From: Klebsiella phage Magnus | Reading direction: 5' to 3' (one strand) | Sequence record: NC_049462.1 | Length of the DNA: 64,000 nucleotides | Shown: in pieces, positions 1-64,000 of the stretch | Position numbering within the stretch: the first letter of the stretch is position 1 | Layout of the letters: each line of letters starts with the position of its first letter | Notes under the pieces: generated by a model | What the model was told of the DNA's origin: nothing | What the model saw: the letters and a program-made list of their open reading frames with translations, nothing else | The model's database searches: none | Program-made: the position numbers and the translations under genes

Positions 1-7
1 GGGGCTA

Positions 8-2764
8 TTATGCCCCGAGAATACGTTTTGAAATAGCGGCGAAGAAACCCTCTTTGTCTTCTTCAATCGGGTTCTGAGCCACAGGCGTATACGTCGCCAT
101 CAGATGTTTTAACAAGTTATGGCAATCGACGCGATACCGGTTATTTTTCTTCTGGGACTGAGAAATAGAACGTGTCCAGCTGATTTCGCAATAACCGTTG
201 TTTTTCAGCAATTCATTGATACTGGAGAACAATTGAATCATACGCGCATGCCCATGGCGGTATTGGTCAAAGTTCTCTTTGATACTAACACGGAGATTTA
301 ATTTTTCCATCGCCTCGTTAAGATCCTTGACACCAGATAATCCTTTCTTGTTCTTACTGATTACCTTCAGATAATCCCATTCAGTTTCCGGGATTAATTC
401 AATATTTTTCTTATCCAGCTGGGATATTTTATCCTTCAGATAAGCAAACTTTTCTGGGATACCTTCGTGAGATTTGGCCAGAAGTGACTCCGCATACGGG
501 ATACGGTTTATGATACAACGAGTTTGCTTTCTTAATGCTAACAGTTCCCGGGCATTCTTAGATTTGAAATACGGCATATGGCGTTTCAACAACATTTCAA
601 ATACCGCATCAATTGGCACGAACACTTCCGGGAACTTTTTCATCATTGGAACCGATTTACGGCGGGCAAGGATGACTTTCTTATGGAAGTTCATGAACTC
701 AAATATTTTGTTCCCCTCATCGTCCATAGGAGTGTTGTGCATACATTCCAAAATGCTCCGGGCAACGTATTCATTAACACGTTTTCCACGAATATCATGG
801 ATGCTGTTAGTTCCTGATATCTCAATATAAACAATTTGCTTACCAGAATCAATGATACTGGAGATATCTTCAGCAGATAATTCTCTATCCTTATAGAAAC
901 TGAAACGGAACCCTTCGTATTCAAACATCCCTGGATCTTTTTCGACCGGGGGCTTCACATACTGCATATCATGCATGAAATAAACTTCACTTGGCACGAG
1001 AATTTCCGAAATAACTTCATAAAACTTATCGGCAAATACCAAATGGTCAATAGTTGTCTCTTGTTTACCAACCCAAGATTCAAAATAGGATTGAAGCTCT
1101 TCGTGATTCTTGTATGCGCCTTTATGGTTTTGCAATAAATTGCGATTGGTCAGTAAAGAATCATTGGGCTTAACAACGATAACAACATCATGATTATTTC
1201 GCGCCGTCCTGATTTTCAGATTACGGGCGCGGCTGGAGTTATCGATAATAATAGCAACAGATTTTTTCTCACCAACCCAACCATAAACGTCATTCAGCAT
1301 GAGTGAATCCTTGGATTCATAATATCCGGCATCCCAATATATTTCAAGATAATAAGGATTCCCGGCAGTACGGAATGGAGCGTCAACATCGATGTTACGT
1401 TCTATATCAGGGGTGCCGTTGTAAACATATTTCCCTTTGTAGAAGCGGGTATCAGCCGGGAAGTCCCGCTCCATCATTTTGCGGAAACCGCTACCGAACA
1501 TGTTGGTGAATTCGTCTTTCTTCATATACAACGCCAGCGGGCCTTTGCTGGCCGCCAGGTTGAGTTCGGAAATCTTTTCCTGCATAATTTTATTCGCCAC
1601 TTTCTTGAACTGGCGATTCAGGGTTTCGCGAGTGTACTCATCGTAAGACAAGTCTTCACGGGATGGTGGGACATTAAGCTCACCGAGTTCAAAGAAGGTA
1701 TAGGACGTCGGGAACTTTTCCAGAATAGAAGAAACGTCTTGTTCCAGTTGTTCCAGATCAATAGGGTATGACACCCCGCCCATGACCGCATAGTGGGTAT
1801 TCCCCGTCCCCTTCGGCTGGATATAGGTATTCCCCACCCGGTTGTTAAAACTGATGTCTTCCCAATCGAAGTTGTATGAGTGATTCGTGACTTTCGGGCG
1901 CTCGTTGGGCTTCATAACTTTGCCAAGACGGATCAGCTCTTCTTCAAACGCACGGAAACGACTGTTCTTGACCGGGACTTTCACAGACAAACCATTCCAT
2001 TCATCTGTGTCTTCCGGCGCGGGTTCGCGGGTTTCTACGTTTTTAGTCACCAGGTCAACAGTTGGGATACGGTTCCCGTTCAGATACATCAGGAAGCGAT
2101 AGATCTTCCCTTCATAGCGGGATTCAACGGTGAATGAATCCGACACAGAGAAAGGTGATTTGGAACCCAGACCGAACGCGCCGATCTGGCCATCATCGTC
2201 TTCTTTGGTACTGTTGAACAAAGTGGTATAAAGTCCAGGGGAACGGATGATTTCGCCATCTTGGGTTTTAAAGACCAATTGTCCACCATAATACGAAGAG
2301 AAATCGGGTACGCCCAGGACTTCAGAACCTTCTGGGATTTCGTCTTCTTTGACGACCATGTTGCCCGACAGAAGCACTTCATCTTCACGGGCCAAAATAG
2401 GTTCACCCATGATCTGTTCCAGCGAAAGGCCGATACCCCAGTCTTTGATTTCCAGCCATGGCTCGTAATCGTCCGGGAGATGGACTTCTACGGGAATGTT
2501 AGAAGGAGCCAGATACTTACTGTGCAGTTGGGGCATCGGGGACAGAGAGGCATAATGAGACGGCATCCAGCGCTGTAAACGGTTACGCATGTTGTGAGCG
2601 TCAATCGCATTACAAACGGTCTCACGAAGCGCCGCCGCTTCTTTATAACGATAAAGGCTGGAGAACAACGTTTCAAATAACTTATCGGTCATTTTGACGT
2701 TGAACACATTACCAGATATAGATGATGAAGAGCGGACAAAGTGCTCTGACTTGCGCATTTTCAT
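8..2764 (-). CDS. Large (918 aa) protein with an N-terminal GHKL/Bergerat-fold ATPase domain (Hsp90/MORC/TopoVI-B-like); function unknown
   Basis: Translated ORF has an N-box 'ETVCNAIDAHNMRN' (ExxxNAxDA), a G1-box 'IKDWGIGLS' (DxGxG) and a G2-box 'IGAFGLGSKSPFSVS' (compare Hsp90 'IGQFGVGFYSAF'). No Toprim or topoisomerase motifs downstream. Stop at 8-10. Confidence 0.5.
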   Translation of the reverse strand: MKMRKSEHFVRSSSSISGNVFNVKMTDKLFETLFSSLYRYKEAAALRETVCNAIDAHNMRNRLQRWMPSHYASLSPMPQLHSKYLAPSNIPVEVHLPDDYEPWLEIKDWGIGLSLEQIMGEPILAREDEVLLSGNMVVKEDEIPEGSEVLGVPDFSSYYGGQLVFKTQDGEIIRSPGLYTTLFNSTKEDDDGQIGAFGLGSKSPFSVSDSFTVESRYEGKIYRFLMYLNGNRIPTVDLVTKNVETREPAPEDTDEWNGLSVKVPVKNSRFRAFEEELIRLGKVMKPNERPKVTNHSYNFDWEDISFNNRVGNTYIQPKGTGNTHYAVMGGVSYPIDLEQLEQDVSSILEKFPTSYTFFELGELNVPPSREDLSYDEYTRETLNRQFKKVANKIMQEKISELNLAASKGPLALYMKKDEFTNMFGSGFRKMMERDFPADTRFYKGKYVYNGTPDIERNIDVDAPFRTAGNPYYLEIYWDAGYYESKDSLMLNDVYGWVGEKKSVAIIIDNSSRARNLKIRTARNNHDVVIVVKPNDSLLTNRNLLQNHKGAYKNHEELQSYFESWVGKQETTIDHLVFADKFYEVISEILVPSEVYFMHDMQYVKPPVEKDPGMFEYEGFRFSFYKDRELSAEDISSIIDSGKQIVYIEISGTNSIHDIRGKRVNEYVARSILECMHNTPMDDEGNKIFEFMNFHKKVILARRKSVPMMKKFPEVFVPIDAVFEMLLKRHMPYFKSKNARELLALRKQTRCIINRIPYAESLLAKSHEGIPEKFAYLKDKISQLDKKNIELIPETEWDYLKVISKNKKGLSGVKDLNEAMEKLNLRVSIKENFDQYRHGHARMIQLFSSINELLKNNGYCEISWTRSISQSQKKNNRYRVDCHNLLKHLMATYTPVAQNPIEEDKEGFFAAISKRILGA

Positions 2765-2825
2765 AACGAAGAAGTCCTATCAGTTTCAAAGGGATTACAC
2801 AGAGGTATGATACGTGAAGGTCGTT

Positions 2826-2855
2826 CAATTGAAAAAGCCCCTGAGAAGGGGCTTT
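2826..2855 (-). terminator. Rho-independent terminator-like hairpin after gene 2864..3205
   Basis: Stem AAAGCCCC/GGGGCTTT with a 6-nt loop; on the minus strand it is followed by UUCAAUUG. Confidence 0.45.
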
Positions 2856-2863
2856 AGTTCATA

Positions 2864-3205
2864 TTATCCAATGAGTGATGCTTTGAAGTCGAAGGTGGGA
2901 CGGGTAGCGCCCGGCTCCAGCACTTCTTCCAGATAACCGACATATTGTTTGACAACTACAGTCGGCTCGGCACGATTGGGCTTGGTTGCACTCAGATCCA
3001 GAAGGCTGGAAGTCACCTGCTCTACAACAGTGCGCTTGATCTCAAAATGGTAGCGGCTCCCGAAGGCGGCGATCTCGACTTCATTAATTTTGAAGTCAGA
3101 CAATTCACTGCTGTTCAACGTACCGATATTCAATTGTGAGCGCAGATGCTCAACAATGTTAGAATAAATGTACTGCGGCGTGATCAGCTGTTCAATAGAA
3201 CTCAT
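2864..3205 (-). CDS. hypothetical protein (113 aa)
   Basis: ORF with an AGGAT RBS 8 nt upstream of the ATG, in a co-directional gene array. Confidence 0.5.
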   Translation of the reverse strand: MSSIEQLITPQYIYSNIVEHLRSQLNIGTLNSSELSDFKINEVEIAAFGSRYHFEIKRTVVEQVTSSLLDLSATKPNRAEPTVVVKQYVGYLEEVLEPGATRPTFDFKASLIG

Positions 3206-3212
3206 AATATAT

Positions 3213-3383
3213 CCTCTAAATTTCGGGTTCAGGTTTACTTAATCGAGCGAGTTCGGCTCGAAGATACAGAATTTCGTCGGCCATCTGTTTCCCTTCACCA
3301 AACATGACATGACACTTTACCTTCCTCGGCTCCCCTTCAGATATTTCGAGGAGCCGTTCTTCTGTTAAGGTGTCATCACTCAT
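3213..3383 (-). CDS. small hypothetical protein (56 aa)
   Basis: Hand-translated ORF 'MSDDTLTEERLLEISEGEP...' that fills the gap between neighbouring genes; it abuts the downstream RBS. Confidence 0.3.
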
Positions 3384-3598
3384 TTACTCTTCCTTTTGTT
3401 CTTTCCATGCGTTTTGGCTTTCTTCGGTCGTTTCACCGATGGTCGACCATGGCCTGGCGTTCCCGGCCCTGAATTGTTGGAATACCAAATATCATCACCG
3501 CGATGACGTGATTCCTGATAACTACGCGCCAATGCTTGTTCTGCACTGATAACAGCACCAGCCATAGCAATGGCAACTAATGCCTTTTTGGAACCCAT
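3380..3598 (-). CDS. small secreted, basic protein (72 aa)
   Basis: N-terminal signal-peptide-like 'MGSKKALVAIAMAGAVISAEQALA' and a Lys/Arg-rich C-terminus. Confidence 0.4.
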   Translation of the reverse strand: MGSKKALVAIAMAGAVISAEQALARSYQESRHRGDDIWYSNNSGPGTPGHGRPSVKRPKKAKTHGKNKRKSK

Positions 3599-4251
3599 TA
3601 TAATTCTCCTTTGGCGGCATAGGACAATGCCTTGGCGATCATCACAGCCAACTCCATAGAACCATAGTCAAAATCACGTTCCACCAATGCTCTGATTTCA
3701 TCACGAGATTGGACTTCTGGACAATTTTTGCTCTGCCGACGTTCTTCCTGATCGATTAGATCGCGAAGCATCAGACCAGTAAAAGAATATTCGTCAAAGT
3801 TTTCCAGATATTCCTGGATACCCGATTTCGGTGGATTGGTTTGTTTGACTTCTGGTATTTTAGACTCAGACGTTTTCATGGAACTTCTGAGTTTATAGAT
3901 CGTGGTGCTGGCAACTTCTCGCCCTTTGTTCAAGGCAGTGAAGTCGACATTTTGACCCCAAGCGTTCTTCACCGGATTTGAACAACATTGACCGAACAAA
4001 TCAGACCAACCAGCATCCAGTGCCAGGAGCGATTGTACCAACGCCTCATAAGTTGGTTCATCAGATTGGCTCATTTCATTACATTGGGCAACGATGTTAT
4101 CTACTGCCCAAAGTGGTTTTAACAATTCCAATAATATTTCGGATTGTTCTTGGGACAATGTTAAGCGATTCTTCAGGGATATAATGAACTTGTCATATGC
4201 TTTCACAGTATCGACAAGCTGCTGGTAAGTCGGTTTGGTCTGCGAGTTCAT
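3598..4251 (-). CDS. hypothetical protein (217 aa)
   Basis: ORF tightly packed with its neighbours (4-nt overlap). Confidence 0.5.
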   Translation of the reverse strand: MNSQTKPTYQQLVDTVKAYDKFIISLKNRLTLSQEQSEILLELLKPLWAVDNIVAQCNEMSQSDEPTYEALVQSLLALDAGWSDLFGQCCSNPVKNAWGQNVDFTALNKGREVASTTIYKLRSSMKTSESKIPEVKQTNPPKSGIQEYLENFDEYSFTGLMLRDLIDQEERRQSKNCPEVQSRDEIRALVERDFDYGSMELAVMIAKALSYAAKGEL

Positions 4252-4634
4252 TTTCTTTTTCCTTTGTTGCGTGCCTTACTGGCCAAACGTTTATTTTGTG
4301 CTGCCCCGCGCAGGCGGGGAGGCTTTTGATAACGAGCATCTTTCATCATCTGACGCTCGTCTCGGGATGTTTCAATAAAATCATTGTCATCTAATTTGCG
4401 CCTTGATTTCAGGCTGTTGATAAGCTGCTTCACATCAAATTCAGAACAGATTTCATCCAGAATCACGATGCGCTTGTCGTTCTCTTCACGACGTGCCAAT
4501 TCACGAGCTGACATATAATCTTCGATCGAAATCTGCTTTATTTCCCATTCCGGATGAAGATCTTGTAATGCGGCCTTCATGATAATACTGTGGTGACCGC
4601 CCCCGATGATCACGATCTTTTTGGGTTCTGACAT
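4248..4634 (-). CDS. hypothetical protein (128 aa)
   Basis: ORF; N-terminal 'KKIVIIGGGHHS' and a basic C-terminal tail. Confidence 0.5.
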   Translation of the reverse strand: MSEPKKIVIIGGGHHSIIMKAALQDLHPEWEIKQISIEDYMSARELARREENDKRIVILDEICSEFDVKQLINSLKSRRKLDDNDFIETSRDERQMMKDARYQKPPRLRGAAQNKRLASKARNKGKRK

Positions 4635-4699
4635 GATGTTGCTCCAAAGAAAAGGGATAGAGTAATAATACCCTATCCCTGTTTATTGAAGAATTAAGT

Positions 4700-5134
4700 C
4701 TATTCAGCTTGCGTGTAGTTCAAATCGCCCCGCAGATCCTGAATAGGCTGGCCACCAACTGCCATGATATAGATGGTGTTGATAGTTTCGAACCACGTCA
4801 GTTCGTTAACGTCTTTGGTGTACGGCGTCACCGGAATAGAAGTTTTGATTTCATTCTTCTCAGCCACCGGATGTGCTTCAACCAGAGTAAGGAAAGCGCA
4901 GCGCCCAGACGGATGGATAATACCTTCTTTAAACAACACGATCTTTTTGCGATGGTTATCCGATTCACCCAGACAGACAACCAGATGATGAATCATCTCT
5001 GGCCGGGTCAGCAAAGTATCTCCTTTGATGATTCCCTGCTTAACCGCCGAAATAACGATTTCGTCCAGGAGAGCCTGTTGTTGATCCAGACTCAATGATT
5101 CGGTGAGTCTCACGCTGTTGATGTTAATGGCCAT
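4700..5134 (-). CDS. hypothetical protein (~144 aa), possibly dUTPase/dCTP-deaminase-like fold
   Basis: ORF, start taken at MAININ. A weak resemblance of 'PSGRCAFLTLVEAHPV' to dUTPase motif 4; the fold assignment is speculative. Confidence 0.4.
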   Translation of the reverse strand: MAININSVRLTESLSLDQQQALLDEIVISAVKQGIIKGDTLLTRPEMIHHLVVCLGESDNHRKKIVLFKEGIIHPSGRCAFLTLVEAHPVAEKNEIKTSIPVTPYTKDVNELTWFETINTIYIMAVGGQPIQDLRGDLNYTQAE

Positions 5135-5138
5135 GATA

Positions 5139-5702
5139 TCACCCTTTGAAGTTAATCGGAGCCTGAACACCAGATTCAAAAGCTGCCTGGGTACGGCTAT
5201 CACTTACAACCTGGCAGGTCTTTTCCAGATCTAGGCGCGGGAAACCAAACATTCCAGCCACGATGTTGCCCGGGAACTGCTGGAGCCGGGTCTCGTACAG
5301 CTGGCACGCATCGAGTTTTTTGGTCTGGCTGATACGGAATTCATCACGGCCCGCGCTGATTACGATCTGGATTTCTTTGTACAGGGACGAATCAAACTGG
5401 ATGTTCTGTTCCTGGATCCATTGCATCACCGCTTTGGAACCGTCGGCGCCATAGCGGCCTTCAAATGTTCCCTTGATGACTTCCTTCAACCCGTTCTTGT
5501 ACATGTCCGGGATTTGCGCCGTGTCCTGCACTTTCATAGTATAAGAACTCAGATAGTTCTCCGAGTCCTTGTTGAACTTCTTAACATTGTTCTCCAGCTT
5601 GTTAAAACCGTTGAACGTGCTGATAAGAAACCCGGCGATGATTGCGATCAAACCAACGGTAGCACCGACGACGATAAGAGAAGAATTGATACTTTTTGAC
5701 AT
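5139..5702 (-). CDS. lemA: LemA-family membrane protein (187 aa)
   Basis: N-terminal TM helix and the LemA signature 'FPGNIVAGMFGF' near the C-terminal third. Confidence 0.65.
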   Translation of the reverse strand: MSKSINSSLIVVGATVGLIAIIAGFLISTFNGFNKLENNVKKFNKDSENYLSSYTMKVQDTAQIPDMYKNGLKEVIKGTFEGRYGADGSKAVMQWIQEQNIQFDSSLYKEIQIVISAGRDEFRISQTKKLDACQLYETRLQQFPGNIVAGMFGFPRLDLEKTCQVVSDSRTQAAFESGVQAPINFKG

Positions 5703-5718
5703 TTGTGTAGCCTCTTGT

Positions 5719-6810
5719 TTAGAATGGGAAACGACGATTTAGACTAAAATTATATGGCCCAGCGCCAAGATAGAATAATACACCGAACGGCACACAACCG
5801 AGTAAAGACACGATCAGGGCTTCCCAGGTCTTCAATTCACGCCATTTCAGATAATCCATCTCCTTCATAGACACCCGGTTGTAGCCCTTGCTGATATTGG
5901 TAGCGACTTCTTGGAAGACTGCTATTCCCATGGGCTGTCCAGTAAGGGATAATCCATTGCGGGAATGCAATTCCATGTTATTCATGCCGTCTGCAAAAGA
6001 AGTGCTCTTTCCCCAATTTATCTTCATGTCTTTGGTGATATCGGTAACGACGATGACGTCATTCTTCTTGCCGCCAGCCCATGCATACACCAGCCCCTGG
6101 AAATATTCAATCGGCTGACCTGAAGTTATCACCCAAACGATGTTCACCTGGCGTTCGGCACCCAGAGTTTTCAGAACGCCGTTCAAATAATCATTCCAGT
6201 AACCGACAGGAAGATTCAAACCAGACATGTTCAAAACCCGGTTGACACGATAGTAATCATAGACCTTTGGGTACGCCGGGATGTAATCTTTGAACTTCTC
6301 GGCAAACTGTTCATCCGAACGAGAGAATAATGAATCCCTGTTTCCAAGAACGTAGTTCTGATACGGATGATCTTGTGCAGCCGGTTCCCCGACCTTCACC
6401 TGTGCCCAGCGCGGCGGCTGACGCAAACCTTGTCGGTCTATGCGCTTAATGGTCAGATCACCGACGGTCGTGTGAACATCCCAGTCAACGTCGTAATCAT
6501 GCTCGTCACAATAGATCGGGACACAGGACTGGTTGCCTTTACTATCCGTTGAACATGTCTGACCGCATTGATACTGGTGCTCACACGAGACCTTTTCCCG
6601 AGTCTTACCCGTAACATAACCATTAAGGATTTCCACGTCAGCGGCACTCCCCAAGGAGAATGCTGCGTATGCACCCGCTTGTATCAGGCAAGATAAACCA
6701 ACCCCGATAAGAGTGGTATAGACGGTCTCCTTAACGTTGTGGTCGGCCTGGTGCCTGACAATGAACGCAACCGCCATTGCCAACGGCAAGATGAAAAAGA
6801 GATAGATCAT
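5719..6810 (-). CDS. membrane protein (363 aa), two N-terminal TM helices plus one C-terminal TM
   Basis: Hydrophobic segments at both termini; lies immediately upstream of lemA, where bacteria typically carry a LemA/TPM-domain pair. Confidence 0.5.
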   Translation of the reverse strand: MIYLFFILPLAMAVAFIVRHQADHNVKETVYTTLIGVGLSCLIQAGAYAAFSLGSAADVEILNGYVTGKTREKVSCEHQYQCGQTCSTDSKGNQSCVPIYCDEHDYDVDWDVHTTVGDLTIKRIDRQGLRQPPRWAQVKVGEPAAQDHPYQNYVLGNRDSLFSRSDEQFAEKFKDYIPAYPKVYDYYRVNRVLNMSGLNLPVGYWNDYLNGVLKTLGAERQVNIVWVITSGQPIEYFQGLVYAWAGGKKNDVIVVTDITKDMKINWGKSTSFADGMNNMELHSRNGLSLTGQPMGIAVFQEVATNISKGYNRVSMKEMDYLKWRELKTWEALIVSLLGCVPFGVLFYLGAGPYNFSLNRRFPF

Positions 6811-7196
6811 AATACACCACCCACGAGTTGGGCCTTCGTCATACCCAAGAGTTGTTCTTTGTGTTTTTCATCCGCGCCGTTGGCAACCAAGAGCGCCCAA
6901 CGTTCTTCATGGTACTTCGGGTCCATGGCTTCATCAAACGACAGATGATAACGGAACATGATGGTTGCCACTGAATGGAGAACGTGCGCCGTAGCCCGCT
7001 GTAACGTTCTTGGGCACGTGATGGGATATTCTGTATATTCAACCCCCATGAGGCGCAATTCGCGGATAATGAACGGTAGTGGTAATTCACCTTTGTCATG
7101 CAATTCTTTAAAACGGGCTTTCGCCGGGTGTAACTGGCCTTCAGTTTCTTTCATGAACAGATCGTACAGGTATTCAGCGTATTCGATGCGAGTCAT
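6807..7196 (-). CDS. hypothetical protein (129 aa)
   Basis: ORF with a 4-nt overlap to the downstream gene. Confidence 0.5.
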   Translation of the reverse strand: MTRIEYAEYLYDLFMKETEGQLHPAKARFKELHDKGELPLPFIIRELRLMGVEYTEYPITCPRTLQRATAHVLHSVATIMFRYHLSFDEAMDPKYHEERWALLVANGADEKHKEQLLGMTKAQLVGGVL

Positions 7197-7274
7197 AATT
7201 TTAATCCTTGAAATAAAAGGGAACGGGCCAAATATAAGCCCATTCCCTTTATTGAAGAAACTAGTATTGCTCAG

Positions 7275-8492
7275 TTATTTCTTCATCAGTGACATCAGAT
7301 TAACGCTCTTTCCAACAGGAACGGCCTCCTGTTTGCGTTCAATACGCTCTTCAGGTTCCCAGCGTGTCCCCTTCTGTAGATGCCAGATATGAAGGGGAAC
7401 GCCCGTCTCAAAGAACACCGGCATCTTCCACTTCTGGACGCCGGGAACGTGCCCTGCGGGAGCCTTCTCACATAACAGGGTATCCGGTAGCCAAAGTGAA
7501 CGCGCTTCCCAGAGTGCCGCGCAGGAGTACTCCGGCCAAATGCGTTCCATGTAGTCGATTTCATCCCAGGTACGCTCAGCATCCCACCCGATATAACGAG
7601 TGTTCTTCAGACGGAAGAATTTCTTCAACCAACACGCACCAGAGGTCTCAAAGTTCAGACGGTTGATGAACGTCAGATGACCGAATTCTTCAACGCATTC
7701 ATGGAATGCCTTTTCCAAATCGGCTTCCAGGATGTCACACTCTTCATCGGTAATAGGACAGCCATCGATCTTTTTCTTCCCGTGTTTGGTCACCCAATCA
7801 TCACGATTAGAAAGAAACGCCGCGCCATTTCGATTCGATTCACTACCTTCACGGTCACGCAGCATGAAACCGGGAACGTCAATTTCCCACATGTTACCGA
7901 ACACCATGTTCAGGGCTTCCAGGAAGTTCCAGGCGCTCAGGCGGCCGAAGTATTTCCAGGACATCGCCGTGTCCCACAACTCAGTAAACTGGTCTTCCTT
8001 CATGGTGCATTCCAGCATCCAACGGAAAGAATCCATCTGAGTTTTACCGCCCAGCCAATCCACATAGGACTGAACACATGGGATCATCTTGGACTTGCGG
8101 TAGCGGCAATCAGTATCGAAGCGCATGCGTTCAAAGTTCAGATTATACCAGTCCGAGAAGCGCTGCATTTCTTCTTTGGTCTGAGGAGGGACCGGGAACT
8201 CAGAGTAGATTGTCCACGGGCCGATCGCATTATAGCAGCAACCCCAAAGGAACGCCATCCAGATCTTGCGCTCGATCTTTTCCAGGTTGGTGAGGCCTTC
8301 TGTGACTTCAATAGCATAATCCATCAGACGCATCTGCTGGTTGTGCTCTTCAGTATAGGACAGCGCTTCTACCCACGCCTTGAGCAGATACATCCGGTTC
8401 TCAGGCTTGCGGTAGTCAACCTTCAGATCAATCGGGTACTTCCATTGCTCAGGGGCTTTATACCCCTGCGGCATTTTAGATAAATGTGCCAT
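7275..8492 (-). CDS. hypothetical 405-aa protein; candidate DNA base-modification enzyme (function unproven)
   Basis: Large Trp-rich ORF directly adjacent to the P-loop nucleotide kinase gene; no motif I can name. Confidence 0.5.
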   Translation of the reverse strand: MAHLSKMPQGYKAPEQWKYPIDLKVDYRKPENRMYLLKAWVEALSYTEEHNQQMRLMDYAIEVTEGLTNLEKIERKIWMAFLWGCCYNAIGPWTIYSEFPVPPQTKEEMQRFSDWYNLNFERMRFDTDCRYRKSKMIPCVQSYVDWLGGKTQMDSFRWMLECTMKEDQFTELWDTAMSWKYFGRLSAWNFLEALNMVFGNMWEIDVPGFMLRDREGSESNRNGAAFLSNRDDWVTKHGKKKIDGCPITDEECDILEADLEKAFHECVEEFGHLTFINRLNFETSGACWLKKFFRLKNTRYIGWDAERTWDEIDYMERIWPEYSCAALWEARSLWLPDTLLCEKAPAGHVPGVQKWKMPVFFETGVPLHIWHLQKGTRWEPEERIERKQEAVPVGKSVNLMSLMKK

Positions 8493-8495
8493 ACA

Positions 8496-8876
8496 TCAAT
8501 CCTTTTCGCCGACGGAACTTGAAAGTTCTTCATCTCCAGGATGAGGCTGAACTGGCTCCAGTTGCACTTGATCTGCGGTGACCGGGCCGAATGCAGAGTT
8601 CCAGATATCGACAAAGCGTTTGTCAGAAGTAACAACCCACATGCGCTTGGCTTTATTGGAACGGTCAGCAATGAACGCCTGGGCGTTGGCGTTAGTACGG
8701 ACGAGACCGACCTGGCGCCACTGACCGAAATCTTTAGACGCCGGGTTAGTGTTCAGCTGAAACTGCGGGATAACCCGGTTGTCTTCCGGATAATAACGGA
8801 CAGCATTGATCATCTTGGCATCGCCCTTATAATCAATAGCGATAGCCACGGCATCGCGGGGAATCAAAATTTTCAT
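8496..8876 (-). CDS. hypothetical protein (126 aa)
   Basis: ORF. Confidence 0.5.
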   Translation of the reverse strand: MKILIPRDAVAIAIDYKGDAKMINAVRYYPEDNRVIPQFQLNTNPASKDFGQWRQVGLVRTNANAQAFIADRSNKAKRMWVVTSDKRFVDIWNSAFGPVTADQVQLEPVQPHPGDEELSSSVGEKD

Positions 8877-8877
8877 C

Positions 8878-9075
8878 TCATTTCCTTAAAAATAATTTAT
8901 AGACAACAGGTATCAAGAACGATAAGAAGCCGAACCAGTAAACCACATTCATGGTTTTCTTTTCTGCTTCTGACAGATCAATGAAACCATAATGATACAC
9001 TATCATGGTTAATAATGAGGCTAAACAAGTGATCGCCCCGACCAATAAAATAGCATCCAACCACTTGCTGTTCAT
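8878..9075 (-). CDS. small membrane protein (65 aa)
   Basis: Two hydrophobic helices. Confidence 0.4.
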   Translation of the reverse strand: MNSKWLDAILLVGAITCLASLLTMIVYHYGFIDLSEAEKKTMNVVYWFGFLSFLIPVVYKLFLRK

Positions 9076-9077
9076 CT

Positions 9078-9962
9078 TTATTTCCTCAACATCATAGCCA
9101 GCACGTTAGAACTTTTGGACGGCTGTTTCTTTTCATCAGCCGTCTTCTTGACAGTCGGGCGGCGGGTAGCCTTTTCCGGTACGCGATGCGCCAGCGGGTC
9201 TGAACCACCAACTTCGCGTGTCATTGGATGGTCTTCGCAATACTTATAGAATTCTTTGAAGACGAACCCAGCGTCACGGACTTCATTGATGATCATGTGA
9301 TGAATGGCATTACCAATCACCCACAGCGGTGCGTCGAATGGCAATTGGGCAACTTCGCTGCCAACGCCGTTCTTTTTGTAGAGGACGTCCTGACCGCTGT
9401 ATGAATCTACAACAACTTCCCAACCCGCCGCCACCATTTCAGATTTAGACTTTTCGAACTCTTTCTGATAAGACTCATTCCGAGTCCAGCCCGAATCCCC
9501 GGCTTCTTTACCAGAACGCCCACGGATACGAGCATCATACTGATAACGATCCGGATACGTGAAGTACAACAGCGCCAGTTGTTCAATAGGATAATTGGCA
9601 AACAGCCATTCTGGACGCCATTTATCAGACAGCATCAGCGGTTCACCCTCACAGACCAGCGTATATCCCGCGCTGAGATGTTCTTTGACCAGTTCGCGGG
9701 CGATATCACCAGAACCTGTCGCGGCATGGATAGCGTCCATCGAGGTCCACGAGGCAAGACCGGATTTGTTTGACGCAGTATACTGGCCGACAAACATTAA
9801 TTTCAGTTCATCAAAGGCCAGACCAAACAGGCGCGTTTTATCGCCGATGGTATAAGTGACCTCGCGAGGTTCCAGGCGGGTACGCAGCCATTCGATGAAC
9901 TGTACCACACGAGTACCCTTGCCCGTGCCGCTTGTGCCTTTGATTACAATCAGTTTTGACAT
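9078..9962 (-). CDS. P-loop nucleotide/nucleoside-monophosphate kinase-like protein (294 aa); candidate (hm)dNMP or DNA 5-hmdU kinase
   Basis: N-terminal Walker A 'IKGTSGTGKGT' (GxxGxGKGT, as in adenylate and dNMP kinases). Confidence 0.55.
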   Translation of the reverse strand: MSKLIVIKGTSGTGKGTRVVQFIEWLRTRLEPREVTYTIGDKTRLFGLAFDELKLMFVGQYTASNKSGLASWTSMDAIHAATGSGDIARELVKEHLSAGYTLVCEGEPLMLSDKWRPEWLFANYPIEQLALLYFTYPDRYQYDARIRGRSGKEAGDSGWTRNESYQKEFEKSKSEMVAAGWEVVVDSYSGQDVLYKKNGVGSEVAQLPFDAPLWVIGNAIHHMIINEVRDAGFVFKEFYKYCEDHPMTREVGGSDPLAHRVPEKATRRPTVKKTADEKKQPSKSSNVLAMMLRK

Positions 9963-10339
9963 TAGTTGTCATCCTCAATACGCCAGCTCACGCCACCAAT
10001 CCACGGTGCCCAAAAGACAGCCACCTGCGGAATACCGTTTTCTTCAAACTTTACTTTATACTGGTCGTCAAAGTTATAGAATATTTCTTCGTCGTCAGGA
10101 GACATCCCAATCTCACTCAAGACACGCTTCAGTTCTTTAGCCGCTCCAACAGAGGAAGGATTCTCTTGAGAACGGATGTAGTTGTTGATATGAATGATGA
10201 CGCCATCCATATCACTATCCCCTGATCGTTTGTCAGGGCATTCTACCACTTTCAGCAATTCGTTAGACACTTCAGACTCCTTGACGGACAAATTGGTAAT
10301 GTGCAACCAGGCGGTCAACGACTTCTGTAAAATTCTCAC
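9962..10339 (-). CDS. hypothetical protein (125 aa)
   Basis: ORF that overlaps the upstream gene by 68 nt; the true start may be an internal Met. Confidence 0.45.
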   Translation of the reverse strand: MRILQKSLTAWLHITNLSVKESEVSNELLKVVECPDKRSGDSDMDGVIIHINNYIRSQENPSSVGAAKELKRVLSEIGMSPDDEEIFYNFDDQYKVKFEENGIPQVAVFWAPWIGGVSWRIEDDN

Positions 10340-11063
10340 GCAGATAGTCGAAGTGGTTGCGGCCTTCTACTGGTTTAACATATATCATGTTTTCTGAATC
10401 CGAAAGATCCAGTTTTTCATAATTCCCCTGAGGAACGAAGATGCTGAAAATATTGTTCCAGATGCACGGGTCGACATATTTCGGATTGTCGTCAATCAAA
10501 ACATCGCCAGCAACCATGTGCTTTTCATCCGTGCTGATAAACCCGTTGAAAATGTTCGGGAACTTGCCATACACGAACTGACGTTTGCTGCGTTCGTGCT
10601 CGGGTTCACATTTGGTGACAGCAACAAATTCCACCATTTCAAACTTCATGAGCAGCGCATCATGCAAGTTGTTCAAGAACTCTACCGCACCGGGCAACGG
10701 CTGCATACGGGAGTACAGATCAGGTTGGCGCCAAAAGTCCATCGGGTCGCGTCCGTTTGACATATAATGGGTCTTACCGCCGATACTGACATATGAATGT
10801 GACCATGCCGGATGAGCACGTTCACGCATCAGGATTGCCAAATCACCCGCATGGTTCATATAACATTGCTTGGTGATCGGCTGGAATTTAGCGGGGCCAA
10901 CAATCCCATCCGGGAGACTTGCTTGGGCTTCCAGGTTTCCGTCATTAAACCATTTGACCCAAGGCGATAGACTATCGACCATTGTCAGATCAACGTCCAC
11001 CAAAACCCGGTACAGGCCTCCGACCTTTGAGTTCATATCGTATAGACAAGTCAGGTTGTTCAT
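10272..11063 (-). CDS. HAD-superfamily 5'(3')-deoxyribonucleotidase-like protein (263 aa)
   Basis: HAD motif I 'VLVDVDLTMVD' (DxDxT) and a C-terminal 'DVLIDDNPKY', as in the NT5C deoxynucleotidase family. Confidence 0.55.
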   Translation of the reverse strand: MNNLTCLYDMNSKVGGLYRVLVDVDLTMVDSLSPWVKWFNDGNLEAQASLPDGIVGPAKFQPITKQCYMNHAGDLAILMRERAHPAWSHSYVSIGGKTHYMSNGRDPMDFWRQPDLYSRMQPLPGAVEFLNNLHDALLMKFEMVEFVAVTKCEPEHERSKRQFVYGKFPNIFNGFISTDEKHMVAGDVLIDDNPKYVDPCIWNNIFSIFVPQGNYEKLDLSDSENMIYVKPVEGRNHFDYLRENFTEVVDRLVAHYQFVRQGV

Positions 11064-11401
11064 TTATCTTCCTCCACTTTATCATATCCTGTCGCTTTAC
11101 AACCATCAGCCTGGCAGTCGCCATACAGGACAACCATGGAGTCTTTTACAAAAGTGGAACAATGATACAGCTCCGTTGTTGGATCGCTGTCATCGTAATT
11201 GCAAACGGTCTGGATCGGGCCGGGAGTAGTACCCTGGAGGGTGGCATGTGCTTTAACCATGTCATCCATTTTGGTCTGAGCCTGGTCTTGAGTGAAGTCC
11301 GGCCCGCTCAGGTCAGGAACATCCAGAAGAGTAGAACACGCCGTGGTAGAGAACGCCAGAGCGCATACCAGAAGGATCTTATTGTGTTTCATCTTAATCA
11401 C
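11060..11401 (-). CDS. secreted/lipoprotein-like small protein (113 aa)
   Basis: Signal peptide 'MIKMKHNKILLVCALAFSTTAC'. Confidence 0.5.
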   Translation of the reverse strand: MIKMKHNKILLVCALAFSTTACSTLLDVPDLSGPDFTQDQAQTKMDDMVKAHATLQGTTPGPIQTVCNYDDSDPTTELYHCSTFVKDSMVVLYGDCQADGCKATGYDKVEEDK

Positions 11402-11459
11402 CTATTCTTTGTCAAAGGGAAACAACAAGGGGAATTATATCCCCCTGTCGGTTATTGAA

Positions 11460-14456
11460 TCAACCTTTCTTACCCATCATCGCCAATAGATTTACTCGAC
11501 GTTTGTGAGACCAGCCAACGACCGTCAGTATAGACTGGATCGGTTCGATGAATGACTTCTCAAATGCCGTGTTGTAATCCACCCACTTCGCCATATCTAA
11601 TTCTTCGGGGAAGAACTCTGGATAGGCGAAATAGTTCTGGCCGAACGGATTACCAGCTTTCAGCAGAACAATGTTGACTTTATCTCCGGATTCAATCAAC
11701 GGTAAATCGAGTTCTTCATGTTTCTCCACCAGGCGATTGTAGCCGACGCATGCCTTTGCAGCAAAATGTGCTCCGGAGATAAAGGATCCATCAGGAGCCA
11801 CGCACTTCTCAATGTCAGATACGCCCGATGCCTTCGCAATATCATCGACGCTCAGTTTCATGTACTCATCTTTATACGTCTTGATGAGGTCTTGGACTTC
11901 GCTTTCCGTGCCTAAAAGAATGCGCTCATAGCACTTGATGAGACGTTCACGACACCATTCTGGCGTTGTTGATTTACGCGCTTCAAGACCTTTGAATTTG
12001 ATCTTCGGCTTCTCATATTTGATGCCTTCACTGTCATAGACAGCCATGCAATACATCTTCTTGGCACGCCATACTGCAGCAGACGCAATGACTTCACGCT
12101 CCCAAACCATGCGCTGTTCGTAGCCATTCATCGTATTACACAGCATCTGTGCCCATTCATTGGTCTTGGGCTGATAATTCTCCTTGATCCATTGGTCGAT
12201 GTTATCAACGAGTTTGTGGTGGTCAGTTTCTCCTTCCCACAATTTCTTGACCAGGCGCTCAATACAGATATAGTTCGAGTCCGTGTCCCCCGCGATAACA
12301 TAATCCAGGCCGCTGGTCCCACACAATCCGTTAAGATAATCGTCAGTGTAACGCTTGTTCCACTTATTGATCAACTGCCCTGAAGTTGTAATCGCTTCCG
12401 CAATGTTGAGGTTAAAGTATTCTTTAAACCAAACGTTAGAGATTGCACCATAACCTGCGTTCATCAAGATCTTCAGACCTTGCTGTAACGTGTCTTGGGC
12501 AACGCCAAGGTCTTCCCATTTGCGCATCACTTCGGACAGGTGGTCAAGGTCGATGTTCTTGTGCTCTTCATACCAGTCTTGGTCAAAGTAGCGGGATTTC
12601 ATCGCGGATTCAAGGTGGAAATCACCCTTAGACATTTCCTTACACCAGCCCGCCCATTGCTCATACTTCAGACCCTTGGCCTTCTCACCTTTACGGTCAG
12701 CGTAAATGCCGCGCATAATCTCAGAGAGGAAGGACATTTTCTCATTACTGAAGAACTGAACGTTCGGTGTAAACGACACGTTGTAACGCACGAGGGTTTC
12801 AAATCGGAATTCACCCAGGGCAACCAGTTCATCTACAACCTGTAGGCGTTCATCAATCGCGCGGAGCAGCTTGTCATGAAGATTCTTCATATGGCGACGT
12901 TTATGCATCGGCGTCGTCATATCGTTCATCTTAGCAGCAAGCTCTTCACACATGGCTTCAATGATTTCACGACGGGTATGTTTATCGCCGATAATCGTTT
13001 CAGGCCCAAGGTTGTACTGCTGAATGATGTGTGGGTACAGGGAGTTCAAGTCCTCTGAGAAGACCCAATAATAGATCCCTGGCGCCACTTCCATGACATA
13101 TGCGCCTTCAAAGTTTGTCGGCCCATCATAGACGCGCTGAACTTTGGGAACAATCCCCTTTTCGTACAGCTTGTAATAACACATGGCCAACCACGGGGCT
13201 ACCGTACCCAAGCCGTCTTCAAAGTTAGATTTGGTGCGATATGCCAGGACAAACATCAGCTGAATGAGACGCAGCTTTTGTTCCAGACGCCAGACGAGTT
13301 TGACGTCCTTAATACCATACCGGGTGTGCTTACAATAATCGTTGAAATACAGATCAAACAGTGATTTGCTCTCACTGTAATCCATCTTCTTCTCACCGAG
13401 TTCGCAATACGCAATCCAGTCCAAAGAATATCTCTCACGTGTGGTGTACGTGTGCTTCTTGTAGACCTGCAGGTAATCCAACATAGGACAGCCAACGAAC
13501 TGATAAGTCGTGATGTCACCCTTCTTATCCCGGATGATGCGCTTTTTGATCTTACCCCAAGGACTCAGGCGATTGGTGTCGGCTTCACCCAATACTTGCA
13601 TGCAGCGTTCCACCAGGTAGGGGCTATCAAATTGCTCGATGTTCCAGCCTGTCCAGCAGTCAAAGGCCCGCGCTTCCCAGTAATCAACAAATGACCGCAG
13701 CAGATCTTGTTCGGTGGTGAACTCTTGATATTCTACTTCCAGACCACCGATCTCTTCATCATTTGGGTCATATTTGAATTTATGGCGATCCTTAGAACAC
13801 GGCATCCCCCAGACCATATATTTGTTATTGGTCAGATCCTGGAGCTGAATGAGCGTAATCGGGAATGCCGCATTCATGTTCTGGGTGATCTTACCATTTG
13901 CGTCAATGATGGGGAACTGGTCGGTCACATTGTTGGAGATAAAGGAGCCGGGGAAATGCTCGCGAACGAACGCATGGTTGGCCAGGATACGTTTATGGAA
14001 CTGACGAACACGCGCCGCGCTCCCTTTGAACGTCTGTAGTTCGATCGTCGGGTGCGGGAATGGACCTTTAGTCATCTGCCCATCGACCCATCCTGCAGAG
14101 AACACTTCGATATCAAGGTTGGCGATATGGATGTTGTTGTAATCTGGCTGAATTGTACCAGGAAAACTGTGGGCGATGAATTGATAGGCATAGTCGGTCT
14201 GACCATATATCGCCGCGCCTTCTACATCCTTGTATTCCTCCATATAGTTGTCGGCGTCACGCATAGACGCAAACTTTTTAGAAATCAGAGGTTCGTTCAA
14301 CAGGCCGACTTTTTCAACATTAGAATAATCAGCCGTGGGTAAATATAGAGTGGGTTCGAATTTCTTTTTGAGCATGCGGCGGTTGCCCATGTCATCTGCA
14401 ATTCGAACTAACAGGTCGTTGCCTTGCCGGGCGACGTTAGTATAGAAAACAGTCAT
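11460..14456 (-). CDS. 43: Family B DNA polymerase (T4 gp43-like), ~999 aa
   Basis: Clear collinear similarity to T4 gp43 (e.g. 'RLSPWGKIKK...LDYLQVYKK', 'SLYPHIIQQYN', 'YVIAGDTDS'). Start chosen at 'MTVFYTNV' (ATG 14456) to match the T4 N-terminus 'MKEFYISI'. The ORF-track extension to 14639 overlaps the divergent gene. Confidence 0.9.
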   Translation of the reverse strand: MTVFYTNVARQGNDLLVRIADDMGNRRMLKKKFEPTLYLPTADYSNVEKVGLLNEPLISKKFASMRDADNYMEEYKDVEGAAIYGQTDYAYQFIAHSFPGTIQPDYNNIHIANLDIEVFSAGWVDGQMTKGPFPHPTIELQTFKGSAARVRQFHKRILANHAFVREHFPGSFISNNVTDQFPIIDANGKITQNMNAAFPITLIQLQDLTNNKYMVWGMPCSKDRHKFKYDPNDEEIGGLEVEYQEFTTEQDLLRSFVDYWEARAFDCWTGWNIEQFDSPYLVERCMQVLGEADTNRLSPWGKIKKRIIRDKKGDITTYQFVGCPMLDYLQVYKKHTYTTRERYSLDWIAYCELGEKKMDYSESKSLFDLYFNDYCKHTRYGIKDVKLVWRLEQKLRLIQLMFVLAYRTKSNFEDGLGTVAPWLAMCYYKLYEKGIVPKVQRVYDGPTNFEGAYVMEVAPGIYYWVFSEDLNSLYPHIIQQYNLGPETIIGDKHTRREIIEAMCEELAAKMNDMTTPMHKRRHMKNLHDKLLRAIDERLQVVDELVALGEFRFETLVRYNVSFTPNVQFFSNEKMSFLSEIMRGIYADRKGEKAKGLKYEQWAGWCKEMSKGDFHLESAMKSRYFDQDWYEEHKNIDLDHLSEVMRKWEDLGVAQDTLQQGLKILMNAGYGAISNVWFKEYFNLNIAEAITTSGQLINKWNKRYTDDYLNGLCGTSGLDYVIAGDTDSNYICIERLVKKLWEGETDHHKLVDNIDQWIKENYQPKTNEWAQMLCNTMNGYEQRMVWEREVIASAAVWRAKKMYCMAVYDSEGIKYEKPKIKFKGLEARKSTTPEWCRERLIKCYERILLGTESEVQDLIKTYKDEYMKLSVDDIAKASGVSDIEKCVAPDGSFISGAHFAAKACVGYNRLVEKHEELDLPLIESGDKVNIVLLKAGNPFGQNYFAYPEFFPEELDMAKWVDYNTAFEKSFIEPIQSILTVVGWSHKRRVNLLAMMGKKG

Positions 14457-14534
14457 TGTATTCTCCAGGTTATCCGTGCCGTTAGCACGTTCCCATAATT
14501 TAACCGAGGAGGGTTCATTGACCAAGGAGTTTAT

Positions 14535-15107
14535 ATGGCAATCCCCTTGGTAAGCATGATTCCTGGTGCTTTGAAACAGCTCTGGAATCTGGGAACTGAT
14601 TTGATTCAATATAAGCGGGAAATTGTAAGCGCCAAACACGATGTCAAGTTAGAAGCGATCAAATCGTCTTCTGACTGGGAACTATCTAAGATCACAGAAG
14701 TTGGTGGTTCTTGGAAGGATGAGTTCTGGACTATCGTTCTTGCGGTTCCCGCGATCCTCGTTATGTTAGCTCCTGTTGTGGAACTGCTTTTGTTCCCCGG
14801 CGAATATCATAAAGGGGATTTCATCAAAGCAGTAGTCGGTGGCATGCAAGCCCTGGATACCGCGCCTGATTGGTATACTGCTTCATTATTGACAGCAATT
14901 AGTGCATCATTCGGTATCAAAGGCTACAACCACTTTAAAAGCAACAGCCGCAAGGCGCAAGCTGTCGATGCCCTTAAACAATTCGGCGTCAAAGTGGTTA
15001 GCAAAGATCCCACTGTTGTTACTCAGTCGGGTTCTCCCGATCTTGAGTCTGCTCCCCCAGCTGGGTCTACTGCGACCTCTGGTGCGTGGCCTGATCTGAA
15101 GAAATAA
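14535..15107 (+). CDS. membrane protein (190 aa), divergent from the polymerase gene
   Basis: Two predicted TM helices. Confidence 0.5.
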   Translation: MAIPLVSMIPGALKQLWNLGTDLIQYKREIVSAKHDVKLEAIKSSSDWELSKITEVGGSWKDEFWTIVLAVPAILVMLAPVVELLLFPGEYHKGDFIKAVVGGMQALDTAPDWYTASLLTAISASFGIKGYNHFKSNSRKAQAVDALKQFGVKVVSKDPTVVTQSGSPDLESAPPAGSTATSGAWPDLKK

Positions 15108-15112
15108 TGTTC

Positions 15113-15138
15113 AAGGGGCTTCGGCCCCTTTCTTTTGG
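15113..15138 (+). terminator. Rho-independent terminator
   Basis: AAGGGGC-TTCG-GCCCCTT followed by TCTTTTGG. Confidence 0.6.
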
Positions 15139-15147
15139 TGTTAAGGA

Positions 15148-15360
15148 ATGGATGTGGTAAACAAGAGATTGCTCGTCACCCAGGGCGGGGCGACGATAGT
15201 AAGAGGCCGGATTTATGAACAAACTAAACTCGGCTCACACAAAACTAGACTGAAAGTAAAAGCACCAGATGGTGGTTGGCCAACAAATGTGATCGTTCCC
15301 GATGGTCTCATAGAACGAGGGTTCGCGACATACCGAGGAGCAGAGTTCAAAATTTATTAA
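15148..15360 (+). CDS. small hypothetical protein (70 aa)
   Basis: ORF. Confidence 0.35.
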   Translation: MDVVNKRLLVTQGGATIVRGRIYEQTKLGSHKTRLKVKAPDGGWPTNVIVPDGLIERGFATYRGAEFKIY

Positions 15361-15376
15361 AAATTTATTGAAAAAC

Positions 15377-15404
15377 TTTACTTCTTCAATAACTGGCGTA
15401 TACT
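15377..15404 (+). promoter_or_regulatory. T4-type early (sigma70-like) promoter TTTACT-N16-TATACT
   Basis: -35 TTTACT 15377-15382, -10 TATACT 15399-15404, with an AAATTTATTG UP-like tract upstream. The same module occurs at 59626 and 62396. Confidence 0.5.
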
Positions 15405-15453
15405 TCAAATTGTAGTACGAACAAACAACAAATTGAAGAGAAGGAAATACATC

Positions 15454-16011
15454 ATGGGCATCGAAATCATCGTTCAATCAAAATCAGGCAAAACAGTAAT
15501 GTACGGCACTGAAGAAGGTCGCTGCATCATTAACTACGGCACCATCACTGGTGAAGCGCCAGAGAAAGGTGGTCGCTATTTGGTTGAGTATGGTTCGCGT
15601 GTCCTGATGGTGAGCAAAGTCGACGGTCGTGAAATTATGATTCCACGCAAAGAATACTTTGATTCTCGGGTTGAAGCCATGCAGTTCTTCCTGTTCCAGC
15701 AGAGCCATGAACGCTTTGTAGAAGCCAAAGACGCCGGGCTGGACGATGCAACTGCCGAACTGATTGCCGAAGGGAAAATGACTCTTGAAGCCGCTCTGGG
15801 CGATATGGATATGGACGCCGAAGCACATTGGATTGAATATTCCGCATACCAGAACGAATGCGAAGACGATCCGGAAGATGACGGGTTTGATCCAGATCTC
15901 CACGGCGGCGAAGACGACAATACCCCTCCTCTGGAAATTCTGATGGCGGGTGGTCAGGCCGCTTGGGAATGGCAGAACGAGAAAAATGCCTGGCTGGATA
16001 GCCGCCTCTAA
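15454..16011 (+). CDS. hypothetical protein with an acidic C-terminus (~185 aa)
   Basis: ORF, start taken at MGIEII with a GAGAAGGAAA RBS. Confidence 0.5.
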   Translation: MGIEIIVQSKSGKTVMYGTEEGRCIINYGTITGEAPEKGGRYLVEYGSRVLMVSKVDGREIMIPRKEYFDSRVEAMQFFLFQQSHERFVEAKDAGLDDATAELIAEGKMTLEAALGDMDMDAEAHWIEYSAYQNECEDDPEDDGFDPDLHGGEDDNTPPLEILMAGGQAAWEWQNEKNAWLDSRL

Positions 16012-16020
16012 TATCAAGTA

Positions 16021-16038
16021 AAGCCCCTTCGGGGGCTT
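16021..16038. terminator. terminator-like hairpin between convergent genes (1 of 2)
   Basis: AAGCCCC-TTCG-GGGGCTT. Confidence 0.45.
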
Positions 16039-16071
16039 CTTATCCAAATTTGAAACATAGGTCTACATAAA

Positions 16072-16098
16072 GAAGGGGCTTTCGCCCCTTTTCTTATT
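16072..16098. terminator. bidirectional terminator-like hairpin between convergent genes (2 of 2)
   Basis: AAGGGGC-TTTC-GCCCCTT, with T-tracts on both strands. Confidence 0.5.
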
Positions 16099-16546
16099 CC
16101 CAGAAATCATCGTCATCATCGACGTCAGCCAATTCAGTATCCAGATCTTCATCCGAATACTCCGGCAGTTTACCATTCTGTTGCAGGTAAGCAATCTCAT
16201 CATCTTCCAGCTGCAGGTCGGTGGCGATAAAAAGTGCATCGCTTTCTTCGTCATGCTCAATGCTGTATGACGTATATTCCATGCCCTGAACGGTAATGAT
16301 GATGCTGGTCGGATCATCGGGGTCGACGTGTGCCTCGAAAGGAACTCCATCAATCGGAGCGTCTTCCAGGAAAGTTGCCAGGGCGATAGCAGCACGAACA
16401 ACGTCGGTGCCTTCTACGGATGCATAGATCTCTTCGGCGCCAGTTTCCCCGCGCTCAAAAAACTCTATGGTTGTGCCGTCTTGAACGCCAGTCCAGATTG
16501 GAGCGTCCAGTATTGATTCAGATTCGAATAAAGTGGAGATTGCCAT
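16094..16546 (-). CDS. highly acidic protein (150 aa, very Asp/Glu-rich); DNA-mimic/anti-restriction candidate
   Basis: Roughly 30% D+E, including 'DVDDDDDFWE'. Confidence 0.5.
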   Translation of the reverse strand: MAISTLFESESILDAPIWTGVQDGTTIEFFERGETGAEEIYASVEGTDVVRAAIALATFLEDAPIDGVPFEAHVDPDDPTSIIITVQGMEYTSYSIEHDEESDALFIATDLQLEDDEIAYLQQNGKLPEYSDEDLDTELADVDDDDDFWE

Positions 16547-16555
16547 GTCAGTGAT

Positions 16556-16591
16556 CCTCAGTGTGGATTATGGGGTATTTAGCCACACTGA
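16556..16591 (-). promoter_or_regulatory. hairpin with a perfect 10-bp stem (CTCAGTGTGG/CCACACTGAG); on the minus strand its loop carries the late-promoter-like motif CTAAATACCCCATA, and its stem includes the RBS of the acidic gene
   Basis: Inverted repeat 16556-16565/16582-16591; the reverse complement of the loop is GGCTAAATACCCCATAAT. Confidence 0.45.
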
Positions 16592-16614
16592 GAACCATAT
16601 ATGGGCAAGACAAA

Positions 16615-17994
16615 TTAGGAAGGTATAAATGTATCGACAAAAATGTGATCACTGCCAGGAATATCACCCAACTCCGGACATGCTGCCTTCATCGGTTCTA
16701 CATACGGCTTACTACCAACGATCCAGAACAGAGAGTTCTCGTTCAACAACTCTGGTTTGTGTTCCTGGATCCACGTCATCACCTTGCCTTCATAGCGAGG
16801 ATGAAGTTCAATATCACCCCATTGGTATTCCATCAGATCGTTGTAACGAACCCAATTGGTGGTGTGCAAATCCCAGTGATGGACATTAAAGCGCGGAGAA
16901 CCATCCGCTCTCTCCAGTTCTTTCGGGTCGTAACGACCTAACAGGCCAAGCAGTGAAACGCTCTTAGGGGACTGCGGAGAGTCCTTCTTACCATACAGAT
17001 AATCCGGGTTGTCATGATAATGACGAGTGAAGTCCACGATGTGTGGTAAATTAGCATATTCACCAATAATGCGCAGACGACTTTCAATGAAGTCAAGGCG
17101 GTTTGGACCGATACCGATCAGGTACACATTTTTCAGATTCGGTTTTGGATGCATCGCCAGCCCGGTTAGAATACTGGTGCAAGAGTTGCATGAACCCGCC
17201 GGGATGATCAGATCAGTAATATGATCCGGAATGTTGGCGACCTGTTCACCACCCAGCATATGGAATCCAGCGATGCGCTCCGGGGAATGCAATTTATGGT
17301 CCAGAGTGATCCCATACTCCAGATAATACGCCTTTGGATTCTGTTGTTCAATCAGCTTCTTACAGCGCGGCTGAATGGTGCTGTTATAACCGGAACCGAC
17401 GAAATTGAAGATACTACCAAACCAGGCAGACATTGCCACCATGTCGTGGTTCATACAAGTGGTTGGCTTGGTTGCACCCAGGACTGTAGTCGTATGCCCG
17501 CCGAAGTGCCGAGAGACTGCCGTCGCCATAGGGGACTGCGGACTACCAACGACAGTACCATGGATGATATCGGGGGAGCCTCCGGCCTTTAAATGCTCAA
17601 CCATGAGCCAGATAGCCTGACGGAGTTTGCTGCCGTTGATACCCTGTTGCCCGTTTGCATAGTTGGACAGCGGCGCGAAGTAATCTTCACGTTTGAACCA
17701 AACCTGTTGGTTGGTTACGGGGTTTGCAACGAGTTCACACGGGGTGTGTTTGTAGAGATAATCTTCCCAGTGAACCAGGTTGCGGTCTAGAGAAAGAGTT
17801 TTGAAGATAGTTTTGTTGTGATGTTGAGAGATAATACCCCCCATCGACGATTCTTCCTTTAACGCATCGCTGACAAATTCTTCAAGGATATCTTGGTTGA
17901 TACTACTTTCACAGCTTTGGACTGTAAATGGAGTTGTATTTGTTTCAACAACAGTTTTGATGTCATTTAAAAGTTTCTGTGTTTTATCGTTCAT
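16615..17994 (-). CDS. PLP-dependent fold-type II enzyme (ACC-deaminase/D-cysteine desulfhydrase-like), 459 aa
   Basis: 'INGSKLRQAIWLMVEHLKAGG...GTVVGSPQSPMATAVSRHFG' resembles the family pattern GGNKxRKLE...GGxQSNHxxATA. Confidence 0.5.
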   Translation of the reverse strand: MNDKTQKLLNDIKTVVETNTTPFTVQSCESSINQDILEEFVSDALKEESSMGGIISQHHNKTIFKTLSLDRNLVHWEDYLYKHTPCELVANPVTNQQVWFKREDYFAPLSNYANGQQGINGSKLRQAIWLMVEHLKAGGSPDIIHGTVVGSPQSPMATAVSRHFGGHTTTVLGATKPTTCMNHDMVAMSAWFGSIFNFVGSGYNSTIQPRCKKLIEQQNPKAYYLEYGITLDHKLHSPERIAGFHMLGGEQVANIPDHITDLIIPAGSCNSCTSILTGLAMHPKPNLKNVYLIGIGPNRLDFIESRLRIIGEYANLPHIVDFTRHYHDNPDYLYGKKDSPQSPKSVSLLGLLGRYDPKELERADGSPRFNVHHWDLHTTNWVRYNDLMEYQWGDIELHPRYEGKVMTWIQEHKPELLNENSLFWIVGSKPYVEPMKAACPELGDIPGSDHIFVDTFIPS

Positions 17995-18062
17995 TCTATT
18001 TCTCCTGTAGACATTGGCATATCATAGCGTATCTACAGGAGTATAGAAAAGGAGAATCTCGG

Positions 18063-18698
18063 CTACTTTCTGAAGATATCCAGGAACTTCAGGATCTCAG
18101 ACATAAAGCCTCCCCGCTTACGTTCGGCTGAAATCTTTTTAGATTCAGGAACCGGAATAGAACTATCGTGACGTAATTGACGGGACAAAGAACCATCATC
18201 TTTGACGACACGAGTTGGTGGCGGCACAGGTGGTGCTGGCGGGAGCGGAACTTCGCGACTACGCACCATGGTTTCATAGTCCCGAGCGATCTCAATATAT
18301 TTCCGGCGCTCAGTGAAGAAATCAACTGCTTTCACTTTCCGGCGGCGGGCATGAGAACTCTCTTCACCATAGTAGTCGTAATTGTTACGAACCATCCAGT
18401 TCACGGCTTGTTCAAACGTGTTGAACACCAGAATGGGAATGCCGTCGCCTTTCTCAATACAATCCAGTGAAGAGTACCCGACAATGACGGTCATACCTTT
18501 CTGGAACAATTTACAGGGGATGGCGTTACCCGGAGTGTTGCGGTTGCGCGGGACGATATGATCTTCACGGTGAACAAAGTTCGGATACAAGAACTCATTG
18601 AGAGTTCCCTTGTAGCCCTTGTATGTGTACATACGGACGAATGGAGGAACGTCAACGACCACGTCGTTCAATTCCCAGATAGTAACATTGCGCATCAA
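18063..18698 (-). CDS. hypothetical protein (211 aa) with a Pro-rich linker
   Basis: ORF. Confidence 0.5.
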   Translation of the reverse strand: MMRNVTIWELNDVVVDVPPFVRMYTYKGYKGTLNEFLYPNFVHREDHIVPRNRNTPGNAIPCKLFQKGMTVIVGYSSLDCIEKGDGIPILVFNTFEQAVNWMVRNNYDYYGEESSHARRRKVKAVDFFTERRKYIEIARDYETMVRSREVPLPPAPPVPPPTRVVKDDGSLSRQLRHDSSIPVPESKKISAERKRGGFMSEILKFLDIFRK

Positions 18699-18779
18699 TA
18701 TTTCCTCAGTTCATGGTTGGACACTGAATTATAACGCGATTCGGTTATAGATTAACCTATTTGAGAATCAGAATTATAG

Positions 18780-18812
18780 ACAAAAAGAAGCCCGGTATCC
18801 TTACCGGGCTTT
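18780..18812 (-). terminator. strong rho-independent terminator ending the minus-strand tRNA/ncRNA transcription unit
   Basis: Perfect 10-bp stem AAGCCCGGTA/TACCGGGCTT with a 4-nt loop, followed on the minus strand by CUUUUUG. Confidence 0.6.
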
Positions 18813-18865
18813 GATAAAGACCAAAATCACATGGCCTATTCGCAGTTATGCTACACAGATTATTG

Positions 18866-18892
18866 GGAGAGTGCGCCGGGAATCGAACCCAG
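18866..18892 (-). ncRNA. tRNA T-arm-like element (GGGTTCGATTCCC) that could not be extended into a canonical cloverleaf
   Basis: Perfect T-stem/loop consensus, but no complementary acceptor arm was found by eye. Confidence 0.2.
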
Positions 18893-19020
18893 AGTCATCA
18901 GAACTTAGAAAGCTATGTGCATTTCACCTACGGTTCTGTGATTTATTCTTCCTCAACTCCAGATTAAGAAACAGGGGCATGCACACCTTACTGTTCCCGC
19001 AGGAAGTCGCACCCATAATT

Positions 19021-19094
19021 TGGAAGGAGCACCAGGATTCGAACCTGAGATCATGGGATCAAAGCCCATTGCCTTACCGCTTGGCTATGCTCCT
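19021..19094 (-). tRNA. tRNA-Gln (anticodon TTG)
   Basis: Hand-folded cloverleaf: acceptor AGGAGCA/TGCTCCT, D-arm GCCAAGCGGTAAGGCA (as in E. coli tRNA-Gln), anticodon loop CTTTGAT, T-arm CAGGTTCGAATCCTG, encoded CCA. Confidence 0.75.
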
Positions 19095-19680
19095 GTAATT
19101 TGGACGGGCTTCTCACCCGATTGTGCATTTGATCTGCCGTAGCCCAACTCCCCGCGTCGTAACGCCGATTGGTTAACCGGCAACCAGTGCCTTCTGGTTC
19201 GATCTCCTGGAACTTTACAGGCTTCGCGCCAAACCATTTCTGGTAGTTGGGGCATCGTTTCCGATGTGGAGTCACCCCATTTTTACACAGCTGGCTGCAA
19301 CGCTTACTGTGTTTGTATCAGAGTGTCCGGTGTAGCATTCCGTGAGGTGCGCACTACTGTAGCCTCTACACTCTGAATTTGTATGAAGTGGGAATCACTC
19401 TCCTGGGCGTCTGTATCCTGCAACCTTACATTGGCAGCTATCGCGCGATTCACACTTCCGAAGGCGCTTCGAGACACTCCACTTCAATTTGGTCCGGAAC
19501 CCGGTTCTGGGCCACGCTTGAGGACATCGGCCGTCCTTCCTCAGCTAATCAACCGGGTTCCAGATTTGGTGGGCGTTACTTTCGTCGGTTTCAGATTCCG
19601 TTCGGCTATTGGACGTTGTCCCAAAGAACTTGTCGGTCGCTTACTTCGTGCTTACTCGCTTTCGTTTCACACCCATTGTC

Positions 19681-19756
19681 TGGCGATGGTGGCAGGACTT
19701 GAACCTGCGACATACGATTTAACAGACCGCCGTTCTACCGACTGAACTACACCATC
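19681..19756 (-). tRNA. tRNA-Asn (anticodon GTT)
   Basis: Acceptor GATGGTG/CACCATC, D-arm GTTCAGTCGGTAGAAC, anticodon loop CTGTTAA, T-arm GCAGGTTCAAGTCCTGC, encoded CCA. Confidence 0.8.
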
Positions 19757-19763
19757 ATCAATT

Positions 19764-19849
19764 TGGTGGAAGATACAGGATTCGAACCTGTGCAACCTTT
19801 CGGTTGTACACCTTAGCAGGGTGCTGCAATACCGCTCTGCCAATCTTCC
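19764..19849 (-). tRNA. tRNA-Ser (anticodon GCT), type II with a long variable arm
   Basis: Acceptor GGAAGAT/ATCTTCC, anticodon loop CTGCTAA, 16-nt variable arm ACAACCGAAAGGTTGC, T-arm ACAGGTTCGAATCCTGT, encoded CCA. Confidence 0.8.
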
Positions 19850-20052
19850 TATTTATTCGCTTCTATGGCTCGAAGTTGCTTCTCAGCGTCTTCTTTGGAG
19901 TCATGTGTTCCCAAAACCTTTGTTTTGGTATGGTCCAACACAACCCAATGATCACCACGCTTTTCAACAAACTCAACTATCGGCTCGTCATTACATTCAC
20001 TGAGATAATCACTGAACGATTTCATCATACTCACCAATTGTTTATTGAACAA
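19849..20052 (-). CDS. small hypothetical protein (<=67 aa) between tRNA genes
   Basis: ORF-track entry with a non-ATG start; an internal Met start is possible; the stop overlaps the tRNA-Ser 5' end by 1 nt. Confidence 0.3.
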   Translation of the reverse strand: MFNKQLVSMMKSFSDYLSECNDEPIVEFVEKRGDHWVVLDHTKTKVLGTHDSKEDAEKQLRAIEANK

Positions 20053-20201
20053 CTGGTTTATTTATTCTGTAACCAACAGCAGTTTTTGTCATAGTGAAAT
20101 TATTGCCATCACCATCTTTATACAAAACACCATCAGATTTTTCGTTCAAAGACTGTTCTGAACGGCGAATCTTTTCTTTTAATGATACTTTGCCTTTCAT
20201 G
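20043..20201 (-). CDS. small hypothetical protein (52 aa) between tRNA genes
   Basis: Hand-translated 'MKGKVSLKEKIRRSEQSLNEKSDGVLYKDGDGNNFTMTKTAVGYRINKPVVQ'. Confidence 0.25.
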
Positions 20202-20216
20202 TTCAATCTCTTATTT

Positions 20217-20293
<77 letters not shown>

Positions 20294-20296
20294 ATA

Positions 20297-20372
<76 letters not shown>

Positions 20373-20399
20373 AAAATCTTTTAATTCATATTGTCGTGG

Positions 20400-23300
20400 A
20401 CAATACCAAGACAGAGGGTTGGAATCTCTTATCCTATAGCGACCCATAAACCGTTTGATCAGTCCGGCCTAAAGGATTACCCACGACAATATGAACTGTT
20501 TACTCTTTGGTCTGGGGGAGGATTTACCTCCCCCATTCCTCCCGGTTTGGGCAGCGATCTCTCACTCAACCAGGGCGCCGGCAAATTTTAGATCAATTCT
20601 ACAGGTTTGTAACCGCGCTGTCGCCAAGTCATGTTGCTTCTCCTATCATTATTTGACCGCACTTATGGCGGGCCGGGTTTTAATAGTTGAGTTGTGATCA
20701 ACCAAGGGCTGCTAGACCTTTTATCCCGTTTGCGCATGATCAGTTCATGCGAGTCTTATCAAGCACCTTACGGCAACTCTTCTGGATGTCATCGCCCTGC
20801 TGCCAGGCTCATCCCAGGAGTTTATTTTTCCAGGGCTTTCCACTTACAAGTCTTAACCAGACCGGGATACGGGCTTGTAAGATCGGGTTGGACACAACTT
20901 TGAGGACACTGACGACGTCTACTAGTCACCCATAACTGATATTCGGATGCCAGTATCCTCAAAGTTGCAACCAATGTCGCAACTCGCACCTGAGTGAAAG
21001 TCAGGCACTTGTCTATTCGCTAGACCAGGCTGTTTGGTGTCGGGTGCCTCCCGATGACCTTAACACGGAAAATAAGGCCGGGTGTGATGAAACCATCAGA
21101 CTCAAGGAGATGAGACTATTCCGTTCCCTCTTGCGCTTAGCAGAATTCACCAAACATAGCAGCATCTATACAGAAGCAACTTGTCCTCTAACGCTCGGAC
21201 CAAACGAGGCTGGCTGGTTGATTCAGAGCCGCTGGTTGCTCCAGCAAGCATGGGTTGATAGCCCGGCAACATAGAATCACCCAAAGATGAAGAACATTCA
21301 TGACTCACACCACACCACGAATGGCCTGAAAGAGAATCGAACTCTTTAAATGCTCTTCATTTTGTGAACTTGAGAATACTACGCCTGTCTCGGGTTTCCC
21401 CTTAGTTCGGCCTCCCAGTCCTCGCCGCGCCGGGTAGCTAACCCTGATGGCTCGTCTGCTACTGAGTTCTTCTTGGTGCCCACCAGTGTCCGGAATGTGT
21501 AGGCATCGCAATCTGCAAGGCATGGTCTTTTTCACCCAATGCTCTCTCAAGTTCACAAATCGAAGTGCCCTGACTCAACAGTTGTGGCCCAACATATTGT
21601 TATCGTCTACCGGGCTGGCCGTCCACTTTGTAGATCAACCTTTGGGTTTAAGATAAATTGTCAAGGCACTTCGATTTGTGTGGATGTCATGCAAGACCGG
21701 GTGTCTGCCAGATCACCAGACATTGTGTTCAGTTTTGAACAGAGGCTGTAGGGTTATGAACCGCAACATGTCTTCAAACCTTGCACAATGAAATGTCATC
21801 TCAGTCCTGAATCACGTTCACGGTGGTGAGCCACTACAAGTGAGAACCGATTTGCATTTACCTTGCACTCCATCTTTGAGAGCATTCAGTGTACAACAGG
21901 CTCCGATATTGACTAGCGCTATTCCGGCGTCGGATTTAAGTTGCCTTTCCCCTGAAGTTCCATGCAGTTTCGCGTCTGACGCGGAATGCCCTCAAAGATG
22001 GAGCCGTTTTAGGGAGTCGAACCCAAATGTTCGGCCAGCGCTGACCTTACATCCCATCTGACTTAGGCAACCCACCTCTGCTTACTCAGGAGCTTATCCC
22101 CTTTGGACAGTCAGATATAACGGCATTTTATTTAACAATTCATTCAACTGATAACTTCAGGGGACCACTCTCATCTCCCCACATTTCGACCGCCCGGGAC
22201 GGTTTAGTGGTACGTCACTTGGTCTGTTACATGGTAGGAGCCGATTCTCCCTCGAATTACCTCTTGTCTGTATGCCTACAAACAATTTCACAGATTGCTG
22301 ACAAGTTATCATGTGAATGAATTGTCATTGCGTTGGCCGGTTACGTTTATCCGGCGTCTTTCGACCGTTTGCCCTTCTCACTTCCCCGACCAAACCGGAA
22401 CAGTGGGGAACTACGCAACCAAATGGTTTCTGCTATCAGCTTCATCAGGCGTAGTGTGTTCCGGCCCGGATACCTACTTGAAAGGCGGTGGTATCGTATG
22501 CTCATTGTGTGGTGGCCGGTGCTGATCTCCGGCTTTGCTTTATTGATGAGTCACCATCCCCCGCCCTAACTGCGTTTAGTTCACAATGGTGTGACTAATT
22601 CACCACCGCTTATCTCAGTCCGCAGAAACAAGGTCCCTACTACGCTTTTCAGTGTGATCTGCACTTAGTTCGCGCCCCAGGACAGCATTGGGAAAGCAAG
22701 CTATTGAACACGCGCATCAGCCTGCGCATTCACCACAACGGAAAGGGCACTGAGAGAAAGGAATCGAACCTTTAATGCGACTGGCCATTCATCTGAGTCG
22801 TCCGCTTCTTGGCTCCGTCTACCAATTTCCGGCACTACTCAATGCTCTTACCTGTTGTGTGCCCTGACTTATTAATCACATCTCAGGGCCGCAATGCGCC
22901 AGATTCTGTTACAGGGAACTGGAATACCCCGCTGACTTATAGGCTATTACGCCGCCATCAGAACTACATCATCGTTTGCATTTATCTTTGTGGTCAGTTT
23001 CTAAAAACCCGCAAAGTCGCGCACAACGAGAACGAAAACCTGTTTGAGCACAAGACACCATGTCCTGGATCACATCGAAGTGTTTGTCTAATGCCCAAAC
23101 AGCTTTTCGCTTCAGTGGGTTAACTATACTTTGTTAACCCTTATTGACAAAACTTTTTATTTGCCGGAACTTACGCATCCGGCCTCGTCCTGTTGGCGCT
23201 CCTAGAATCCGGGAAGACAGTAGGAACAATTATGTTACCAACAGGAAACCTTTGTGTTGCCCTTTGACGCAACATTATGAACCCTCTTTAGAAGACTCAT

Positions 23301-23585
23301 AATGTTGTCGGTGTGATGAGGATTACCAGCCCTCGACCTTCCCATCGTGCGGTGTCGACTCGCCGCCGGGATGCTCTCGTCTCCGCTTTGCGGGTACTTT
23401 TCTGAGCTAATCACACTTTCAACAGGGAGTTTCGTTCTCCGACGGTTAGTGCGTCCACCAACACCAGCAGGGTTACTGCGCTGCCTCTATTCACACAAGC
23501 CCCTGAGACTAGGGGTTAACTGGTTTCGGGTTCAAGCCTACTCCCACTGTGCTGTTTCCCTTGAAATTTTATGATACTACAACAC
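20400..23585. ncRNA. Candidate large structured non-coding RNA region (one or several RNAs); it has no convincing ORFs and is rich in long-range helices
   Basis: No ORF >=60 aa on the gene-sense (minus) strand except an Arg-rich 83-aa artefact. Perfect or near-perfect long-range inverted repeats at 21553-21568/21664-21679 (16 bp), 21867-21886/21984-22003 (19 of 20) and 20895-20906/20956-20967 (12 bp), plus many local hairpins. T-arm-like motifs at about 21341-21356, 22011-22024 and 22763-22779. GC is higher than the flanks by eye. Confidence 0.35.
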
Positions 23586-23587
23586 GG

Positions 23588-23761
23588 CTAATTTGAAAAG
23601 TCCTCTCCTCTTGAGCAACAGGACCTGAAATCCTGCGGCGAACCTCTGCTCAAAACCCGGTGCGCTATCGAAGGCGCTTTACCAGAGTAAACATCGGGTG
23701 TTCCCAGGAGAGTGAAGGCCATCCCGATGATGAGGATAAGGAGTAACGCTATGATTGTCAT
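23588..23761 (-). CDS. small hydrophobic membrane peptide (57 aa)
   Basis: Hand-translated 'MTIIALLLILIIGMAFTLLGTPDVYSGK...' with a strong RBS (GGGAGGGAACAGT) 5 nt before the ATG. Confidence 0.45.
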   Translation of the reverse strand: MTIIALLLILIIGMAFTLLGTPDVYSGKAPSIAHRVLSRGSPQDFRSCCSRGEDFSN

Positions 23762-23818
23762 ACTGTTCCCTCCCTTCCATGCAACTTACTTTACTGTAAT
23801 TCTGTATTGAATAAAGCG

Positions 23819-24427
23819 TTATTTTACCACAGAAAACTTCACAACCTTCTCTAGGATAAACACATATTCCTGAGCAGCTGCATTCGACATATAATGCGTA
23901 GACGGAATAGAATGTGAATTCGTTGTTTCGCCCAGATTAACACGGTCACACCAGCCATTGATGGCATTACCGTAGAAGCCGATGATCGCAACGAAGTAGA
24001 TGCGCTGACTTTCTGGTTCCAGAACATAGTTGATCGTGAACGCAGTGTCCGTGCGGACGGCTTCCAGTTTGATCCCAATACGACATTCCGGCATGTTGGG
24101 ACGAACATATAAATGACGGAAGCGGTCGCGGCGGGCGGTGGAAGATTGTTCCAGTTCGTTGCGGAACTCACTCGTGACGTCGATGTTAAATGAAAAGGTG
24201 TTGTGTTTCATATCGGAACGAGCAAGGGAAACCGCATTGTCGATAACGCGACGGAAATTTACCCCTTTATTTGTCAGGAGTTTAACTTCCTCAGCAATTG
24301 TCGTCAAAGAAATTTTGGTGGCTTGTTGTCCTTCATATTTTTCTAATAAAGGAATGATGTGTTTCATAACTGCGGTGTTAATGTGCATAATAAGATCCTC
24401 TTGTAGAATTGAAATAAACACCATCAT
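23819..24427 (-). CDS. hypothetical protein (190-202 aa)
   Basis: ORF; the start is probably at MHINTAV (24388). Confidence 0.5.
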   Translation of the reverse strand: MMVFISILQEDLIMHINTAVMKHIIPLLEKYEGQQATKISLTTIAEEVKLLTNKGVNFRRVIDNAVSLARSDMKHNTFSFNIDVTSEFRNELEQSSTARRDRFRHLYVRPNMPECRIGIKLEAVRTDTAFTINYVLEPESQRIYFVAIIGFYGNAINGWCDRVNLGETTNSHSIPSTHYMSNAAAQEYVFILEKVVKFSVVK

Positions 24428-24695
24428 TATAATAGAACGAATGTTATTGAATATTGGTCTCTAAATTACAGGAGTGTTTTATTAATAGGCAGAAACTACT
24501 TTTCTAACACATCTCTAGACTGTATGCTAACGCTGTGCCCTTCGAGTTGTGAGTGTCAACGAACAACGAGAAGCAGCCTCCCTGGCTGTGGAAGGGTGCC
24601 AGCCCGCACAGGGCGGTCTTACGAGCGAAGCGAGTTGATTAATATATTTGATAATAACGCGCGCGCGAGCAAATCCCTTTCTCTGTCTTCAACAG

Positions 24696-24703
24696 CTAAA
24701 TAT
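24696..24703 (+). promoter_or_regulatory. late-promoter-like motif CTAAATAT upstream of the gp6-like gene
   Basis: Matches the recurring CTAAATA(c/t) element found 20-45 nt upstream of structural gene starts. Confidence 0.4.
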
Positions 24704-24742
24704 CTCCAACACCATATTCAAACTTGTGTGACGGAGATTAAC

Positions 24743-26524
24743 ATGGCTACACAAACAGTTCCTTCACTCGACGTCAGGGCTTTCGAATACATTATCAAGC
24801 AGCGTATGAAAGCTGATCCGACCTTCAAGGATTATGACTTTGAAGGATCTGGTCTCAGTGCTATCATCCGTCTGCTTGCCTCTGACGCGAATGCTATCGG
24901 CTTTATGCAGAATATGCTGAACGGAGAAAGTCACCTCCAATCGGCTCAACAACGTTCAAATGTTGGCTTGTCATCTGCATTCTTGTCGTACACCCCTGAG
25001 AACTATCAGGCGGCGTACATGTATGCAAATGTTAAAGTCACTCCATACGACGCGACCACAGCACCAAGCGAAATCATCATGGATCGCAAAGTTATGTTTG
25101 TTGGGGCCAAAGATGGGAAGTCTTACAACTTCACCGTTGAAAAACCTGTGTCCACAACCCTGCGACCAGAAGGGTATTATCTTTTTGAGAATGTGAAACT
25201 CATTCAGGGTGATTGGCTTTACAAAACGTATGATGTTGAAGGTAGCGCGATCAGTACATACAAGATTCCATCTACTAATGTAGACATCAATCATCTGGTT
25301 ATCAACGTGCAGGAATCTGAGACTTCTGATGTTTCTTACACGTTTGATCGTTACAACAGTCCGTTTGATCTGAATCAATACGCTCGTCTTTATTTCGTGG
25401 AATTGGGCCTTGATGGCTTCTACACTTTTGAATTTGGGGATGGTTATATTTGCCGTCGTGTTGAAGACGGGAACGTCGTGTTCTTACAGTATCTGGAGAC
25501 TTCCGGCGCGGACGGCAACGATATCACTTCAGTTTCATCCGCGACTGCGATTGCTGGGAACAACCTGGTAGATATCGAACTCGTATCGGAAAGAAGCGCA
25601 GGCGGTACTGATCCAGAGTCCATAGAGGATACCAAGCGTCTTGCCCCTCTGAGCTATCAGGCGGACGGCGCAGCAGTAGCCGAAACAGACTATGCCTACC
25701 TGACAGAGAAACTCTTCTCGAACGTTCTACGGGCTAAAGGCTATGGTGGAGATACGCTCAATCCACCGGACCCTGGTTATGTTTACATCGCTGTAATCCC
25801 AACTGTGGGTGAAACACTTTCCGATGCCGAGAAAGCCGATATCGTGTCTACTCTTGACAAATATAATGTCGGTTCTATAACTCCAAAGGTTGTGGACGCC
25901 GAAGTCACGTATATCCAGGTCAATGCCACGATATTCTGGGACCCGACGGCAACAGCGTATGCTGAAGACGGGTTGAAAACTCTCGTCAAGAAAGGTGTTG
26001 TAACCTGGGGAACCAATAATCTCGACAATTTTGATGAGCTGTTTGACAAAGAAGTTTTACAAAACGCCATAACAGATATGGAGCGTTCCATCGTTTCCAA
26101 TATTACTTCTGTCGCGTACAAGCGTCACTTCAAACCAGAATATGGTGTTCTTGACAGTTTTACATTTGATTTCGGTCGTTCCATCAAATCTGGCTCGGTT
26201 GTTATCAACGGGTTCAAGCCGCTTCCAGCTGAAGTTGACTTCACTTATTACATCCGGGATGTAAATGGTGTTCTCAATATGTACAAGGTCAGCACTTCTG
26301 ATACGACGAAGGAATATCTGGCGCAGGCTGTTGGTGTCGTTGATTACGCAAATGGCGTCGTTGAACTTCAGCAGATCACAGTTTCAAACTATGATGAAGG
26401 TGGCGCGGCTATTGTCGTATCCCCAGAAGGATTGAATCAGAACATCCAGGTTGCGTCCAATCAGGTTCTTCGTATTGGTGATGTAACCGTAGACGCGGAG
26501 GTCCGCTATGTCCAAAGATCTTAA
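24743..26524 (+). CDS. 6: baseplate wedge protein, T4 gp6-like (593 aa)
   Basis: 'FKDYDFEGSGLSAIIRLLA' matches T4 gp6 'FLDYDFEGSRLNVLCDLLA'; size is similar (T4 gp6 is 660 aa); an ACGGAG RBS lies 6 nt upstream of ATG 24743. Confidence 0.7.
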   Translation: MATQTVPSLDVRAFEYIIKQRMKADPTFKDYDFEGSGLSAIIRLLASDANAIGFMQNMLNGESHLQSAQQRSNVGLSSAFLSYTPENYQAAYMYANVKVTPYDATTAPSEIIMDRKVMFVGAKDGKSYNFTVEKPVSTTLRPEGYYLFENVKLIQGDWLYKTYDVEGSAISTYKIPSTNVDINHLVINVQESETSDVSYTFDRYNSPFDLNQYARLYFVELGLDGFYTFEFGDGYICRRVEDGNVVFLQYLETSGADGNDITSVSSATAIAGNNLVDIELVSERSAGGTDPESIEDTKRLAPLSYQADGAAVAETDYAYLTEKLFSNVLRAKGYGGDTLNPPDPGYVYIAVIPTVGETLSDAEKADIVSTLDKYNVGSITPKVVDAEVTYIQVNATIFWDPTATAYAEDGLKTLVKKGVVTWGTNNLDNFDELFDKEVLQNAITDMERSIVSNITSVAYKRHFKPEYGVLDSFTFDFGRSIKSGSVVINGFKPLPAEVDFTYYIRDVNGVLNMYKVSTSDTTKEYLAQAVGVVDYANGVVELQQITVSNYDEGGAAIVVSPEGLNQNIQVASNQVLRIGDVTVDAEVRYVQRS

Positions 26525-27359
26525 TAACGGACATCTGGGCGTCAAATATGAGACGCCGTTGTTCTATCAGAACGATTTCCCTCTGTTCATTGAGTTCATG
26601 GATACGTTCTTCAATTGGCTGTACCGCCAAAATGGTTTCACTGAAGAAGAAATCCTTGCTTACCTGGCAGACACCAGTTGGCTGAATCCGGCTAGTGACG
26701 CCAGCCCGCTGATGCAGCTGGTAGACCTGAAGATACAGAAGACGCCCGGTACTGCTGCGCGTGATATGCTCCTTGACAAATATCTGGTCAGGACATTTGA
26801 GCAAATGATGGCGCTTGATACTGAAGAATTGTTGGACTCTGATGGGCGTCCTCTATTTTCACCTGAAGACAAGAACTCAAGCATTGATGCCTGGTACAAA
26901 GAATTTGGGTTTCAGCGCACAGTTGATAAATCTTTTCCTGAATTTGGGTTCTTTGTTCCAGAAGGTTCTGATGGTCTTGTTACAGCTGACGGTAATCAGT
27001 TCTCCGTTTACATCGAGGGGACGCGCCGCCGGACATTAGACCACACCCGTTGGCTGAAATTGTTGAAGCATATCTATAAAATACGGGGTACGCAGAAAGC
27101 GATAGAATTGTTCTTCTGGATTTATTTCGGTGTTCCTGTTACTGTGTATTATCCAAAAGAAGATTTGGCTGGTCTGGATGCTAACTTTGATTGTGATGGC
27201 GAAGTTGGTCTTCGTGATGATTACTATTATGACGAATACACATATGTCATAAGAATACCTGGCGATGTAGCAGATTTCGAAGGTGTATTCGAGCGTGTGT
27301 TCCGTCAACACTTCCATCCATCTGGTTTCAAAGTATTCCTCGAAAGCACTAGGAGTTAA
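26508..27359 (+). CDS. putative baseplate/tail-associated protein (283 aa)
   Basis: ORF translationally coupled to the gp6-like gene (GGAGG RBS, overlapping stop/start). Confidence 0.5.
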   Translation: MSKDLNNGHLGVKYETPLFYQNDFPLFIEFMDTFFNWLYRQNGFTEEEILAYLADTSWLNPASDASPLMQLVDLKIQKTPGTAARDMLLDKYLVRTFEQMMALDTEELLDSDGRPLFSPEDKNSSIDAWYKEFGFQRTVDKSFPEFGFFVPEGSDGLVTADGNQFSVYIEGTRRRTLDHTRWLKLLKHIYKIRGTQKAIELFFWIYFGVPVTVYYPKEDLAGLDANFDCDGEVGLRDDYYYDEYTYVIRIPGDVADFEGVFERVFRQHFHPSGFKVFLESTRS

Positions 27360-27362
27360 GAA

Positions 27363-28616
27363 ATGGCTGATTATCTGAGCAAATATACAGGCCAGCAGAT
27401 AGATAAAATTCTAGATGCGGTCGATGGAAAATTAAACAAAGCTGATGTCGTAAATGATATCACGGTAGATGACGATCTGTCTCCGGCGTCAGCACATCTT
27501 ACGTTCGTCTTGAAATATGCTATTGATACAATGAACGACGTTTTGAGCAACAAAGTCGTTCGAACCGATGGACAAGAACAAACGATAAACGGGAAAAAGT
27601 CGTTTGCATCAGTGCTGAATGCAAATGGTGGCATCTTAGTCCCGACCCAACGCTCCATAACGATCACAGATGAACCTGTGGCCAACACGGATGCGGTGAA
27701 TCTCAGCATGTTGAAAAAGCACGGGCTGAGCACTGTTGACTCCGTTGGTACGGGGTCGGGTCTTAAAATTTCTTTACTTTCGAACGGATACAACAAATTG
27801 GAAGTTGATCTTTCTAATCTTGTTGTAAGGACTGACTCAGCACTCCCTCAGTCTCTGGCCGTGTACTCTCCAACAGGCGGGTCTCAAATATGGTCTATGA
27901 CAAGTCTGTTTAACAGCGTATTCGCGGACACTCGTTTCAACGATTACGTGAAGGTTGTAGATTATGATTCAGATATGCTGAACATTGAAACGCAATTTAC
28001 CAGCGTCAATAATCGCATAAACCTGAAACTGGATACATCCACTTATACGACGAAAATGACCAGTCTGGATTCTCAGATAGCGAATTTACAATCTGGGAAA
28101 GTAGATAATACGACGTATACGGCGAAAATGACGAGTCTTGACAGTCAAATCAGTGGTCTGTCTACGAATAAGGTCGACAAAACCACGTATGACACCAAAA
28201 TGACGAGTCTTGACAGTCAAATCAGTGGTCTGTCTTCAAACAAAGTAGATGTATCAACGTATACTACTGATATGAACGCCGTGAATTTAGCGCTGGCGGG
28301 TTCGGTAAAATTGGCCAAAACCAACACCACCAGTACTTCTGTCCCGGCATCTGGTAGTGCTGCATTGCCAGATTTCACTTTGGTGAATCTGTGTCAAATT
28401 TTGATTACGGCCAAATGGGGCACATTGGTTGATACGTTCTTGGTCACAATGACGTATGACGGTACTCTTCAGGCGACATCTTTGACACAAAAAAGTACGG
28501 CAGGGACTTTGTCATTCGCAGGTTCTGTTGTTTCAGGTAAACTGCGTCTGACAATGACCAACGCTAATACAACAACCGCAGCATCTGTTGATTACTCACT
28601 TCGTGCTTCTTTCTAA
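27363..28616 (+). CDS. tail fiber protein with three tandem 24-aa repeats (417 aa)
   Basis: Repeats TYTTKMTSLDSQIANLQSGKVDNT / TYTAKMTSLDSQISGLSTNKVDKT / TYDTKMTSLDSQISGLSSNKVDVS; a fiber-like N-terminus 'VNLSMLKKHG'. Confidence 0.6.
   Translation: MADYLSKYTGQQIDKILDAVDGKLNKADVVNDITVDDDLSPASAHLTFVLKYAIDTMNDVLSNKVVRTDGQEQTINGKKSFASVLNANGGILVPTQRSITITDEPVANTDAVNLSMLKKHGLSTVDSVGTGSGLKISLLSNGYNKLEVDLSNLVVRTDSALPQSLAVYSPTGGSQIWSMTSLFNSVFADTRFNDYVKVVDYDSDMLNIETQFTSVNNRINLKLDTSTYTTKMTSLDSQIANLQSGKVDNTTYTAKMTSLDSQISGLSTNKVDKTTYDTKMTSLDSQISGLSSNKVDVSTYTTDMNAVNLALAGSVKLAKTNTTSTSVPASGSAALPDFTLVNLCQILITAKWGTLVDTFLVTMTYDGTLQATSLTQKSTAGTLSFAGSVVSGKLRLTMTNANTTTAASVDYSLRASF
28041..28256 (+). repeat. 3 x 72-bp tandem direct repeats inside the fiber gene
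   Basis: The 39-mer AAAATGACGAGTCTTGACAGTCAAATCAGTGGTCTGTCT is identical at 28125-28163 and 28197-28235. Confidence 0.8.
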
Positions 28617-28624
28617 ATCTTAAA

Positions 28625-28632
28625 CTAAATAC
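28625..28632 (+). promoter_or_regulatory. late-promoter-like motif CTAAATAC, followed by the hairpin CCCCTAG...CTAGGGG (28632-28668) and the leader TATTTTCAAATGGC
   Basis: The same three-part leader is repeated at 31557-31601. Confidence 0.45.
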
Positions 28633-28667
28633 CCCTAGACGATTACATGTGCTAGGGGTATTTTCAA

Positions 28668-31550
28668 ATGGCTAATAAACCCACGAAACCAAATTTTCCG
28701 CTTGGGCTTGAATCACAAGAACAATCCGTATTTCAAGAAGGTATTCTGAATAATGGTGTTGTAGAACATGGCCCAGATGCGGTAATGACTGTGCCAGAAA
28801 CCCCTGATGCTTCTGGGGTTCCTTCTGCTGTCCGTTACAACGAAGACGACGATCAATTCGAAGGCTATTACAACGAAGGCGGCTGGTTGCCGCTTGGCGG
28901 GGGTAACGGGGGTCGTTGGGAAGCGCTCCCGCATGCTTCCTCTTCCTTATTGCAAGCTGGGCGTGCATATCTGGTGGATAACACAGACGGCATCTCTACG
29001 GTGCTGTTCCCTTCCCCTAAACGTATTGGTGACAGTGTTACTGTCTGCGACCTTTATGGTAAATTCTCTACATACCCTCTGACTGTTGACGGTAACGGTA
29101 AATCGATCTATGGCTCTGCTGATAGCATGACGATTTCTACCGATAATGTCAGTGCGACTTTCACATGGACTGGTGAAGCCCGTGGCTGGGTTATTACATC
29201 AGGCGTCGGTCTGGGACAAGGTCGAGTTTACAGCCGCGAAATCTATAGCCAAGTTCTGTCTGCTGAAACATCTTCTATCACCCTCAGCACTCAGCCGACG
29301 ATTGTAGATGTTTATGCAGATGGGAAACGTCTGAAAGAATCCCTGTATACTCTTGACGGTTATGATGTCAAATTCGACCCGGCGTTGGCCTCTGGTTCTG
29401 ATGTGCAGATTATTCAGTATATCCCAATTCAGCTTGGCGCGGGCGGCGGGGGTTCTGGTGGTACTGTAATCACCTGGGAATACAACGGCGGCGCGGCAGT
29501 CGGCGGCGAGACTCAAATCGTTCTGGACGTAGTCGTTGATTCCGTTTCCGAGATCTATATCCGTGGGCAGCGTCAACAGATCGGTCGCGGGTTCACTTTT
29601 GATGCAGAGACCAGTACAATCACGCTTGCTGATGAATTGGAAACTGGCGATGATGTCGTCGTTATTATTAATGGCGATCCAACGGTCTATAACCAGATTG
29701 ATCGTACTCCTTGGGAAGTGGCTCGTGCAAATAATGTGAGAAATGATGAAGTCATACTCAGCACCGACAAGCAAACCGTGTTGGACGGTAAAACCGTTCT
29801 CTATGACGTGGCAACTCAGACTAGCTGGATGATACCAGATGGTATACCATCCGGTTCTAAAATAGTTTCTGTGTCTCTTGGTATCCTTTCTGTTACTGCT
29901 GGGTTATCATATAATTTAATTAAAATATTTGAGAAAGGTTTAGTGCCTTATAATTCGGTTTATTTCGAAGATAACTCAACTTTAAAATCTTACATAGAAT
30001 TCAAAACCCCAGAAAGTTTTGGCGCTTTTGGTGACGGAATCCATGATGATTCCACATCATTACAAAACGCTTTGAATTGGTTGACGCAAAAGGCATATAG
30101 AAAATTAGTTTTTAACCCAGGGAAGGTTTACTTTCACACGGTTCCATTGACCGCCACATTTTCTGGGGCATCTAGTGTGGGTTGTTCTTTAATTATGGAA
30201 GGTGTGTTGTACCCATCACCAGACGTAGGTGACGCCCTCACTATAACAGAATCGATGTATTGTGAATTTAAATTAAAAGTGAAGGGTGATGGTTACAATA
30301 TATCTACGTTGCCAGATTATTCACAAGCAGACCCCGTCGGTTGTCAGCAAGCATTCGTTATTAATTCTTGCCGAGGCTGTAAAGTGGAAGTTTTTGGTTA
30401 TAGTTACGGTGGTAGGGTCATCAGGACCAAAGGGACCGGCGTTACTAAAATGTCCTTTATCGACTTATCAATAAAAACCGGTGAAGGAAGTTGTGGGCAA
30501 GCGGCCTATTTGCAAGCTACTTCAGATGCGTATGGGCGTATTACTCATGCACAAACTCAATGGGATTATTACGGAATTGTTTTAGATAAGTTGACGGATG
30601 TCACAATCAGTTATTGGGAATATGGAAATAAAAATTCTGCTGTTCCTGCAATGCTTATTAATGACTGCGGAAGTTTGGATGCTTCTAATGTTACTGGCGG
30701 TTCAACATGGGATTCTGATACTTCCACAACTTTAAAAATCGTTGGAGGACAAGGAATACATTTCTCTCGTTTGCAAGTTGGAGAAGCATATCACGGGCTT
30801 GTGATAGAAGGATCAGGCACGGTGGATGATAAGCCTACGGTGACAGTAGATTATGTTTTGAGCTACAAAACTAATGTTTCCGTAACTCTTGTTAATACGA
30901 CGGGGGTGAATATAAAATCAGGGTTGTGTGACAATACGTACCATGGGGTTGTTTACCAAGGAAATATCTATAACTGTAAAGTAAATTTAGATGGAAGAAA
31001 TAATTTTACTGATATGCATTATGCTCCGGTAGGCACAAATATAAATTCTTTGGACATAGGTGGTGGACTGTATTCAGAATTGTCTACACATTTCGTTAAC
31101 ATGCTTAATGCCGTTGTCAAACAGTTAGGTGTTTACAACACTAATGTTGTGACATTAGGTCGTTATTTATTCCTCCCATCTGATAACGGTTGTGTCGTTA
31201 TAGGTGGGAAATGGTCAGGAAGTTCGCAAGTAAGCCCTATCGATTATAGGCCCAAACATATATCTAACGTGTTTGGTGTTAATACCAAATTTCTAAGCGC
31301 AGGTACGGTGTTTCTTGCTGGCACTAGTCAGGGTGCCACTAAAACTATCAATCATGGGCTTTGGGCCACCCCGTATGAAGTGAGTATTGTGCCATATAAT
31401 GTTAATGCTGGTAGTACGTTTTCTTCAGGAAACATAGTTATAAAAAGTTTGACATCTTCTGAAATAGTTTTGATGTATACTGGTTCTTCTCCTTTAACTG
31501 GGGATATCTATCTATTAGTCAATATAAGTTGTGAAACAAGAGTTTCATAA
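28668..31550 (+). CDS. tailspike/branched-fiber protein (960 aa): GC-normal N-terminal attachment region plus AT-rich C-terminal receptor-binding/enzymatic module
   Basis: Gly-rich linker 'LGAGGGGSGGT'. Composition switches sharply near 29840. Repeated Gly-rich and short beta-strand segments in the C-terminal part suggest a beta-helix, by eye only. Confidence 0.6.
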   Translation: MANKPTKPNFPLGLESQEQSVFQEGILNNGVVEHGPDAVMTVPETPDASGVPSAVRYNEDDDQFEGYYNEGGWLPLGGGNGGRWEALPHASSSLLQAGRAYLVDNTDGISTVLFPSPKRIGDSVTVCDLYGKFSTYPLTVDGNGKSIYGSADSMTISTDNVSATFTWTGEARGWVITSGVGLGQGRVYSREIYSQVLSAETSSITLSTQPTIVDVYADGKRLKESLYTLDGYDVKFDPALASGSDVQIIQYIPIQLGAGGGGSGGTVITWEYNGGAAVGGETQIVLDVVVDSVSEIYIRGQRQQIGRGFTFDAETSTITLADELETGDDVVVIINGDPTVYNQIDRTPWEVARANNVRNDEVILSTDKQTVLDGKTVLYDVATQTSWMIPDGIPSGSKIVSVSLGILSVTAGLSYNLIKIFEKGLVPYNSVYFEDNSTLKSYIEFKTPESFGAFGDGIHDDSTSLQNALNWLTQKAYRKLVFNPGKVYFHTVPLTATFSGASSVGCSLIMEGVLYPSPDVGDALTITESMYCEFKLKVKGDGYNISTLPDYSQADPVGCQQAFVINSCRGCKVEVFGYSYGGRVIRTKGTGVTKMSFIDLSIKTGEGSCGQAAYLQATSDAYGRITHAQTQWDYYGIVLDKLTDVTISYWEYGNKNSAVPAMLINDCGSLDASNVTGGSTWDSDTSTTLKIVGGQGIHFSRLQVGEAYHGLVIEGSGTVDDKPTVTVDYVLSYKTNVSVTLVNTTGVNIKSGLCDNTYHGVVYQGNIYNCKVNLDGRNNFTDMHYAPVGTNINSLDIGGGLYSELSTHFVNMLNAVVKQLGVYNTNVVTLGRYLFLPSDNGCVVIGGKWSGSSQVSPIDYRPKHISNVFGVNTKFLSAGTVFLAGTSQGATKTINHGLWATPYEVSIVPYNVNAGSTFSSGNIVIKSLTSSEIVLMYTGSSPLTGDIYLLVNISCETRVS

Positions 31551-31556
31551 CAACGA

Positions 31557-31564
31557 CTAAATAC
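31557..31564 (+). promoter_or_regulatory. late-promoter-like motif CTAAATAC plus hairpin CCCCATA...TATGGGG (31564-31590) plus leader TATTTTCAAATGGC
   Basis: Duplicate of the 28625 leader module. Confidence 0.45.
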
Positions 31565-31598
31565 CCCATATTGGTAACGCCTTATGGGGTATTTTCAA

Positions 31599-33596
31599 AT
31601 GGCCAGAAACGTAGAAGAAATCTTCGGTGGGGTAGTCGTTGCACCTCATCAGATCCCGTTCACATACACTTCAACCAACGGTGGAGAAACTTTCATTTCT
31701 CTGCCGTTTTATCCTATCACCGGGTTTGTTACTATCAACTCTGGGGTACAGGTTCCAATTGATAATTTCGAAATCGATGGGAATACATTAAACCTTGGCC
31801 GCGAACTGGAACCAGGGGATGTCGTATTCTGTTTGTTCGATAAAATAATGTCTCCTCAGGATGCAAGTAACCACGCCATTCTAATCTATAAATTTCTTTC
31901 AATAGGAGGTGAAACGGAATTTACTCCTGATTTTACTGCTTATGGGGTTCAATCGCTTTATGTTGATGGGAAATACCAGGTTCCTGGTGAAGATTACAAT
32001 TATTATAAAACTACAGGAAAGGTAATATTTGACAACCCTCTGGCTTCAAACGTTTGGGTCGTCGCAGAGATGAATATAAAGCAGAACGTTCCAGCGTTGG
32101 CGGGTAATAATGGCGCGTCTCAAATAGGGACTGAAACAGGGAAAACCGTCCAAGAAGAATTAGATTACATAGATAATCATATTGAAGAAACTAAAATTAA
32201 AGCAGCTGACCCAGACTACATCATTAACCCACCGGTTGCTTCTATAAAATTCGGGGATGACGATAAAAATGCCCAGCTTGACGTTGATGTTCGCGGCAAA
32301 TTGAGTGTCAGCGTACACACCAATGGTATGCCTATGGCGGAAAGGGTCCATATTCCATACAGTGAGACGACAGGATTTTACAAAGGTCCTTTCCCGGACA
32401 CTATAGTGAAATTTCCTACTTCTGATGAACCGGATGACTTTAAATCTCATGGGTTCTTGTTGTCTTTTGACACAAAAAGAAATCGTCCAAGACTTTTACT
32501 TTTATCCCCATATTCCACCTCGCAACATGGATTTGTCACCCCAGTTAGAACTTGGGGTAATCCATTATTACCAGAAATGGCGGATATAAATTCTATTGGT
32601 AAATCTCTATCTAATAGTTATGACCAATATTTTACTTTGGACAGTAATAACAAAAACTATTTCAAATTAGCATCTATTTCTAATGGTGCTAATCTCCCAG
32701 GCGCATTTTTGTCCTGTATATTGAATATAGGTGATTACACTACCAAGAAACGGGCAGTTTATTCATTAAACGTCCAAACCCCTGATTTTGCTGCTGCATT
32801 GAATGTTAATTCAATAATGGATATGGTCAAATTAACATGCATAGATGGATCTAATGGTCTGACCAGTGTCGCAGCTTCCACTACTCCGACAGTAGATTCA
32901 TTAGTCGTTGGATTGGTCAAAACTGCTACTGGTTTTGACGTATGGCTTTCTCTACCAGCACACAGTACATATTTTTCTTGTAACGTTATAAATAGCGGTA
33001 GTGAAGATTTAATCACGTTTGACTGGTCTATTTTGAAAAGCAATTTAGGGTTATCTTCTCTTGCGGGTAGCCCGGCGGCGGGAACTGTTTGGGCACCAGT
33101 TGACGTTGTGCTTGATAGCCGCAGGACGGTTCCTTTAAATGATGGTTCCCTTTTTAATGTTCCCGTTGGTTATATGATGCTGCGGTTGCATGCTAATGGC
33201 ACCACAGTAGCTTTAGATCCTAGGTTTCAATGGATAAGTTCATTTTGCCGAAGAAGCGTTATAGATTCAGCGACTTCAACGGTTAGTACCGTGAATTGTA
33301 CTATATCTTCTCATGTATTTACGGTCACTGGTTGTGATTTAGCCACATCACAGCCCGTTTATATAACAAAACCAAAATCTCTTACGAACCAAGGGGATTT
33401 GCGTGTTCAGATAACAAATATAGACACAACCAACCATTCTTTTAAAGTTACGGTTGTGGAAAGAACTTTGAATGCAGTTACTACTGCAACGACGAATGGT
33501 GGGGTTACGACTTACAGTACCGTGTTAAATGAAGTTTTAACTCCAATCGATCCGCCTGCTGATACTTGGATCGACGTTTTGGTCAAACTGGTTTAA
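31599..33596 (+). CDS. tailspike/fiber protein (665 aa)
   Basis: Start at MARNVEEIF (ATG 31599) directly after the conserved leader; AT-rich body. Confidence 0.55.
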   Translation: MARNVEEIFGGVVVAPHQIPFTYTSTNGGETFISLPFYPITGFVTINSGVQVPIDNFEIDGNTLNLGRELEPGDVVFCLFDKIMSPQDASNHAILIYKFLSIGGETEFTPDFTAYGVQSLYVDGKYQVPGEDYNYYKTTGKVIFDNPLASNVWVVAEMNIKQNVPALAGNNGASQIGTETGKTVQEELDYIDNHIEETKIKAADPDYIINPPVASIKFGDDDKNAQLDVDVRGKLSVSVHTNGMPMAERVHIPYSETTGFYKGPFPDTIVKFPTSDEPDDFKSHGFLLSFDTKRNRPRLLLLSPYSTSQHGFVTPVRTWGNPLLPEMADINSIGKSLSNSYDQYFTLDSNNKNYFKLASISNGANLPGAFLSCILNIGDYTTKKRAVYSLNVQTPDFAAALNVNSIMDMVKLTCIDGSNGLTSVAASTTPTVDSLVVGLVKTATGFDVWLSLPAHSTYFSCNVINSGSEDLITFDWSILKSNLGLSSLAGSPAAGTVWAPVDVVLDSRRTVPLNDGSLFNVPVGYMMLRLHANGTTVALDPRFQWISSFCRRSVIDSATSTVSTVNCTISSHVFTVTGCDLATSQPVYITKPKSLTNQGDLRVQITNIDTTNHSFKVTVVERTLNAVTTATTNGGVTTYSTVLNEVLTPIDPPADTWIDVLVKLV

Positions 33597-33608
33597 GGGG
33601 AAAATTAA

Positions 33609-35255
33609 ATGAACAATTATTACATAGATCCGTCCTTTGCAGGGGCATCTGATGGAACCATAAACGCCCCTTTCAAATCTTTTAGTGCAATGTTGGCTGC
33701 AGGGATAACCCATCCCTGCACTATTGGCCTGAAAAGAGGGACGGTTCTCGTTGAGAACGTTTTGGCTGGTTCCGCATTAAAGAATACAACAAACCAATAT
33801 TCATACATAACGGATTATGGTGACAAGAAATTACCCAAACCGGTTTGGATAAACTCAACTGTGTGGGGATCACAAGAATCAGGATACACGTATACTGGAC
33901 AACATTTGACTTCAAGAAATACCAGAAATTTAATAATTTCGAATATCAATTTTTCTATGAGGTCATATGATATTTATAAACCTATCACGGGCGCTTTGCC
34001 TATAGAAACTATTTGGTTGCGGTTAGAAATTCTTAATGACAGCACAGAGCCTACAATTGACGCGAATGTATGGGTGCAGGATTGTAAATTCTCTGCGGCT
34101 GTTATTGAAGGAACTGCCCGTAGGCGTAACTATGAAGCGGTCGTTCACATTATAGTGACTTCCAATGGTGCTTATCGGGCTGATAAATTTGGCGTAAAAG
34201 GTTGTAATTTCGTTGGAGTAAGCAGGGCGATTACGTGTACAGGAAATCATTCTTATGCCGCTGATACAACTGACAACAGTCAAGGAACTTTGTATTCCAG
34301 AGGCGTGCAGGTAGAAAATTGTTCTTTCGTCAGGAATGGGCGTGGTGCTGTTTTATTCCAAGGCGTGGAAAGTGCATTGAGCGCCGAGACACCAGATGTT
34401 TTACAATCCTATATGGCCAATTGCAATTATAGTCGGTATCGTTGGGATTCTATGAATGACAACGATACTGCCCAATCTGCTGATGCTGCTTTCTGGACTT
34501 GGCGTTGCAATCGTATATTGATTGAAAGAATATATGGTGGGGGAAGTTATTCTTTAAATCTTGACTGTGAATTATTAGATTTCGATTATATGACATGGGA
34601 TTCAGTAGCCCGTCATTGTGTATCTTTTCATAATTCTGCTATATTGTTGTCGATGGGGGCTAGTAGTTTGACTTCCCAAGGAGCAGCTCGCGCTCCATAC
34701 AACTCTGGATTATATACTGTAGACCAGTATTTTTATGTTCGGAGAAATGGTCAAGGGAATAATGTTATCAAAGAGTGTGTGTCTTACAATGACGGTGTAG
34801 ATTTAGGAAATGCTGCATTTACCCCTTACGCTGGGTTTATCAAAACTGGTGGCGGGGCTGGTACATATAACTTGACAGTACAAAATTGCTTGTGTATAGA
34901 CACTGTGTCAAGATTTTCTAAGCCATTGATCACAACTTTACCTTTGATGTCCACCCCAGGACTTGAAAAAGTGAAATTAATCAATAATGTGTTCATTTTC
35001 CCGTATCTGGCTAAAGCATCGTTGTTGCCAACAATATCAGCGAGTCAAGAAGTTGCCGGGACAAGGATAGAGTCTAATAGATTTTATTGTGTTCCTTTGG
35101 ATCTTACTTCTATAAATGAAAATTTATCCCAAGGTTCCAATGTCATTAACGCGACATTTGGATATCCTAACAGCTTAGTAAATATTCCTAGACAAGTTCC
35201 GCCGAGTTTAGAAGAATCTCTTGGATTACTCAAAACTCTTGGCTTAATGTCATAA
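33609..35255 (+). CDS. right-handed beta-helix (pectate-lyase-fold) tailspike/depolymerase-like protein (548 aa) without the N-terminal anchor domain
   Basis: Repetitive beta-helix rungs 'VKGCNFVGVSRAITCTGNHS...VQVENCSFVRNGRGAVLF'; starts directly in the beta-helix region. Confidence 0.55.
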   Translation: MNNYYIDPSFAGASDGTINAPFKSFSAMLAAGITHPCTIGLKRGTVLVENVLAGSALKNTTNQYSYITDYGDKKLPKPVWINSTVWGSQESGYTYTGQHLTSRNTRNLIISNINFSMRSYDIYKPITGALPIETIWLRLEILNDSTEPTIDANVWVQDCKFSAAVIEGTARRRNYEAVVHIIVTSNGAYRADKFGVKGCNFVGVSRAITCTGNHSYAADTTDNSQGTLYSRGVQVENCSFVRNGRGAVLFQGVESALSAETPDVLQSYMANCNYSRYRWDSMNDNDTAQSADAAFWTWRCNRILIERIYGGGSYSLNLDCELLDFDYMTWDSVARHCVSFHNSAILLSMGASSLTSQGAARAPYNSGLYTVDQYFYVRRNGQGNNVIKECVSYNDGVDLGNAAFTPYAGFIKTGGGAGTYNLTVQNCLCIDTVSRFSKPLITTLPLMSTPGLEKVKLINNVFIFPYLAKASLLPTISASQEVAGTRIESNRFYCVPLDLTSINENLSQGSNVINATFGYPNSLVNIPRQVPPSLEESLGLLKTLGLMS

Positions 35256-35268
35256 TTGGAGAACTATC

Positions 35269-35550
35269 ATGTCATTTTCTCAAACAACTGTGCAACAAGT
35301 AACTAAAACTTTACCAGATGGTACAGTCATTGGTGTGGAATCTGTGGAAGTATCCATTCAGTATATGGTGAAGTCTGTGCAAGTGACAGCAACTTCTACT
35401 GATGCTGACCTGTATTACAGTTATGACGATGGATTATCTTGGCAAATGATGGGAAAATACCCCGTCACCCTGGATTTAACGCAAGGCGTTCCATTGCTGG
35501 AACAAGCAGAAGAACAAATCAAAAATTTGGAAGCATTTTCTACGAAATAG
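35269..35550 (+). CDS. small protein (93 aa), possible fiber-assembly/accessory protein
   Basis: ORF with a GGAGA RBS, wedged between tailspike genes. Confidence 0.45.
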   Translation: MSFSQTTVQQVTKTLPDGTVIGVESVEVSIQYMVKSVQVTATSTDADLYYSYDDGLSWQMMGKYPVTLDLTQGVPLLEQAEEQIKNLEAFSTK

Positions 35551-35594
35551 TTTGTTATCCGAAGTAACTAAAGAAAAACAACAGGAGATTCATC

Positions 35595-37577
35595 ATGAAT
35601 CCGCAATTTAGTCAGGCCGGTGGTTCCGTCTCTAAAGACGTGAACAAACAATCTATCGCACGTGTATACGGCGTTAAAATGAGCGAAGTGGCTTATTTGA
35701 AAGCCGGATTAGTATTGAATGGTTATAAGGTGTTGTTTGATAAAACAACCCAAACTTGTTGGAAAAGTGGCAACGCTACAGGTACATCGATTTCCTGGCA
35801 AGTCTCTGGTAGCTCTCTGAACTTAGTAACTACTACTGGCTCGTATGTACTACCCCTTTTTGACATACTTGCAAACCTTGGTTCAGGCGAGGGACTTCTT
35901 CACATAGGAAGTGTAGCTACCATTGCTCAATTATCCACAGTCTCCCCCGTAACGGTAGGTCAGCGCATACAAGTTACCGAATATGCTTTAGGTTATGTAG
36001 TAGGTGGTGGTAACTTTATTGTACAAAAGTCATCTGATTATACGGTTGACGGTGGGAAGGTAGTGGCATCCGCAACGTCGGGGTTGGTCTTCGTACGTGA
36101 GGAATACTATGCGTCCCGCACTGTTAAGCCCGAATGGTACGGTTGTCGTGGTAAAGGCTCGGCCATACCCGACACAGTTCCGTTTAAAACGATGCTCGGT
36201 GCTCTTGTTAATGGCGACTACATCAGATTGATGGCCAATGCTGTTTATTACAATAGCTTTCCCAATAATTCGCAGGCAACAGATGGGTGGACAATAACCG
36301 CCGATAATATCACATTAGACGGTGTGGGCGGCGCCACCCTGTCCCGCGCAACACCTTCATCAGCAAGCTACTCTGGTTTTACCACGCTCAAGATTGCCGG
36401 CAGTAAAAACCCGAGACTGGTGGGGTCACTGCTCATCACCTCTGATGACCCCACCAACAGGCCTTTATACGCATACCAAAGTTTGACCAAAATCGACTCA
36501 AGGGAGATTTTCACATCTCCCTTGGCCAATACGCTAGGCCTGTGGGCGTCTGGCGTTGATGGCCTTTATATCGATAAATCGGTAATACTGGAAAGAGCTG
36601 TCTTCCCTTACTTCGCCAATAACGGCACAAAGAACAAAAAGGTGTTCTGCACTGCCAGAAAATCAGGTCAGATTTACCCGCAGCCGACGTCAGCAAGTTC
36701 AGATTTGGCACTCGGTAGTACCTTTAAGCTGGATGCGTGTTCCGACTTTATCATGGAGGTTGTTGCCAACGATTCGGCATATGCAGGCATTGAGTCTGAG
36801 AGTAACAACGTCAATGGCAGCATAACCCTAGTAACCAATAGGGCGTACCATGCCGGACTCCATTTATGGAACAGATGTAAGAACATTACTTACAAGGTCT
36901 CCGCGACGGATATCGTTGAGGGCGGTGGCGTTATTACAGGGTATGGTTGCGAGGCATGTAGCGGTGACGTTACAGCCTATAACGCACAATACGTCGCGGC
37001 ATTCATAGGAAATTCCGCAACAACCCCCGTTATAAGCTGTAACGTAAAAGGCTCTGGGTATGGCGTGACTGATGCTGTTGTATTCTATACAACAGCTGCG
37101 AATAATGCCTATATCCAGCACTGTAACGTGGATATTACTGCCGTGCACGCTGATGTATTCTCCATCGGCACTGGCCGACAATCAGCTATCAAGTTCAATG
37201 GTGGGCAGTACTGTGACATCAAAGTAAATGCCAAAGATTTTGACTACATATTTTCACTTGGCATGGGGGCAAATAACAAATTTAATGTTGCATATAATGC
37301 ATTCAATACAGCGTTCTCGTACTCAGATCAACGATCTTTTGACAATGAGTATAAATACACTGACCCTGCTGGCAGTGTGTACCATTTGCAGGCAAAGGGA
37401 AGTTCTTATGAGTACAGGTCAGATGCTGTCACTAACCCGGTTCTTGGGTATAAGGCACTGCTAAGAAAGCAGATAGTTACAGATGGGTTTGTTAATCCGA
37501 ACCTGCCACAAACAACTGCATCGGTGGGTGGTTTTTACTATGACCCAACCACGAAATATGTAAGGGTTAATCTGTAA
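35595..37577 (+). CDS. tailspike protein (660 aa) with a conserved N-terminal anchor domain
   Basis: The N-terminus 'MNPQFSQAGGSVSKDVNKQSIARVYGVKMSEVAYL' is homologous to the N-terminus of the 37885 gene. Confidence 0.6.
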   Translation: MNPQFSQAGGSVSKDVNKQSIARVYGVKMSEVAYLKAGLVLNGYKVLFDKTTQTCWKSGNATGTSISWQVSGSSLNLVTTTGSYVLPLFDILANLGSGEGLLHIGSVATIAQLSTVSPVTVGQRIQVTEYALGYVVGGGNFIVQKSSDYTVDGGKVVASATSGLVFVREEYYASRTVKPEWYGCRGKGSAIPDTVPFKTMLGALVNGDYIRLMANAVYYNSFPNNSQATDGWTITADNITLDGVGGATLSRATPSSASYSGFTTLKIAGSKNPRLVGSLLITSDDPTNRPLYAYQSLTKIDSREIFTSPLANTLGLWASGVDGLYIDKSVILERAVFPYFANNGTKNKKVFCTARKSGQIYPQPTSASSDLALGSTFKLDACSDFIMEVVANDSAYAGIESESNNVNGSITLVTNRAYHAGLHLWNRCKNITYKVSATDIVEGGGVITGYGCEACSGDVTAYNAQYVAAFIGNSATTPVISCNVKGSGYGVTDAVVFYTTAANNAYIQHCNVDITAVHADVFSIGTGRQSAIKFNGGQYCDIKVNAKDFDYIFSLGMGANNKFNVAYNAFNTAFSYSDQRSFDNEYKYTDPAGSVYHLQAKGSSYEYRSDAVTNPVLGYKALLRKQIVTDGFVNPNLPQTTASVGGFYYDPTTKYVRVNL

Positions 37578-37587
37578 AGGTGAAATT

Positions 37588-37737
37588 ATGGTTGAACTTG
37601 ATGAGATGTTTAGTAACCGTGCAGTGGTTGCACAGGCTCTTTCGGAGGCTCAGGAGATGGCCGTCCAGACTGATGATGGAAACGGGGGGGAACTTACCCT
37701 GGAAGACCAAATAGCATTTGCACAAGCTCAGGAGTAG
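37588..37737 (+). CDS. small acidic protein (49 aa)
   Basis: Hand-translated 'MVELDEMFSNRAVVAQALSEAQEMAVQTDDGNGGELTLEDQIAFAQAQE' with an AAGGTGA RBS. Confidence 0.3.
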   Translation: MVELDEMFSNRAVVAQALSEAQEMAVQTDDGNGGELTLEDQIAFAQAQE

Positions 37738-37802
37738 GTATTCTGACAGCTTATAACTGGTGATGGTAATCCTGTTCTAAGGATATCACTGCAATGGTTT
37801 AA

Positions 37803-37831
37803 ACAAAGCCTCTTCGGGGGCTTTTCTTTTG
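37803..37831 (+). terminator. Rho-independent terminator
   Basis: AAAGCCTC-TTCG-GGGGCTTT followed by TCTTTTG. Confidence 0.55.
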
Positions 37832-37837
37832 AACAAA

Positions 37838-37845
37838 CTAAATAC
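37838..37845 (+). promoter_or_regulatory. late-promoter-like motif CTAAATAC
   Basis: 40 nt upstream of ATG 37885. Confidence 0.4.
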
Positions 37846-37884
37846 AAGGAGACATTGTTAGAAAAACAACATGAGGAACCACCC

Positions 37885-40077
37885 ATGAAAACGCAGTTTA
37901 ACCAATCCCAAGGCTCGACTTCACGCGAGACGAACAAAGAAGCGATTGCTCGTATCTTCGGTTTGAAGAAGTCTCAAGTCGGCTATTTGTCGACATCCAC
38001 CCCAATTGACTCATATGTCATATTGTTTGACAAAGAAACTCAGACTTGTTGGTATCGTGGTACGGCAACAGGAACACCAACATCATGGTTAGTTACAGGA
38101 AATACTTGTGTTTTGAATACCAACGCGGGGGTATTCAATTTAAACATAGCTAATTCTGGGGATATTTTAAAATCTAATTTGTCTTCTGCTATAGGTTCCT
38201 CAATGATAGGGTCTGAATGGGGAGGAACAATAAAAGATGCGATGGTATTTGTTTCTCCATCAAATTATGGCGGTGTTGCTAATGACCCTAGTTTTGACAA
38301 TTCTTCGGTCATTACGCTGGCAGCCACAAATTCAAAATTCGTAGATCTTAAAGGGTTGACTTGGTATATATCAAGCCCTATATATGTCCCCTCCGGTTGT
38401 ATAATACAAAATGGGAAAATTGTTTCTACAGCAGTAAAAGATGGCCCGTTTATGACAGGAAGTATATTTGCTCCAGGTAATTATCATCCGGTTTATGTAG
38501 ATAATATAGCCAAATCCACCGTAGGGACTTCTATCAATAGTAGTATCGTGACAGTAGATCCGACTGAATTTTCTATAGGCGAATTAGTACGCATATCTTC
38601 AACTAACGGTATCACTAACGGGTCAAATGGGTTCATACCAAAATATATGCAATTAGCCAAAATCATTGGTAAAACAAATTCTACCATTATATTGGATTCC
38701 CCTATTGAATCTAGTGATAATATGGTGTTACACAAAGCTAATAACACCTCTGTGAACGGTCGGTTTGACAAACCTCTTTTCGTTTGTGAAAACTCAATCA
38801 TACGTAATATAGAGATTGATACATGGGATTATTGGACGGCAGATTCTGCCACCTACAATGTGTTATTTGAGAATATAAAAGGCAAAGCAAAATCCGTAGT
38901 ATATGGAAATACATTTTGTAGGACAACTTTCAAGAATATTAATATTGCTTTCAGAAATAAAGCTTGTGAATTGGCGTTTGGTACGCATAACACATTACTA
39001 GAAGATATAGAATTTATTTCTAATGAAAGTGATTTTGTTATGGGTCCGGCAGAAGCGCCGACATACCTCGGCATTAGTCTTGCAGAATCAGGGCGTCATT
39101 GTACATTAGAGCGTTGGAAATTGCTTTTGGGTTCTAACGCAACTCCTCCAACAGTCTTCCGTATTTCTAGCCATTCTGATGTTATAGTCAGGAACGGTGA
39201 AATACGGATTGTTAGTAATACTAACAACGTGATGTCTGTAGAACATTATGGTGGCGAACGGTGTTCATGTGAAAACATATTATTGGAAAATATTTCTATA
39301 AATATTTCGGGTTCAGCTACAGTAGTGATGGACGTTTATAAATCCGCGGACGACTCGGTTATCAATAATGTTGAGTTTAAAAATATCTCATATTCAGGGG
39401 TTTCTCCTTCTGTTTCTCTGATCAGACAAAGGGGGACAGTGAACAATCCAGTAACTGGTATTAGAGGTTCAATAAAAACTAAAGTCACAGGAGCATTCAA
39501 CGTATCCAATGCTTCCGAATATGATTTTAAACTGTATGGACCTTTTACTTTGTCTAGCGCGATAGCGTTAGACGCATATGGGAAAATACAGTTAATAAAT
39601 TCATCCAGGACTGGATTGAAATCTCAAAATTACACGACCAGCACGATTACTCAAATAACCAGCACAGATCCTGCCAATAAGGTTTGGGGATTCAATTATC
39701 CAGCAGGTTCACTGAGGTCTTCAGATGAAATATCATTGTTTATATCAGGAAGTTATGGACAACTGAACGGGACTAAAAACATATCAGTTGGCGTCGTTGG
39801 GTCATCTGGGGAAGTGTTGACTACATTGAGCGCATTGGCTACAGAAGAAGGATTTGCCACATTTGATTTGAGATTGCGGGTGGTTTCTGATGTATATGTG
39901 CTTTTAAGTGGTTATATGATAAAGGGGAACGTTATCACTCCGGTGAGATCGTTAGTTCCTGTTAATTCATTAGCAACGAATGCTTTGGTCATGAACATAT
40001 ATGCTTGGAAGCAGAATTTAGCTGATGGGTTGGCTATCCAGAAATTAACCGCTAAGTTGGTTGATGTCACAGGTTGA
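37885..40077 (+). CDS. tailspike protein (730 aa) with a conserved N-terminal anchor domain and an AT-rich C-terminal module
   Basis: The N-terminus 'MKTQFNQSQGSTSRETNKEAIARIFGLKKSQVGYL' parallels that of the 35595 gene; a GAGGA RBS. Confidence 0.6.
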   Translation: MKTQFNQSQGSTSRETNKEAIARIFGLKKSQVGYLSTSTPIDSYVILFDKETQTCWYRGTATGTPTSWLVTGNTCVLNTNAGVFNLNIANSGDILKSNLSSAIGSSMIGSEWGGTIKDAMVFVSPSNYGGVANDPSFDNSSVITLAATNSKFVDLKGLTWYISSPIYVPSGCIIQNGKIVSTAVKDGPFMTGSIFAPGNYHPVYVDNIAKSTVGTSINSSIVTVDPTEFSIGELVRISSTNGITNGSNGFIPKYMQLAKIIGKTNSTIILDSPIESSDNMVLHKANNTSVNGRFDKPLFVCENSIIRNIEIDTWDYWTADSATYNVLFENIKGKAKSVVYGNTFCRTTFKNINIAFRNKACELAFGTHNTLLEDIEFISNESDFVMGPAEAPTYLGISLAESGRHCTLERWKLLLGSNATPPTVFRISSHSDVIVRNGEIRIVSNTNNVMSVEHYGGERCSCENILLENISINISGSATVVMDVYKSADDSVINNVEFKNISYSGVSPSVSLIRQRGTVNNPVTGIRGSIKTKVTGAFNVSNASEYDFKLYGPFTLSSAIALDAYGKIQLINSSRTGLKSQNYTTSTITQITSTDPANKVWGFNYPAGSLRSSDEISLFISGSYGQLNGTKNISVGVVGSSGEVLTTLSALATEEGFATFDLRLRVVSDVYVLLSGYMIKGNVITPVRSLVPVNSLATNALVMNIYAWKQNLADGLAIQKLTAKLVDVTG

Positions 40078-40078
40078 C

Positions 40079-40105
40079 AAAAGCCCCTTCGGGGGCTTTA
40101 TTCTT
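40079..40105 (+). terminator. Rho-independent terminator
   Basis: AAAGCCCC-TTCG-GGGGCTTT followed by ATTCTTC. Confidence 0.6.
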
Positions 40106-40127
40106 CATACGATGGGTTGTGTGGTAT

Positions 40128-40135
40128 ACTAAATA
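40128..40135 (+). promoter_or_regulatory. late-promoter-like motif CTAAATAA
   Basis: 35 nt upstream of ATG 40170. Confidence 0.35.
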
Positions 40136-40169
40136 ATTCCAAGACAAAACTCTATAGATGGAGTACAAA

Positions 40170-43100
40170 ATGCAACAATTGAATCTTAACCGCCGCCCGT
40201 ATTGGGACGACTGGAATCCAGAGAAGCGTTTCAGCCGCATCCTGTTCCGCCCGAATCCAATCAAAGTACAGACTCGTGAGCTGAACCAGCTGCAGACTAT
40301 CCTACAGGATCAAATTGAGAAGATCGGTAATCATCTTTTCAAAGACGGTTCCATGGTAATCCCAGGCGGTTTGACTATTACCAATTCGGCTGTATCCATG
40401 AAGTTCCAGCTGGCGGGTGGGAGCGAATTCACTGACCTGGAAGGCATTCAAGAACTGTATGTGATTGGCAAAGACAACAACGCCAAGGCCCGTGTATTGT
40501 CTCTGGAACGCTACACCAGTGAACCGGATATGATGTTCTGTATCCTGGAAATGACCGAGTCCGGCACTGCCGATGGATTCAGCCCGAACGATAATCTGTA
40601 CTTCAACACTTATGATGTGAATGATAACTTCATCCGCATCGGTTATGGTGTTGCTCAGACTGTCGGTGGTTCTATTGTTGCTCGGATGACCAAAGGCGTC
40701 TATTTCGTTCGTGGGTTCTTCCTCGACGTTGACGATGATATGTTGGTCGTCAACAAATATGCAAACAACACCAGCCATCGCGTCGGGTTCAAAGTTACTG
40801 AAGAAATCGTGACTGAAGAGCAAGATAGTAGCCTGTTCTCCAATGCCCAGGGTACACCGAACACCAAAGCGCCGGGCGCTCATCGCCTTCGTTTGGATCT
40901 GAGTCTTCAGGCGTTTGATTATGACGCAGAAGTCGAAGATTTCGTTGAGCTGGCGAAGATCAAAGACGGTAAAATCCAGTCTATGGTCACCCAATCGACA
41001 TACAATATCCTCGAAGACACTATGGCCCAGCGCACCTACGAGCAAGCTGGTGACTACAACGTGTCTACTCACCAGATAGACCTTCGTGAACACCTGAAAG
41101 AAAACAACAATGGTGGGGTTTATACTCCGTCCGAAGGTGGCGATGAAAGCAAACTGGTTGCGGTAATGAAGCCGGGCATTTCTTATGTCCGTGGTCGTCG
41201 TATTGAGAACGTCGGGGAAGAACTCGTCATCATTGATAAGGCGCGTGATACAGACCTCCTGAACAACACACCAGTTGCTGTAGCGACAGGTAATTTCCTG
41301 ACGACCAAGAACTCTAAAGGTGTTCCTGTTATCAGCCGTAGTATTCGCTACAAATTGCTGAATGCTTCTGGTGTTACTCAAGCGACTGCCCTGTGTATCT
41401 CCGTTGACCGTACCGGGACGGAATTCCGTCTGTATATGCGTGACCTGGTCGTCACTGGTGATATGAGCACGGTCACCAAGGTCGCTTACGAAGAAAGCGG
41501 GACCACGATGTTCTCGGCAGCGTTGGAAACTAATCAGTTCTCACAAAGTTCATCTATGGACCTCATATTTGAACTGCCTGTGTTTGGCGTGAAAACTCTG
41601 GCACCGACCGGGACGATTGATATCAACTACACCGTCTTGCGGTCTTACAAAATTACACTGGACGCATCAGGCAATGGTTCTATATCCGCACCGCTGGGAT
41701 ACAGCTTTTCTCCGGAATTTTCTCTGTATTCCGGGGCTAAATCTGACGGAACCGCCGCCCAGATCGATATCTCCAGCAGCCTGTCTCTGACCGGTACGCC
41801 TGTTGGGTCGGCTCTGCAGATTTCTCTGGGTTCCGGTAATGCTCTGCAGTCTATCAACCTGTTGGCGCTGATGGTACGCACCACTGCTATCATCAAAACC
41901 AAAACTGTTACGACGGCGACTGAGACTGTGACCTTCACCAACCAGGCCAGCATCCAGCTTGCGAACCATGACGGCTACAAATTGACTTCCGTCAAAAATG
42001 CCAATGGCGCTGACGTGACCTCTAACTTCACTCTGGATGGCGGGCAGCGTGATGCGGCGTATTACAAGTCCAGTCTGATATCGGCTACTGGAGCTATTTC
42101 AGGGGCGTATACGGTGGAATACACGTATTTCGCTCACAGTACTGGTGACTTCTTTACGGCTGATTCGTATACTTCGATTGATTACAAATCAATCCCGAGT
42201 TATACGTCAAGCACGTCTGGTACAGTGTATGGCCTGGCCGACAGTATTGACTTCCGTCCTAAAATCACCAACGGGGCGTCTGATACTGATATGGTGCGGC
42301 CCAATACGGCTATCATCATGGACGTTGAATATTATCTGCCTCGGATTGATGCTGTGTACCTGGCAGACAACGGCGTTTTCAACGTTGCTCGTGGTATCAG
42401 TTCGAACAACCTGGCGGCTCCGGCTATCCCGGCAAACGCCATGCGTTTATATGAACTGTTGATCCCTCCGTATACTCCGGATATTGACGATATCCAGATC
42501 CGCACTATCGACAATCGCCGCTACACAATGCGTGACATCGGTAAACTGGACACCCGTATATCGAACGTCGAGTACTACACGACGCTGTCTCAGCTGGAAT
42601 CTTCGGCTATGACCCAGCAAGTATTCGATCCGGTAACAGGCAACCCACGCTACAAAAATGGTATCGCCGCCGACCCGTTCAAAGACTTCCGTCTGATCGA
42701 CGATTTGTCTCCCGACTGGATGGGTTCTGTAGATACTGATAATGGTCGTCTGCGCCCGTTTGTACAACAAAACGCGATTGATCTGGTTCCAGATGGTTGG
42801 AACAAGGTTATGGACGGCATGGTTGTGTGTCAATACACTCCGGAAATTTCTGTCAATCAGGAATATGCGACGACGACGATCAACGTCAACCCGTATGCTG
42901 TGTTCAACTGGACGGGTTTCCTCAAACTCAATCCGACAACAGATTACTGGTTTGAAAACTACTATGTTGCGCCTCGTGTTATCAACGAGACGATCAATAC
43001 CCGTGGTGCCGTTCAAGAAGGTACGGTTTACGGTACATGGCGGACAGTTTCTGTTTCTGAGCGGGTATGGGAACCGCATGGCGCGGGCGGCGTTTGGTGG

Positions 43101-45008
43101 GGTTATCGTTATCGGACCACTGTGTCTACGCGCGACGTTTCGACTTATACGTACACGGATACTACCACCACTTCACTTTCTGGTGAACAGATTGTTGAGA
43201 CGCAGGTTATTCCGTACATGCGTTCGATCGAAATCAACTTTGACGCCAGCGGCTTGCGTCCGTTTACTCGGATGTATGCCTTCTTCTCTGGTCGGGATGT
43301 GAACCTGTATTGCAAACCGAACGGTGGGGCATACGGCGCAGCGCTGACAACAGATGCCAACGGTAATTTGAAAGGTGTGTTCAAAGTTCCACAGAATAAC
43401 ACCATTAAGTTCAATACTGGCGACAACGTCTTCCGTCTTACTGATAGTCCAGTGGATAGCAAGTCTGCTGATGATACTTTGACGAATGCCGAGATTGTTC
43501 ATAAATCATTCGGTAAGAAACAAGGTATCCAGAAGACTTATGTTAACACTCGTGTTCTGGGTTACACTGTATCAACTAAATCTGAAACGACTTCGTCTGA
43601 AGCCGTTGTTGGTCAGTGGCGAGATCCTATCGCACAGTCATTCATGGTCGCAACCAGCATTGGTGGTGAATATATTGAAGGTGTGGAAGTGTTCTTCTCA
43701 ACCAAGTCTCGAGATGTGCCAGTAACTCTGGAAATCCGTGAGATGAGCAATGGCCTCCCAGCGAGCACGGTCATCACCCGGAAAACTTTGAATCCATCTG
43801 ACGTCAAAGTATCGAATGATTCATCCCTCGGGACGAAATTCACTTTCGATTATCCGGTGTATCTGCAGGCAGGCACAGAGTTTGCTATCGTTCTGCTGGC
43901 AAACACCCAGGATTACAATGCTTACATCGCAGAGATGGGCAAAAAGAACTTGCTGTCGAATGAATATATCGCCAAACAGCCTTATACTGGTGTGTTCTTC
44001 ACTTCTTCAAACGGTTCAACCTGGTCTCCAAACCAAATGGCGGATATGAAATTCCGTGTGTATCGTTGTAATTTTGCTGCCGCTGATAACGTGGTGACAT
44101 TTACCCCGAACGCCGGGCCTAAAATTCGTCCTCTGGGTCTGAACGTCCTGAACTGCGTCAATGGTTCTACTGTTGTGACTGTTTACGCTCCTGGTCATGG
44201 TCTGGTTGCGGGTAACTCCGTGACGTTGTCAGAACTGACAGGCGGCTGCGGCTTTACAGCAGAGCAACTGAATAAAGTTCACACCGTCACGGATGCGAGC
44301 TATACTTCATTCAAGATTGATGTTGGCGCAGCGGCAGACAGCGATGGACAGATTGGTGGTGAAGATGGTTCTTTCTTGGGCAATTACCTGGTGGATATGT
44401 TCTATGCCAGCGTGACCAATTCAGCTCTGGAAGGTTCTATATTGAAACTGGAATACCGTTATCGTGATTCTACTTCCAATTCTATGTCTGATTGGGCCGA
44501 GTTTGAATCTGATACTGATGTTCCTCTGCCGACAGAAGGCATTTATCGTCAGGCCGGGGACTTCCAGGTGAGAGCCACCATGACTCGCAGCGCGAGCAAT
44601 GCGTACACGGCACCAATGATTGATGGTGATGACTTAACCGTGGTTCTCAACTCGCATGGCGTAGATCCTTTCGAGGACGTTTTCCGCTATGTGACCAAGG
44701 ACGTAAGTTTTGACAACCCGTGTACAACTTTGAAAATGTACTTCGGCGCGATGTTGCCTTCTCAGTCCACCATGACTGTACAGGTCAAACTTCTGCGCCC
44801 AGGGCAAGAAATGGATTCGATCGAATGGGAAACGGTTACACCGAATTCTCCTCTGGTCAACGATGGTTCCGCATTCTTTGAATATGAATACGATAAGACC
44901 GTCGACAGCAACAGTCCATTTTCAGCCCTGAAAGTCAGAGCATTAATTCGCGGAAGCCGGATAGTCCCACCTTCCTGCAAAGATTTCCGCTTGATCGCTC
45001 TGGCATAA
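40170..45008 (+). CDS. very large virion structural protein (1612 aa), probably a baseplate-associated fiber/scaffold on which the tailspikes may dock
   Basis: Longest ORF in the window; sits between the tailspike cluster and gp13; GC-normal composition. No T4 gp7 similarity recognised; start taken at MQQLNL (GGAG RBS). Confidence 0.55.
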   Translation: MQQLNLNRRPYWDDWNPEKRFSRILFRPNPIKVQTRELNQLQTILQDQIEKIGNHLFKDGSMVIPGGLTITNSAVSMKFQLAGGSEFTDLEGIQELYVIGKDNNAKARVLSLERYTSEPDMMFCILEMTESGTADGFSPNDNLYFNTYDVNDNFIRIGYGVAQTVGGSIVARMTKGVYFVRGFFLDVDDDMLVVNKYANNTSHRVGFKVTEEIVTEEQDSSLFSNAQGTPNTKAPGAHRLRLDLSLQAFDYDAEVEDFVELAKIKDGKIQSMVTQSTYNILEDTMAQRTYEQAGDYNVSTHQIDLREHLKENNNGGVYTPSEGGDESKLVAVMKPGISYVRGRRIENVGEELVIIDKARDTDLLNNTPVAVATGNFLTTKNSKGVPVISRSIRYKLLNASGVTQATALCISVDRTGTEFRLYMRDLVVTGDMSTVTKVAYEESGTTMFSAALETNQFSQSSSMDLIFELPVFGVKTLAPTGTIDINYTVLRSYKITLDASGNGSISAPLGYSFSPEFSLYSGAKSDGTAAQIDISSSLSLTGTPVGSALQISLGSGNALQSINLLALMVRTTAIIKTKTVTTATETVTFTNQASIQLANHDGYKLTSVKNANGADVTSNFTLDGGQRDAAYYKSSLISATGAISGAYTVEYTYFAHSTGDFFTADSYTSIDYKSIPSYTSSTSGTVYGLADSIDFRPKITNGASDTDMVRPNTAIIMDVEYYLPRIDAVYLADNGVFNVARGISSNNLAAPAIPANAMRLYELLIPPYTPDIDDIQIRTIDNRRYTMRDIGKLDTRISNVEYYTTLSQLESSAMTQQVFDPVTGNPRYKNGIAADPFKDFRLIDDLSPDWMGSVDTDNGRLRPFVQQNAIDLVPDGWNKVMDGMVVCQYTPEISVNQEYATTTINVNPYAVFNWTGFLKLNPTTDYWFENYYVAPRVINETINTRGAVQEGTVYGTWRTVSVSERVWEPHGAGGVWWGYRYRTTVSTRDVSTYTYTDTTTTSLSGEQIVETQVIPYMRSIEINFDASGLRPFTRMYAFFSGRDVNLYCKPNGGAYGAALTTDANGNLKGVFKVPQNNTIKFNTGDNVFRLTDSPVDSKSADDTLTNAEIVHKSFGKKQGIQKTYVNTRVLGYTVSTKSETTSSEAVVGQWRDPIAQSFMVATSIGGEYIEGVEVFFSTKSRDVPVTLEIREMSNGLPASTVITRKTLNPSDVKVSNDSSLGTKFTFDYPVYLQAGTEFAIVLLANTQDYNAYIAEMGKKNLLSNEYIAKQPYTGVFFTSSNGSTWSPNQMADMKFRVYRCNFAAADNVVTFTPNAGPKIRPLGLNVLNCVNGSTVVTVYAPGHGLVAGNSVTLSELTGGCGFTAEQLNKVHTVTDASYTSFKIDVGAAADSDGQIGGEDGSFLGNYLVDMFYASVTNSALEGSILKLEYRYRDSTSNSMSDWAEFESDTDVPLPTEGIYRQAGDFQVRATMTRSASNAYTAPMIDGDDLTVVLNSHGVDPFEDVFRYVTKDVSFDNPCTTLKMYFGAMLPSQSTMTVQVKLLRPGQEMDSIEWETVTPNSPLVNDGSAFFEYEYDKTVDSNSPFSALKVRALIRGSRIVPPSCKDFRLIALA

Positions 45009-45022
45009 ATAAAATTGAAATG

Positions 45023-45044
45023 GCGGGGATTCCCCCGCCCTCTT
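45023..45044 (+). terminator. terminator-like hairpin
   Basis: GGCGGGG-ATTC-CCCCGCC followed by CTCTTGA (weak U-tract). Confidence 0.4.
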
Positions 45045-45052
45045 GAGAGGAT

Positions 45053-45307
45053 ATGTGTATGCGTGGAATGAAAGTACAGGGGCACGCATCAATGGTACGC
45101 AGTAGCTCTTGCCCCGGAGCAATCATCTGCACTGACCATGTTGCTGGAATGGCGGCGCTTCGGTCTCGCCAAGATACTGAACAAAGAGAGGCTAAGATTG
45201 CTCAGCAATCAGCCCAAATTGATCAGCTTGAAGCAACCGTTAAAATGTTGGCAGAAAAACTCGGGATTACAATCCCGGACGGGGGCGAAAATGACAACGC
45301 AGAATAA
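45053..45307 (+). CDS. small hypothetical protein (84 aa)
   Basis: ORF with a GAGAGGA RBS; the C-terminal half is coiled-coil-like. Confidence 0.4.
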   Translation: MCMRGMKVQGHASMVRSSSCPGAIICTDHVAGMAALRSRQDTEQREAKIAQQSAQIDQLEATVKMLAEKLGITIPDGGENDNAE

Positions 45308-45629
45308 CAGCTTGTTTAATGTTAAGGAAATCTTGACTGCTGCCGTTGCATCGTTGTTAGTCTCTTCTGCGACATTCGTATGGTTTATGGGTGGATTAGA
45401 AAACCGTGTGAATGTTCTGGAAAAAGACTCTGGGAAAGTTGACCAGATTTTGGTTAAGGTTAATGATCTCAGTGAAAGGATGGCCGTCATGAACAACGAT
45501 ATATCCTACGTTAAACAAAACGTGTCAGAATTGAAATTAAACAGCAGCAGCCTTTCTGACGACGTTAGAACATTGCGCCTGACTGTTTCAGATATACAGC
45601 GCAAGGAGGGTGTCAATGGCCGTCAATAA
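45291..45629 (+). CDS. membrane-anchored coiled-coil protein (112 aa)
   Basis: One TM helix 'ILTAAVASLLVSSATFVWFMG', then a heptad-like region. Occupies the position held by wac/fibritin in T4 but is unrelated in sequence. Confidence 0.45.
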   Translation: MTTQNNSLFNVKEILTAAVASLLVSSATFVWFMGGLENRVNVLEKDSGKVDQILVKVNDLSERMAVMNNDISYVKQNVSELKLNSSSLSDDVRTLRLTVSDIQRKEGVNGRQ

Positions 45630-46368
45630 GATTCGGGACAAAGATTCATTTATGAATTATGTCCTTCGCAAATTGGGTGCGCCTGTCATCCAGATCAACC
45701 TCGACAAAACACAAGTTGAAGACGCGGTTGATGATGCTTTACAGAAGTTTTGGGAGTACCATCGCGACGGTAGCCAAGATGCATTCTTCCTTTACCAGGT
45801 GAAGCAGGAAGACATCGATAAAGGATATATCACCTTTCCAGAAGATATCGATGACGTTGTCGAAGTTATCCAAGGGCCACCAATTGAATCTATCGGTAAC
45901 TGGGCAACCCCCCAGTGGCAGATGGCTCAGGCGATGTTAGTGCCCAAAGCTGCTTTGGTATCTATCCGTCTTATCGATTATGTTGCTATGCAGCAGCGCC
46001 TTTCCGATATCACCAGCGTCCTCAATGTCCGCAGGGCATTCGTCTACAAGAAATTCCAGCGCCGTCTGTATCCTCAATTCTCAGCTGTTATCGATGAAGT
46101 CCTGGCGTTCAAGTGCTACCAGAACATCGACCCAACAGCGGAAGAGAACACAGAAGCGTGGAATGATATGTGGCTGAAGGCTTATGCGACCGCATTGGTA
46201 AAACGCCGTTGGGCGGAAGTGCTCAAAAAAGCCCGAGGCATCCGTCTCCCTGGCGGGATAGAACTGGATGGTGATAGTATGTTCAGCGAGGCCGAGGCAG
46301 AGATCGAGCGTCTGGAGGAAGAACTGCGTACTGGTCAGCAGTACCCGATCGACTTCTTTATGGGATAA
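45616..46368 (+). CDS. 13: neck protein, T4 gp13-like
   Basis: 'VLRKLGAPVIQINLDKTQVEDAVDDALQKFWEYHRDG' matches T4 gp13 '[37 protein letters not shown]'. Confidence 0.8.
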   Translation: MAVNKIRDKDSFMNYVLRKLGAPVIQINLDKTQVEDAVDDALQKFWEYHRDGSQDAFFLYQVKQEDIDKGYITFPEDIDDVVEVIQGPPIESIGNWATPQWQMAQAMLVPKAALVSIRLIDYVAMQQRLSDITSVLNVRRAFVYKKFQRRLYPQFSAVIDEVLAFKCYQNIDPTAEENTEAWNDMWLKAYATALVKRRWAEVLKKARGIRLPGGIELDGDSMFSEAEAEIERLEEELRTGQQYPIDFFMG

Positions 46369-46371
46369 CAA

Positions 46372-46400
46372 AAAGCCGGGGTTTCCCGGCTTTATTTTAG
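46372..46400 (+). terminator. Rho-independent terminator
   Basis: AAAGCCGGG-GTTT-CCCGGCTTT followed by ATTTTAG. Confidence 0.6.
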
Positions 46401-46609
46401 AGTTTGATATCCCGAGGCCCAGGGAGCGAAGTCGCCTGAATATACCCATCATGGACGTTATTACTGTCCCACCATTCAATGAAATCATTCCCGTCAGATT
46501 GTTTTACCAAACCGACGATATCATAATCACCACCTGAGATTTTAGCATCCACACAGATGATTCTTACTCGACTTCCATCACGAGTTTCCTTGATGTCTTC
46601 AACCTGCAT
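46397..46609 (-). CDS. reverse-oriented small protein (70 aa) inside the late structural block
   Basis: ORF with a GAGGA RBS 9 nt upstream on the minus strand; fills the gp13-gp14 intergenic gap. Confidence 0.35.
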   Translation of the reverse strand: MQVEDIKETRDGSRVRIICVDAKISGGDYDIVGLVKQSDGNDFIEWWDSNNVHDGYIQATSLPGPRDIKL

Positions 46610-46640
46610 TCGTCAATTCCTCAATAGAATTAAACATCGA

Positions 46641-46648
46641 CTAAATAC
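46641..46648 (+). promoter_or_regulatory. late-promoter-like motif CTAAATAC
   Basis: 23 nt upstream of gp14 ATG 46671. Confidence 0.4.
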
Positions 46649-46670
46649 CTTCAAAATTGAGGGTATAGTC

Positions 46671-47312
46671 ATGGCCACTTCAAAATATTTCAACTACACG
46701 AACCACCAAGGCACGCAGAAGTTAATTGATGACCTCGTGGTGGAGATGATACAATTACGTGGGATCGACGTCAAGTATATTCCACGCGCCATTTATGAAA
46801 AATACCCAATTTTAAACGAGGCAGAACACCGTTTCGACCAGGCGTTTGATATTGAGGTCTATATGCAGGATTATCAGGGCTTCAACACCCAAATGTGGGA
46901 GAAGTTCGGCGGTATCCAGCTACAAGATGAGGTGACATTTACTATCGCCCGTCGCCGCTTTGCGGAAGTTATTGGCAACGGGCCAGGACTGGATCAACAA
47001 CCTCAGGAAGGGGATCTTATTTATCTTCCGATGGCGAATAAAATATTCAAGGTCAACAACCCGAATAATGACGAAGACTTCATGCAATTCGGTAAATGGT
47101 ACACATATTCATTACCATGTACCTTGTTCCAGTATGGCAACGAAGACTTCGATACTGGTGTCCCTGAAATTGATGATATTGATAAACGTCTTCAAGATCT
47201 TGAAGGTGATGGCATTTATCAGGATGCCACCCTACAGACAGACAACCAGTTTGCTGATGAGATAGAAGAAGATCTGTCTACCAATAATGTCAAAATAGAC
47301 TTTGGAGAATAA
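46671..47312 (+). CDS. 14: neck protein, T4 gp14-like (214 aa)
   Basis: Follows gp13 as in T4; start chosen at MATSKYF. Confidence 0.6.
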   Translation: MATSKYFNYTNHQGTQKLIDDLVVEMIQLRGIDVKYIPRAIYEKYPILNEAEHRFDQAFDIEVYMQDYQGFNTQMWEKFGGIQLQDEVTFTIARRRFAEVIGNGPGLDQQPQEGDLIYLPMANKIFKVNNPNNDEDFMQFGKWYTYSLPCTLFQYGNEDFDTGVPEIDDIDKRLQDLEGDGIYQDATLQTDNQFADEIEEDLSTNNVKIDFGE

Positions 47313-47314
47313 CC

Positions 47315-48013
47315 ATGAGACCTTTTCAGAATTATTTTTACCATGGTTCACTCCTGAAATATATCCATGTGTTCAACGCTATTATGTCTGACGTTCAGGT
47401 GAAAACCGAGCGCGGTCTTATGAAAGTCCCGTTACACATGGCTATTGGTCGTCGTAATGATCTGAACCGAAATACCCCGGCGAATGCATTACCATTTGCA
47501 ACTATGTCTTTCGGTCAATTTGAAATCAATAAGCAGGTAACAAATTCGTATCACAACAAATTGGCGACTAAAACTGCGACGTCTAAGCAACGAATTCCAA
47601 TCATCATCGACTTTGAATACAATGTGCGTACAAAGAAGATGAATGAAATGCTTCAGATCCTCGAACAGATTTATTCTGTTTACACCCCTTCAATAGATTG
47701 CCAGATAAAGGACAACGAAACGCTCAAGCAGGATCAGGTTGTGAAGATCCAATTGGTGAGCCATACGATGTCAGATAACTGGGAAGGGGATGCAGCTGAA
47801 TCTCCTCATGTCGATTGTAATTTCATGTTTCAGCTTCATGGTGCTATCTATGGCTGGGATTATTGGGTTGATGACGGTTCCGGTACTGGTGATCCAAACG
47901 TTATCAAGGAAATAATTATCGAAATGTCTACTGATTTGAATACACCGTGGACGGAATTGCCTCTTTGGTTTACTGTTGACAAAGACGGCGTCCACCATCC
48001 AGAGGATGATTGA
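47315..48013 (+). CDS. 15: tail sheath stabilizer/completion protein, T4 gp15-like
   Basis: 'YFYHGSLLKYIHVFNAIMSDVQVKTERGLMKVPL' matches T4 gp15 'YFYNSSFRRYATLMGDLFSNIQIKRQ...FIRVPI'. Confidence 0.7.
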   Translation: MRPFQNYFYHGSLLKYIHVFNAIMSDVQVKTERGLMKVPLHMAIGRRNDLNRNTPANALPFATMSFGQFEINKQVTNSYHNKLATKTATSKQRIPIIIDFEYNVRTKKMNEMLQILEQIYSVYTPSIDCQIKDNETLKQDQVVKIQLVSHTMSDNWEGDAAESPHVDCNFMFQLHGAIYGWDYWVDDGSGTGDPNVIKEIIIEMSTDLNTPWTELPLWFTVDKDGVHHPEDD

Positions 48014-48702
48014 TTATGTCTAATATGTCGGAACGTTTGTTACAGACCTTAGATGCTGTCTCAGCACGAGATGAGGTTGCTCAAGATGCGATGAAGAAAA
48101 CCGCATTGAAGCCCGGTGTTGATTATGATGAAGAAACGGGGGAGTGGTTAGGTGATCCCCCGGAAGGGTATCAAGGATTCGAGATGCCGCCATCATTGTC
48201 TGAAGTCGCGTCAAAAGAATCAAAAGTTCCTGAATACGAGGACACTGATGCCACGACTGACTACAAACGTATTCGTGACACCACATATGCTATGCAAGAA
48301 GCTACGATGTTCATGATGGGCAAGGCCGCTGAACTCGCCGCTTCTACAGAGGCTCCTCGTGCATTCAGCGTCTTCCGCGAGCTGGGTGAACTCATGCGTG
48401 GTCTCAATAAAGACCTGATGGAAAACCAGAAAACCATCAAGGATGTTACTCGCGACAAAGAGCCGCCGGGACAGACCACCGTTGAGGTTTCTGAAGATGA
48501 AAATGGAACGACTACAGTCAAAGTCGGCAAGACTGCTCGGTCGTCAAGAGATCTTCTTCAGATGATTGAGAAAGTTCGGCGTGACGCTGAGGCCAATCGA
48601 AATTCCCGTGTTAATCCTGACGAAGAAGTAATCGACGTTGCGGAAGAACCAAAACCGGAAGAGAAGTCAGAGGGTGAGGACAATGGCGAATCCGAAGCGT
48701 GA
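48010..48702 (+). CDS. 16: small terminase subunit, T4 gp16-like
   Basis: Position matches T4; 'YAMQEATMFMMGKAAELAAS' aligns with T4 gp16 '[20 protein letters not shown]'. Confidence 0.6.
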   Translation: MIMSNMSERLLQTLDAVSARDEVAQDAMKKTALKPGVDYDEETGEWLGDPPEGYQGFEMPPSLSEVASKESKVPEYEDTDATTDYKRIRDTTYAMQEATMFMMGKAAELAASTEAPRAFSVFRELGELMRGLNKDLMENQKTIKDVTRDKEPPGQTTVEVSEDENGTTTVKVGKTARSSRDLLQMIEKVRRDAEANRNSRVNPDEEVIDVAEEPKPEEKSEGEDNGESEA

Positions 48703-50893
48703 AGTCGAATATGCCCCGGTCAAGACGGGGTTTAAAATTGAAGACGTCAAATTGCGTATGGACCAAACGTTCATGCGCAAACCGACTGTGCGTGCTCCTC
48801 GTGTTGAATTAGTCCTTACTGATGAGCAGGAAGAAGAATATGTCAAGTGTGCTATGGACGCGCACTACTTCGCGGCGAATTATTACAAGATCACCACGAT
48901 TGACCATGGTTTCATCTTATTTGACATGCACGATTATCAGAAGCAGTTGTTCCATGATTTCCAGGATCATCGATTCAATGCTGTTGTGCAGGCTCGTCAG
49001 TCTGGTAAATGTGTTCGGGGCGACTCTGAAGTTTATGTTTACGATACTCTCAGCCAGGAAGAGTTCTCTATCACCATAGAGGAGCTTCACAGCCGCTTCG
49101 AAGACGTTAACCATGCAGAGCCGTTGAATACCATTGGCAAACACAATAAATTCGTAGATAGCCGCTTCGGCAAACGATACTTTGTACAGTCCGATAGTGG
49201 TTGGGTTCCGGTAATTGCTGCACACAAGACAAAAGAATACGCCGAGTATGTGGTCAAGACTGAAAGTGGCCGGACGATTCATGTCGCAGACGAACATCTA
49301 TTCTTTAATGAATATAATCGTGAGGTGTTCGCCAAAGATCTGGAAGCCGGGGATGCCATCATGACCCAGGATGGCCTTGAATGTATTTCTGAAATTTGGG
49401 AAACCGGTGAATCCCATCACATGTTTGACCTCCAGGTGAAATCATCTGAGCAGCGTTATTACACCAATGGGTTCCTGAGCCATAATACGACAGTGGTGGC
49501 GGCATTCCTTCTCTGGTATGCGATGTTCAACTCTGACAAAGAGATTGCGGTTCTGGCGAACAAAGAGAAACAGGCAATTGAAATCCTGGATCGTATTCGT
49601 AAAGCATACCAGGATATGCCATTCTTCGTTCAGCAAGGTTGTGAGAAGTTCGGTTCGACTCTGATTGAATTCGAGAACGGTTCGAAGATATTCGCATACG
49701 CGACTTCTTCGGACTCCATCCGTGGTCGTTCTGTATCTCTACTGTATGTTGACGAAGTCGCGTTCATTGAAAACGACTTTGAATTTTGGGAATCAACTTT
49801 CCCGGCGATCGCCCAGGCAGAGACTTCGAAGTGTATCCTCACCAGTACTCCCAAAGGTCAGCGCGGGCTGTTTTACGACATCGTCACGAAGGCGAACCCA
49901 GAACATCCTCAATACAACGACTTCAATCTTACGGAAGTTCCTTGGTACAGGGTTCCGGCGTACACCAAAGACCCGAATTGGGAATCCAAACAACGTGCCA
50001 AACTTGGCGACGCTCGTTTCGATCAGGAATTCGGTATCAAGTTCCGTGGTTCTGTCGGTTCATTAATACCGTCGAAATGTCTAGACAAGATGACATCCAA
50101 GTTGTATCAGGAGCCGAATGAGTTCACCAAAATCTACAAACCCTTTGACAAAACCAGAACATATTTTGGTATTGCGGATACAGGCAAAGGGGTTGAGGGG
50201 GACTACTCTGTGCTGACCATATTGGACATCACGGAATATCCTCATACGATTGCAGCCAAATATCGGAACAACACGATACCGCCAATGATGTATGCATACA
50301 CGATTGCCGATATGTGTACTCAATACGGTGAATGCCCTGTGCTTGTAGAGACTAACAATGATGTTGGTGGTCAGGTGATCACAATCCTGTATCAAGAAAT
50401 TGAATATCCGGAAATCGTGTTTACATCAACGGACAATAAAGGTACTGGTAAGAAGATCGGCGGGCGTCGTCCTGAACCAGGGATCAACACCAACAAGAAA
50501 GTTCGCTCTATCGGTTGTGCTAACCTGAAAGCACTTATCGAAAGAGAGATGTTGGTAATCGAAGACCAGGATACAATTGATGAACTCAGTACGTTCGTGT
50601 TTACTGGAACCCGCTATGAGGCCGATCAGGGTTGTCACGACGACTGCGTTATGCCACTTGTTCTCTATTCATGGGCTGTAAAACAGGAATGGTTCAGTGA
50701 CCTGACTGATACCAGCATTTCGCGAGATATGCGCGGACGTATGAATGCGATGGAGCAACACCAAGTCCTCCCGTTTGGGGGCAAATTTACTGGTGATACC
50801 CCTCATGAAGTCCAGCATATGCCGGGCTTCGGGGGTGTGAATGTATTTGATGAACGTTCTGGGATGTCAATGGAAGAGTGGTTCAAGAACTGA
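48683..50893 (+). CDS. 17: large terminase subunit, T4 gp17-like, interrupted by a mini-intein in the Walker-A motif
   Basis: The N-extein ends 'AVVQARQSGK' and the C-extein resumes 'TTVVAAFLLWYAMFNSDKEIAVLANK', matching the T4 gp17 P-loop 'SAARQLGKTTVVAIFLAHF'. Downstream similarity covers the whole length ('GCHDDCVMPLVLYSW' vs T4 'GYHDDLVMSLVIFGW'). Confidence 0.9.
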   Translation: MANPKREVEYAPVKTGFKIEDVKLRMDQTFMRKPTVRAPRVELVLTDEQEEEYVKCAMDAHYFAANYYKITTIDHGFILFDMHDYQKQLFHDFQDHRFNAVVQARQSGKCVRGDSEVYVYDTLSQEEFSITIEELHSRFEDVNHAEPLNTIGKHNKFVDSRFGKRYFVQSDSGWVPVIAAHKTKEYAEYVVKTESGRTIHVADEHLFFNEYNREVFAKDLEAGDAIMTQDGLECISEIWETGESHHMFDLQVKSSEQRYYTNGFLSHNTTVVAAFLLWYAMFNSDKEIAVLANKEKQAIEILDRIRKAYQDMPFFVQQGCEKFGSTLIEFENGSKIFAYATSSDSIRGRSVSLLYVDEVAFIENDFEFWESTFPAIAQAETSKCILTSTPKGQRGLFYDIVTKANPEHPQYNDFNLTEVPWYRVPAYTKDPNWESKQRAKLGDARFDQEFGIKFRGSVGSLIPSKCLDKMTSKLYQEPNEFTKIYKPFDKTRTYFGIADTGKGVEGDYSVLTILDITEYPHTIAAKYRNNTIPPMMYAYTIADMCTQYGECPVLVETNNDVGGQVITILYQEIEYPEIVFTSTDNKGTGKKIGGRRPEPGINTNKKVRSIGCANLKALIEREMLVIEDQDTIDELSTFVFTGTRYEADQGCHDDCVMPLVLYSWAVKQEWFSDLTDTSISRDMRGRMNAMEQHQVLPFGGKFTGDTPHEVQHMPGFGGVNVFDERSGMSMEEWFKN
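49010..49486 (+). mobile_element. 159-aa mini-intein (Hint domain, no endonuclease domain) inserted between K and T of the terminase P-loop GKT
   Basis: Starts with Cys ('CVRGDSEV') and ends with His-Asn ('FLSHN') followed by Thr; block-B-like 'GRTIHVADEHLF' and block-F-like 'HHMFDLQV'. Removing it restores a T4-length terminase (592 vs 610 aa). Confidence 0.8.
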
Positions 50894-50896
50894 TCA

Positions 50897-50904
50897 CTAA
50901 ATAT
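50897..50904 (+). promoter_or_regulatory. late-promoter-like motif CTAAATAT
   Basis: 42 nt upstream of gp18 ATG 50946. Confidence 0.4.
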
Positions 50905-50945
50905 CTTTCAAATTGAGCGAAACTCTACCGAGAAGGAATAATGTT

Positions 50946-52841
50946 ATGGCAACTACAAGTTTCAGCGTTGCGCCGTCTGTACAGTGGACCGAGCGCGATG
51001 CCACGCTTCAGACGTCTCCGTCCGTTGTTGTTCAGGGCGCGTCTGCTGGTAAATTCCAATGGGGTGAAGTAGAATTACCCGTGTTGGTTACTAGCGGTGA
51101 GACTGGTCTGGTGAAGAAATTCTTCAAACCGAATGATGATACCGCGATCGACTTTCTGGTCATTGCTGACTTTATGTCGTATAGTTCTGCTGCATGGGTG
51201 ACCCGTATCGTCGGCCCTACTGCCAAGAACGCCGTGACTAAAGGTCAGAGCGCTATCCTCATCAAAAACAAACTGGACTTTGAGACCGCAAGTCCGTCGG
51301 CTTCTATCACCTGGACTGGTCGTTATCCCGGTTCTCTGGGCAACGATATCGCCGTTAACATCTGTGATGCAGCGTCATTCCCGACCTGGGAATTCCGTAA
51401 CAACTTTGCCTATGCTCCTCAGGCTGGCGAATTCCACGTTGTTATTGTGGACAAAGTTGGCCGTATCACCGATTCTTCCGGTGCTGTCGGTCAGGTAGAT
51501 CGTATTTCTATTTCTGGTACTGCTACCGCCGCTGGCGCCATTACAGTAGCAGGTGAATCTGTTGCATATCTGCAGACGGATACTCCAGCAACTCTGGCGG
51601 CTAAAATCGGCCTGGAGATGGAAGCGCTGACTGATGTTTATTCGAGCGTTGTTGTGAAATCGAATACCGTCATTCTGACCCACAAAGCTATCGGCCCGCA
51701 GCCCGTGACTGCCGTGGTTCCTGATGCTAATGGCCTGACTGGTACTGCGATCATCACCACTGTTGGCGCATCCGGTACGATCATCGAGAAATATGAACTG
51801 ATGCAGAATACCCAAGGCGCGAAAAAGTCTGATGGTGCTAATGCTTACTTCAAAGACGTGATCAACAACACTTCGAATTGGGTTTACACCTTCACTAATG
51901 CCCTGGCGGCAGGTGTAGTTGAACTCGAAGGTGGCGTTGATGATTACGACGTCAACCGTGTCGCTGCTATCGAAGCCCTGAACAACGCCGAAGCATACGA
52001 TGCTAAACCTGTGTTCGCATACTGTGAAGAACTGATCGAGCAGCAGGCTATCATCGACCTGTCGACTAACCGTAAAGACACAGTGTCCTTCGTGTCGCCG
52101 CTGCGTGATGTTGTAGTCGGCAACCGTGGTCGTGAAATGGATGATGTTGTGGCTTGGCGTGAAAGCCTGGTGCGCGATTCTTCCTATTTCTTTATGGATG
52201 ACAACTGGGCATACGTTTACGACAAGTACAACGACAAAATGCGCTGGATCCCGGCGTGTGGCGGTACTGCAGGTCTGTGGGCGCGTACTATTGAGATTGC
52301 TGGTATCTATAAGTCCCCGGCGTTCCATAACCGTGGCAAATACAACAATTACAACCGTATGGCGTGGTCTGCGTCTTCTGATGAACGTGCTGTGCTGTAT
52401 CGCAACCAGATCAACAGCATCGTCACCTTCTCCACAGAAGGCATCGTGTTGTACGGTGATAAGACTGGCCTGACCCGCCCGTCGGCGTTCGATCGCATTA
52501 ACGTGCGCGGCCTGTTCATCATGGCTGAACAAAACATCGCTGCCATCGCCAAATACTATCTTGGTGAAAACAACGATGCGTTCACTCGCAGCCTGTTTAG
52601 CAACGCCGTTCGTCCTTATATCCGCCAGCTGGCCAACATGGGCGCGATCTATGACGGTAAGGTCAAGTGCGACGAAGACAACAACCCGGCAGAAGTTATC
52701 GCGGCAAACCAGATGGTTGCTGGTATCTGGTTGAAACCGGAATACAGCATAAATTGGGTGTATCTTGACTTTGCTGCAGTTCGACCGGACATGGAGTTCA
52801 GCGAAATCGAATCTGGCGGCGGCATAGTCGCAGCGTCCTAA
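50946..52841 (+). CDS. 18: tail sheath protein, T4 gp18-like (632 aa)
   Basis: 'YNDKMRWIPACGGTAGLWARTIE' and 'LYGDKTGLTRPSAFDRINVRGLF' match T4 gp18 'YNDVNRWVPLAADIAGLCARTDN' and 'LYGDKTATSVPSPFDRINVRRLF'. Confidence 0.9.
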   Translation: MATTSFSVAPSVQWTERDATLQTSPSVVVQGASAGKFQWGEVELPVLVTSGETGLVKKFFKPNDDTAIDFLVIADFMSYSSAAWVTRIVGPTAKNAVTKGQSAILIKNKLDFETASPSASITWTGRYPGSLGNDIAVNICDAASFPTWEFRNNFAYAPQAGEFHVVIVDKVGRITDSSGAVGQVDRISISGTATAAGAITVAGESVAYLQTDTPATLAAKIGLEMEALTDVYSSVVVKSNTVILTHKAIGPQPVTAVVPDANGLTGTAIITTVGASGTIIEKYELMQNTQGAKKSDGANAYFKDVINNTSNWVYTFTNALAAGVVELEGGVDDYDVNRVAAIEALNNAEAYDAKPVFAYCEELIEQQAIIDLSTNRKDTVSFVSPLRDVVVGNRGREMDDVVAWRESLVRDSSYFFMDDNWAYVYDKYNDKMRWIPACGGTAGLWARTIEIAGIYKSPAFHNRGKYNNYNRMAWSASSDERAVLYRNQINSIVTFSTEGIVLYGDKTGLTRPSAFDRINVRGLFIMAEQNIAAIAKYYLGENNDAFTRSLFSNAVRPYIRQLANMGAIYDGKVKCDEDNNPAEVIAANQMVAGIWLKPEYSINWVYLDFAAVRPDMEFSEIESGGGIVAAS

Positions 52842-52846
52842 ATATA
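52839..52846 (+). promoter_or_regulatory. late-promoter-like motif CTAAATAT overlapping the gp18 stop, followed by hairpin 52854-52873
   Basis: Motif, then ATGCCCTC-TTCG-GAGGGCAT. Confidence 0.35.
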
Positions 52847-52884
52847 AGACACATGCCCTCTTCGGAGGGCATTGAGGTATTGTT

Positions 52885-53187
52885 ATGAAAAGTTTTTCTC
52901 AATTTTTAGCAGAAGCGGGCCTAAAAGGTGACCTTCAGAAAGTTAAAGACTCCGTAATTGAGTGGTTGGAAGACCAAGATGTAAGACTCAAAAATGGGGA
53001 TATCGAAAATGGAGTATTTGGAGATTTCTTCCGCATAACCATTGATGATTTTGCATATACATATAATGGCAAAGAGATCAAAGTATTCGATCTGAAGAAA
53101 GATAAACAGGTTGTTAACAAAGCTGCTGGAACTCGAGAAGCCCCAGGTGAACTCGGTAAATTGTTTAAGAAATACAGCAAAGTGTAA
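52885..53187 (+). CDS. small hypothetical protein (100 aa)
   Basis: ORF between gp18 and the homing endonuclease gene. Confidence 0.45.
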   Translation: MKSFSQFLAEAGLKGDLQKVKDSVIEWLEDQDVRLKNGDIENGVFGDFFRITIDDFAYTYNGKEIKVFDLKKDKQVVNKAAGTREAPGELGKLFKKYSKV

Positions 53188-53190
53188 CAT

Positions 53191-53216
53191 ACCCCGCTTC
53201 GGCGGGGTTTTACTTC
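53191..53216 (+). terminator. Rho-independent terminator
   Basis: ACCCCGC-TTCG-GCGGGGT followed by TTTTACTTC. Confidence 0.6.
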
Positions 53217-53250
53217 GGGGTAAATAATATCGGCAACCCGGAGATTTGAA

Positions 53251-53706
53251 ATGATATTTGCATACAAAATTGAAATGAATGCCAACAACATGGTCTATAT
53301 CGGTGTGACCAATGATCCGCAAAGGCGATATGAGCAACATTTGGCCAATGCATTTCAATATAATGTTGAAAGTGAATTGTATGATGCCATGCGCAAATAT
53401 GGGGCTTCTGCTTTTACTTTCGTGATTATTGCTCAAACCGATGAAGTCCACAAATGGGAATTGGAAAAGCAATTAATTGCTCAATATAATTCTTATGAAT
53501 TGGGCTACAACATGAATAAAGGCGGTAACGATGGAAGTCATCTGGTTGGTAAAGCTGCTGCTAAATTGACCTCCACTGGAGAACATATTGGTATGGTCTC
53601 ATTAATTGATCCACGTTGGGATCTCTGTGAGATTGAACCAGTACGGAACAATGTTGATCATGGCTTTGATCTCAGTAAATTGACGATCAAAAGATTAACA
53701 GACTAA
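53251..53706 (+). CDS. free-standing GIY-YIG homing endonuclease (151 aa)
   Basis: N-terminal 'MVYIGVTNDPQRRYEQH' (GIY-YIG core with a conserved Arg and Glu); inserted between the sheath and tube genes, which are adjacent in T4. Confidence 0.7.
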   Translation: MIFAYKIEMNANNMVYIGVTNDPQRRYEQHLANAFQYNVESELYDAMRKYGASAFTFVIIAQTDEVHKWELEKQLIAQYNSYELGYNMNKGGNDGSHLVGKAAAKLTSTGEHIGMVSLIDPRWDLCEIEPVRNNVDHGFDLSKLTIKRLTD

Positions 53707-53740
53707 TTAGAATTGTGTAACTCTTTTTGGAGAATGTATA

Positions 53741-54274
53741 ATGGCTACAGTAAATGAATTTCGCGCGGCCATGTCACGTGGGGGCGGCGTTCAACGTCAG
53801 CACCGCTGGCGTGTGACTGTAAACTTCCCGGCATTCGTAGCGGGTTCTGACACCATTCGTGACGTATCTCTGTTGGCTGTAACAACCAACACCCCGACAG
53901 GCCAGCTGGGTGAGATTCTCGTTCCGTGGGGTGGCCGTGAACTGCCGTTCCCTGGCGACCGTCGTTTTGAGGCTCTGCCTGTAACGTTCATCAACGTTGT
54001 AGACAACGCCCCGTACAACGCATTTGAAATCTGGCAGCAGTATATCAACGGCAGCAACAACAACCGTGCGTCTGCTAACCCAGATGATTATTTCCGTGAC
54101 ATCATCATGGAACTGCTGGATGCTAACGACAACGTCACCAAGACCTGGACGCTGCAGGGCGGCTGGCCTCAGAACCTCGGTCAGCTGGAACTGGATATGT
54201 CTGCTATGGACTCCTATACTCAGTTCACTGTTGACCTGCGTTACTTCCAGGCCATTTCGGACAAGTCTCTCTAA
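53741..54274 (+). CDS. 19: tail tube protein, T4 gp19-like
   Basis: 'TWTLQGGWPQNLGQLELDMSAMDSYTQFTVDLRY' matches T4 gp19 'EIEIKGLWPTNVGELQLDWDSNNEIQTFEVTLALDY'. Confidence 0.85.
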   Translation: MATVNEFRAAMSRGGGVQRQHRWRVTVNFPAFVAGSDTIRDVSLLAVTTNTPTGQLGEILVPWGGRELPFPGDRRFEALPVTFINVVDNAPYNAFEIWQQYINGSNNNRASANPDDYFRDIIMELLDANDNVTKTWTLQGGWPQNLGQLELDMSAMDSYTQFTVDLRYFQAISDKSL

Positions 54275-54342
54275 CGTTACACGTGGTGGGGGAATTTATT
54301 TCCCCACCACTAATTACAAGAAAACGTTGAGGACATATAATC

Positions 54343-56025
54343 ATGGCATACGGCAAAGGTTTCTTTGGTCTGTTCAGCGGCGGCGGTTTAGTTGACGCCA
54401 AAGTTGACACGGACAAATATGTCCAGAGTCAAGAAGAGAAGCTGCTTTCAAAAGCGACTGTTGTAGCTCTGGACGACGCTCAGGATGGTTCAGTCATCCT
54501 CCAGGGCGGGGCCAACACTTACAATTATGTTGGTGTTGAGAGCGAGCTGCTTAATGTCAAACAGCTTGTTGAAGAATATCAGTCCATGGCTCAGCAGCCT
54601 GAAATCCGCAAAGCGGTGGACATCATTATTAACGACGTTGTCACCTGCGAAGAAGATGAAACGCCGGTTACTATCAATCTCGATAAAGTTGAAGGCATCA
54701 GTGAAGATTTGAAAGAACAAATCACAGAATGCTTCAAAGAGATTATGAATTTGCTGGACTTTGACGACACCGCGTATCAGAAGATTCGTAAATGGTATGT
54801 TGAAGGCCGTCAGGCATATCATGTTGTAACTGACCCAACCAAGCCGGGTAACGGCATTCAGAAGCTGGTCATGCTTGATTCTCGTTGCATCCGTCCAGTA
54901 TACGTCGTTGAGAAAACGATGCGAGAAGGCGGCATCGAGGCAATCGAAAAGGTCACTCTCAAGTATTACTACAATCCGAACTACAACCGCAACCAATTCA
55001 CTGGTCAATCTGGGACATCTCAGAACTTCCAGCCGTCTCAACAGGAACTGGTATTTGACGAAGAAAGTATCGTCTATGTTGATAGCGGTGAAGATCCTTT
55101 GGCAAATGGTGTTGTTCCCGGTCTGCTGAACCCTGCTATCCGTCCGCTCAACAACCTGGTTACGGTTGAGGATGCGACGGTAATTTACGCCATCACCCGT
55201 GCTCCAGAAAAACGTGCATTCTATCTGGACGTCGGTACTCTCGGTAAGAAATCTGCCGAAGAATACATGACTATGATGATGGGTAAATTCAAAAACCGTC
55301 TGGCATTCGACCGCAGTACTGGTAAGATTACGGGCAACAGCCATCTGATGGGGATTGCTGAGGACTACTGGTTGCCTCGTCGTGAAGGTCAGAACGCTAC
55401 TGAGATTTCAACAGTCGGTGGTGGCGACCAATTAGGACAGATGGACCACGTCAATTACTTCCTTGAAAAACTGTATAGCTCTCTGTTTATTCCAAAGAGT
55501 CGTATCCAGGAAGAAGGGAGCATCAATATTGGCGGTTCTAATTTGGCTGAGATCACCCAGGAAGAACTGCGGTTCAATAAATTCTGCGCAGGTTTGCGCC
55601 GTCGTTATTCTAAATTCTTCTCTGAATTTTTACGTCGTCAGTTAATTTTGAAAAAGATTACTGACGAACAAGATTGGGTTGAAAAAATTCAACCGTTTGT
55701 TACGTTTGAATTCACCTCAGACAGTTTTATCCGTGAACAGCAAGAAAATGAAATGCTTGCTGGTCGCCTCAGTGCCCTGACCGGGATTGAGCCTTATATC
55801 GGAACATTCTTCTCAATTGATTACGCGATGCGGAACATTATGCGTATGTCTGATGAAGAAATTAAGGCTCAGCAAGAGAAGATCAAAGAAGAAAAAGATA
55901 AAGGAATGTATCCGAAGGTTCAGGCTGATGAAAGCGGTGGGTTTAGTGGACAAGATGTTAGCCCGCTGAAATGGCGACCTGAAGTCGTACCTTTCCAGGG
56001 TACGCCCGGCGGAGTGGAAGAGTAA
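54343..56025 (+). CDS. 20: portal protein, T4 gp20-like (560 aa)
   Basis: Position and size match T4 (gp20 is 524 aa) between gp19 and the prohead core genes; GAGGA RBS. Confidence 0.8.
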   Translation: MAYGKGFFGLFSGGGLVDAKVDTDKYVQSQEEKLLSKATVVALDDAQDGSVILQGGANTYNYVGVESELLNVKQLVEEYQSMAQQPEIRKAVDIIINDVVTCEEDETPVTINLDKVEGISEDLKEQITECFKEIMNLLDFDDTAYQKIRKWYVEGRQAYHVVTDPTKPGNGIQKLVMLDSRCIRPVYVVEKTMREGGIEAIEKVTLKYYYNPNYNRNQFTGQSGTSQNFQPSQQELVFDEESIVYVDSGEDPLANGVVPGLLNPAIRPLNNLVTVEDATVIYAITRAPEKRAFYLDVGTLGKKSAEEYMTMMMGKFKNRLAFDRSTGKITGNSHLMGIAEDYWLPRREGQNATEISTVGGGDQLGQMDHVNYFLEKLYSSLFIPKSRIQEEGSINIGGSNLAEITQEELRFNKFCAGLRRRYSKFFSEFLRRQLILKKITDEQDWVEKIQPFVTFEFTSDSFIREQQENEMLAGRLSALTGIEPYIGTFFSIDYAMRNIMRMSDEEIKAQQEKIKEEKDKGMYPKVQADESGGFSGQDVSPLKWRPEVVPFQGTPGGVEE

Positions 56026-56036
56026 AAATTTATCAA

Positions 56037-56044
56037 CTAAATAT
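56037..56044 (+). promoter_or_regulatory. late-promoter-like motif CTAAATAT
   Basis: 27 nt upstream of ATG 56071. Confidence 0.35.
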
Positions 56045-56070
56045 AGAAAATTAACTTCGGAGATACAATC

Positions 56071-56235
56071 ATGAGCGCGATCGATATTGTTCGAGCCGTA
56101 CTGGATGGTGACATCGAAAATGCCACGGCAGAATGTGGTATGGAACTTGATGCCCGCCGTGAAGAACTGATTGCTCAGGGTACAGAATACGTTCTGAATT
56201 CCCTGGGTGACGACCTCAGCACTGGCGCGGAATAG
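56071..56235 (+). CDS. small acidic prohead-core-like protein (54 aa), at the T4 gp67 position
   Basis: Hand-translated 'MSAIDIVRAVLDGDIENATAECGMELDARREELIAQGTEYVLNSLGDDLSTGAE'. Confidence 0.4.
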   Translation: MSAIDIVRAVLDGDIENATAECGMELDARREELIAQGTEYVLNSLGDDLSTGAE

Positions 56236-56244
56236 GTGATTAAT

Positions 56245-56553
56245 ATGGAAATCAAAGAAATTGCCACGTTCGCTGATTTCCTGGCTTCCCGCATGGACGA
56301 ACAGAAAGTCATCGATAAAGTGAACGCAAAAGGTAAACGCCGTCGTCGTTTAAAATGCGCTCCCGGATTCAAACTTTCCGCTGATGGTTCTCGTTGTGAA
56401 GTCATGAACGCCAGCGAGCGCCGTTCCCGTAAACTGGGCAACCGGAAAGCCATACGCGCCAAAAAACGTATGGGTCTGGGGTATGAACGCAAAGTCGAGC
56501 GGCGTAAAAAGAAAGCCATGAAGTTCCGTAAAATGATGGGACTGAGTAAGTAA
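56245..56553 (+). CDS. basic prohead core/internal-protein-like protein (102 aa), at the T4 gp68 position
   Basis: Arg/Lys-rich 'KGKRRRRLK...RRKKKAMKFRK'. Confidence 0.45.
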   Translation: MEIKEIATFADFLASRMDEQKVIDKVNAKGKRRRRLKCAPGFKLSADGSRCEVMNASERRSRKLGNRKAIRAKKRMGLGYERKVERRKKKAMKFRKMMGLSK

Positions 56554-56560
56554 GGAGCAA

Positions 56561-57229
56561 ATGATGAAACTGTTGCGTGAGATCACGGCGATAGGAAAGG
56601 AACTTCAGATCGGGGAAGCGCAAACTTCCACTGGTGGGAAGGCCATGTTCATCGAAGGTCCGTTTGTGATGTGTAACCAGGTTAACCGCAACGGGCGCAA
56701 CTACGACCTTGAAAAAGTCGGTCGCCCTGCTGTGGAAGCATATGACCGGGAATACATTCAAGATCGTCGCGCAATCGGTGAACTCAAGCATCCTGACTAT
56801 CCATTTCCTGATATCGAACATGCCGCCCTCAAAACCGAGTCACTCGTGTGGCAAGGCAACAATGCAATCGGGCGGGCGCGTATTTTAAACACCCCCAAAG
56901 GTCAGATCATCCGTGCTCTGGCTGATGCGGACTTCAACCTGGCTGTCTCTACACGTGGCCTGGGTGAGACAGTAGAAGTTAACGGCTATGATGATGTCAA
57001 GCCGGGCTTCATGCTTACCGCTGTTGATGCTGTCGACCGTCCTTCTGGACAAGTTTGTTATGTAAAAGCGGTTCACGAATCTGTAGACTGGCAACTTGAT
57101 GAATCCTCTGGTATCTGGATGCCACGGGACATCAAAGGTCAGGTTGTAGACAATCTGGTTAAACACAATAGCCAGCTTGAAGACGACTTCCTGCGCCGTC
57201 TTGATTTAGCTCTTAAAAAATTGGGTTGA
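56561..57229 (+). CDS. 21: prohead protease, T4 gp21-like
   Basis: 'FIEGPFVMCNQVNRNGRNYD...IGELKHP...GRARILNTPKG...VSTRGLGE' matches T4 gp21 'YIEGIFMQAEVVNRNKRLYP...LGELNHP...GRARVIEG...VSSRGLGS'. Confidence 0.85.
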   Translation: MMKLLREITAIGKELQIGEAQTSTGGKAMFIEGPFVMCNQVNRNGRNYDLEKVGRPAVEAYDREYIQDRRAIGELKHPDYPFPDIEHAALKTESLVWQGNNAIGRARILNTPKGQIIRALADADFNLAVSTRGLGETVEVNGYDDVKPGFMLTAVDAVDRPSGQVCYVKAVHESVDWQLDESSGIWMPRDIKGQVVDNLVKHNSQLEDDFLRRLDLALKKLG

Positions 57230-57239
57230 TTTCAGCTCA

Positions 57240-57247
57240 CTAAATAC
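57240..57247 (+). promoter_or_regulatory. late-promoter-like motif CTAAATAC
   Basis: 28 nt upstream of gp22 ATG 57275. Confidence 0.4.
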
Positions 57248-57274
57248 TGAAAAATCGTTCAGAAGGAAATTATC

Positions 57275-58135
57275 ATGAAACCTGAATTACAAAAACTGTT
57301 TGAGGGCGTTAATGGCCTCAGCACCGAGTTCCTGGACAAAGTGAGCGGTCTGATGGAGGCTAAAGTCGGCGAAGCCCGTCTTCAGGCTATCCAAGAGACT
57401 GAACATGTTGCCCACCAGGAACGTCTGAAACTGGTGGAAGCGCATCAGCAAGAAATCGCTAACCTGAAAGAAACTCATATTCAGGAAGTGGCGGCCAAAG
57501 TTGATGCATTCCTGAATGCCGTGGTTGAAGAATGGGCGAACAAAAATGCTCCGGCTATTGACGCTACCATCAAAACCGAAGCGGCTGAAAAATTCCTGTC
57601 TGGTATGGTCAACGTGCTGAAAGAAGCCAACGTTGAATTTACTGTAGACACCGACGGCCAGATCGCGGCCCTGACTCATCGTCTGGCGGAAGCAGAAAAA
57701 CGTGCAAACGTTTCTGAATCCGAGCTGAAACAGATCCGCGAACAAGAAAGTATCCGCCAGCGCAATAACGTCATTGACGAAATTTGCGAAGGCATGGTCA
57801 GTACCAAAAAAGAAGTCGTTGTTGGCCTTCTGGAAGGTATTCAATTTTCTGACGCCTCTTCCTTCGGCGCTCGCGTTCGCACCTTCCGCAACCTGGTAGA
57901 AGGTAACAAAGACGACTTTACTGACAAAGTCGGTAAAGACAACGAAGGTGGTAAATCTTCTGATGATAAGGAAAAAGACATCAAAGAAGGCAAAAAACAG
58001 AAAAAAGAAGGCGACGATCCTGATGATGACGATGACGACAACGACGATGACCCTGATGAAACCGACAAAGAACTGAAAGAGTCGGTCAGCCGTCAGCTGG
58101 AAGAATACCGTCGTATGCGTGGTCTGAAAGGCTAA
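57275..58135 (+). CDS. 22: prohead scaffold protein, T4 gp22-like (286 aa)
   Basis: Coiled-coil, very acidic, with a D-rich C-terminus 'DDPDDDDDDNDDDPDE'; sits between gp21 and gp23. Confidence 0.7.
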   Translation: MKPELQKLFEGVNGLSTEFLDKVSGLMEAKVGEARLQAIQETEHVAHQERLKLVEAHQQEIANLKETHIQEVAAKVDAFLNAVVEEWANKNAPAIDATIKTEAAEKFLSGMVNVLKEANVEFTVDTDGQIAALTHRLAEAEKRANVSESELKQIREQESIRQRNNVIDEICEGMVSTKKEVVVGLLEGIQFSDASSFGARVRTFRNLVEGNKDDFTDKVGKDNEGGKSSDDKEKDIKEGKKQKKEGDDPDDDDDDNDDDPDETDKELKESVSRQLEEYRRMRGLKG

Positions 58136-58229
58136 ATTTTGCAGCCACAGCCCTCTATAAAAGGGGGCTTGATTTTGAACGACTAAGTAATTTCAACTTA
58201 ACTGAATATCAATGTAAGGAATGAGCATC

Positions 58230-59552
58230 ATGGCTAAGAAACTTGTTACTGAACAAATGCGCGAAACGTGGCTGCCGGTTCTGAATGAAGAATCCAAATC
58301 TATTCAGCCGCTGTCTGCCGAAAACGTCGCGGTTCGCCTGCTGCAGAACCAGGCCGAATGGAACGCCAAAAACCTGGGCGAATCCGAAGCGCCGGGTTCT
58401 CTGAACACCACTGTCGGTAAATGGCAACCGGTTCTGATCGATATGGCAAAACGTCTGGCGCCGATCAACATCGCGATGGACTTCTTCGGCGTTCAGCCGC
58501 TGTCTGGTCCGGACGGTCAGATCTTCGCACTGCGTGCTCGCCAGGGCGTTGCTGACGGTTCTAATACCCAGCAGTCCCGTAAAGAACTGTTCATGCAGGA
58601 AGCCGATTCCGGTTATTCTGGTGACGGTACTGTACAGGCTGGTGACCCGTCTGGCTTCACCCAGGCTGAGATCGAAGGTTCCGGCGCTGGCACCACCACC
58701 ATCGGTAAAGGTATGCCGTCGACCGACGCTGAACTGCTGGGCTCTCCGTCCAATCCGTGGGCGCGTGTTGGTATCACCGTTCAAAAAGCGACCGTTACTG
58801 CGAAATCTCGCGGCCTGTACGCTGATTACAGCCACGAACTGCGCCAGGACATGATGGCGATCCACGGCGAAGACGTGGACAACATTCTGTCCGACGTGAT
58901 GGTAACTGAAATTCAGGCGGAAATGAACCGCGAATTCATCCGCACCATGAACTTCAGCGCAGTACGTTTCAAAAAATTCGGCACCAACGGTATCGTAGAC
59001 ATCGCTCAGGATATCTCCGGTCGTTGGGCGCTGGAAAAATGGAAATTCCTGACCTTCATCCTGGAAGTTGAAGCGAACGGTATCGGCGTTGACACCCGTC
59101 GTGGTAAAGGCAACCGTGTCCTGTGTTCCCCGAACGTAGCATCCGCGCTGGCAATGTCCGGCATGCTGGATTACGCTCCGGTTCTGCAGGAAAACACCAA
59201 GCTGGCGGTTGACCCGACTGGTCAGACCTTTGCGGGCGTTCTGTCCAACGGTATGCGCGTCTATATCGACCCGTATGCAGTAGCAGAATATATCACCCTG
59301 GCGTACAAAGGCGCAACTGCGCTGGATGCTGGTATCTTCTTCGCACCTTACGTGCCGCTGGAAATGTACCGCACCCAGGGTGAAAGCACCTTCGCACCGC
59401 GTATGGCGTTCAAAACCCGTTACGGCATCTGCGCGAACCCGTTCGTACAGATCCCGGCTACCCAAGACCCGCAGGTATACGTTACCTCCGACGGCATCGC
59501 CCAGGACAGTAACCCGTACTTCCGTAAAGGTCTCATCAAATCTCTGTTCTAA
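58230..59552 (+). CDS. 23: major capsid protein, T4 gp23-like (~440 aa)
   Basis: About 45-50% identity to T4 gp23 in aligned blocks ('IAMDFFGVQPLSGPDGQIFALRA', 'DAGIFFAPYVPLEMYRTQGESTFAPRMAFKTRYGICANPF'). Start at 58221 or 58230; 58230 has better RBS spacing. Confidence 0.95.
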   Translation: MAKKLVTEQMRETWLPVLNEESKSIQPLSAENVAVRLLQNQAEWNAKNLGESEAPGSLNTTVGKWQPVLIDMAKRLAPINIAMDFFGVQPLSGPDGQIFALRARQGVADGSNTQQSRKELFMQEADSGYSGDGTVQAGDPSGFTQAEIEGSGAGTTTIGKGMPSTDAELLGSPSNPWARVGITVQKATVTAKSRGLYADYSHELRQDMMAIHGEDVDNILSDVMVTEIQAEMNREFIRTMNFSAVRFKKFGTNGIVDIAQDISGRWALEKWKFLTFILEVEANGIGVDTRRGKGNRVLCSPNVASALAMSGMLDYAPVLQENTKLAVDPTGQTFAGVLSNGMRVYIDPYAVAEYITLAYKGATALDAGIFFAPYVPLEMYRTQGESTFAPRMAFKTRYGICANPFVQIPATQDPQVYVTSDGIAQDSNPYFRKGLIKSLF

Positions 59553-59573
59553 TCGGACAGCTGATCTGAATCA

Positions 59574-59606
59574 AACCCCGCCATGTGCGGGGTTTTTATT
59601 TGCTCA
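59574..59606 (+). terminator. strong rho-independent terminator after the capsid gene
   Basis: AAACCCCGC-CATGT-GCGGGGTTT followed by TTATTTG. Confidence 0.7.
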
Positions 59607-59625
59607 AATTTATTTATTGAATCAC

Positions 59626-59654
59626 TTTACTTCTTCAATAACCTTCCTTATACT
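59626..59654 (+). promoter_or_regulatory. T4-type early promoter TTTACT-N17-TATACT with the conserved spacer TCTTCAATAA
   Basis: -35 at 59626-59631, -10 at 59649-59654; AAATTTATTTATTGAA UP-like tract upstream. Confidence 0.5.
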
Positions 59655-59701
59655 TCAATCCATAGCAGTAATACACCAACTTGAAACGAAGGAACTACAC
59701 C

Positions 59702-60058
59702 ATGACTAAATCTGAAATCAACGCAATCCTGAAAGACCTCGGTTACGGCAGCATGAAGATGAGAGCAGGTCTGTATGAGACTCCTAAATGTGCTCGCAAC
59801 CGTCAGGGTAAAATGATCAAAGGCATTTGGTGTGGTGACGTAGGCCCAACCACGGTGACCTCTCCTCACCTGAACGGGTACGAAAAAGTCGTCCGCGAGT
59901 TCTGTAACAAAGTGTGTGGCCGGGTGGATGAGTCCCTGTCCACCCACGACTTGAAGGTAGTAGCATTTGGCGACAACCTGGTGTCATTCACCCTCAGCAG
60001 CTACCCATATGGTGGTGATTATGACCGCTACTACGCGATCGTGACAATCCGCAAATAA
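59702..60058 (+). CDS. hypothetical early protein (118 aa)
   Basis: ORF starting at MTKSEI, after the conserved leader TGAAACGAAGGAACTACACC. Confidence 0.5.
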   Translation: MTKSEINAILKDLGYGSMKMRAGLYETPKCARNRQGKMIKGIWCGDVGPTTVTSPHLNGYEKVVREFCNKVCGRVDESLSTHDLKVVAFGDNLVSFTLSSYPYGGDYDRYYAIVTIRK

Positions 60059-60061
60059 CCC

Positions 60062-60090
60062 ACCCCGCTCCGGCGGGGTTTTTCTTTATA
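60062..60090 (+). terminator. Rho-independent terminator
   Basis: ACCCCGC-TCCG-GCGGGGT followed by TTTTCTTTA. Confidence 0.6.
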
Positions 60091-60138
60091 TGCCCTCCAG
60101 CTTATCATGATATGGTCTATCACTGAGGAAACCAAATC

Positions 60139-60474
60139 ATGAGTATTCAATTAACCATTTCTTCCCTGATTCCAGCGTTCGGTAGCAATCTGGAACAAAT
60201 CAATTTCATCCGTAAACGTCTGGAAGATGTGGCGTTCCAATTGGGGTATGTGGAACCTCCTCGGGAAGTAAAAGAAGCGGAGGATGTCGCATCGCCTTCC
60301 AACCTCATCGATGCGTATGATGAAATCGGACGTAAAACGAATGTTGCTATACAGCAAATCTTTGAATATCTGGGGTTCATAGAAAATGCGCTGGGGAATT
60401 CTTACCATCCCCAATCTGATTCGGCCAAGGAATTTGCTCCAACATCCATTGCTGGATCATCTAATGGTATTTAA
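60139..60474 (+). CDS. hypothetical protein (111 aa)
   Basis: ORF with a GAGGAAA RBS. Confidence 0.5.
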   Translation: MSIQLTISSLIPAFGSNLEQINFIRKRLEDVAFQLGYVEPPREVKEAEDVASPSNLIDAYDEIGRKTNVAIQQIFEYLGFIENALGNSYHPQSDSAKEFAPTSIAGSSNGI

Positions 60475-60476
60475 AA

Positions 60477-60506
60477 GAAAGGGCGCTCTTGCGCCCTTTT
60501 ATTTGG
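60477..60506 (+). terminator. Rho-independent terminator
   Basis: AAAGGGCGC-TCTT-GCGCCCTTT followed by TATTTGG. Confidence 0.6.
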
Positions 60507-60513
60507 GGGGGAT

Positions 60514-60762
60514 ATGTACTCAAATATCTCAAACTCTGAAGCCCTGTCTTTGGCTAAACGATACCATTGCTTCAGGTCCCGCGCCGGGCATTCCTGGGAT
60601 AAAAAGGCTTGGATCAAGCAATTACAGTTACAAATAGAGATGATGGAATCTCTTTCCTCTCAGTGCGGAAATAACCCATTCGCCGCCCGTTGCCTTGAAC
60701 AGGAGTATGCAACTCTTAAAATGCAACTGAACACTGCGATGTCACACGTATTGCATTCTTAA
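60514..60762 (+). CDS. hypothetical protein (82 aa)
   Basis: ORF. Confidence 0.4.
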   Translation: MYSNISNSEALSLAKRYHCFRSRAGHSWDKKAWIKQLQLQIEMMESLSSQCGNNPFAARCLEQEYATLKMQLNTAMSHVLHS

Positions 60763-60820
60763 CTTTTCAATAACCAGATTTCAATTATTATTGCCCCACA
60801 AACCTAACGAGGAACAACTG

Positions 60821-61027
60821 ATGGCCCGTGAAGACAACTCTCAAATTTCTACCAACGCCAACTCAACCTTCAATGAGTGGCACAACACCCTTGAGCGCGT
60901 AGCGCGTTCTCAAGGCGGTTCAGCTGCTGACGCCGATGCCTGGCGTGAAGATTATGACAACGGCAAAACGCCGCGCCAGGCATGGGAAGACGAATGGGGA
61001 TGGGAAGATGCAGACACTAATTCGTAA
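60821..61027 (+). CDS. hypothetical acidic, Trp-rich protein (68 aa)
   Basis: ORF starting at MAREDN with a GAGGAA RBS. Confidence 0.4.
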   Translation: MAREDNSQISTNANSTFNEWHNTLERVARSQGGSAADADAWREDYDNGKTPRQAWEDEWGWEDADTNS

Positions 61028-61238
61028 AATCTTTCTGGATAAAAAGGGAATGGAATCAAAGGTCGAAATCATCACGACTCAAAAATTGTTTGAGAAAGGT
61101 GAAACTCGATACTATCTTAATGTGTTCCTTTACCTTCCAGAATGCAGCCTGAACCGCGATATTACCCAACCGGATGGAACTGTGGTCCGTTGGGAAATAG
61201 CCAAACAGGAAGATGTTGAAAGAGACATAACACTTTGA
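61008..61238 (+). CDS. hypothetical protein (~76 aa)
   Basis: ORF, start taken at MQTLIRK; overlaps the previous stop. Confidence 0.3.
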   Translation: MQTLIRKIFLDKKGMESKVEIITTQKLFEKGETRYYLNVFLYLPECSLNRDITQPDGTVVRWEIAKQEDVERDITL

Positions 61239-61253
61239 AGCGAGATCTATATC

Positions 61254-61691
61254 ATGACAAATAAATTCATTTTTCTGGACGTTCGCGGTAAACGATTCTT
61301 CAAAACTGATCTGGACGAAAAGACAGAAGGGTTCCAGGGGCGATTGTCATATTTGTTGCCGACAGGCGATATCGACACCCAAAGATATGTGGCGGATGTA
61401 CGGGATCTCCTGGATTGTGGTTGGGTTGAAATTCCTAACCCCCAGGTGTTGACCGTCAATCTGTATTACATGAAGGAAAGTGGGAAGTATTATTCCAATG
61501 GAGAACTCCACCTCCTTCGTTCTGAAGTCACTGCCGATCCAGCCAAGAGTTGGTACAATGCTAGAGAAACCGTCCGGAAGATGGTTGATGAAGGCAATTT
61601 GCCTGGCCTGGTATCTGGTTCTCGTTACGATGTGTTCATGTCCTGTGAAGAGCACCCTTGTTATGTGCCCACTTTGGTGAAGGTGAAATGA
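61254..61691 (+). CDS. hypothetical protein (145 aa)
   Basis: ORF. Confidence 0.5.
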   Translation: MTNKFIFLDVRGKRFFKTDLDEKTEGFQGRLSYLLPTGDIDTQRYVADVRDLLDCGWVEIPNPQVLTVNLYYMKESGKYYSNGELHLLRSEVTADPAKSWYNARETVRKMVDEGNLPGLVSGSRYDVFMSCEEHPCYVPTLVKVK

Positions 61692-62131
61692 TGAAAACTC
61701 TTGAACAAATTTTAGAAGGTCATAAATCAGGAACTTTGTCAGCGGCTTTAGACGGTCGCGATTTGTCCCGTCTGGCACAGTTCCTGACAGTTGAGCAAAT
61801 TGAAAGCCTGGGACTGTCTTTTAAATCTCCTGAAAAACGTGAATCCCATGTCCCGGTTGAATTCACCAAAGAAAATATCCTGAAACAACTGGAAAAGGAC
61901 GTCGCCTTTGGGTTTGAAAAGGCTCTGAATCGTCGTGGGATTAGTTCTAGCCTTATGTACGAAGTCGTACAAATGTGGAACTGTATCCTTGAAGAAGGTC
62001 TCGAAGATTTTGATTCGTATGCGATGTACGGCCTTCCTCTGTTTAAAGCAACTGCTGTCAAATACGGGTTTGACAACCCAATCGGTGATGACACAGGTGC
62101 TGAAGATTATTATGAAGAGCAGGGCTATTAA
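61688..62131 (+). CDS. hypothetical protein (147 aa)
   Basis: ORF translationally coupled (ATGATG overlap) with an AAGGTGA RBS. Confidence 0.5.
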   Translation: MMKTLEQILEGHKSGTLSAALDGRDLSRLAQFLTVEQIESLGLSFKSPEKRESHVPVEFTKENILKQLEKDVAFGFEKALNRRGISSSLMYEVVQMWNCILEEGLEDFDSYAMYGLPLFKATAVKYGFDNPIGDDTGAEDYYEEQGY

Positions 62132-62133
62132 TA

Positions 62134-62369
62134 TGCGTATCAAAAAGATCGGATCCAGCCCGCTGACTGGTACTATCTTCTACGGCACCCTGGAGACCAA
62201 AACCAGCATGTGGGTAGGGGAAAAGGTTGATGTGACCAATGATTGTGTTGCGGCTACGGCTGAGCACATGCGTTGTGTTGGGAAGGATTATTGTTTCCCG
62301 ACTTTGGACGGTAAATTCTTGGTATTGTCAGCTGAAATTCACGATACCCTTCCGGACCGCTTCAAATAG
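62134..62369 (+). CDS. hypothetical protein (78 aa)
   Basis: ORF. Confidence 0.4.
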
Positions 62370-62395
62370 ATTTAAAAATAATTCAATAAACGGGG

Positions 62396-62423
62396 TTTAC
62401 TTCTTCAATAAACCCCGTATACT
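62396..62423 (+). promoter_or_regulatory. T4-type early promoter TTTACT-N16-TATACT; the -35 lies in the loop of a hairpin ACGGGG...CCCCGT
   Basis: -35 at 62396-62401, -10 at 62418-62423; the same TCTTCAATAA spacer as at 59626 and 15377. Confidence 0.5.
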
Positions 62424-62472
62424 TCATTTCATAAGCAGTACGACACCAACTCTGAAATGAAGGAACTACATT

Positions 62473-62724
62473 ATGGCACGTACAATCCACGATTTTAAAG
62501 ACTCCGATATCCTGACCTACGGTATGAACGGTCGCCTGGTAGTTCTGAACGACGGTGGTAGCGAAGAACGTTATAACACCACTCTGGTTTTCGAAAACAA
62601 AGTGATTTACTCCAACACCCGCGAAGGCATGAAACGTGCCCTGACCAACCCGAATTCTGGCCTGACCCGTTTGCTGCCTAAACAGTGCCATGCAGTTGCC
62701 CGCGCCCTGGCTGGCCGCTTCTAA
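62473..62724 (+). CDS. hypothetical early protein (83 aa)
   Basis: ORF after the conserved leader TGAAATGAAGGAACTACATT. Confidence 0.5.
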   Translation: MARTIHDFKDSDILTYGMNGRLVVLNDGGSEERYNTTLVFENKVIYSNTREGMKRALTNPNSGLTRLLPKQCHAVARALAGRF

Positions 62725-62734
62725 CCTAAATCTG

Positions 62735-62758
62735 AAGCCCCTCCGGGGGCTTACTTTG
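62735..62758 (+). terminator. terminator-like hairpin
   Basis: AAGCCCC-TCCG-GGGGCTT followed by ACTTTG. Confidence 0.45.
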
Positions 62759-62777
62759 AAACGAAGGAACTATATCA

Positions 62778-63076
62778 TGAACAATACACCAACTACTAAA
62801 ACCCCTCTGGCCATCGATCCTCGGTTTATCATTGAAGCAAAAGCGAACCAAATGGGTGCCTATGTGTACTCCCTGTATATCGGTGAAACATACGTTCTCT
62901 GTTTGGGTATAGACGGCGAGAAGAATGAGCGCGGTGTCCGTGAGCGTTATATCCCCAAAAACGCAGATGAAGATGCGACCAGATTTGCCAAGCACATCCT
63001 AGACCGCATTGCAGCGGGAAAGCCGTATAAAAACGGGGAAAGGGGATGGGCGACGGATCTGCTGAATAAAGCGTAA
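62778..63076 (+). CDS. hypothetical early protein (99 aa)
   Basis: ORF starting at MNNTPTT, after the leader TGAAACGAAGGAACTATATC. Confidence 0.5.
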
Positions 63077-63142
63077 GTATTCAATGTATTCTATCAGGGT
63101 ATGATTCGTTTTATACCATCAACAAATAGTTGAGGCTTCACC

Positions 63143-63424
63143 ATGGCGAACAAAACTATAGCGACTTCTCTACCACCTTTAGATTTTAGTTTAGACCAAT
63201 CCCATAAACATCGTCTGTCTATCCATTATCGTATAGCGGCGGCGGTATCAGATGGCAGGGAGACAATTGAGTTTTACCGACCTGCCACTTCGGCCAAAGC
63301 TCATCGTGATACTTATGTTATTTTGCGTGAATTACGTGAACTTGGGGTTGATATTGAACCCATGCCGTGTAGCAATCCTTTGCTTAATCTCTTCGTTTTG
63401 AGCAACTTCGAGAATTGGAAATGA
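63143..63424 (+). CDS. hypothetical protein (93 aa)
   Basis: ORF. Confidence 0.45.
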   Translation: MANKTIATSLPPLDFSLDQSHKHRLSIHYRIAAAVSDGRETIEFYRPATSAKAHRDTYVILRELRELGVDIEPMPCSNPLLNLFVLSNFENWK

Positions 63425-63864
63425 AGACCATTATTCTCATAACTGGTTCGCGTTCTATTACAGAACGTGACAAAATCTTTGAAAAGTTAGACGAACTTTC
63501 TCATACAGATTCCGTTTGTAATCTGTATCTTCCGTGCGAGACCCTATTGATCGCTGGGGAGGCTGTCGGTGTCGATACGATCTGCAAAGATTGGGCTGAA
63601 TCCAGAGGGGTGACTTATCTTGGGATGCCTATCCCCGATGAATACTTCGCTACATATGGGAAAGGGGCTGGAAACAAACGCAACCAGGACATGTTAGACA
63701 AGGCGTTGGAGTTATCACAGAAATACAAGGCGGAGATACTGCCTCTGGCTTTCTGGGACGGTTCATCGACTGGTACGCAGGATATGATCAAACGAATCAA
63801 CAAAGCAGGGTTGCATTGTAAGGTCATGCTCTTGGGTAAGCCAAAAACCAAACGCCTTCTGTAA
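63415..63864 (+). CDS. SLOG/DUF2493-like Rossmann-fold protein (149 aa)
   Basis: 'ILITGSRS', 'GEAVGVDT' and 'WDGSSTGTQDMI' resemble the LOG/DprA-like SLOG nucleotide-binding signature. Confidence 0.4.
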   Translation: MEMKTIILITGSRSITERDKIFEKLDELSHTDSVCNLYLPCETLLIAGEAVGVDTICKDWAESRGVTYLGMPIPDEYFATYGKGAGNKRNQDMLDKALELSQKYKAEILPLAFWDGSSTGTQDMIKRINKAGLHCKVMLLGKPKTKRLL

Positions 63865-63887
63865 TTTGTTAACACTGGAGACGTCCC

Positions 63888-64000
63888 ATGATCATTTTTC
63901 AACTGTTTTGCTATTTGTTCACTCTGTACTTTCTGGTTGCTGTCGGTTATGAAACCTTCCGTGATCTGGAATCGAGCCAGTATTCATCCAAACTGGTTTA
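63888..64000 (+). CDS. membrane protein, 5' partial (runs off the window)
   Basis: ATG with a GGAG RBS; hydrophobic 'MIIFQLFCYLFTLYFLVAVGY'. Confidence 0.35.
   Translation, partial: MIIFQLFCYLFTLYFLVAVGYETFRDLESSQYSSKLV

Follow-up and report, generated by a model that had tools for sequence, protein, structure and literature searches.

Part of the thymine in Ackermannviridae DNA can be converted to 5-(2-aminoethoxy)methyluracil by an enzyme set that is already characterised. In Salmonella phage ViI (Vi01), a Kuttervirus, this set comprises the kinases gp243 and gp67, the transferase gp247 and the decarboxylase gp226 (Lee et al. 2018 PNAS; Lee et al. 2021 NAR), and five ViI lysates together reconstitute 5-NeOmdU (PMC5889632). 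Gp243 and gp67 phosphorylate 5-hmdU in DNA; purified gp247 transfers serine, its Cys and Glu being essential; and purified gp226 is an O-serinylthymidine decarboxylase (PMC8989533). Homologues of all ViI pathway genes are carried by the Taipeivirus phiHS2, the DNA of which contains 5-NeOmdU (m/z 302.135 by HPLC-MS/MS) at approximately 16% of dT (bioRxiv 10.64898/2026.05.19.726188). Since the enzyme set is known from Ackermannviridae, the system discussed below is not new; as a whole it has already been published, Taipeivirus included.

Pseudomonas phages M6 and PaMx11 follow the same course of kinase, ADDT and tailoring on 5-hmdU DNA (gp54 kinase, gp51 / gp46 (PUGT) glycine:DNA transferase, gp52 PLP decarboxylase), but their donor is glycine, attached via N, whereas attachment in the ViI type is via O. 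M6 further requires a radical SAM isomerase ahead of decarboxylation, and the genes form a single compact cluster in a siphovirus. The covalent Cys-C6 mechanism of the transferase is backed by the crystal structure of PUGT (PMC11472151). The glucosyl-hydroxymethylcytosine system of T4 shares with these pathways a thymidylate-synthase paralogue, which makes a hydroxymethylpyrimidine nucleotide before replication, and the decoration of the DNA afterwards.

The DNA analysed here, a 64-kb window of Klebsiella phage Magnus, belongs to a member of the Ackermannviridae, genus Taipeivirus, and is approximately 97-98% identical to that of cp19, 0507-KN2-1 and Menlow. The genus also holds the Klebsiella phage Madison and phiHS2, the latter a separate species with about 80% tANI to the Klebsiella Taipeiviruses (bioRxiv 10.64898/2026.05.19.726188). 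Four ORFs had been proposed to lie in the orientation of the DNA polymerase gene; all of them are present, on the minus strand like the polymerase (Table 1). Their Pfam matches argue against chance ORFs (HMUD2, E 8.8e-139; ADDT, E 1.9e-58; NT5C, E 8.5e-9; PALP, E 3.6e-5, its 23.7 bits falling short of the curated 35). Between positions 11401 and 7275 the intergenic gaps range from -4 to +3 nt, resembling a single transcription unit. The gene order is that of ViI: PLP ... pol, orf237, orf239, orf240, gp243, orf244, orf245, gp247. This module is kept in 23 Ackermannviridae loci (IMG/VR) and in Vibrio phage K388, and two near-identical (~98%) Klebsiella Taipeivirus records already bear the labels "5-hydroxymethyluracil kinase" and "aGPT-Pplase2 domain-containing protein."

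Table 1. Features of the predicted Magnus hypermodification locus and its surroundings
Coordinates	Strand	Length	Product or feature	Position or counterpart	Family match or annotation
7275..8492	-	405 aa	ADDT / aGPT-Pplase2	ViI gp247 orthologue (serine:DNA transferase)	Pfam PF18724
8496..8876	-	126 aa	conserved protein	ViI orf245 position	phrog_4163, E 2.6e-68
8878..9075	-	65 aa	hydrophobic (membrane-type) protein	ViI orf244 position	phrog_4514, E 9e-32
9078..9962	-	294 aa	5-hmdU DNA kinase type 2 (HMUD2)	ViI gp243 orthologue	Pfam PF18747
9962..10270	-	~102 aa from GTG start	DUF7254 protein	ViI orf240 position	Pfam PF23912, E 2.1e-45
10272..11063	-	263 aa	NT5C-type HAD 5'(3')-deoxyribonucleotidase-like phosphatase	ViI orf239 orthologue	Pfam NT5C
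11060..11401	-	113 aa	DUF7292 protein, lipoprotein-like N-terminus		Pfam PF23964, E 1.9e-56
11423..11463	-		terminator-like hairpin overlapping promoter-like site	between polymerase stop codon and DUF7292 gene	
11460..14456	-	998 aa from ATG at 14456	T4-type family B DNA polymerase		annotated DNA polymerase in all relatives
16615..17994	-	459 aa	PLP-dependent fold-type II enzyme	ViI gp226 orthologue	phrog_3650, E 3e-230

The P-loop protein had been proposed as a 5-hmdU DNA kinase, and this is borne out by a match of 462 bits to "5-hmdU DNA kinase 2," residues 1-294 covering positions 1-297 of the 298 in the profile, together with 72% identity to ViI gp243 (BLASTP). Its Walker A motif, GTSGTGKGT, occupies residues 9-17. 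From these matches the enzyme would convert 5-hmdU in DNA to 5-PmdU by phosphorylating the hydroxymethyl group.

The neighboring 405-aa protein, which the sequence-only reading had called unassignable while linking it to the aGPT-Pplase families, is in fact readily assigned to one of these (ADDT, aGPT-Pplase2; 198 bits, cut-off 26.2) and not to an unrelated family. It is 85% identical to gp247 over the full length (BLASTP) and 100% identical to its counterparts in 0507-KN2-1 and Menlow. The surroundings of E282-T283-x3-C287-W288 are identical to those in ViI. M6 gp51 shares the E, T and W of this motif without change, with the catalytic Cys one column off in a simple MAFFT alignment, and in the solved structure of PaMx11 gp46 the counterpart is Glu243/Thr244/Cys247 (PMC11472151). 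The predicted reaction leads from 5-phosphomethyl-dU in DNA to 5-O-serinylthymidine.

The anticipated PLP enzyme of such a toolkit was likewise found, with 86% identity to ViI gp226 over residues 61-458 (BLASTP). Its Schiff-base lysine, K123 in NGSKLRQ, aligns with K92 of ViI and K36 of M6 gp52. Residues 1-60 form a leader of about 60 amino acids which varies between relatives, where the protein is annotated as 401-424 aa; the ATG at 17994 is preceded by a good AGGAG site. By homology the enzyme would decarboxylate O-serinylthymidine in DNA, yielding 5-NeOmdU.

Family membership, orthology and gene order are thus established for the Magnus locus, and the profile HMM matches, identities of 72-86% and ViI gene order confirm three of the four assignments (kinase, transferase and PLP enzyme), in support of the proposed toolkit for 5-hmdU-derived bases. 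The enzyme activities were shown for the orthologues, and we infer that they carry over to Klebsiella phage Magnus. We place at roughly 93% the probability that the locus is the post-replicative half of a ViI-type thymidine hypermodification pathway with 5-NeOmdU as its product.

In this pathway, enzymes coded outside the window (a thymidylate-synthase-like dUMP hydroxymethylase, a dNMP kinase, a dUTPase-type pyrophosphatase and a dCMP deaminase) would make 5-hmdUTP, and the polymerase would insert 5-hmdU in place of some T ahead of the post-replicative steps. Once the kinase had formed 5-PmdU, Cys287 of the transferase would attack C6 of the flipped-out base; the phosphate would then leave and an exocyclic methylene arise, to which the side-chain OH of free L-serine would add. 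The resulting 5-O-serinylthymidine would be decarboxylated by the PLP enzyme through its Schiff base at K123, and the modified DNA would be expected to resist many restriction endonucleases. Neither a dUMP hydroxymethylase nor a gp67-type second kinase or gp160-type protein was found within the 64-kb window; judging from the relatives, these are probably coded elsewhere in the Magnus genome. Menlow, which has a co-linear genome, codes the missing parts (Thymidylat_synt-like, HMUDK_HMUD1, HMUDK_hel, dUTPase_2).

The same enzyme families could nevertheless give another end product, should the transferase take glycine, some other amino acid or a polyamine as its donor or should decarboxylation not take place. 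Donors do vary in the ADDT family: ViI uses serine, M6 and PaMx11 use glycine, PhiW-14 uses putrescine and SH-Ab 15599 uses 1,3-diaminopropane. The Magnus protein also differs from gp247 at 15% of positions. These differences, however, lie mainly in the N-terminal 30 residues, residues 100-180 and the C-terminal tail, while residues 181-384, ETSGACW motif included, are nearly identical to ViI. With the decarboxylase kept at 86% identity, lysine included, and 5-NeOmdU demonstrated by HPLC-MS/MS in a phage of the same genus, phiHS2 (bioRxiv 10.64898/2026.05.19.726188), we regard a different product as very improbable. Still harder to credit is a set of ordinary nucleotide-pool or amino-acid enzymes with no tie to DNA base modification, as suggested by annotations in relatives ("guanylate kinase," "threonine dehydratase," "DNA repair protein") and by the name "guanylate kinase" of PHROG 4409. 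The kinase matches HMUD2 over its full length, and adenylate, guanylate, thymidylate and dNMP kinase families gave no match to it even at E<=10; NCBIfam yielded an equivalog for none of the set. The GenBank labels represent automatic transfer from weak similarity, and activity on DNA was shown directly for the ViI orthologues (PMC8989533).

The claim of a nucleotidase stands as regards family, the HAD protein exceeding the NT5C cut-off (36 bits against 24.8), while its part in the pathway continues to be an inference. The catalytic motifs are intact (DVDLT, residues 23-27; IDDNP, residues 190-194), and the protein matches structures of human mitochondrial deoxyribonucleotidase (E 0.0017), with RVLVDVDLT aligned to RVLVDMDGV in motif I and LIDDNP to LIDDRP in motif IV. 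It is 70% identical to ViI orf239 (BLASTP). The two papers on the ViI pathway make no mention of the nucleotidase (Lee et al. 2018, PMC5889632; Lee et al. 2021, PMC8989533). We consider it a putative nucleotide-pool enzyme, which may hydrolyse competing pyrimidine dNMP such as dTMP. The chances are about even that it serves deoxyribonucleotide salvage or the nucleotide pool in general, with descent accounting for its place beside the polymerase and no specific role in hypermodification. Distant homologues (25-32% identity) occur in records absent from the tblastn ADDT matches, those of the rV5-like coliphages Murica and FFH2 among them; an unrelated contig with ADDT and kinase genes (L033) is without an NT5C-like gene; and Acinetobacter phage SH-Ab 15599 has its homologue next to ssb, with no modification-labelled gene in the 14-kb stretch examined. 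Against general salvage, the gene is found in all 23 Ackermannviridae loci, appears to form a single operon with the kinase and transferase genes, and in Vibrio phage K388, at just 28% identity, still lies between the polymerase and the HMUD2 kinase. Further, the classical Bacillus 5-hmdU phages reportedly induce a dTMP 5'-nucleotidase which lowers the thymidine nucleotide pool, an observation ascribed to Aposhian and Tremblay in 1966.

Magnus resembles ViI in enzyme families, gene order, orientation relative to the polymerase and 72-86% protein identity, the catalytic Cys/Glu, the Lys and the P-loop being conserved. The two differ in genus, in host (Klebsiella for Magnus), in the kinase C-terminus and transferase tail, and in the leader of the PLP protein, which in Magnus is longer than and unrelated to that of ViI. 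The M6/PaMx11 proteins share the E-T...C...W motif and the PLP lysine with Magnus at just 24-27% identity. The replication and structural core of Magnus is T4-like. The base predicted from the orthologues of gp243, gp247 and gp226 is 5-NeOmdU and, as had been suggested, other than the glucosyl-hmC of T4. T4 targets C and transfers glucose, whereas the target in Magnus would be T, replaced in part, and the decoration would proceed by phosphorylation, then transfer of an amino acid and its decarboxylation. Relatives differ in how much of their T is replaced (~40% in ViI, ~16% in phiHS2); given the value for a fellow Taipeivirus, replacement in Magnus is probably lower than in ViI.

The 126-aa gene, lying between the kinase and transferase genes with a 3-nt gap to the next gene, is apparently co-transcribed with both; its product occurs in 20 of the 23 Ackermannviridae loci (53-100% identity) and gave no match in Pfam and NCBIfam searches. 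The 65-aa protein, labelled a membrane protein in the records of relatives, was found by tblastn in only the five closest relatives (Taipeivirus and neighbors) among these 23 loci. Two allele types of the DUF7254 protein exist among Taipeiviruses (100% versus ~52% identity). Downstream of the polymerase, the tightly packed unit begins with the DUF7292 gene, which shares 4 nt with the NT5C-like gene and whose product bears the label of putative lipoprotein in relatives. The polymerase, 65-100% identical across loci, lies in an ORF at 11460-14639; translation from the likely ATG, which is served by a GGAG ribosome-binding site, gives the length annotated in relatives. Consensus scans alone revealed, between these two genes, a candidate hairpin (11-bp stem with 6 GC pairs, then a T-rich tail) and a promoter-like site (TTGATT-18-TATAAT), which possibly mark the boundary of the transcription unit.

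All four open reading frames that the sequence-only reading had singled out around the DNA polymerase gene were found at exactly the positions proposed for them and on the same strand as that gene. The motifs quoted for two of them are also present, GTSGTGKGT occupying residues 9-17 of the kinase, DVDLT residues 23-27 and IDDNP residues 190-194 of the HAD protein. The polymerase most likely starts at the ATG at position 14456, which is preceded by a GGAG site and gives a protein of 998 aa, matching the annotation of relatives. The seven genes between position 11401 (DUF7292 gene) and position 7275, where the transferase gene ends, are spaced by -4 to +3 nt; the kinase gene lies in the same apparent operon as the transferase gene, 586 nt from it. 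Between the polymerase stop codon and this block, consensus matching alone points to a terminator-like hairpin that overlaps with a promoter-like site.

Features of the window, with the counterparts in Salmonella phage ViI of the four proteins under discussion
Feature	Position	Strand	Length (aa)	ViI counterpart	Amino acid identity
rIIA	8-2764				
Transferase ORF	7275-8492	-	405	gp247	85%, full length
Kinase ORF	9078-9962	-	294	gp243	72%
DUF7254 gene	9962-10270				
HAD protein ORF	10272-11063	-	263	orf239	70%
DNA polymerase, open reading frame extent	11460-14639	-			
Acidic protein gene	16094-16546		150		
PLP protein ORF	16615-17994	-	459	gp226	86% over 398 residues
Five-tRNA cluster	19021-20372	-			
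Large ORFs	28668-40077	+			
Segment of low G+C	30001-40000				

The stretch 7275-17994 matched 278 phage records by megablast. The best of these are the Klebsiella phages cp19, Croc_ER14, HMGUkp5, Madison, 0507-KN2-1 and Menlow (97-98% identity over 96-100% of the query), the remainder infecting Salmonella, Escherichia, Dickeya, Serratia and Shigella. Menlow is classified in the genus Taipeivirus of the Ackermannviridae; the window, which begins with rIIA, is co-linear with Menlow and Madison.

Part of the thymidine of phage ViI is replaced by 5-(2-aminoethoxy)methyl-dU (5-NeOmdU) (Lee et al., PMC5889632). The ViI gene order, from orf226 (PLP) to the DNA polymerase, orf237, orf239, orf240, orf243, orf244, orf245 and orf247, is the mirror image of that in the window. 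Lysates containing gp67, gp160, gp226, gp243 and gp247 rebuild 5-NeOmdU on DNA carrying 5-hmdU (PMC5889632), which is phosphorylated in DNA by both gp67 and gp243 (Lee et al., PMC8989533). Purified gp247 transfers L-serine onto DNA containing 5-phosphomethyl-dU (5-PmdU) to yield O-serinylthymidine, a reaction for which a conserved Cys and the Glu beside it are essential, and purified gp226 decarboxylates this product to 5-NeOmdU, K92 being the proposed Schiff-base lysine (PMC8989533). Within Taipeivirus itself, phage phiHS2 encodes homologues of all the ViI pathway genes, carries 5-NeOmdU in place of about 16% of its dT as determined by HPLC-MS/MS, and has DNA that resists nearly all of the restriction enzymes tested; among its closest relatives is Klebsiella phage Trex_ER12 (bioRxiv 10.64898/2026.05.19.726188). 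The latter is 97% identical to the window region by megablast.

What the window encodes is the pathway of ViI as such, carried by a closely related genus, rather than a variant; this assignment is a prediction from 72-86% identity to the purified enzymes. The inference from raw sequence of a thymidine-hypermodification module was correct. The system had been described before, even for this genus, and Ackermannviridae-wide conservation of the pathway genes was stated in a 2024 review (PMC11721090). By the steps shown for the orthologues, 5-hmdUTP formed from dUMP would be built into DNA by the phage polymerase, and the hydroxymethyl group would be phosphorylated by HMUD2 and a second kinase. 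Cys287 of the transferase would then add to C6 with departure of the phosphate, the serine hydroxyl adding to the exocyclic methylene, and removal of CO2 by the PLP enzyme would leave the aminoethoxy group. The related system of the Pseudomonas phages M6 and PaMx11 differs in that its donor is glycine, attached through N, whereas that predicted for the window is serine, attached through O; it also includes a radical SAM isomerase, which the window system does not, and the pathway genes of the window, unlike those of M6 and PaMx11, are scattered. Compared with the system of T4, that of the window has another target base and another chemistry.

The 405-aa protein, previously judged unassignable, belongs to Pfam family PF18724 (ADDT, "amino acid:DNA transferase", formerly aGPT-Pplase2), residues 49-292 covering profile positions 2-228 of 232 (E = 1.9e-58; 198.4 bits against a cut-off of 26.2). 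The surroundings of its motif E282-T283-S-G-A-C287-W288 match those in ViI gp247 exactly, and the motif corresponds to Glu243/Thr244/Cys247 in crystallised PaMx11 gp46 (PMC11472151). In a MAFFT alignment M6 gp51 shares the E, T and W at the same positions and the Cys falls one column away, an offset that would imply a 1-residue indel. None of the transferase, kinase and PLP enzyme sequences had a match in the PDB even at E<=1 to 10, so that the solved PaMx11 gp46 structure is tied to the transferase through the literature and the motif only. From its identity to gp247 and the presence of 5-NeOmdU in phiHS2 we infer that the window transferase uses L-serine as donor and forms an O-linked product. 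The pairing of ADDT and kinase genes also occurs in M6 and in L033, an unrelated contig. A scan of IMG/VR with the transferase alignment recovered almost exclusively Ackermannviridae and one unrelated contig, with little diversity.

The 294-aa protein had been described as adenylate/dNMP-kinase-like, and its grouping with ordinary dNMP kinases would have counted against a modification pathway. It matches instead Pfam PF18747 (HMUD2, "5-hmdU DNA kinase 2") with an E value of 8.8e-139 (462.2 bits; cut-off 25) over its full length, residues 1-294 covering profile positions 1-297 of 298, and its Walker A P-loop is the same in ViI gp243, the orthologue for which ATP-dependent phosphorylation of 5-hmdU in DNA has been demonstrated (PMC8989533). 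None of the adenylate (ADK), guanylate, thymidylate or deoxynucleoside kinase families of Pfam was matched at E<=10, the only other matches at that level being AAA_14, AAA_19 and DUF7831, all sub-threshold. We thus reject an ordinary dNMP kinase identity; the label "guanylate kinase", common for this gene in GenBank, is an annotation artefact.

Three Ackermannviridae relatives of different genera (Klebsiella phage KpS110, locus L010:7927-9414, and two further loci, L027 and L032) carry the HMUD2 gene as a 495-498-aa allele. Its extra N-terminal domain of ~200 aa belongs to PHROG 15209 ("endonuclease") and is without a Pfam match; the kinase domains are 77-95% identical among the three and 43-50% identical to that of the window. 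KpS110 is otherwise ~99% identical to the window, including the genes flanking the kinase, and the long form looks as though a mobile, homing-endonuclease-like element had spread it by allele replacement. The DUF7254 gene, which adjoins the kinase gene, likewise exists as two allele types in otherwise near-identical Taipeiviruses (100% versus ~52% protein identity).

The earlier call of a PLP-dependent fold-type II enzyme is supported, the protein being the orthologue of the characterised decarboxylase gp226 in a matching genomic position and with the proposed Schiff-base lysine kept: K123, in NGSKLRQ, aligns with K92 of ViI and K36 of M6 gp52 and is invariant in the three-way alignment. The match to Pfam PF00291 (PALP) lies below the curated cut-off (E = 3.6e-5; 23.7 bits against 35), and no PDB sequence match was obtained at E<=10; for ViI gp226 its authors reported a Phyre2 match to 1j0a with 98.9% confidence (PMC8989533). 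The first ~60 residues of the reading frame (17815-17994) are unrelated to the N-termini of the orthologues, which are annotated at 401-424 aa, and vary freely among relatives; megablast similarity to most of these ends near 17780-17837. With a good AGGAG site in front of the ATG at 17994, the leader is probably translated but dispensable. Directly downstream of the PLP gene lies the gene for a strongly acidic protein (phrog_3852, without a Pfam match), which occurs family-wide at 44-99% identity and has been annotated as a "structural protein" in one relative.

Searches of the 64-kb window by tblastn gave no match to ViI thyA (dUMP hydroxymethylase), gp67, gp160, dNMP kinase, dUTPase-type pyrophosphatase, dCMP deaminase or MazG. 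These genes are located at ~72 kb and 124-127 kb in co-linear Menlow, with 62-87% identity to ViI and with Pfam assignments that include HMUDK_hel, HMUDK_HMUD1, Thymidylat_synt and dUTPase_2; they would thus be expected elsewhere in the genome from which the window derives. A more compact arrangement is seen in the distantly related Vibrio phage K388 (L034:6689-19999), where the whole pathway lies within about 10 kb. Over about 13 kb the polymerase gene is followed by the NT5C-like gene, an HNH endonuclease gene, the HMUD2 kinase gene (which the endonuclease gene adjoins), ADDT and five small genes, and then by the genes for the HMUD1 kinase, a thymidylate-synthase-like protein, a dNMP kinase and an NTP pyrophosphohydrolase; this stretch has no gene labelled as a PLP enzyme.

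The assignment of the 263-aa protein as a putative NT5C-type HAD phosphatase stands: it exceeds the cut-off for NT5C (Pfam PF06941; 36 bits against 24.8), over profile positions 55-140 of 180 only, and motif I (D23-V-D25-L-T27) and motif IV (D191-D192) align with structures of the human mitochondrial 5'(3')-deoxyribonucleotidase. Between motifs I and II the cap exceeds that of the human enzyme by ~33 residues, and this region is unaligned. Whether this protein belongs to the hypermodification pathway we regard as an evenly balanced question. Bacillus phages containing 5-hmdU induce a dTMP 5'-nucleotidase, a precedent for an NT5C-like phosphatase that may lower a competing pyrimidine dNMP. The gene is present in 23/23 Ackermannviridae loci from IMG/VR, and in K388, at 28% identity, it also lies between the polymerase and HMUD2 kinase genes. 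Against such a link, 5-NeOmdU of ViI was reconstituted in vitro without the NT5C-like protein (PMC5889632), and the gene is absent from L033, a contig of an unrelated Pol A phage in which ADDT is followed directly by the P-loop kinase. Distant homologues also occur in records without a tblastn match to ADDT, for example those of the rV5-like coliphages Murica and FFH2, and that of Acinetobacter phage SH-Ab 15599 adjoins ssb in a 14-kb stretch with no modification-labelled gene. Action of the phosphatase on 5-PmdU in DNA was set aside as unsupported, the NT5C family acting on mononucleotides.

It appears improbable to us that the NT5C-like phosphatase, the 126-aa protein, DUF7254 and DUF7292, whose genes are co-transcribed with those of the kinase and the transferase, represent unrecognised accessory parts of the pathway. 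If they did, one example would be a pool gate hydrolysing dTMP or 5-hmdUMP and so setting the partial (16-40%) replacement of T; another would be accessory factors choosing which thymines are modified.

The practical value of these results for the window lies in correct annotation; the finding itself yields no new biology. Two of the matching records already label these genes "5-hydroxymethyluracil kinase" (Madison) or "aGPT-Pplase2 domain-containing protein" (XDRKpn-1), and many public records give "guanylate kinase", "threonine dehydratase", "DNA repair protein" or "hypothetical protein" for the window orthologues. The gp67-type 5-hmdU DNA kinase of Menlow (L007:13882-14544; Pfam HMUDK_HMUD1, E = 8e-106) is labelled "terminase small subunit" in RefSeq, as are its counterparts in ViI (orf67), M6 (gp54) and K388. 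"Terminase small subunit", "guanylate kinase", "threonine dehydratase" and "DNA repair protein" are systematic misannotations. NCBIfam gave no meaningful match for any of nine proteins. Ackermannviridae phages serve as candidates for phage therapy directed at Klebsiella, Salmonella and E. coli, and 5-NeOmdU makes their DNA resistant to many restriction enzymes; the modification therefore bears on host range, defence evasion, cloning and sequencing.

The tRNA cluster of the window comprises Gln-TTG, Asn-GTT, Ser-GCT, Arg-TCT and Met-CAT, a complement that varies among relatives (Trp in Madison; Tyr and two Ser in XDRKpn-1). The segment of low G+C (0.38-0.41, against ~0.47 elsewhere) lies over the large ORFs corresponding to the tail-spike region of relatives; such a drop would fit a horizontal exchange of genes for receptor binding or depolymerases.

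Follow-up and report, generated by a model that had tools for sequence, protein, structure and literature searches.

Location and coding status of the region

Klebsiella phage Magnus (NC_049462.1) belongs to the Ackermannviridae, genus Taipeivirus, and is not the T4-like phage that a first-pass annotation had taken it for; its closest relative is Klebsiella phage Madison (98.5% identity). In the 64,000-nt stretch of its genome analyzed here (the window), the interval 20400-23585 is non-coding. The earlier statement that it is free of plausible ORFs stands: it holds no credible ORF, and the longest ORF in 18750-23585 is at most 104 aa. The longer ORFs of that interval belong to no PHROG family, with one marginal exception (E = 1e-3), a plus-strand 104-aa ORF that overlies the tag module described below. 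When the non-coding blocks are compared with relatives, substitutions lack codon phasing (p = 0.33-0.84) and the majority of indels are not multiples of 3, whereas the flanking 57-aa gene (23588-23761; phrog_8415, E = 3e-29) is clearly real and shows phasing at p ~ 1e-8. A protein-coding reading was rejected on these grounds. The GC content, previously described as clearly higher than that of the flanks, exceeds that found elsewhere only modestly (0.490, against 0.459), which places the interval 12th among 122 windows of equal size.

To judge from its sequence signals, the array runs on the minus strand from a promoter-like site through a series of RNA cassettes and five tRNA genes to a terminator (Table 1). 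The promoter-like site is the best in 18600-24600 (10 of 12 matches) and is likely the start of the RNA operon. The segment TATAGTTAAC(C/T)CA(C/T)TGAA at this site is retained in ChubbyThor and P46FS4; in Mutine and RPN242 it is conserved from TAAC onward, and Mutine has a complete TTATCA-16-TATAGT there. The terminator, placed near 18780-18812 in the first-pass annotation, is the sole minus-strand terminator-like site in 18600-24500. The non-coding interval is structured and lies on the tRNA strand, and the accompanying suggestion that it could be co-transcribed with the tRNAs into this terminator is plausible. The tRNA block, which is outside 20400-23585 but in the same minus-strand unit, also holds two small ORFs (one of which, 19849-20052, is phrog_3684) and a 590-nt non-coding block.

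Table 1. Features of the array and its flanks, in window positions (promoter to terminator)
Feature	Position	Strand	Description
Sigma-70-like promoter (putative function)	23150-23123	-	TTGTCA-16 nt-TATAGT
Hairpin X	23032-23110	-	Long, imperfect; in MFE and centroid folds
Anti-ssrA domain GTTTTCGTTCTCGTTGTGCGCGACTTTGCGGGTTTTTA	23002-23039	-	Invariant 5' 38 nt; antisense to host tmRNA nt 67-105
Linker GAAACTGACCACAAAGATAAAT	22980-23001	-	22 nt; PK1 3' strands, A at -4 before resume codon
Tag frame	22944-22979	-	GCA resume codon, 10 codons ANDDVVLMAA, then TAA TAG
H-type pseudoknot PK2	22892-22932	-	Immediately 3' of tag
Hairpin H4	22861-22890	-	Conserved loop GUGUGAUUAAUAA; closes conserved module
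"Y" hairpin CACAACAGGTAAGAGCATTG...CAGTGCCCTTTCCGTTGTG	22733-22861	-	tRNA-like insert, T-arm 22773-22757
Domain Z GTTGTGGTG ... GCCGGAGATCAGCACCGGC-CACCACA	22507-22741	-	Helix-closed, degenerate, tRNA-derived; common to many loci
Cassette common with ~72-kb Salmonella phages	22138-22322	-	Closed by 23-nt inverted repeat I3
Inverted repeat I3	22135-22157 / 22303-22325		23 nt
tRNA-like RNA	21999-22124	-	Acceptor GCCGTT/AACGGC, T-arm GGGTTCGACTCCC, 3' UCCA
Y-type hairpin 2	21868-22003	-	Core GAGGGCATTC...GAATGCTCTC; repeat I1
Inverted repeat I1	21868-21892 / 21979-22003		25 nt, 88% complementary
Y-type hairpin 3	21554-21680	-	CACAAATCGAAGTGCC...GGCACTTCGATTTGTG; repeat I5
Inverted repeat I5	21554-21574 / 21660-21680		21 nt, 95% complementary
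T-loop-capped hairpin AAAGAGTTCGATTCTCTTT	21329-21366	-	Inside degenerate Y hairpin; seen in sequence
STnc100-family sRNA	20970-21184	-	Rfam RF02076, 52.9 bits vs gathering 47
Inverted repeat	20888-20911 / 20951-20974		24 nt, 83% complementary
~300-nt structured RNA	20693-20990	-	Conserved throughout Ackermannviridae; immediately 5' of tRNA-Met
Five tRNA genes (Met, Arg, Ser, Asn, Gln)	19021-20372	-	ARAGORN, Rfam
Intrinsic terminator	18811-18788	-	10-bp stem, then T run

A mosaic of structured cassettes

The dense RNA-like structure described in the first-pass annotation is real. Its three long-range pairings are all present, each longer than first given, and long inverted repeats are far above the level of coding sequence: there are eight with a length of 11 nt or more within 400 nt, of which six measure 19 nt or more, compared with zero to two in each of four equal-size coding controls, where the longest hairpin-type (non-overlapping) repeat is 13 nt (one of the four also has a 22-nt overlapping palindrome). 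Folding-energy z-scores are -5.3 for segment 23116-22852, -4.8 for 21700-21290 and -2.5 for 20992-20693; the tRNA-like block is unlike the other segments, with z = -0.1. Look-alikes of tRNA T-arms, also reported earlier, were confirmed at 21366-21329, 22024-21999 and 22773-22757.

This structure does not amount to one giant RNA, as had been proposed. The stretch is a mosaic in which small structured RNA cassettes, some of them tRNA-like, follow one another as separate units on the minus strand, so that the option of several RNAs or degenerate tRNA arrays, listed in the same annotation, came closest to the truth. Mosaicism is directly observed: relatives cover 30-92% of the query in two to five separate pieces and in varying combinations, and single pieces occur alone in unrelated phages (T1-like, N4-like, lambdoid). 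Because the pieces combine differently in relatives and occur alone elsewhere, they do not form a single ornate RNA. A ~3-kb RNA of the GOLLD or ROOL type might be thought of where dense structure adjoins tRNA genes, with a single clear promoter-like site and a single terminator flanking the region. However, all strong helices are local (span at most ~330 nt), the pieces are separated and reordered in relatives and unrelated phages, and neither family has an Rfam match even at E<=5; we give this reading hardly any weight. The cmsearch survey suggested in the annotation had a mixed outcome for 18600-24000: GOLLD, ROOL, group I-II introns and RNase P gave no match at gathering thresholds or at E<=5 and were rejected as candidates, and tmRNA gave none at the family threshold, but STnc100 was found, as the sole family-level match in 20400-23585.

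A different objection is that the region is recombination-prone ("hyperplastic") junk, in which remnants of tRNA genes, scars left by homing endonucleases and repeats serve purely as DNA-level boundaries for shuffling, and the tRNAs are the only functional RNAs. Several observations are of the kind expected from this: the mosaicism itself, the HNH endonuclease genes inserted at cassette borders in relatives, the recurring boundary sequences CACAAC/GTTGTG and the degenerate tRNA-like pieces. Nevertheless, we consider it very unlikely, given that the non-coding blocks are conserved far beyond the neighboring genes (92-99% identical between genera, with only ~70% for the flanking gene), that several helices carry compensatory base-pair changes, that an Rfam-level sRNA is present and that the tag is under coding-type constraint.

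Cassettes downstream of the first

The STnc100 cassette aligns to the whole model (positions 1-206 of 206, at 21184-20970) and occurs in phage 0507-KN2-1 too. The ~300-nt RNA has no Rfam family. Comparison with relatives, the means by which the first-pass annotation had hoped to separate covariation from codon-periodic conservation, revealed compensatory changes in 17 of its 76 predicted pairs (seven phages of at least five genera); a codon-periodic pattern is absent from the region and present in the flanking gene. The cassette at 22138-22322 is 72-78% identical to SP154 and As2.

Several elements resemble tRNAs to varying degrees. The RNA at 22124-21999 lacks an anticodon loop, has a cloverleaf-like fold and is called by neither ARAGORN nor Rfam at default settings. 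It is 94-99% identical in 216 Ackermannviridae records (the flanking gene, ~70%), lies directly 3' of the tag module in RPN242 and L223, and is deleted in 0507-KN2-1. Among the fetched loci we found 210 distinct Y hairpins, with covarying bases and tips of 17-295 nt; the same Y hairpin is present in phage lambda, between Q and S. The tip of the Magnus hairpin at 22733-22861 is called tRNA-like by ARAGORN at a relaxed threshold. In E. coli 55989 and L122, the homologue of domain Z has CCA or CA after a canonical T-arm and is classed by ARAGORN as tRNA-like. Relaxed ARAGORN also reports a tRNA-like element at 21322-21431, and in 20400-23585 as a whole it returns only tRNA-like pieces with long inserts. 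At default thresholds, neither ARAGORN nor RF00005 detected a tRNA with an anticodon arm in that interval; the five true tRNAs lie in the adjoining block.

The tag module

The most informative element of the region, the tag module, was absent from the earlier reading. Its sequence identifies this first cassette (23039-22861; limits by nhmmer, 23038-22852) as what appears to be a tmRNA-style tag template joined to anti-tmRNA sequence. The tag frame has no start codon and no Shine-Dalgarno sequence; as in tmRNA, there is instead a resume codon with A at -4, and the frame ends in a stop. In E. coli tmRNA, position -4 is A86, which is essential (PMC2481249). The Rfam models alpha_tmRNA (24.7 bits, gathering 50) and tmRNA_permuted (26.5 bits, gathering 47) give sub-threshold matches that align exactly on the resume region and tag; the tmRNA model scores 7.1 bits (gathering 47), and the gathering threshold is reached by none of RF00023, RF01849 and RF04321. 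Across the family, 32 nucleotide versions of the tag encode 18 peptides, invariably of 10 codons and of the form AN(D/E)x...(A/V)A, and variation peaks at third codon positions. The frame is under coding-type constraint. Linker length and A(-4) are constant in every variant seen.

Pseudoknots lie both upstream (PK1) and downstream of the tag, as they do in tmRNA, and they covary. The PK1 stem pairs CTTTG with CAAAG and TTATG with CATAA (8 of 8). Stem 1 of PK2 has at least six Watson-Crick variants; stem 2 has four (CCGA/TCGG, GTCG/CGAC, CCAG/CTGG and CCAA/TTGG) and is paired in 95 of 95 copies. RNAalifold on a MAFFT alignment of the module recovered fragments only, because two structural subtypes were misaligned, and motif-anchored parsing with pair counting was therefore used instead. 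By this approach, 85% of the PK2 cells in alignment A2 are paired, versus 75% in shuffles (none of 500 reach the observed value) and 40-57% in slid controls, and the pseudoknot covariation score is 0.230 versus 0.109 in shuffles (again 0 of 500). The H4 stem has at least six compensatory variants. We looked in the 95 copies for a kissing partner of its invariant loop, and the best complement equaled the shuffle expectation; a 10-bp match to the loop at ~22590 in the window was treated as chance. At the other end of the module, the arms of hairpin X, GCGAAAAGCTGTTTG and CAAACAGGTTTTCGT, are conserved in Ackermannviridae copies, and the base of this hairpin extends on its 3' side into the beginning of the anti-tmRNA domain.

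The module is present in 527 phage records, which span several lineages with no relation to each other and have hosts that are nearly all Enterobacterales. Of 5,426 E. coli genomes, 169 have it as well, and it is almost never annotated. At least six lineages carry it (Ackermannviridae, T1-like, G7C/N4-like, FelixO1-like, P1-like and lambdoid), often as a cassette that adjoins tRNA genes or lies within the late leader of lambdoid phages. In Bas80, it has its own promoter at the 5' end of the RNA. The literature that we covered on tag peptides, phage tmRNA-like RNAs and anti-tmRNA RNAs does not report the element; this coverage is incomplete, and an earlier description is possible.

Complementarity to the host tmRNA

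The module is complementary to ssrA. The target, tmRNA nt 67-105, comprises the PK1 3' strand, the frame-setting A86, the resume codon and codons 1-5; the predicted duplex with K. pneumoniae ssrA at this site (RNAduplex) has an energy of -34.7 kcal/mol, and the exact target 33-mer is found in K. pneumoniae tmRNA and in 74 other species. In this one window alone, the ssrA match is not significant by BLAST (E = 1.2); it is conservation across the family that carries the case. Of the 14 commonest family variants, 13 form an end-to-end duplex with E. coli ssrA 67/68-105, at -27 to -37 kcal/mol, and for the 14th (a longer extraction), pairing extends to nt 173; z is -1.4 to -6.0. Variants have 24-31 identities to the reverse complement of ssrA 67-105. 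Shuffles did equally well in 0-1 of 100 trials for the 13 variants; for the 14th, 10 of 100 did. Host ssrA was preferred over the RNA's own homologous template in all 47 cases (mean -33 versus -16 kcal/mol). The module thus has the extended, conserved complementarity to a defined site that is characteristic of trans-acting antisense RNAs. AB4P2, labeled an Acinetobacter phage, has an E. coli-type domain identical to that of Bas80-type phages.

Some points temper this picture. The invariance of the domain may partly reflect intramolecular folding, because the same nucleotides form the RNA's own PK1. Also, hairpin X is predicted to sequester the first bases of the domain in this window, and a full-length RNAcofold with K. 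pneumoniae tmRNA gives a net -9.7 kcal/mol, equaled by 2 of 20 shuffled-domain controls.

Is there an acceptor?

The module has no tRNA-like domain in cis, and none was identified via a paired acceptor piece. Default ARAGORN finds no tmRNA in the window, Bas80, IME11 or pYD38-A, and relaxed calls are mostly spurious; a canonical or permuted tmRNA in cis was rejected accordingly. In relaxed searches, a complete-looking tmRNA is given by the E. coli 55989 prophage variant alone. The arms 3' of the module are mostly non-T-loop hairpins, GCCGG-AGATCAGCA-CCGGC.

The phage could still make a two-piece tmRNA of its own, in which the module would encode the tag and the acceptor, charged and delivered without host tmRNA, would be one of the tRNA-like RNAs of the phage: the 22124-21999 RNA with its UCCA end, domain Z or the Y tip. 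Two-piece tmRNAs are known in nature (PMC11915505), tRNA-like RNAs that have a T-arm and CCA lie just downstream of the module here, the tRNA-like RNA directly adjoins it in RPN242 and L223, and in the E. coli 55989 prophage ARAGORN at a 90% threshold assembles a tmRNA from the module and a canonical T-arm, acceptor and CCA. Against this, the alanine identity pair G3-U70 is absent from the candidate acceptor stems (GCCGTT/AACGGC and GTTGTGG/CCACAAC), and the partners are not conserved: the tRNA-like RNA is lost from 0507-KN2-1, and no acceptor candidate was found in the complete 47-kb Bas80 genome. A canonical T-loop arm occurs in only two of 95 unique copies, complementarity between module and cis partner is not conserved, and the antisense match to host ssrA is left unexplained. 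We regard a phage-made two-piece tmRNA as improbable.

A proposed mechanism

The reading that we favor is that the host supplies the missing half. In this account, the region is an array of independent RNA cassettes, the first of which would be a tmRNA-derived RNA that docks on host tmRNA and swaps the tag; we hold the account tentatively, as close to an even call. Transcription, processing, docking in vivo and template substitution are the parts of it that we infer. The array would be transcribed as one with the tRNA genes, and tRNA-processing and double-strand RNases would probably separate the cassettes. The first, a putative tmRNA derivative that lost its tRNA-like domain, would base-pair with host tmRNA, opening PK1 and burying A86, the resume codon and codons 1-5. 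It would then offer its own resume codon beside the host tRNA-like domain and SmpB, such that stalled ribosomes are still rescued and nascent chains receive (A)ANDDVVLMAA instead of (A)ANDENYALAA. That phages of at least six lineages encode such an acceptor-less coding piece, reprogramming host trans-translation by antisense docking, is possible rather than probable, and we extend the same guarded credence to the joint reading in which the docked complex is a tmRNA assembled in trans from one host and one viral RNA. To our knowledge, no mechanism of this kind has been described.

A rival possibility is a pure antisense inhibitor: the RNA would sequester tmRNA or trigger RNase III cleavage and shut tagging down, with a tag frame that is never translated and survives as an evolutionary leftover or structural scaffold. 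The extended complementarity, spanning A86 and the resume codon, fits this reading, and oligos antisense to tmRNA suppress trans-translation in vitro (PMC3384345). Moreover, a tmRNA fragment of phage DS6A consisting of the tRNA-like domain only has been reported to inhibit tmRNA (PMC4131195), and is therefore a precedent for phage interference with it. However, the length of the tag frame (exactly 10 codons), its one or two stops, A(-4) and the length of the linker are all preserved, and the 32 versions vary at synonymous third positions across unrelated phage lineages. These features would decay if the frame were unread, and inhibition alone seems to us unlikely.

Relation to known systems and significance

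Like tmRNA (SsrA), the module has a GCA resume codon after U(-5)A(-4) and no start codon, a 10-residue tag of the AN(D/E)...AA type with its stop codons in a hairpin, and pseudoknots before and after the tag, where the Rfam tmRNA models align. It differs in having no tRNA-like domain and no G3-U70, in scoring below Rfam and default ARAGORN thresholds, in its 5' domain antisense to the host's own tmRNA, and in being phage-encoded in many lineages. Two-piece (permuted) tmRNAs show that coding and acceptor parts need no covalent joining. The partial tmRNA of mycobacteriophage DS6A is thought to interfere with host trans-translation (PMC4131195, PMC11915505). That fragment is the tRNA-like half only; the module is the messenger half only, plus an antisense domain. 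Synthetic anti-ssrA oligos, used in cell-free translation and ribosome display, are likewise antisense to the tag-template region of tmRNA, and we take the classic one to contain GTTTTCGTCGTTTGCGACTA, which is nearly the phage antisense domain. These oligos are man-made DNA with no template, whereas the phage RNA occurs naturally, is structured and has a tag frame of its own downstream.

Among other phage RNAs, STnc100/PasD prophage sRNAs also belong to non-coding islands of phages, such as the interval that separates Q from the holin gene of lambdoid prophages (RF02076; bioRxiv 10.64898/2026.05.13.724894). They are Hfq-dependent base-pairing sRNAs without tmRNA features, and the STnc100 cassette accounts for ~215 nt of the 3.2 kb; the Pas sRNA paper does not mention tmRNA or ssrA. 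GOLLD and ROOL resemble the region in being phage-borne, structured and next to tRNA genes, but the region is modular, not a single fold, and matches neither model. The tRNA cluster of phage T4 includes co-transcribed stable RNAs, species 1 and 2, of unknown function; these are small and are released from the tRNA operon by tRNA-processing enzymes. Their sequences differ from those of the Magnus array, which is much larger, more mosaic and has the tag module.

Trans-translation is the main ribosome-rescue and protein quality-control pathway of bacteria; it is an antibiotic target, and some phages need it for growth. The sequences suggest that many enterobacterial phages may tamper with ribosome rescue. 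If the proposal is true, a phage RNA that combines antisense with its own tag would be a new form of viral takeover of a host RNA machine. The tag module and other RNA cassettes occur in hundreds of phage genomes, some of them from therapy candidates against Klebsiella, Salmonella and E. coli, where they either have no annotation or are wrongly listed as small hypothetical proteins. The "gaps" next to the tRNA genes of phages appear to be islands of exchangeable RNA genes.

Coding status and phage affiliation

The first-pass annotation described the stretch at 20400–23585 (minus-strand sense) as an ORF-free region of a T4-like phage. Its closest match is Klebsiella phage Madison (98.5% identity), with Menlow and 0507-KN2-1 (Taipeivirus) also near; given these Ackermannviridae matches, Magnus does not strictly qualify as T4-like. 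The synteny is family-wide: a noncoding gap of 1–3.5 kb is preceded by a divergent baseplate-wedge gene, a gene of ~200 aa, and a small gene, and is followed by tRNA genes.

The absence of ORFs was borne out. Between 18750 and 23585 no ORF exceeds 104 aa, and the larger ones have no PHROG family; the flanking 57-aa gene has one. Pairwise comparison of that gene with RPN242 and Salmonella phage Mutine gives mismatches of 51, 27, and 91 at codon positions 1, 2, and 3 (p ~ 1e-8). Six comparisons of noncoding blocks with the same phages show no codon phasing (p = 0.33–0.84), and indels in these blocks are mostly not multiples of three. The raised GC content reported earlier is right in direction, but the excess is slight (0.490 vs. 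0.459, rank 12 of 122).

One plus-strand ORF opposite the tag module (the first cassette, described below) has a marginal PHROG match. Public annotations also place opposite-strand “hypothetical protein” ORFs over this module (Bas80_0056, at 2459–2824 of comparison locus L001; VPRG_00076, at 1031–1318 of L003; and 512–943 of L308), and the marginal match probably reflects such mis-annotations.

An array of structured RNA cassettes

All three long-range helices reported from the first pass are present, each longer than originally given. Inverted repeats of 11 nt or more number eight in the region, and six of these reach 19 nt or more; four equal-size coding controls have zero to two each (longest 13 nt, apart from one 22-nt overlapping palindrome). 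Folding z-scores of three segments are −5.3, −4.8, and −2.5. Among the known families proposed earlier (GOLLD, ROOL, introns, RNase P, and tmRNA), none reaches the Rfam threshold, even at E ≤ 5, and STnc100, an sRNA family, is the only Rfam family above threshold within 20400–23585. ARAGORN and Rfam find no tRNA-like elements there at default thresholds.

A single giant RNA had been considered, but relatives share the stretch piecewise, and single pieces also occur in unrelated phages (see table). The stretch is thus an array of RNA cassettes, not one RNA. Query coverage is 56%–92% in two to five pieces for Klebsiella phages, and 30%–48% for Salmonella and E. coli Kuttervirus phages. Apart from STnc100, whose family is known, the cassettes are uncharacterized. 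The conserved promoter-like site, together with the lone minus-strand terminator, makes it plausible that one ~4.3-kb primary transcript is made and then yields many RNAs by processing.

Features of the RNA array and adjoining sequence in the window
Feature	Position	Strand	Observations
Flanking 57-aa gene	23588–23761		
Upstream block	23160–23585	-	~430 nt, upstream of promoter-like site; ORF-free; ~76% identity to Mutine; no codon phasing; Mutine counterpart holds a T-arm-bearing tRNA-like element
Promoter-like site	23150–23123	-	TTGTCA-16-TATAGT; best-scoring; conserved in relatives
ORF opposite tag module	22809–23123	+	Marginal PHROG match
Hairpin X	23110–23032	-	3' base overlaps start of anti-ssrA domain
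Shared piece with tag module	23040–22852		Also in many unrelated phage lineages
Tag module	23039–22861	-	Anti-ssrA domain, 22-nt linker, tag frame, pseudoknot, hairpin
Shared piece	22535–22370		Also in an unrelated 46-kb Klebsiella siphovirus
Shared piece	22322–22138		Also in unrelated ~72-kb Salmonella phages
Conserved piece	22127–21984		94%–99% identity across 216 records vs. ~70% for neighboring protein gene
tRNA-like RNA	22124–21999	-	
Helix	22003–21868		
Helix	21680–21554		
Shared piece	21284–21204		Also in an unrelated 76-kb Klebsiella phage
STnc100	21184–20970		
Helix	20974–20888		
~300-nt block	20990–20693		In every Ackermannviridae genus sampled, incl. Dickeya LIMEstone1 and Serratia phiMAM1; 76 predicted pairs, 17 with compensatory changes
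Five tRNAs	19021–20372		ARAGORN and Rfam
590-nt block	19095–19685	-	Between tRNA-Gln and tRNA-Asn; ORF-free; no codon phasing; parts 90%–99% identical to Mutine vs. ~70% for neighboring protein gene; no Rfam family; folding z-score only −1.2
tRNA-like element	18866–19014	-	Acceptor GGGTGCG/CGCACTC, T-arm GGGTTCGATTCCC, ~50-nt insertion
Terminator	18811–18788	-	Only minus-strand one

The last tRNA-like element before the terminator is called a tRNA-Phe with an intron by ARAGORN only at a relaxed threshold, and could be an interrupted or decayed tRNA. HNH homing-endonuclease genes sit at cassette borders in Mutine (3060–3515 of L126) and 0507-KN2-1 (4806–5366 of L127). In the latter, the HNH gene lies where hairpin X would be, immediately upstream of the anti-ssrA domain; the tRNA-like RNA is mostly deleted.

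Long hairpins with the core GGTAAGAGCATT...AGTGCTCTT(T/A)(T/C)C and closing pairs CACAAC/GTTGTG recur among the fetched loci (L001–L226), with 210 distinct copies, often several per locus. The bases of these “Y hairpins” covary (CACAAC/GTTGTG, CGTAAC/GTTGCG, ACTATC/GATAGT), and their tips range from 17 to 295 nt, some being T-arm-like or tRNA-like. Phage lambda has one, CACAACAGGTAAGAGCATTG[tip]CAGTGCTCTTTCCGTTGTG, in the late leader between Q and S (lambda 44787–44862; L309 488–563). By our reading, the cores of the three tabulated helices appear related to the Y-hairpin core. The Y hairpin seems to be a scaffold or boundary that RNA cassettes have in common.

A tmRNA-derived first cassette

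When the window was aligned with unrelated phages carrying the tag-module piece, a short reading frame emerged, ...AGAAACTGACCACAAAGATAAAT GCA AAC GAT GAT GTA GTT CTG ATG GCG GCG TAA TAG, which translates to ANDDVVLMAA followed by two stops. Two IMG/VR scans and the Ackermannviridae loci yielded more than 125 module copies, 95 of them unique. The frame has 32 nucleotide versions encoding 18 peptides, all of 10 codons and all beginning AN(D/E), nearly all finishing with a hydrophobic residue and then (A/V)A. Codons 1, 2, 3, and 10 vary at the third position only. The frame lacks both a start codon and a Shine-Dalgarno sequence, and by our reading an in-frame TAG lies eight codons upstream. The base at −4 of the resume codon is always A; its counterpart in E. 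coli tmRNA, A86, is an essential frame-setting base (PMC2481249).

As in a tmRNA, pseudoknots lie on both sides of the tag frame. The second stem of the upstream H-type pseudoknot covaries (CTTTG/CAAAG, ACTTT/AAAGT, and TTATG/CATAA, the last in 8/8). Downstream, stem 1 of the second pseudoknot has at least six Watson-Crick variants and stem 2 has four, paired in 95/95 copies; next comes a hairpin whose loop is conserved. Pair counting gave 85% paired cells versus 75% in shuffles and 40%–57% in slid controls, and 67 double-change cells versus 23, with none of 500 shuffles attaining the observed values. The Rfam alpha_tmRNA and tmRNA_permuted models land precisely on the resume region and tag, below threshold. 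The first cassette is tmRNA-derived, the messenger half of a tmRNA.

The missing tRNA-like half

At default settings, ARAGORN calls no tmRNA in the window, nor in three further phages. The sequence 3' of the module differs among copies (Y hairpins, degenerate tRNA-derived domains, or true tRNAs), and a canonical T-arm and CCA follow it in only two of the 95 unique copies, of the E. coli 55989 prophage type; in these, ARAGORN needs a lowered threshold to put together a tmRNA. In the 55989 prophage, where the module lies between Q and holin (L124 3900–4360), a tRNA-like domain comes next, with the canonical T-arm GCCGGTTCGATTCCGGC and ...CCACAAC-CCA, and ARAGORN at a 90% threshold calls a tmRNA with tag ANDDVVLMAA. 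We read its 8-bp acceptor, with a G(−1):C73-like arrangement, as apparently resembling that of tRNA-His. All candidate acceptor stems lack G3-U70.

The phage might instead make a two-piece tmRNA, with a phage tRNA-like RNA as the acceptor half. This is disfavored, as the partners are inconsistent among copies and no acceptor candidate turns up in Bas80, a complete 47-kb genome. T1-like phages have a strong promoter (TTGACA...TAGATT) a few bases ahead of the module, so no acceptor strand can come from upstream.

A 5' domain antisense to host ssrA

The invariant 5' elements of the module are the reverse complement of segments of E. coli ssrA, the host tmRNA gene, in collinear order. Compared with the reverse complement of ssrA nt 67–105 (AGTTTTCGTCGTTTGCGACTATTTTTTGCGGCTTTTTAC), 32 domain variants show 24–31 identities (e.g., GTTTTCGTCACGTTAGCGAC-----TTTGCGGACTTTTTA). 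For 13 of the 14 most frequent variants, the RNAduplex pairing runs end to end along ssrA 67/68–105; the 14th is a longer extraction that includes upstream sequence, and its duplex reaches nt 173. Duplex energies run from −27 to −37 kcal/mol (z −1.4 to −6.0, the 14th variant being weakest), and equally good shuffles number 0–1/100 for the 13 variants and 10/100 for the 14th. For the window's domain and K. pneumoniae tmRNA, RNAduplex gives −34.7 kcal/mol. The predicted duplex pairs host A86–C91 (A86 and resume-codon positions 1 and 2), most of codons 1–5, and the 3' strand of the first pseudoknot, leaving a short internal loop unpaired and A81–U85 bulged. Full-length cofolding of the module with K. 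pneumoniae tmRNA gives −9.7 kcal/mol net, with 2/20 shuffled-domain controls as good. In the predicted Magnus fold, hairpin X partly sequesters the domain. This sequestration and the cofolding result are reservations on the mechanism proposed below.

The domain pairs more strongly with the host than with its own homologous template in 47/47 cases (−33.2 ± 3.0 vs. −16.3 ± 2.8 kcal/mol). The sense copy has drifted from ssrA while the antisense copy has stayed matched, which points to selection for trans pairing. An exact copy of the 33-nt target occurs in the tmRNA of K. pneumoniae and 74 other species, mostly Enterobacterales and Vibrionaceae. The enterobacterial 33-mer was also seen on contigs of 250–570 nt in assemblies of unrelated bacteria, including Siminovitchia, Flavihumibacter, and Agromyces (L237, L238, L246, L249, L255, L261, L266, L286, L294, L297, L301); these are most likely assembly contamination.

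Distribution

With nhmmer, the module was found in Taipeivirus, Kuttervirus, Agtrevirus, RPN242, and Miltonvirus and not in LIMEstone1. BLAST located it in 527 of 50,697 phage records, with genomes of ~46, ~53, ~72, ~88, ~115, and ~157 kb and hosts nearly all Enterobacterales; it is almost always without annotation. It is also in 169 of 5,426 complete E. coli genomes; in 55989, the sole genome inspected, the module sits between the antiterminator gene Q and the holin gene. Phage vB_AbaM_AB4P2 (L308), whose recorded host is Acinetobacter baumannii, has an E. coli-type promoter, the anti-ssrA domain, and the tag, all nearly identical to those of E. coli phage Bas80; this leaves two readings, a doubtful host label or a module that travels without a target to match. 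Known phage tmRNAs are those of mycobacteriophages and Bacillus phage G (PMC4131195). In the part of the literature covered, we found no report of the module tags, of tmRNA-like RNAs in enterobacterial phages, or of natural anti-tmRNA RNAs, and an earlier description is possible.

A possible route to the ribosome

The main rival reading is that the module is purely an antisense inhibitor of host tmRNA. Antisense oligonucleotides against tmRNA do suppress trans-translation in cell-free systems (PMC3384345), but pure inhibition leaves the maintained tag frame unexplained.

Being under coding-type constraint, the tag frame needs a route to the ribosome. The module RNA lacks both initiation signals and an acceptor; what it has is a conserved handle for host tmRNA, and among cellular RNAs tmRNA alone enters stalled ribosomes. 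Most economically, the module RNA would dock on host tmRNA, block the host template, and present the phage resume codon 22 nt past the duplex. We infer that the tag would thereby be swapped, while ribosome rescue would go on.

Follow-up and report, generated by a model that had tools for sequence, protein, structure and literature searches.

The large terminase gene and its insert

The window, that is, the whole stretch of 64,000 nucleotides that was analysed, stems from an Ackermannviridae (Taipeivirus-like) Klebsiella phage and carries a large terminase (TerL) gene of the T4 gp17 type, which is split in-frame by 159 residues within its ATP-binding loop. This host gene is part of a terS-terL packaging module, with gp14, gp15 and terS located upstream and the genes for sheath, tube and portal located downstream. 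A preliminary description of the locus had given the gene as an ORF of 751 aa; such a frame does exist, starting from a TTG at 48638, but the annotated homologues of TerL begin at the ATG equivalent to 48683, which here overlaps the stop codon of terS. The likelier coding sequence of the intein-containing precursor is therefore 48683-50893 (+ strand; 736 aa plus stop codon). Its product matched the Pfam model Terminase_6N with 62.9 bits (E 4.5e-17) and Terminase_6C with 21.7 bits, the latter slightly below the cutoff. When the insert was deleted, the remaining 577 aa matched the structures of T4 gp17 (3ezk/3cpe) with an E value of 9e-77, covering residues 28-519, so that the gene had rightly been called gp17-like. 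The P-loop restored by this deletion aligned with that of T4 gp17 without a gap, as had been proposed, but the sequences differ from the one given at the time (ARQLGKTTVVA): T4 has SRQLGKTTVVA and the Klebsiella phage ARQSGKTTVVA.

The N-extein (48683-49009, + strand; 109 aa) ends with ARQSGK, the first half of the Walker A motif, its last codon (aaa, 49007-49009) specifying Lys109. The insert occupies 49010-49486 (+ strand), exactly the coordinates originally assigned to it: its first codon, tgt (Cys1, 49010-49012), directly follows that of Lys109, and its last two, cat-aat (His158-Asn159, 49481-49486), directly precede acg (49487-49489), the codon for Thr+1. The codons also bear out that the 159 aa begin with Cys, end with SHN and separate the Lys from the Thr of Walker A (ARQSGK/TTVV; here and below, the slash marks the insertion point). 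With a length of 477 nt, the insert maintains the reading frame. The C-extein (49487-50893, + strand; 468 aa plus stop codon) starts with Thr+1, which doubles as the Walker A Thr and as the splice nucleophile, and comprises the remaining ATPase domain followed by the nuclease domain. Thr is a less common nucleophile at the +1 position. The GC content of the insert (46.1%) is close to that of the exteins (46.7%). The computed masses are 84.6 kDa for the precursor, 66.2 kDa for spliced TerL (577 aa) and 18.5 kDa for the intein.

Fold and catalytic residues of the insert

The insert was compared with intein models, as suggested in the preliminary description, and the outcome was mixed. The NCBIfam model TIGR01445 (intein_Nterm) scored 27.0 bits, above its cutoff of 24.5, while Pfam PF14890 (Intein_splicing) scored 34.2 bits (E 2.7e-8), slightly under its gathering cutoff of 35.8; for close homologues, PF14890 does appear in the precomputed annotation by Pfam. 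The NCBIfam model for the intein C-terminus had no match in the insert, and the scores of Pfam PT-HINT and Hint were far under their cutoffs. The AlphaFold2 model of the insert (pLDDT 93.8, pTM 0.87) is one compact HINT domain. Foldseek searches of this model against the PDB yielded 69 matches at E ≤ 0.001, with E values reaching 6.7e-11 and TM scores of up to 0.83. Nearly all of the best 50 of these 69 are inteins (VidaL, RecA, gp41-1, DnaB, RadA and others), headed by VidaL (6vgv; TM 0.76/0.83); the few non-intein matches among them are HINT domains of the Hedgehog and BIL type, which rank below the inteins. The insert also resembles the gp41-1, VidaL and Cat inteins in sequence. Because the T4 gp17 alignment is gap-free once the insert is removed, because relatives show clean gaps at the same position (see below), and because both TIGR01445 and Foldseek point to inteins, a chance resemblance can be dismissed.

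The alignment with gp41-1 also located the splicing blocks. The stretch 'vadehlf' of the insert aligns with 'cseehlf' in block B of gp41-1, which places the block B core, Ala93-Asp94-Glu95-His96, at 49286-49297 and the block B His, His96, at 49295-49297. The motif 'TIHVADEH', previously proposed as block B, thus does contain the block B His as its last residue; the usual block B Thr, however, is replaced by Ala93, and this Ala, a departure from the motif that is tolerated, is invariant throughout the intein family. The core of block F, Met138-Phe-Asp140-Leu-Gln (49421-49435; Asp140 at 49427-49429), aligns with 'liDieV' of gp41-1, and its Met138 and Asp140 are likewise invariant. Block G ends with the invariant Ser157-His158-Asn159 (49478-49486), of which Asn159 is the residue that cyclises. 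Points against the mini-intein reading are the PF14890 score below the cutoff, the lack of a match to the C-terminal model, the Ala in block B and the Thr at position +1.

The 159 aa of the insert lie in the size range of mini-inteins, ∼130-200 aa. Within them, Pfam found HINT-type models alone, and neither Pfam nor the AlphaFold2 model revealed a LAGLIDADG, HNH or GIY-YIG domain between the splicing blocks, in agreement with the earlier view of a Hint-only element. Assignment to the class 3 inteins, in which position 1 has no nucleophile and the Cys of the WCT triad, located in block F, acts as the first nucleophile, was rejected, as Cys1 is present and position 4 of block F is Asp140. A split, trans-splicing intein was rejected because the ORF at 48683-50893 is uninterrupted, and a BIL or Hedgehog Hint domain because the insert resides in the most conserved TerL motif and has the full set of Cys1, His-Asn and Thr+1. 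Like the characterised mini-inteins gp41-1, Npu DnaB, Mtu RecA mini and Pho RadA (128-172 residues), the insert has the HINT fold, Cys1, a terminal Asn and class 1 features, and the RecA and RadA inteins also reside within P-loop ATPases. In contrast to these, with which it shares only 13-22% identity, it has Ala for Thr in block B as well as an extra pair of helices and a variable linker at residues ∼23-46.

Relatives, conservation and selection

The TerL intein is already known, and thus not new: it has been reported in related phages since 2013, beginning with the genome announcement of Marshall (PMC3853055) and followed in 2019 by that of Klebsiella phage Magnus (PMC6763660). It is also annotated in the GenBank records of Mooltan, Maynard and Marshall, for Mooltan as an 'intein' mat_peptide. 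The Salmonella phages Marshall, Maynard and Mooltan and Klebsiella phage Magnus share the gene, the GK/T site, the length of 159 aa and the catalytic residues. The TerL inteins of Vi01-like phages and other Ackermannviridae are orthologues of the insert, with identities from 84% (Kuttervirus) to about 99% (Klebsiella phages); compared with other Taipeivirus TerL inteins, a few residues differ (2 aa from 0507-KN2-1) but nothing substantial.

More distant counterparts are found in other phage lineages. Kelley et al. (2016, mBio, PMC5050341) regard the K/T position in TerL as a "classic" site for P-loop inteins. The mycobacteriophage TerL1-a inteins described there also reside in the P-loop, but of a Terminase_1 rather than a T4-type Terminase_6 protein, and belong to another phage lineage and host. 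Inteins at other TerL sites (TerL1-b, TerL1-c, TerL1-e, TerL6-f and Pham3880-g) all spliced in a reporter, and efficient splicing was found for the mycobacteriophage TerL inteins tested (PMC5050341); TerL1-b and TerL1-c have active homing endonucleases, whereas the insert of the Klebsiella phage is a mini-intein. At the same GK/T site, many homologues come in two parts, a short N piece and a C piece of ∼122 aa; the latter agrees with the C part of 122 residues that Dassa et al. 2009 described, whose work covers a terminase locus. In the insert, the split would fall at residue ∼46, directly before the invariant Lys47-Phe48, and such split relatives comprise PhiW-14, Atu_ph07 and ∼30 metagenomic clusters. 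CatC (6dsl), from the atypically split gp17/TerL inteins, resembles the insert in sequence, and so does the VidaL intein (6vgv), which is also the best structural match. Unlike the split inteins GOS-TerL, AceL-TerL and the Cat family, the insert is contiguous and predicted to splice in cis. According to a review, GOS-TerL and AceL-TerL use Cys+1, which is why they may occupy another site in TerL.

When the intein by itself served as query, the word-index protein search yielded only two stand-alone entries, and the full precursor was used instead. Among the 120 best homologue clusters, the arrangement GK/C...HN/T was kept in 34/34 contiguous alleles; besides Cys1, the final His-Asn and Thr+1, every one of them retains the His of block B and the Asp of block F. 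The preliminary description had named an insert lacking the catalytic Cys and Asn in relatives as evidence against an intein; no such allele was among the 34. In an alignment of 13 inteins, with homologues down to 32% identity, C1, A93, D94, H96, D140, S157, H158, N159 and T+1 were invariant. Cys125, by contrast, was variable, and no second conserved Cys able to redox-trap Cys1 was found in this alignment. Thr+1 is conserved in all alleles, with or without the intein. In intein-free relatives (P0015-P0019), whose exteins are 73-84% identical, a clean gap of 159 aa coincides exactly with the insertion point, and further empty sites occur in a syntenic contig (L009) and in Erwinia phage phiEa2809.

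Between-genus dN/dS values were mostly unusable owing to saturated dS; hence, codons were counted against the close relative 0507-KN2-1, from which the intein differs by 21 synonymous-only and 2 amino-acid-changing codons. The dN/dS of the intein versus Mooltan was ∼0.04. As judged from these substitutions, purifying selection acts on the intein as strongly as on the exteins. It is present in TerL of ∼278 cultured, plaque-forming phages, so the insert cannot be disabling; that these phages are viable with an insert in an essential P-loop points to splicing. The intein is nearly fixed in enterobacterial Ackermannviridae and persists across genera without an endonuclease. In the extein tree (neighbour-joining, no support values), alleles without the intein branch among those that carry it, a pattern suggestive of multiple losses or gains of the intein.

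Predicted splicing and its role in packaging

With high probability, the insert that separates Lys109 from Thr in the Walker A motif of TerL in this Taipeivirus-like Klebsiella phage is a functional mini-intein of class 1, and it is predicted to splice. In the searched literature, no splicing experiment on any Ackermannviridae TerL intein was found; the steps are modeled on the established class 1 mechanism. Translation would yield the 84.6-kDa precursor, in which Cys1 would attack the carbonyl of Lys109 (N-S acyl shift), assisted by the block B His96. The N-extein would then be passed on to the hydroxyl of Thr+1 (trans-esterification), coordinated by Asp140 of block F. Asn159 would cyclise, aided by His158, and thereby release the 18.5-kDa intein, and an O-N shift would finally establish a normal Lys-Thr peptide bond, resulting in a TerL of 66.2 kDa whose P-loop is intact. 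As the ATP-binding loop is interrupted by the intein, precursor that has not spliced should not support packaging, and splicing would therefore be obligatory for virion production. Strict dependence of packaging on splicing can soundly be inferred.

That a nucleic-acid element, such as a group I intron or another kind of mobile DNA, is in frame merely by chance might be considered in view of the wealth of introns and free-standing homing endonuclease genes in T4-like phages and of a GIY-YIG gene (53251-53706) 2.4 kb downstream. Such an origin is so improbable as to be negligible: the ORF is uninterrupted and in frame, its translation is confidently predicted as a HINT domain, the evolution of the insert shows a large synonymous excess, and its boundaries coincide with the catalytic residues of an intein. 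A degenerate, non-splicing HINT-derived domain, exapted as a permanent insertion domain of TerL, would agree with the PF14890 score slightly under the gathering threshold, and the lack of a homing endonuclease together with near-fixation in enterobacterial Ackermannviridae could suggest domestication. Yet an insert left within GK/T of Walker A is incompatible with ATP binding, the residues needed solely for splicing (Cys1, His96, Asp140, His158, Asn159 and Thr+1) are invariant over deep divergence, and close relatives function with intein-free alleles, all of which renders a permanent domain very improbable.

Harder to dismiss, but still quite unlikely, is that the intein does splice, but conditionally: as a switch or timer acting after translation, it would respond to redox state, temperature, metal or substrate, control when packaging sets in and be kept for the benefit of the phage. 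Its persistence across genera without an endonuclease and purifying selection equal to that on the exteins would fit such a role, and P-loop inteins have been argued to be possibly retained as sensors (PMC4760082; PMC5050341). However, purifying selection is expected in any case, as any splicing defect would be lethal, and the interleaving of intein-free alleles in the extein tree is expected of a dispensable passenger. Neither does the intein contain a conserved second Cys for a disulfide trap of Cys1 (Cys125 is not conserved), and the TerL inteins tested so far splice rapidly and constitutively (PMC5050341).

As an orthologue of an annotated intein, from the well-described class of P-loop inteins in phage terminases, the element carries little weight as a discovery. 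It does matter for annotation, as many records state 'terminase large subunit', 'hypothetical protein' or even 'pretoxin HINT domain protein', and the N-terminal piece is unannotated in several relatives with split versions. As TerL is a frequent phylogenetic marker, the intein needs to be removed before alignment. For protein engineering, it offers a compact and presumably cis-splicing relative of the TerL/VidaL-type inteins with their atypical split. Lacking a homing endonuclease domain and having a GC content like that of its host gene, the intein is best interpreted as a long-standing resident of the family, inherited vertically and occasionally lost or gained by recombination. Near-fixation without an endonuclease, together with purifying selection matching that on the terminase, raises the possibility that it is more than a passenger. 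There is a slim chance that it is a domesticated conditional-splicing switch delaying or gating the packaging ATPase, for example, until an intracellular state of late infection is reached, and only if splicing is conditional would the intein be of biological interest.

The terminase gene and its insert

The gene for the large terminase (TerL) had been described as an ORF of 751 aa, and a frame of this length does run from 48638 to 50893 (+) when counted mechanically from a TTG. That TTG, however, lies inside terS (48010-48702), and annotated homologues begin TerL at the equivalent of an in-frame ATG at 48683, which overlaps the stop of the upstream terS (terS/terL overlap, 20 nt) and yields a precursor of 736 aa. 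The precursor reads ...NAVVQARQSGK / CVRGDSEVYV...YYTNGFLSHN / TTVVAAFLLWYAMF..., the slashes separating N-extein, insert, and C-extein. The insert, its exact middle segment, occupies 49010-49486 (+; 477 nt, 159 aa), and both the coordinates and the boundary residues of the preliminary description were correct: the codon for Cys1 is at 49010-49012, those for His158-Asn159 at 49481-49486, and that for Thr+1 at 49487-49489 (all +). The precursor was calculated at 84.6 kDa, the insert at 18.5 kDa, and the product left after splicing at 66.2 kDa.

The exteins match Pfam Terminase_6N (E 4.5e-17) and Terminase_6C. When the insert was deleted in silico, the 577-aa product matched the T4 gp17 structures 3ezk/3cpe (residues 28-519, E 9e-77), with the Walker A motifs aligned gap-free (window, QARQSGKTTVVAAFLLW; T4, LSRQLGKTTVVAIFLAH), which bears out that the host protein is a gp17-like TerL whose P-loop is rebuilt upon removal of the insert. 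Genes for a gp14-like neck protein, a gp15-like sheath stabiliser, and TerS lie upstream of TerL; tail sheath, a GIY-YIG gene, tail tube, and portal follow downstream. The GIY-YIG gene is a free-standing, homing-endonuclease-like ORF (53251-53706, +; 151 aa, Pfam GIY-YIG E 7e-10) between tail sheath (50913-52841) and tail tube (53741-54274), and is also annotated at the same position in Klebsiella phage 0507-KN2-1. At the DNA level, the TerL gene is 95-97% identical to those of Klebsiella phages of the 0507-KN2-1 group (Ackermannviridae, Taipeivirus), FKP10 being the best match (96.6%), and 60-80% identical to those of Kuttervirus, Limestonevirus, Agtrevirus, and Serratia phages.

Identity of the insert

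The insert scored above the cutoff of the NCBIfam model intein_Nterm (TIGR01445; 27.0 versus 24.5 bits) and slightly below that of Pfam Intein_splicing (34.2 versus 35.8 bits, E 2.7e-8). Against solved structures, phmmer matched only inteins (gp41-1, Pab CDC21-1, VidaL, CatC); 'VADEHLF' of the insert paired with block B of gp41-1 ('CSEEHLF') and 'FDLQV' with block F, and at the C-terminus HN paired with HN. Thirteen homologous inserts, with identities down to 32%, were aligned; the residues invariant among them were C1, V2, K47, F48, D62, G64, T74, Y77, A93, D94, H96, F99, T119, G122, M138, D140, R149, T152, G154, L156, S157, H158, and N159, and include all canonical catalytic positions. With this alignment as input, AlphaFold2 modeled an all-beta domain in which two short helices lie within residues 23-43 (pLDDT 93.8, pTM 0.87). 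Foldseek returned 69 PDB matches at E <= 0.001; the best listed were almost all inteins, led by VidaL (6vgv; E 6.7e-11, TM 0.76/0.83), and Hedgehog and BIL HINT domains ranked lower.

No endonuclease family was detected, and the HINT fold accounts for all 159 residues; the insert is a Hint-only mini-intein lacking an endonuclease domain, as proposed. Its Cys1 and block F Asp assign the intein to class 1; class 3 was ruled out by Cys1 and by Asp instead of Cys in block F.

The preliminary description correctly re-identified a known element: stand-alone database entries named 'intein' from Salmonella phages Maynard and Marshall are 84% identical to it, the GenBank record of Salmonella phage Mooltan labels the equivalent 477 nt as an 'intein' mat_peptide, and the announcement of phage Magnus reported an intein element in the large terminase gene (PMC6763660). 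Inteins are generally enriched in P-loops, and terminases are a common target (Novikova et al., PMC4760082). A literature search found no direct splicing experiment on any Ackermannviridae TerL intein.

Contiguous, split, enlarged, and empty sites

Among the best 120 homologue clusters of the TerL precursor, 34 carry a contiguous insert at GK/T, and all 34 keep GK/C...HN/T; the intein assignment would have been undermined by relatives bearing the insert without the catalytic Cys/Asn, and none of the 34 was of this kind. Intein-free alleles show a clean gap at the site, which is the signature of a mobile protein element. Such alleles occur in the metagenomic clusters P0015-P0019 (exteins 73-84% identical to the window's), in a syntenic 118-kb phage contig (L009; empty-site DNA ...CAGTCCGGTAAG / ACGACTGTGGTGGC...), in the cultured Ackermannviridae member Erwinia phage phiEa2809 (TerL of 580 aa), and in several Vibrio phages. 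Intein-free and intein-bearing alleles are interleaved in an extein tree built by neighbour joining (no support values), suggesting that the intein was lost or gained more than once.

Many relatives carry split genes at GK/T, in which a short N piece comprises the N-extein plus ~40 aa, and the C piece starts with M..LSD.V.RKF... and continues through ~122 aa of intein to SHN/TT. These include Delftia phage PhiW-14, Agrobacterium phage Atu_ph07, and ~30 metagenomic clusters. In PhiW-14 (L004, 1925-2392 and 2441-4198; '...ARQMGK / CVQGDTEI...') and Atu_ph07 (L006, 1983-2354 and 2351-4174; '...GRQLGK / SVHKST...', thus Ser1), the first ORF encodes the N-extein and a ~43-45-aa intein N piece, and the second the long intein C piece to SHN/TT, followed by the C-extein. 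The arrangement resembles that of an atypically split intein that splices in trans. In GenBank, the second ORF of PhiW-14 alone is annotated as TerL. About 30 of the 120 best clusters (P0040, P0046, P0051, P0058, P0090-P0116) start with the motif given above for the C piece, have SHN/TT at residue ~122, and are C halves of the same split intein. The split relatives match the atypically split gp17 intein of Dassa et al. (2009), whose C part has 122 residues. Projected onto the window's intein, the split point falls at residue ~46, directly ahead of the invariant Lys47-Phe48 and within the only length-variable, lower-confidence stretch of the domain. At this same position, rather than at the canonical endonuclease insertion point, the 422-451-aa versions in P0080, P0081, P0085, and P0119 hold ~270-300 extra residues, rich in Lys/Arg/Ser/Gln and low-complexity-looking, in which no endonuclease motif was recognised by eye; they may stem from read-through of an embedded element or from an alternative genetic code.

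Some TerLs contain a second intein, in Walker B or elsewhere. In Vibrio phage vB_VmeM-32 (L003, 1102-3216), whose annotated TerL CDS begins within the P-loop intein, it interrupts Walker B ('IYVDE / CVSGDTMV...GIESHN / CAFIENF'); in P0050 it reads 'IRGKS / CVVGDT...DVSHN / CALLYLDE'. P0078 (Vibrio phage VP-1 'terminase large subunit', 738 aa), P0052, and P0077 contain the P-loop intein and the ATPase domain, then depart from TerL at '...DQEYD / CLWGQSNIIL...' and continue into a GIY-YIG domain (precomputed Pfam PF01541). They look like fractured TerLs, with the N piece of a second split intein joined to, or lying next to, a homing endonuclease and the nuclease half presumably encoded downstream. 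Dickeya phage phiDP23.1 (L008, 309-1187 and 1249-3384) has a NUMOD3-motif, homing-endonuclease-type gene between terS and terL; its TerL, with an N-extein of 84 instead of 109 aa, is misnamed 'pretoxin HINT domain protein' because of the intein. In Campylobacter phage vB_CcoM-IBB_35 (L005, 1958-5330), a hypothetical gene and a MobE-like homing endonuclease break into the TerL region, which is annotated as misc_feature only. In Pseudomonas phage Deifobo (L007, 2426-3697), a UvsX-like recombinase encoded beside a homing endonuclease gene contains a distant relative of the intein, 29% identical to it over the C-terminal 100 aa.

Inheritance and predicted splicing

The full-length insert was found in ~278 phage records, in TerL in every record inspected (hosts: Salmonella, 164; Klebsiella, 43; Escherichia, 29; Dickeya, 19; others). 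Its GC content is 46.1%, that of the host gene 46.7%. Compared with 0507-KN2-1, 21 codons of the insert differ synonymously only and 2 change the amino acid; in the C-extein the counts are 64 and 1. The intein has a dN/dS of ~0.04 against Mooltan and the C-extein one of ~0.03, both rough values as dS is near saturation. Intein identity follows extein identity and drops faster (intein/extein: Kuttervirus, 84/89%; Dickeya phage, 74/87%; Vibrio phage SD25, 35/54%). The pattern is that of an old insert, passed on mostly by vertical descent and kept functional by selection. Defective splicing would cost the phage an essential ATPase.

Following the established class 1 pathway, of which the residues alone are shown here, splicing would start with an N-S acyl shift at the Lys109-Cys1 bond, assisted by His96. 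Trans-esterification onto the Thr+1 hydroxyl, coordinated by Asp140, would follow; Asn159 would then cyclise to a succinimide with the help of His158, and an O-N shift would form the Lys-Thr bond. Conditional splicing as a packaging switch is the sole reading that would raise the interest of the intein; it draws on persistence and purifying selection, both expected anyway, and is highly improbable. As the intein splits the P-loop between GK and T, the unspliced precursor should neither bind nor hydrolyse ATP, a conclusion also reached for TerL inteins by Kelley et al. (PMC5050341), who further considered pentamer assembly unlikely with the intein in place.
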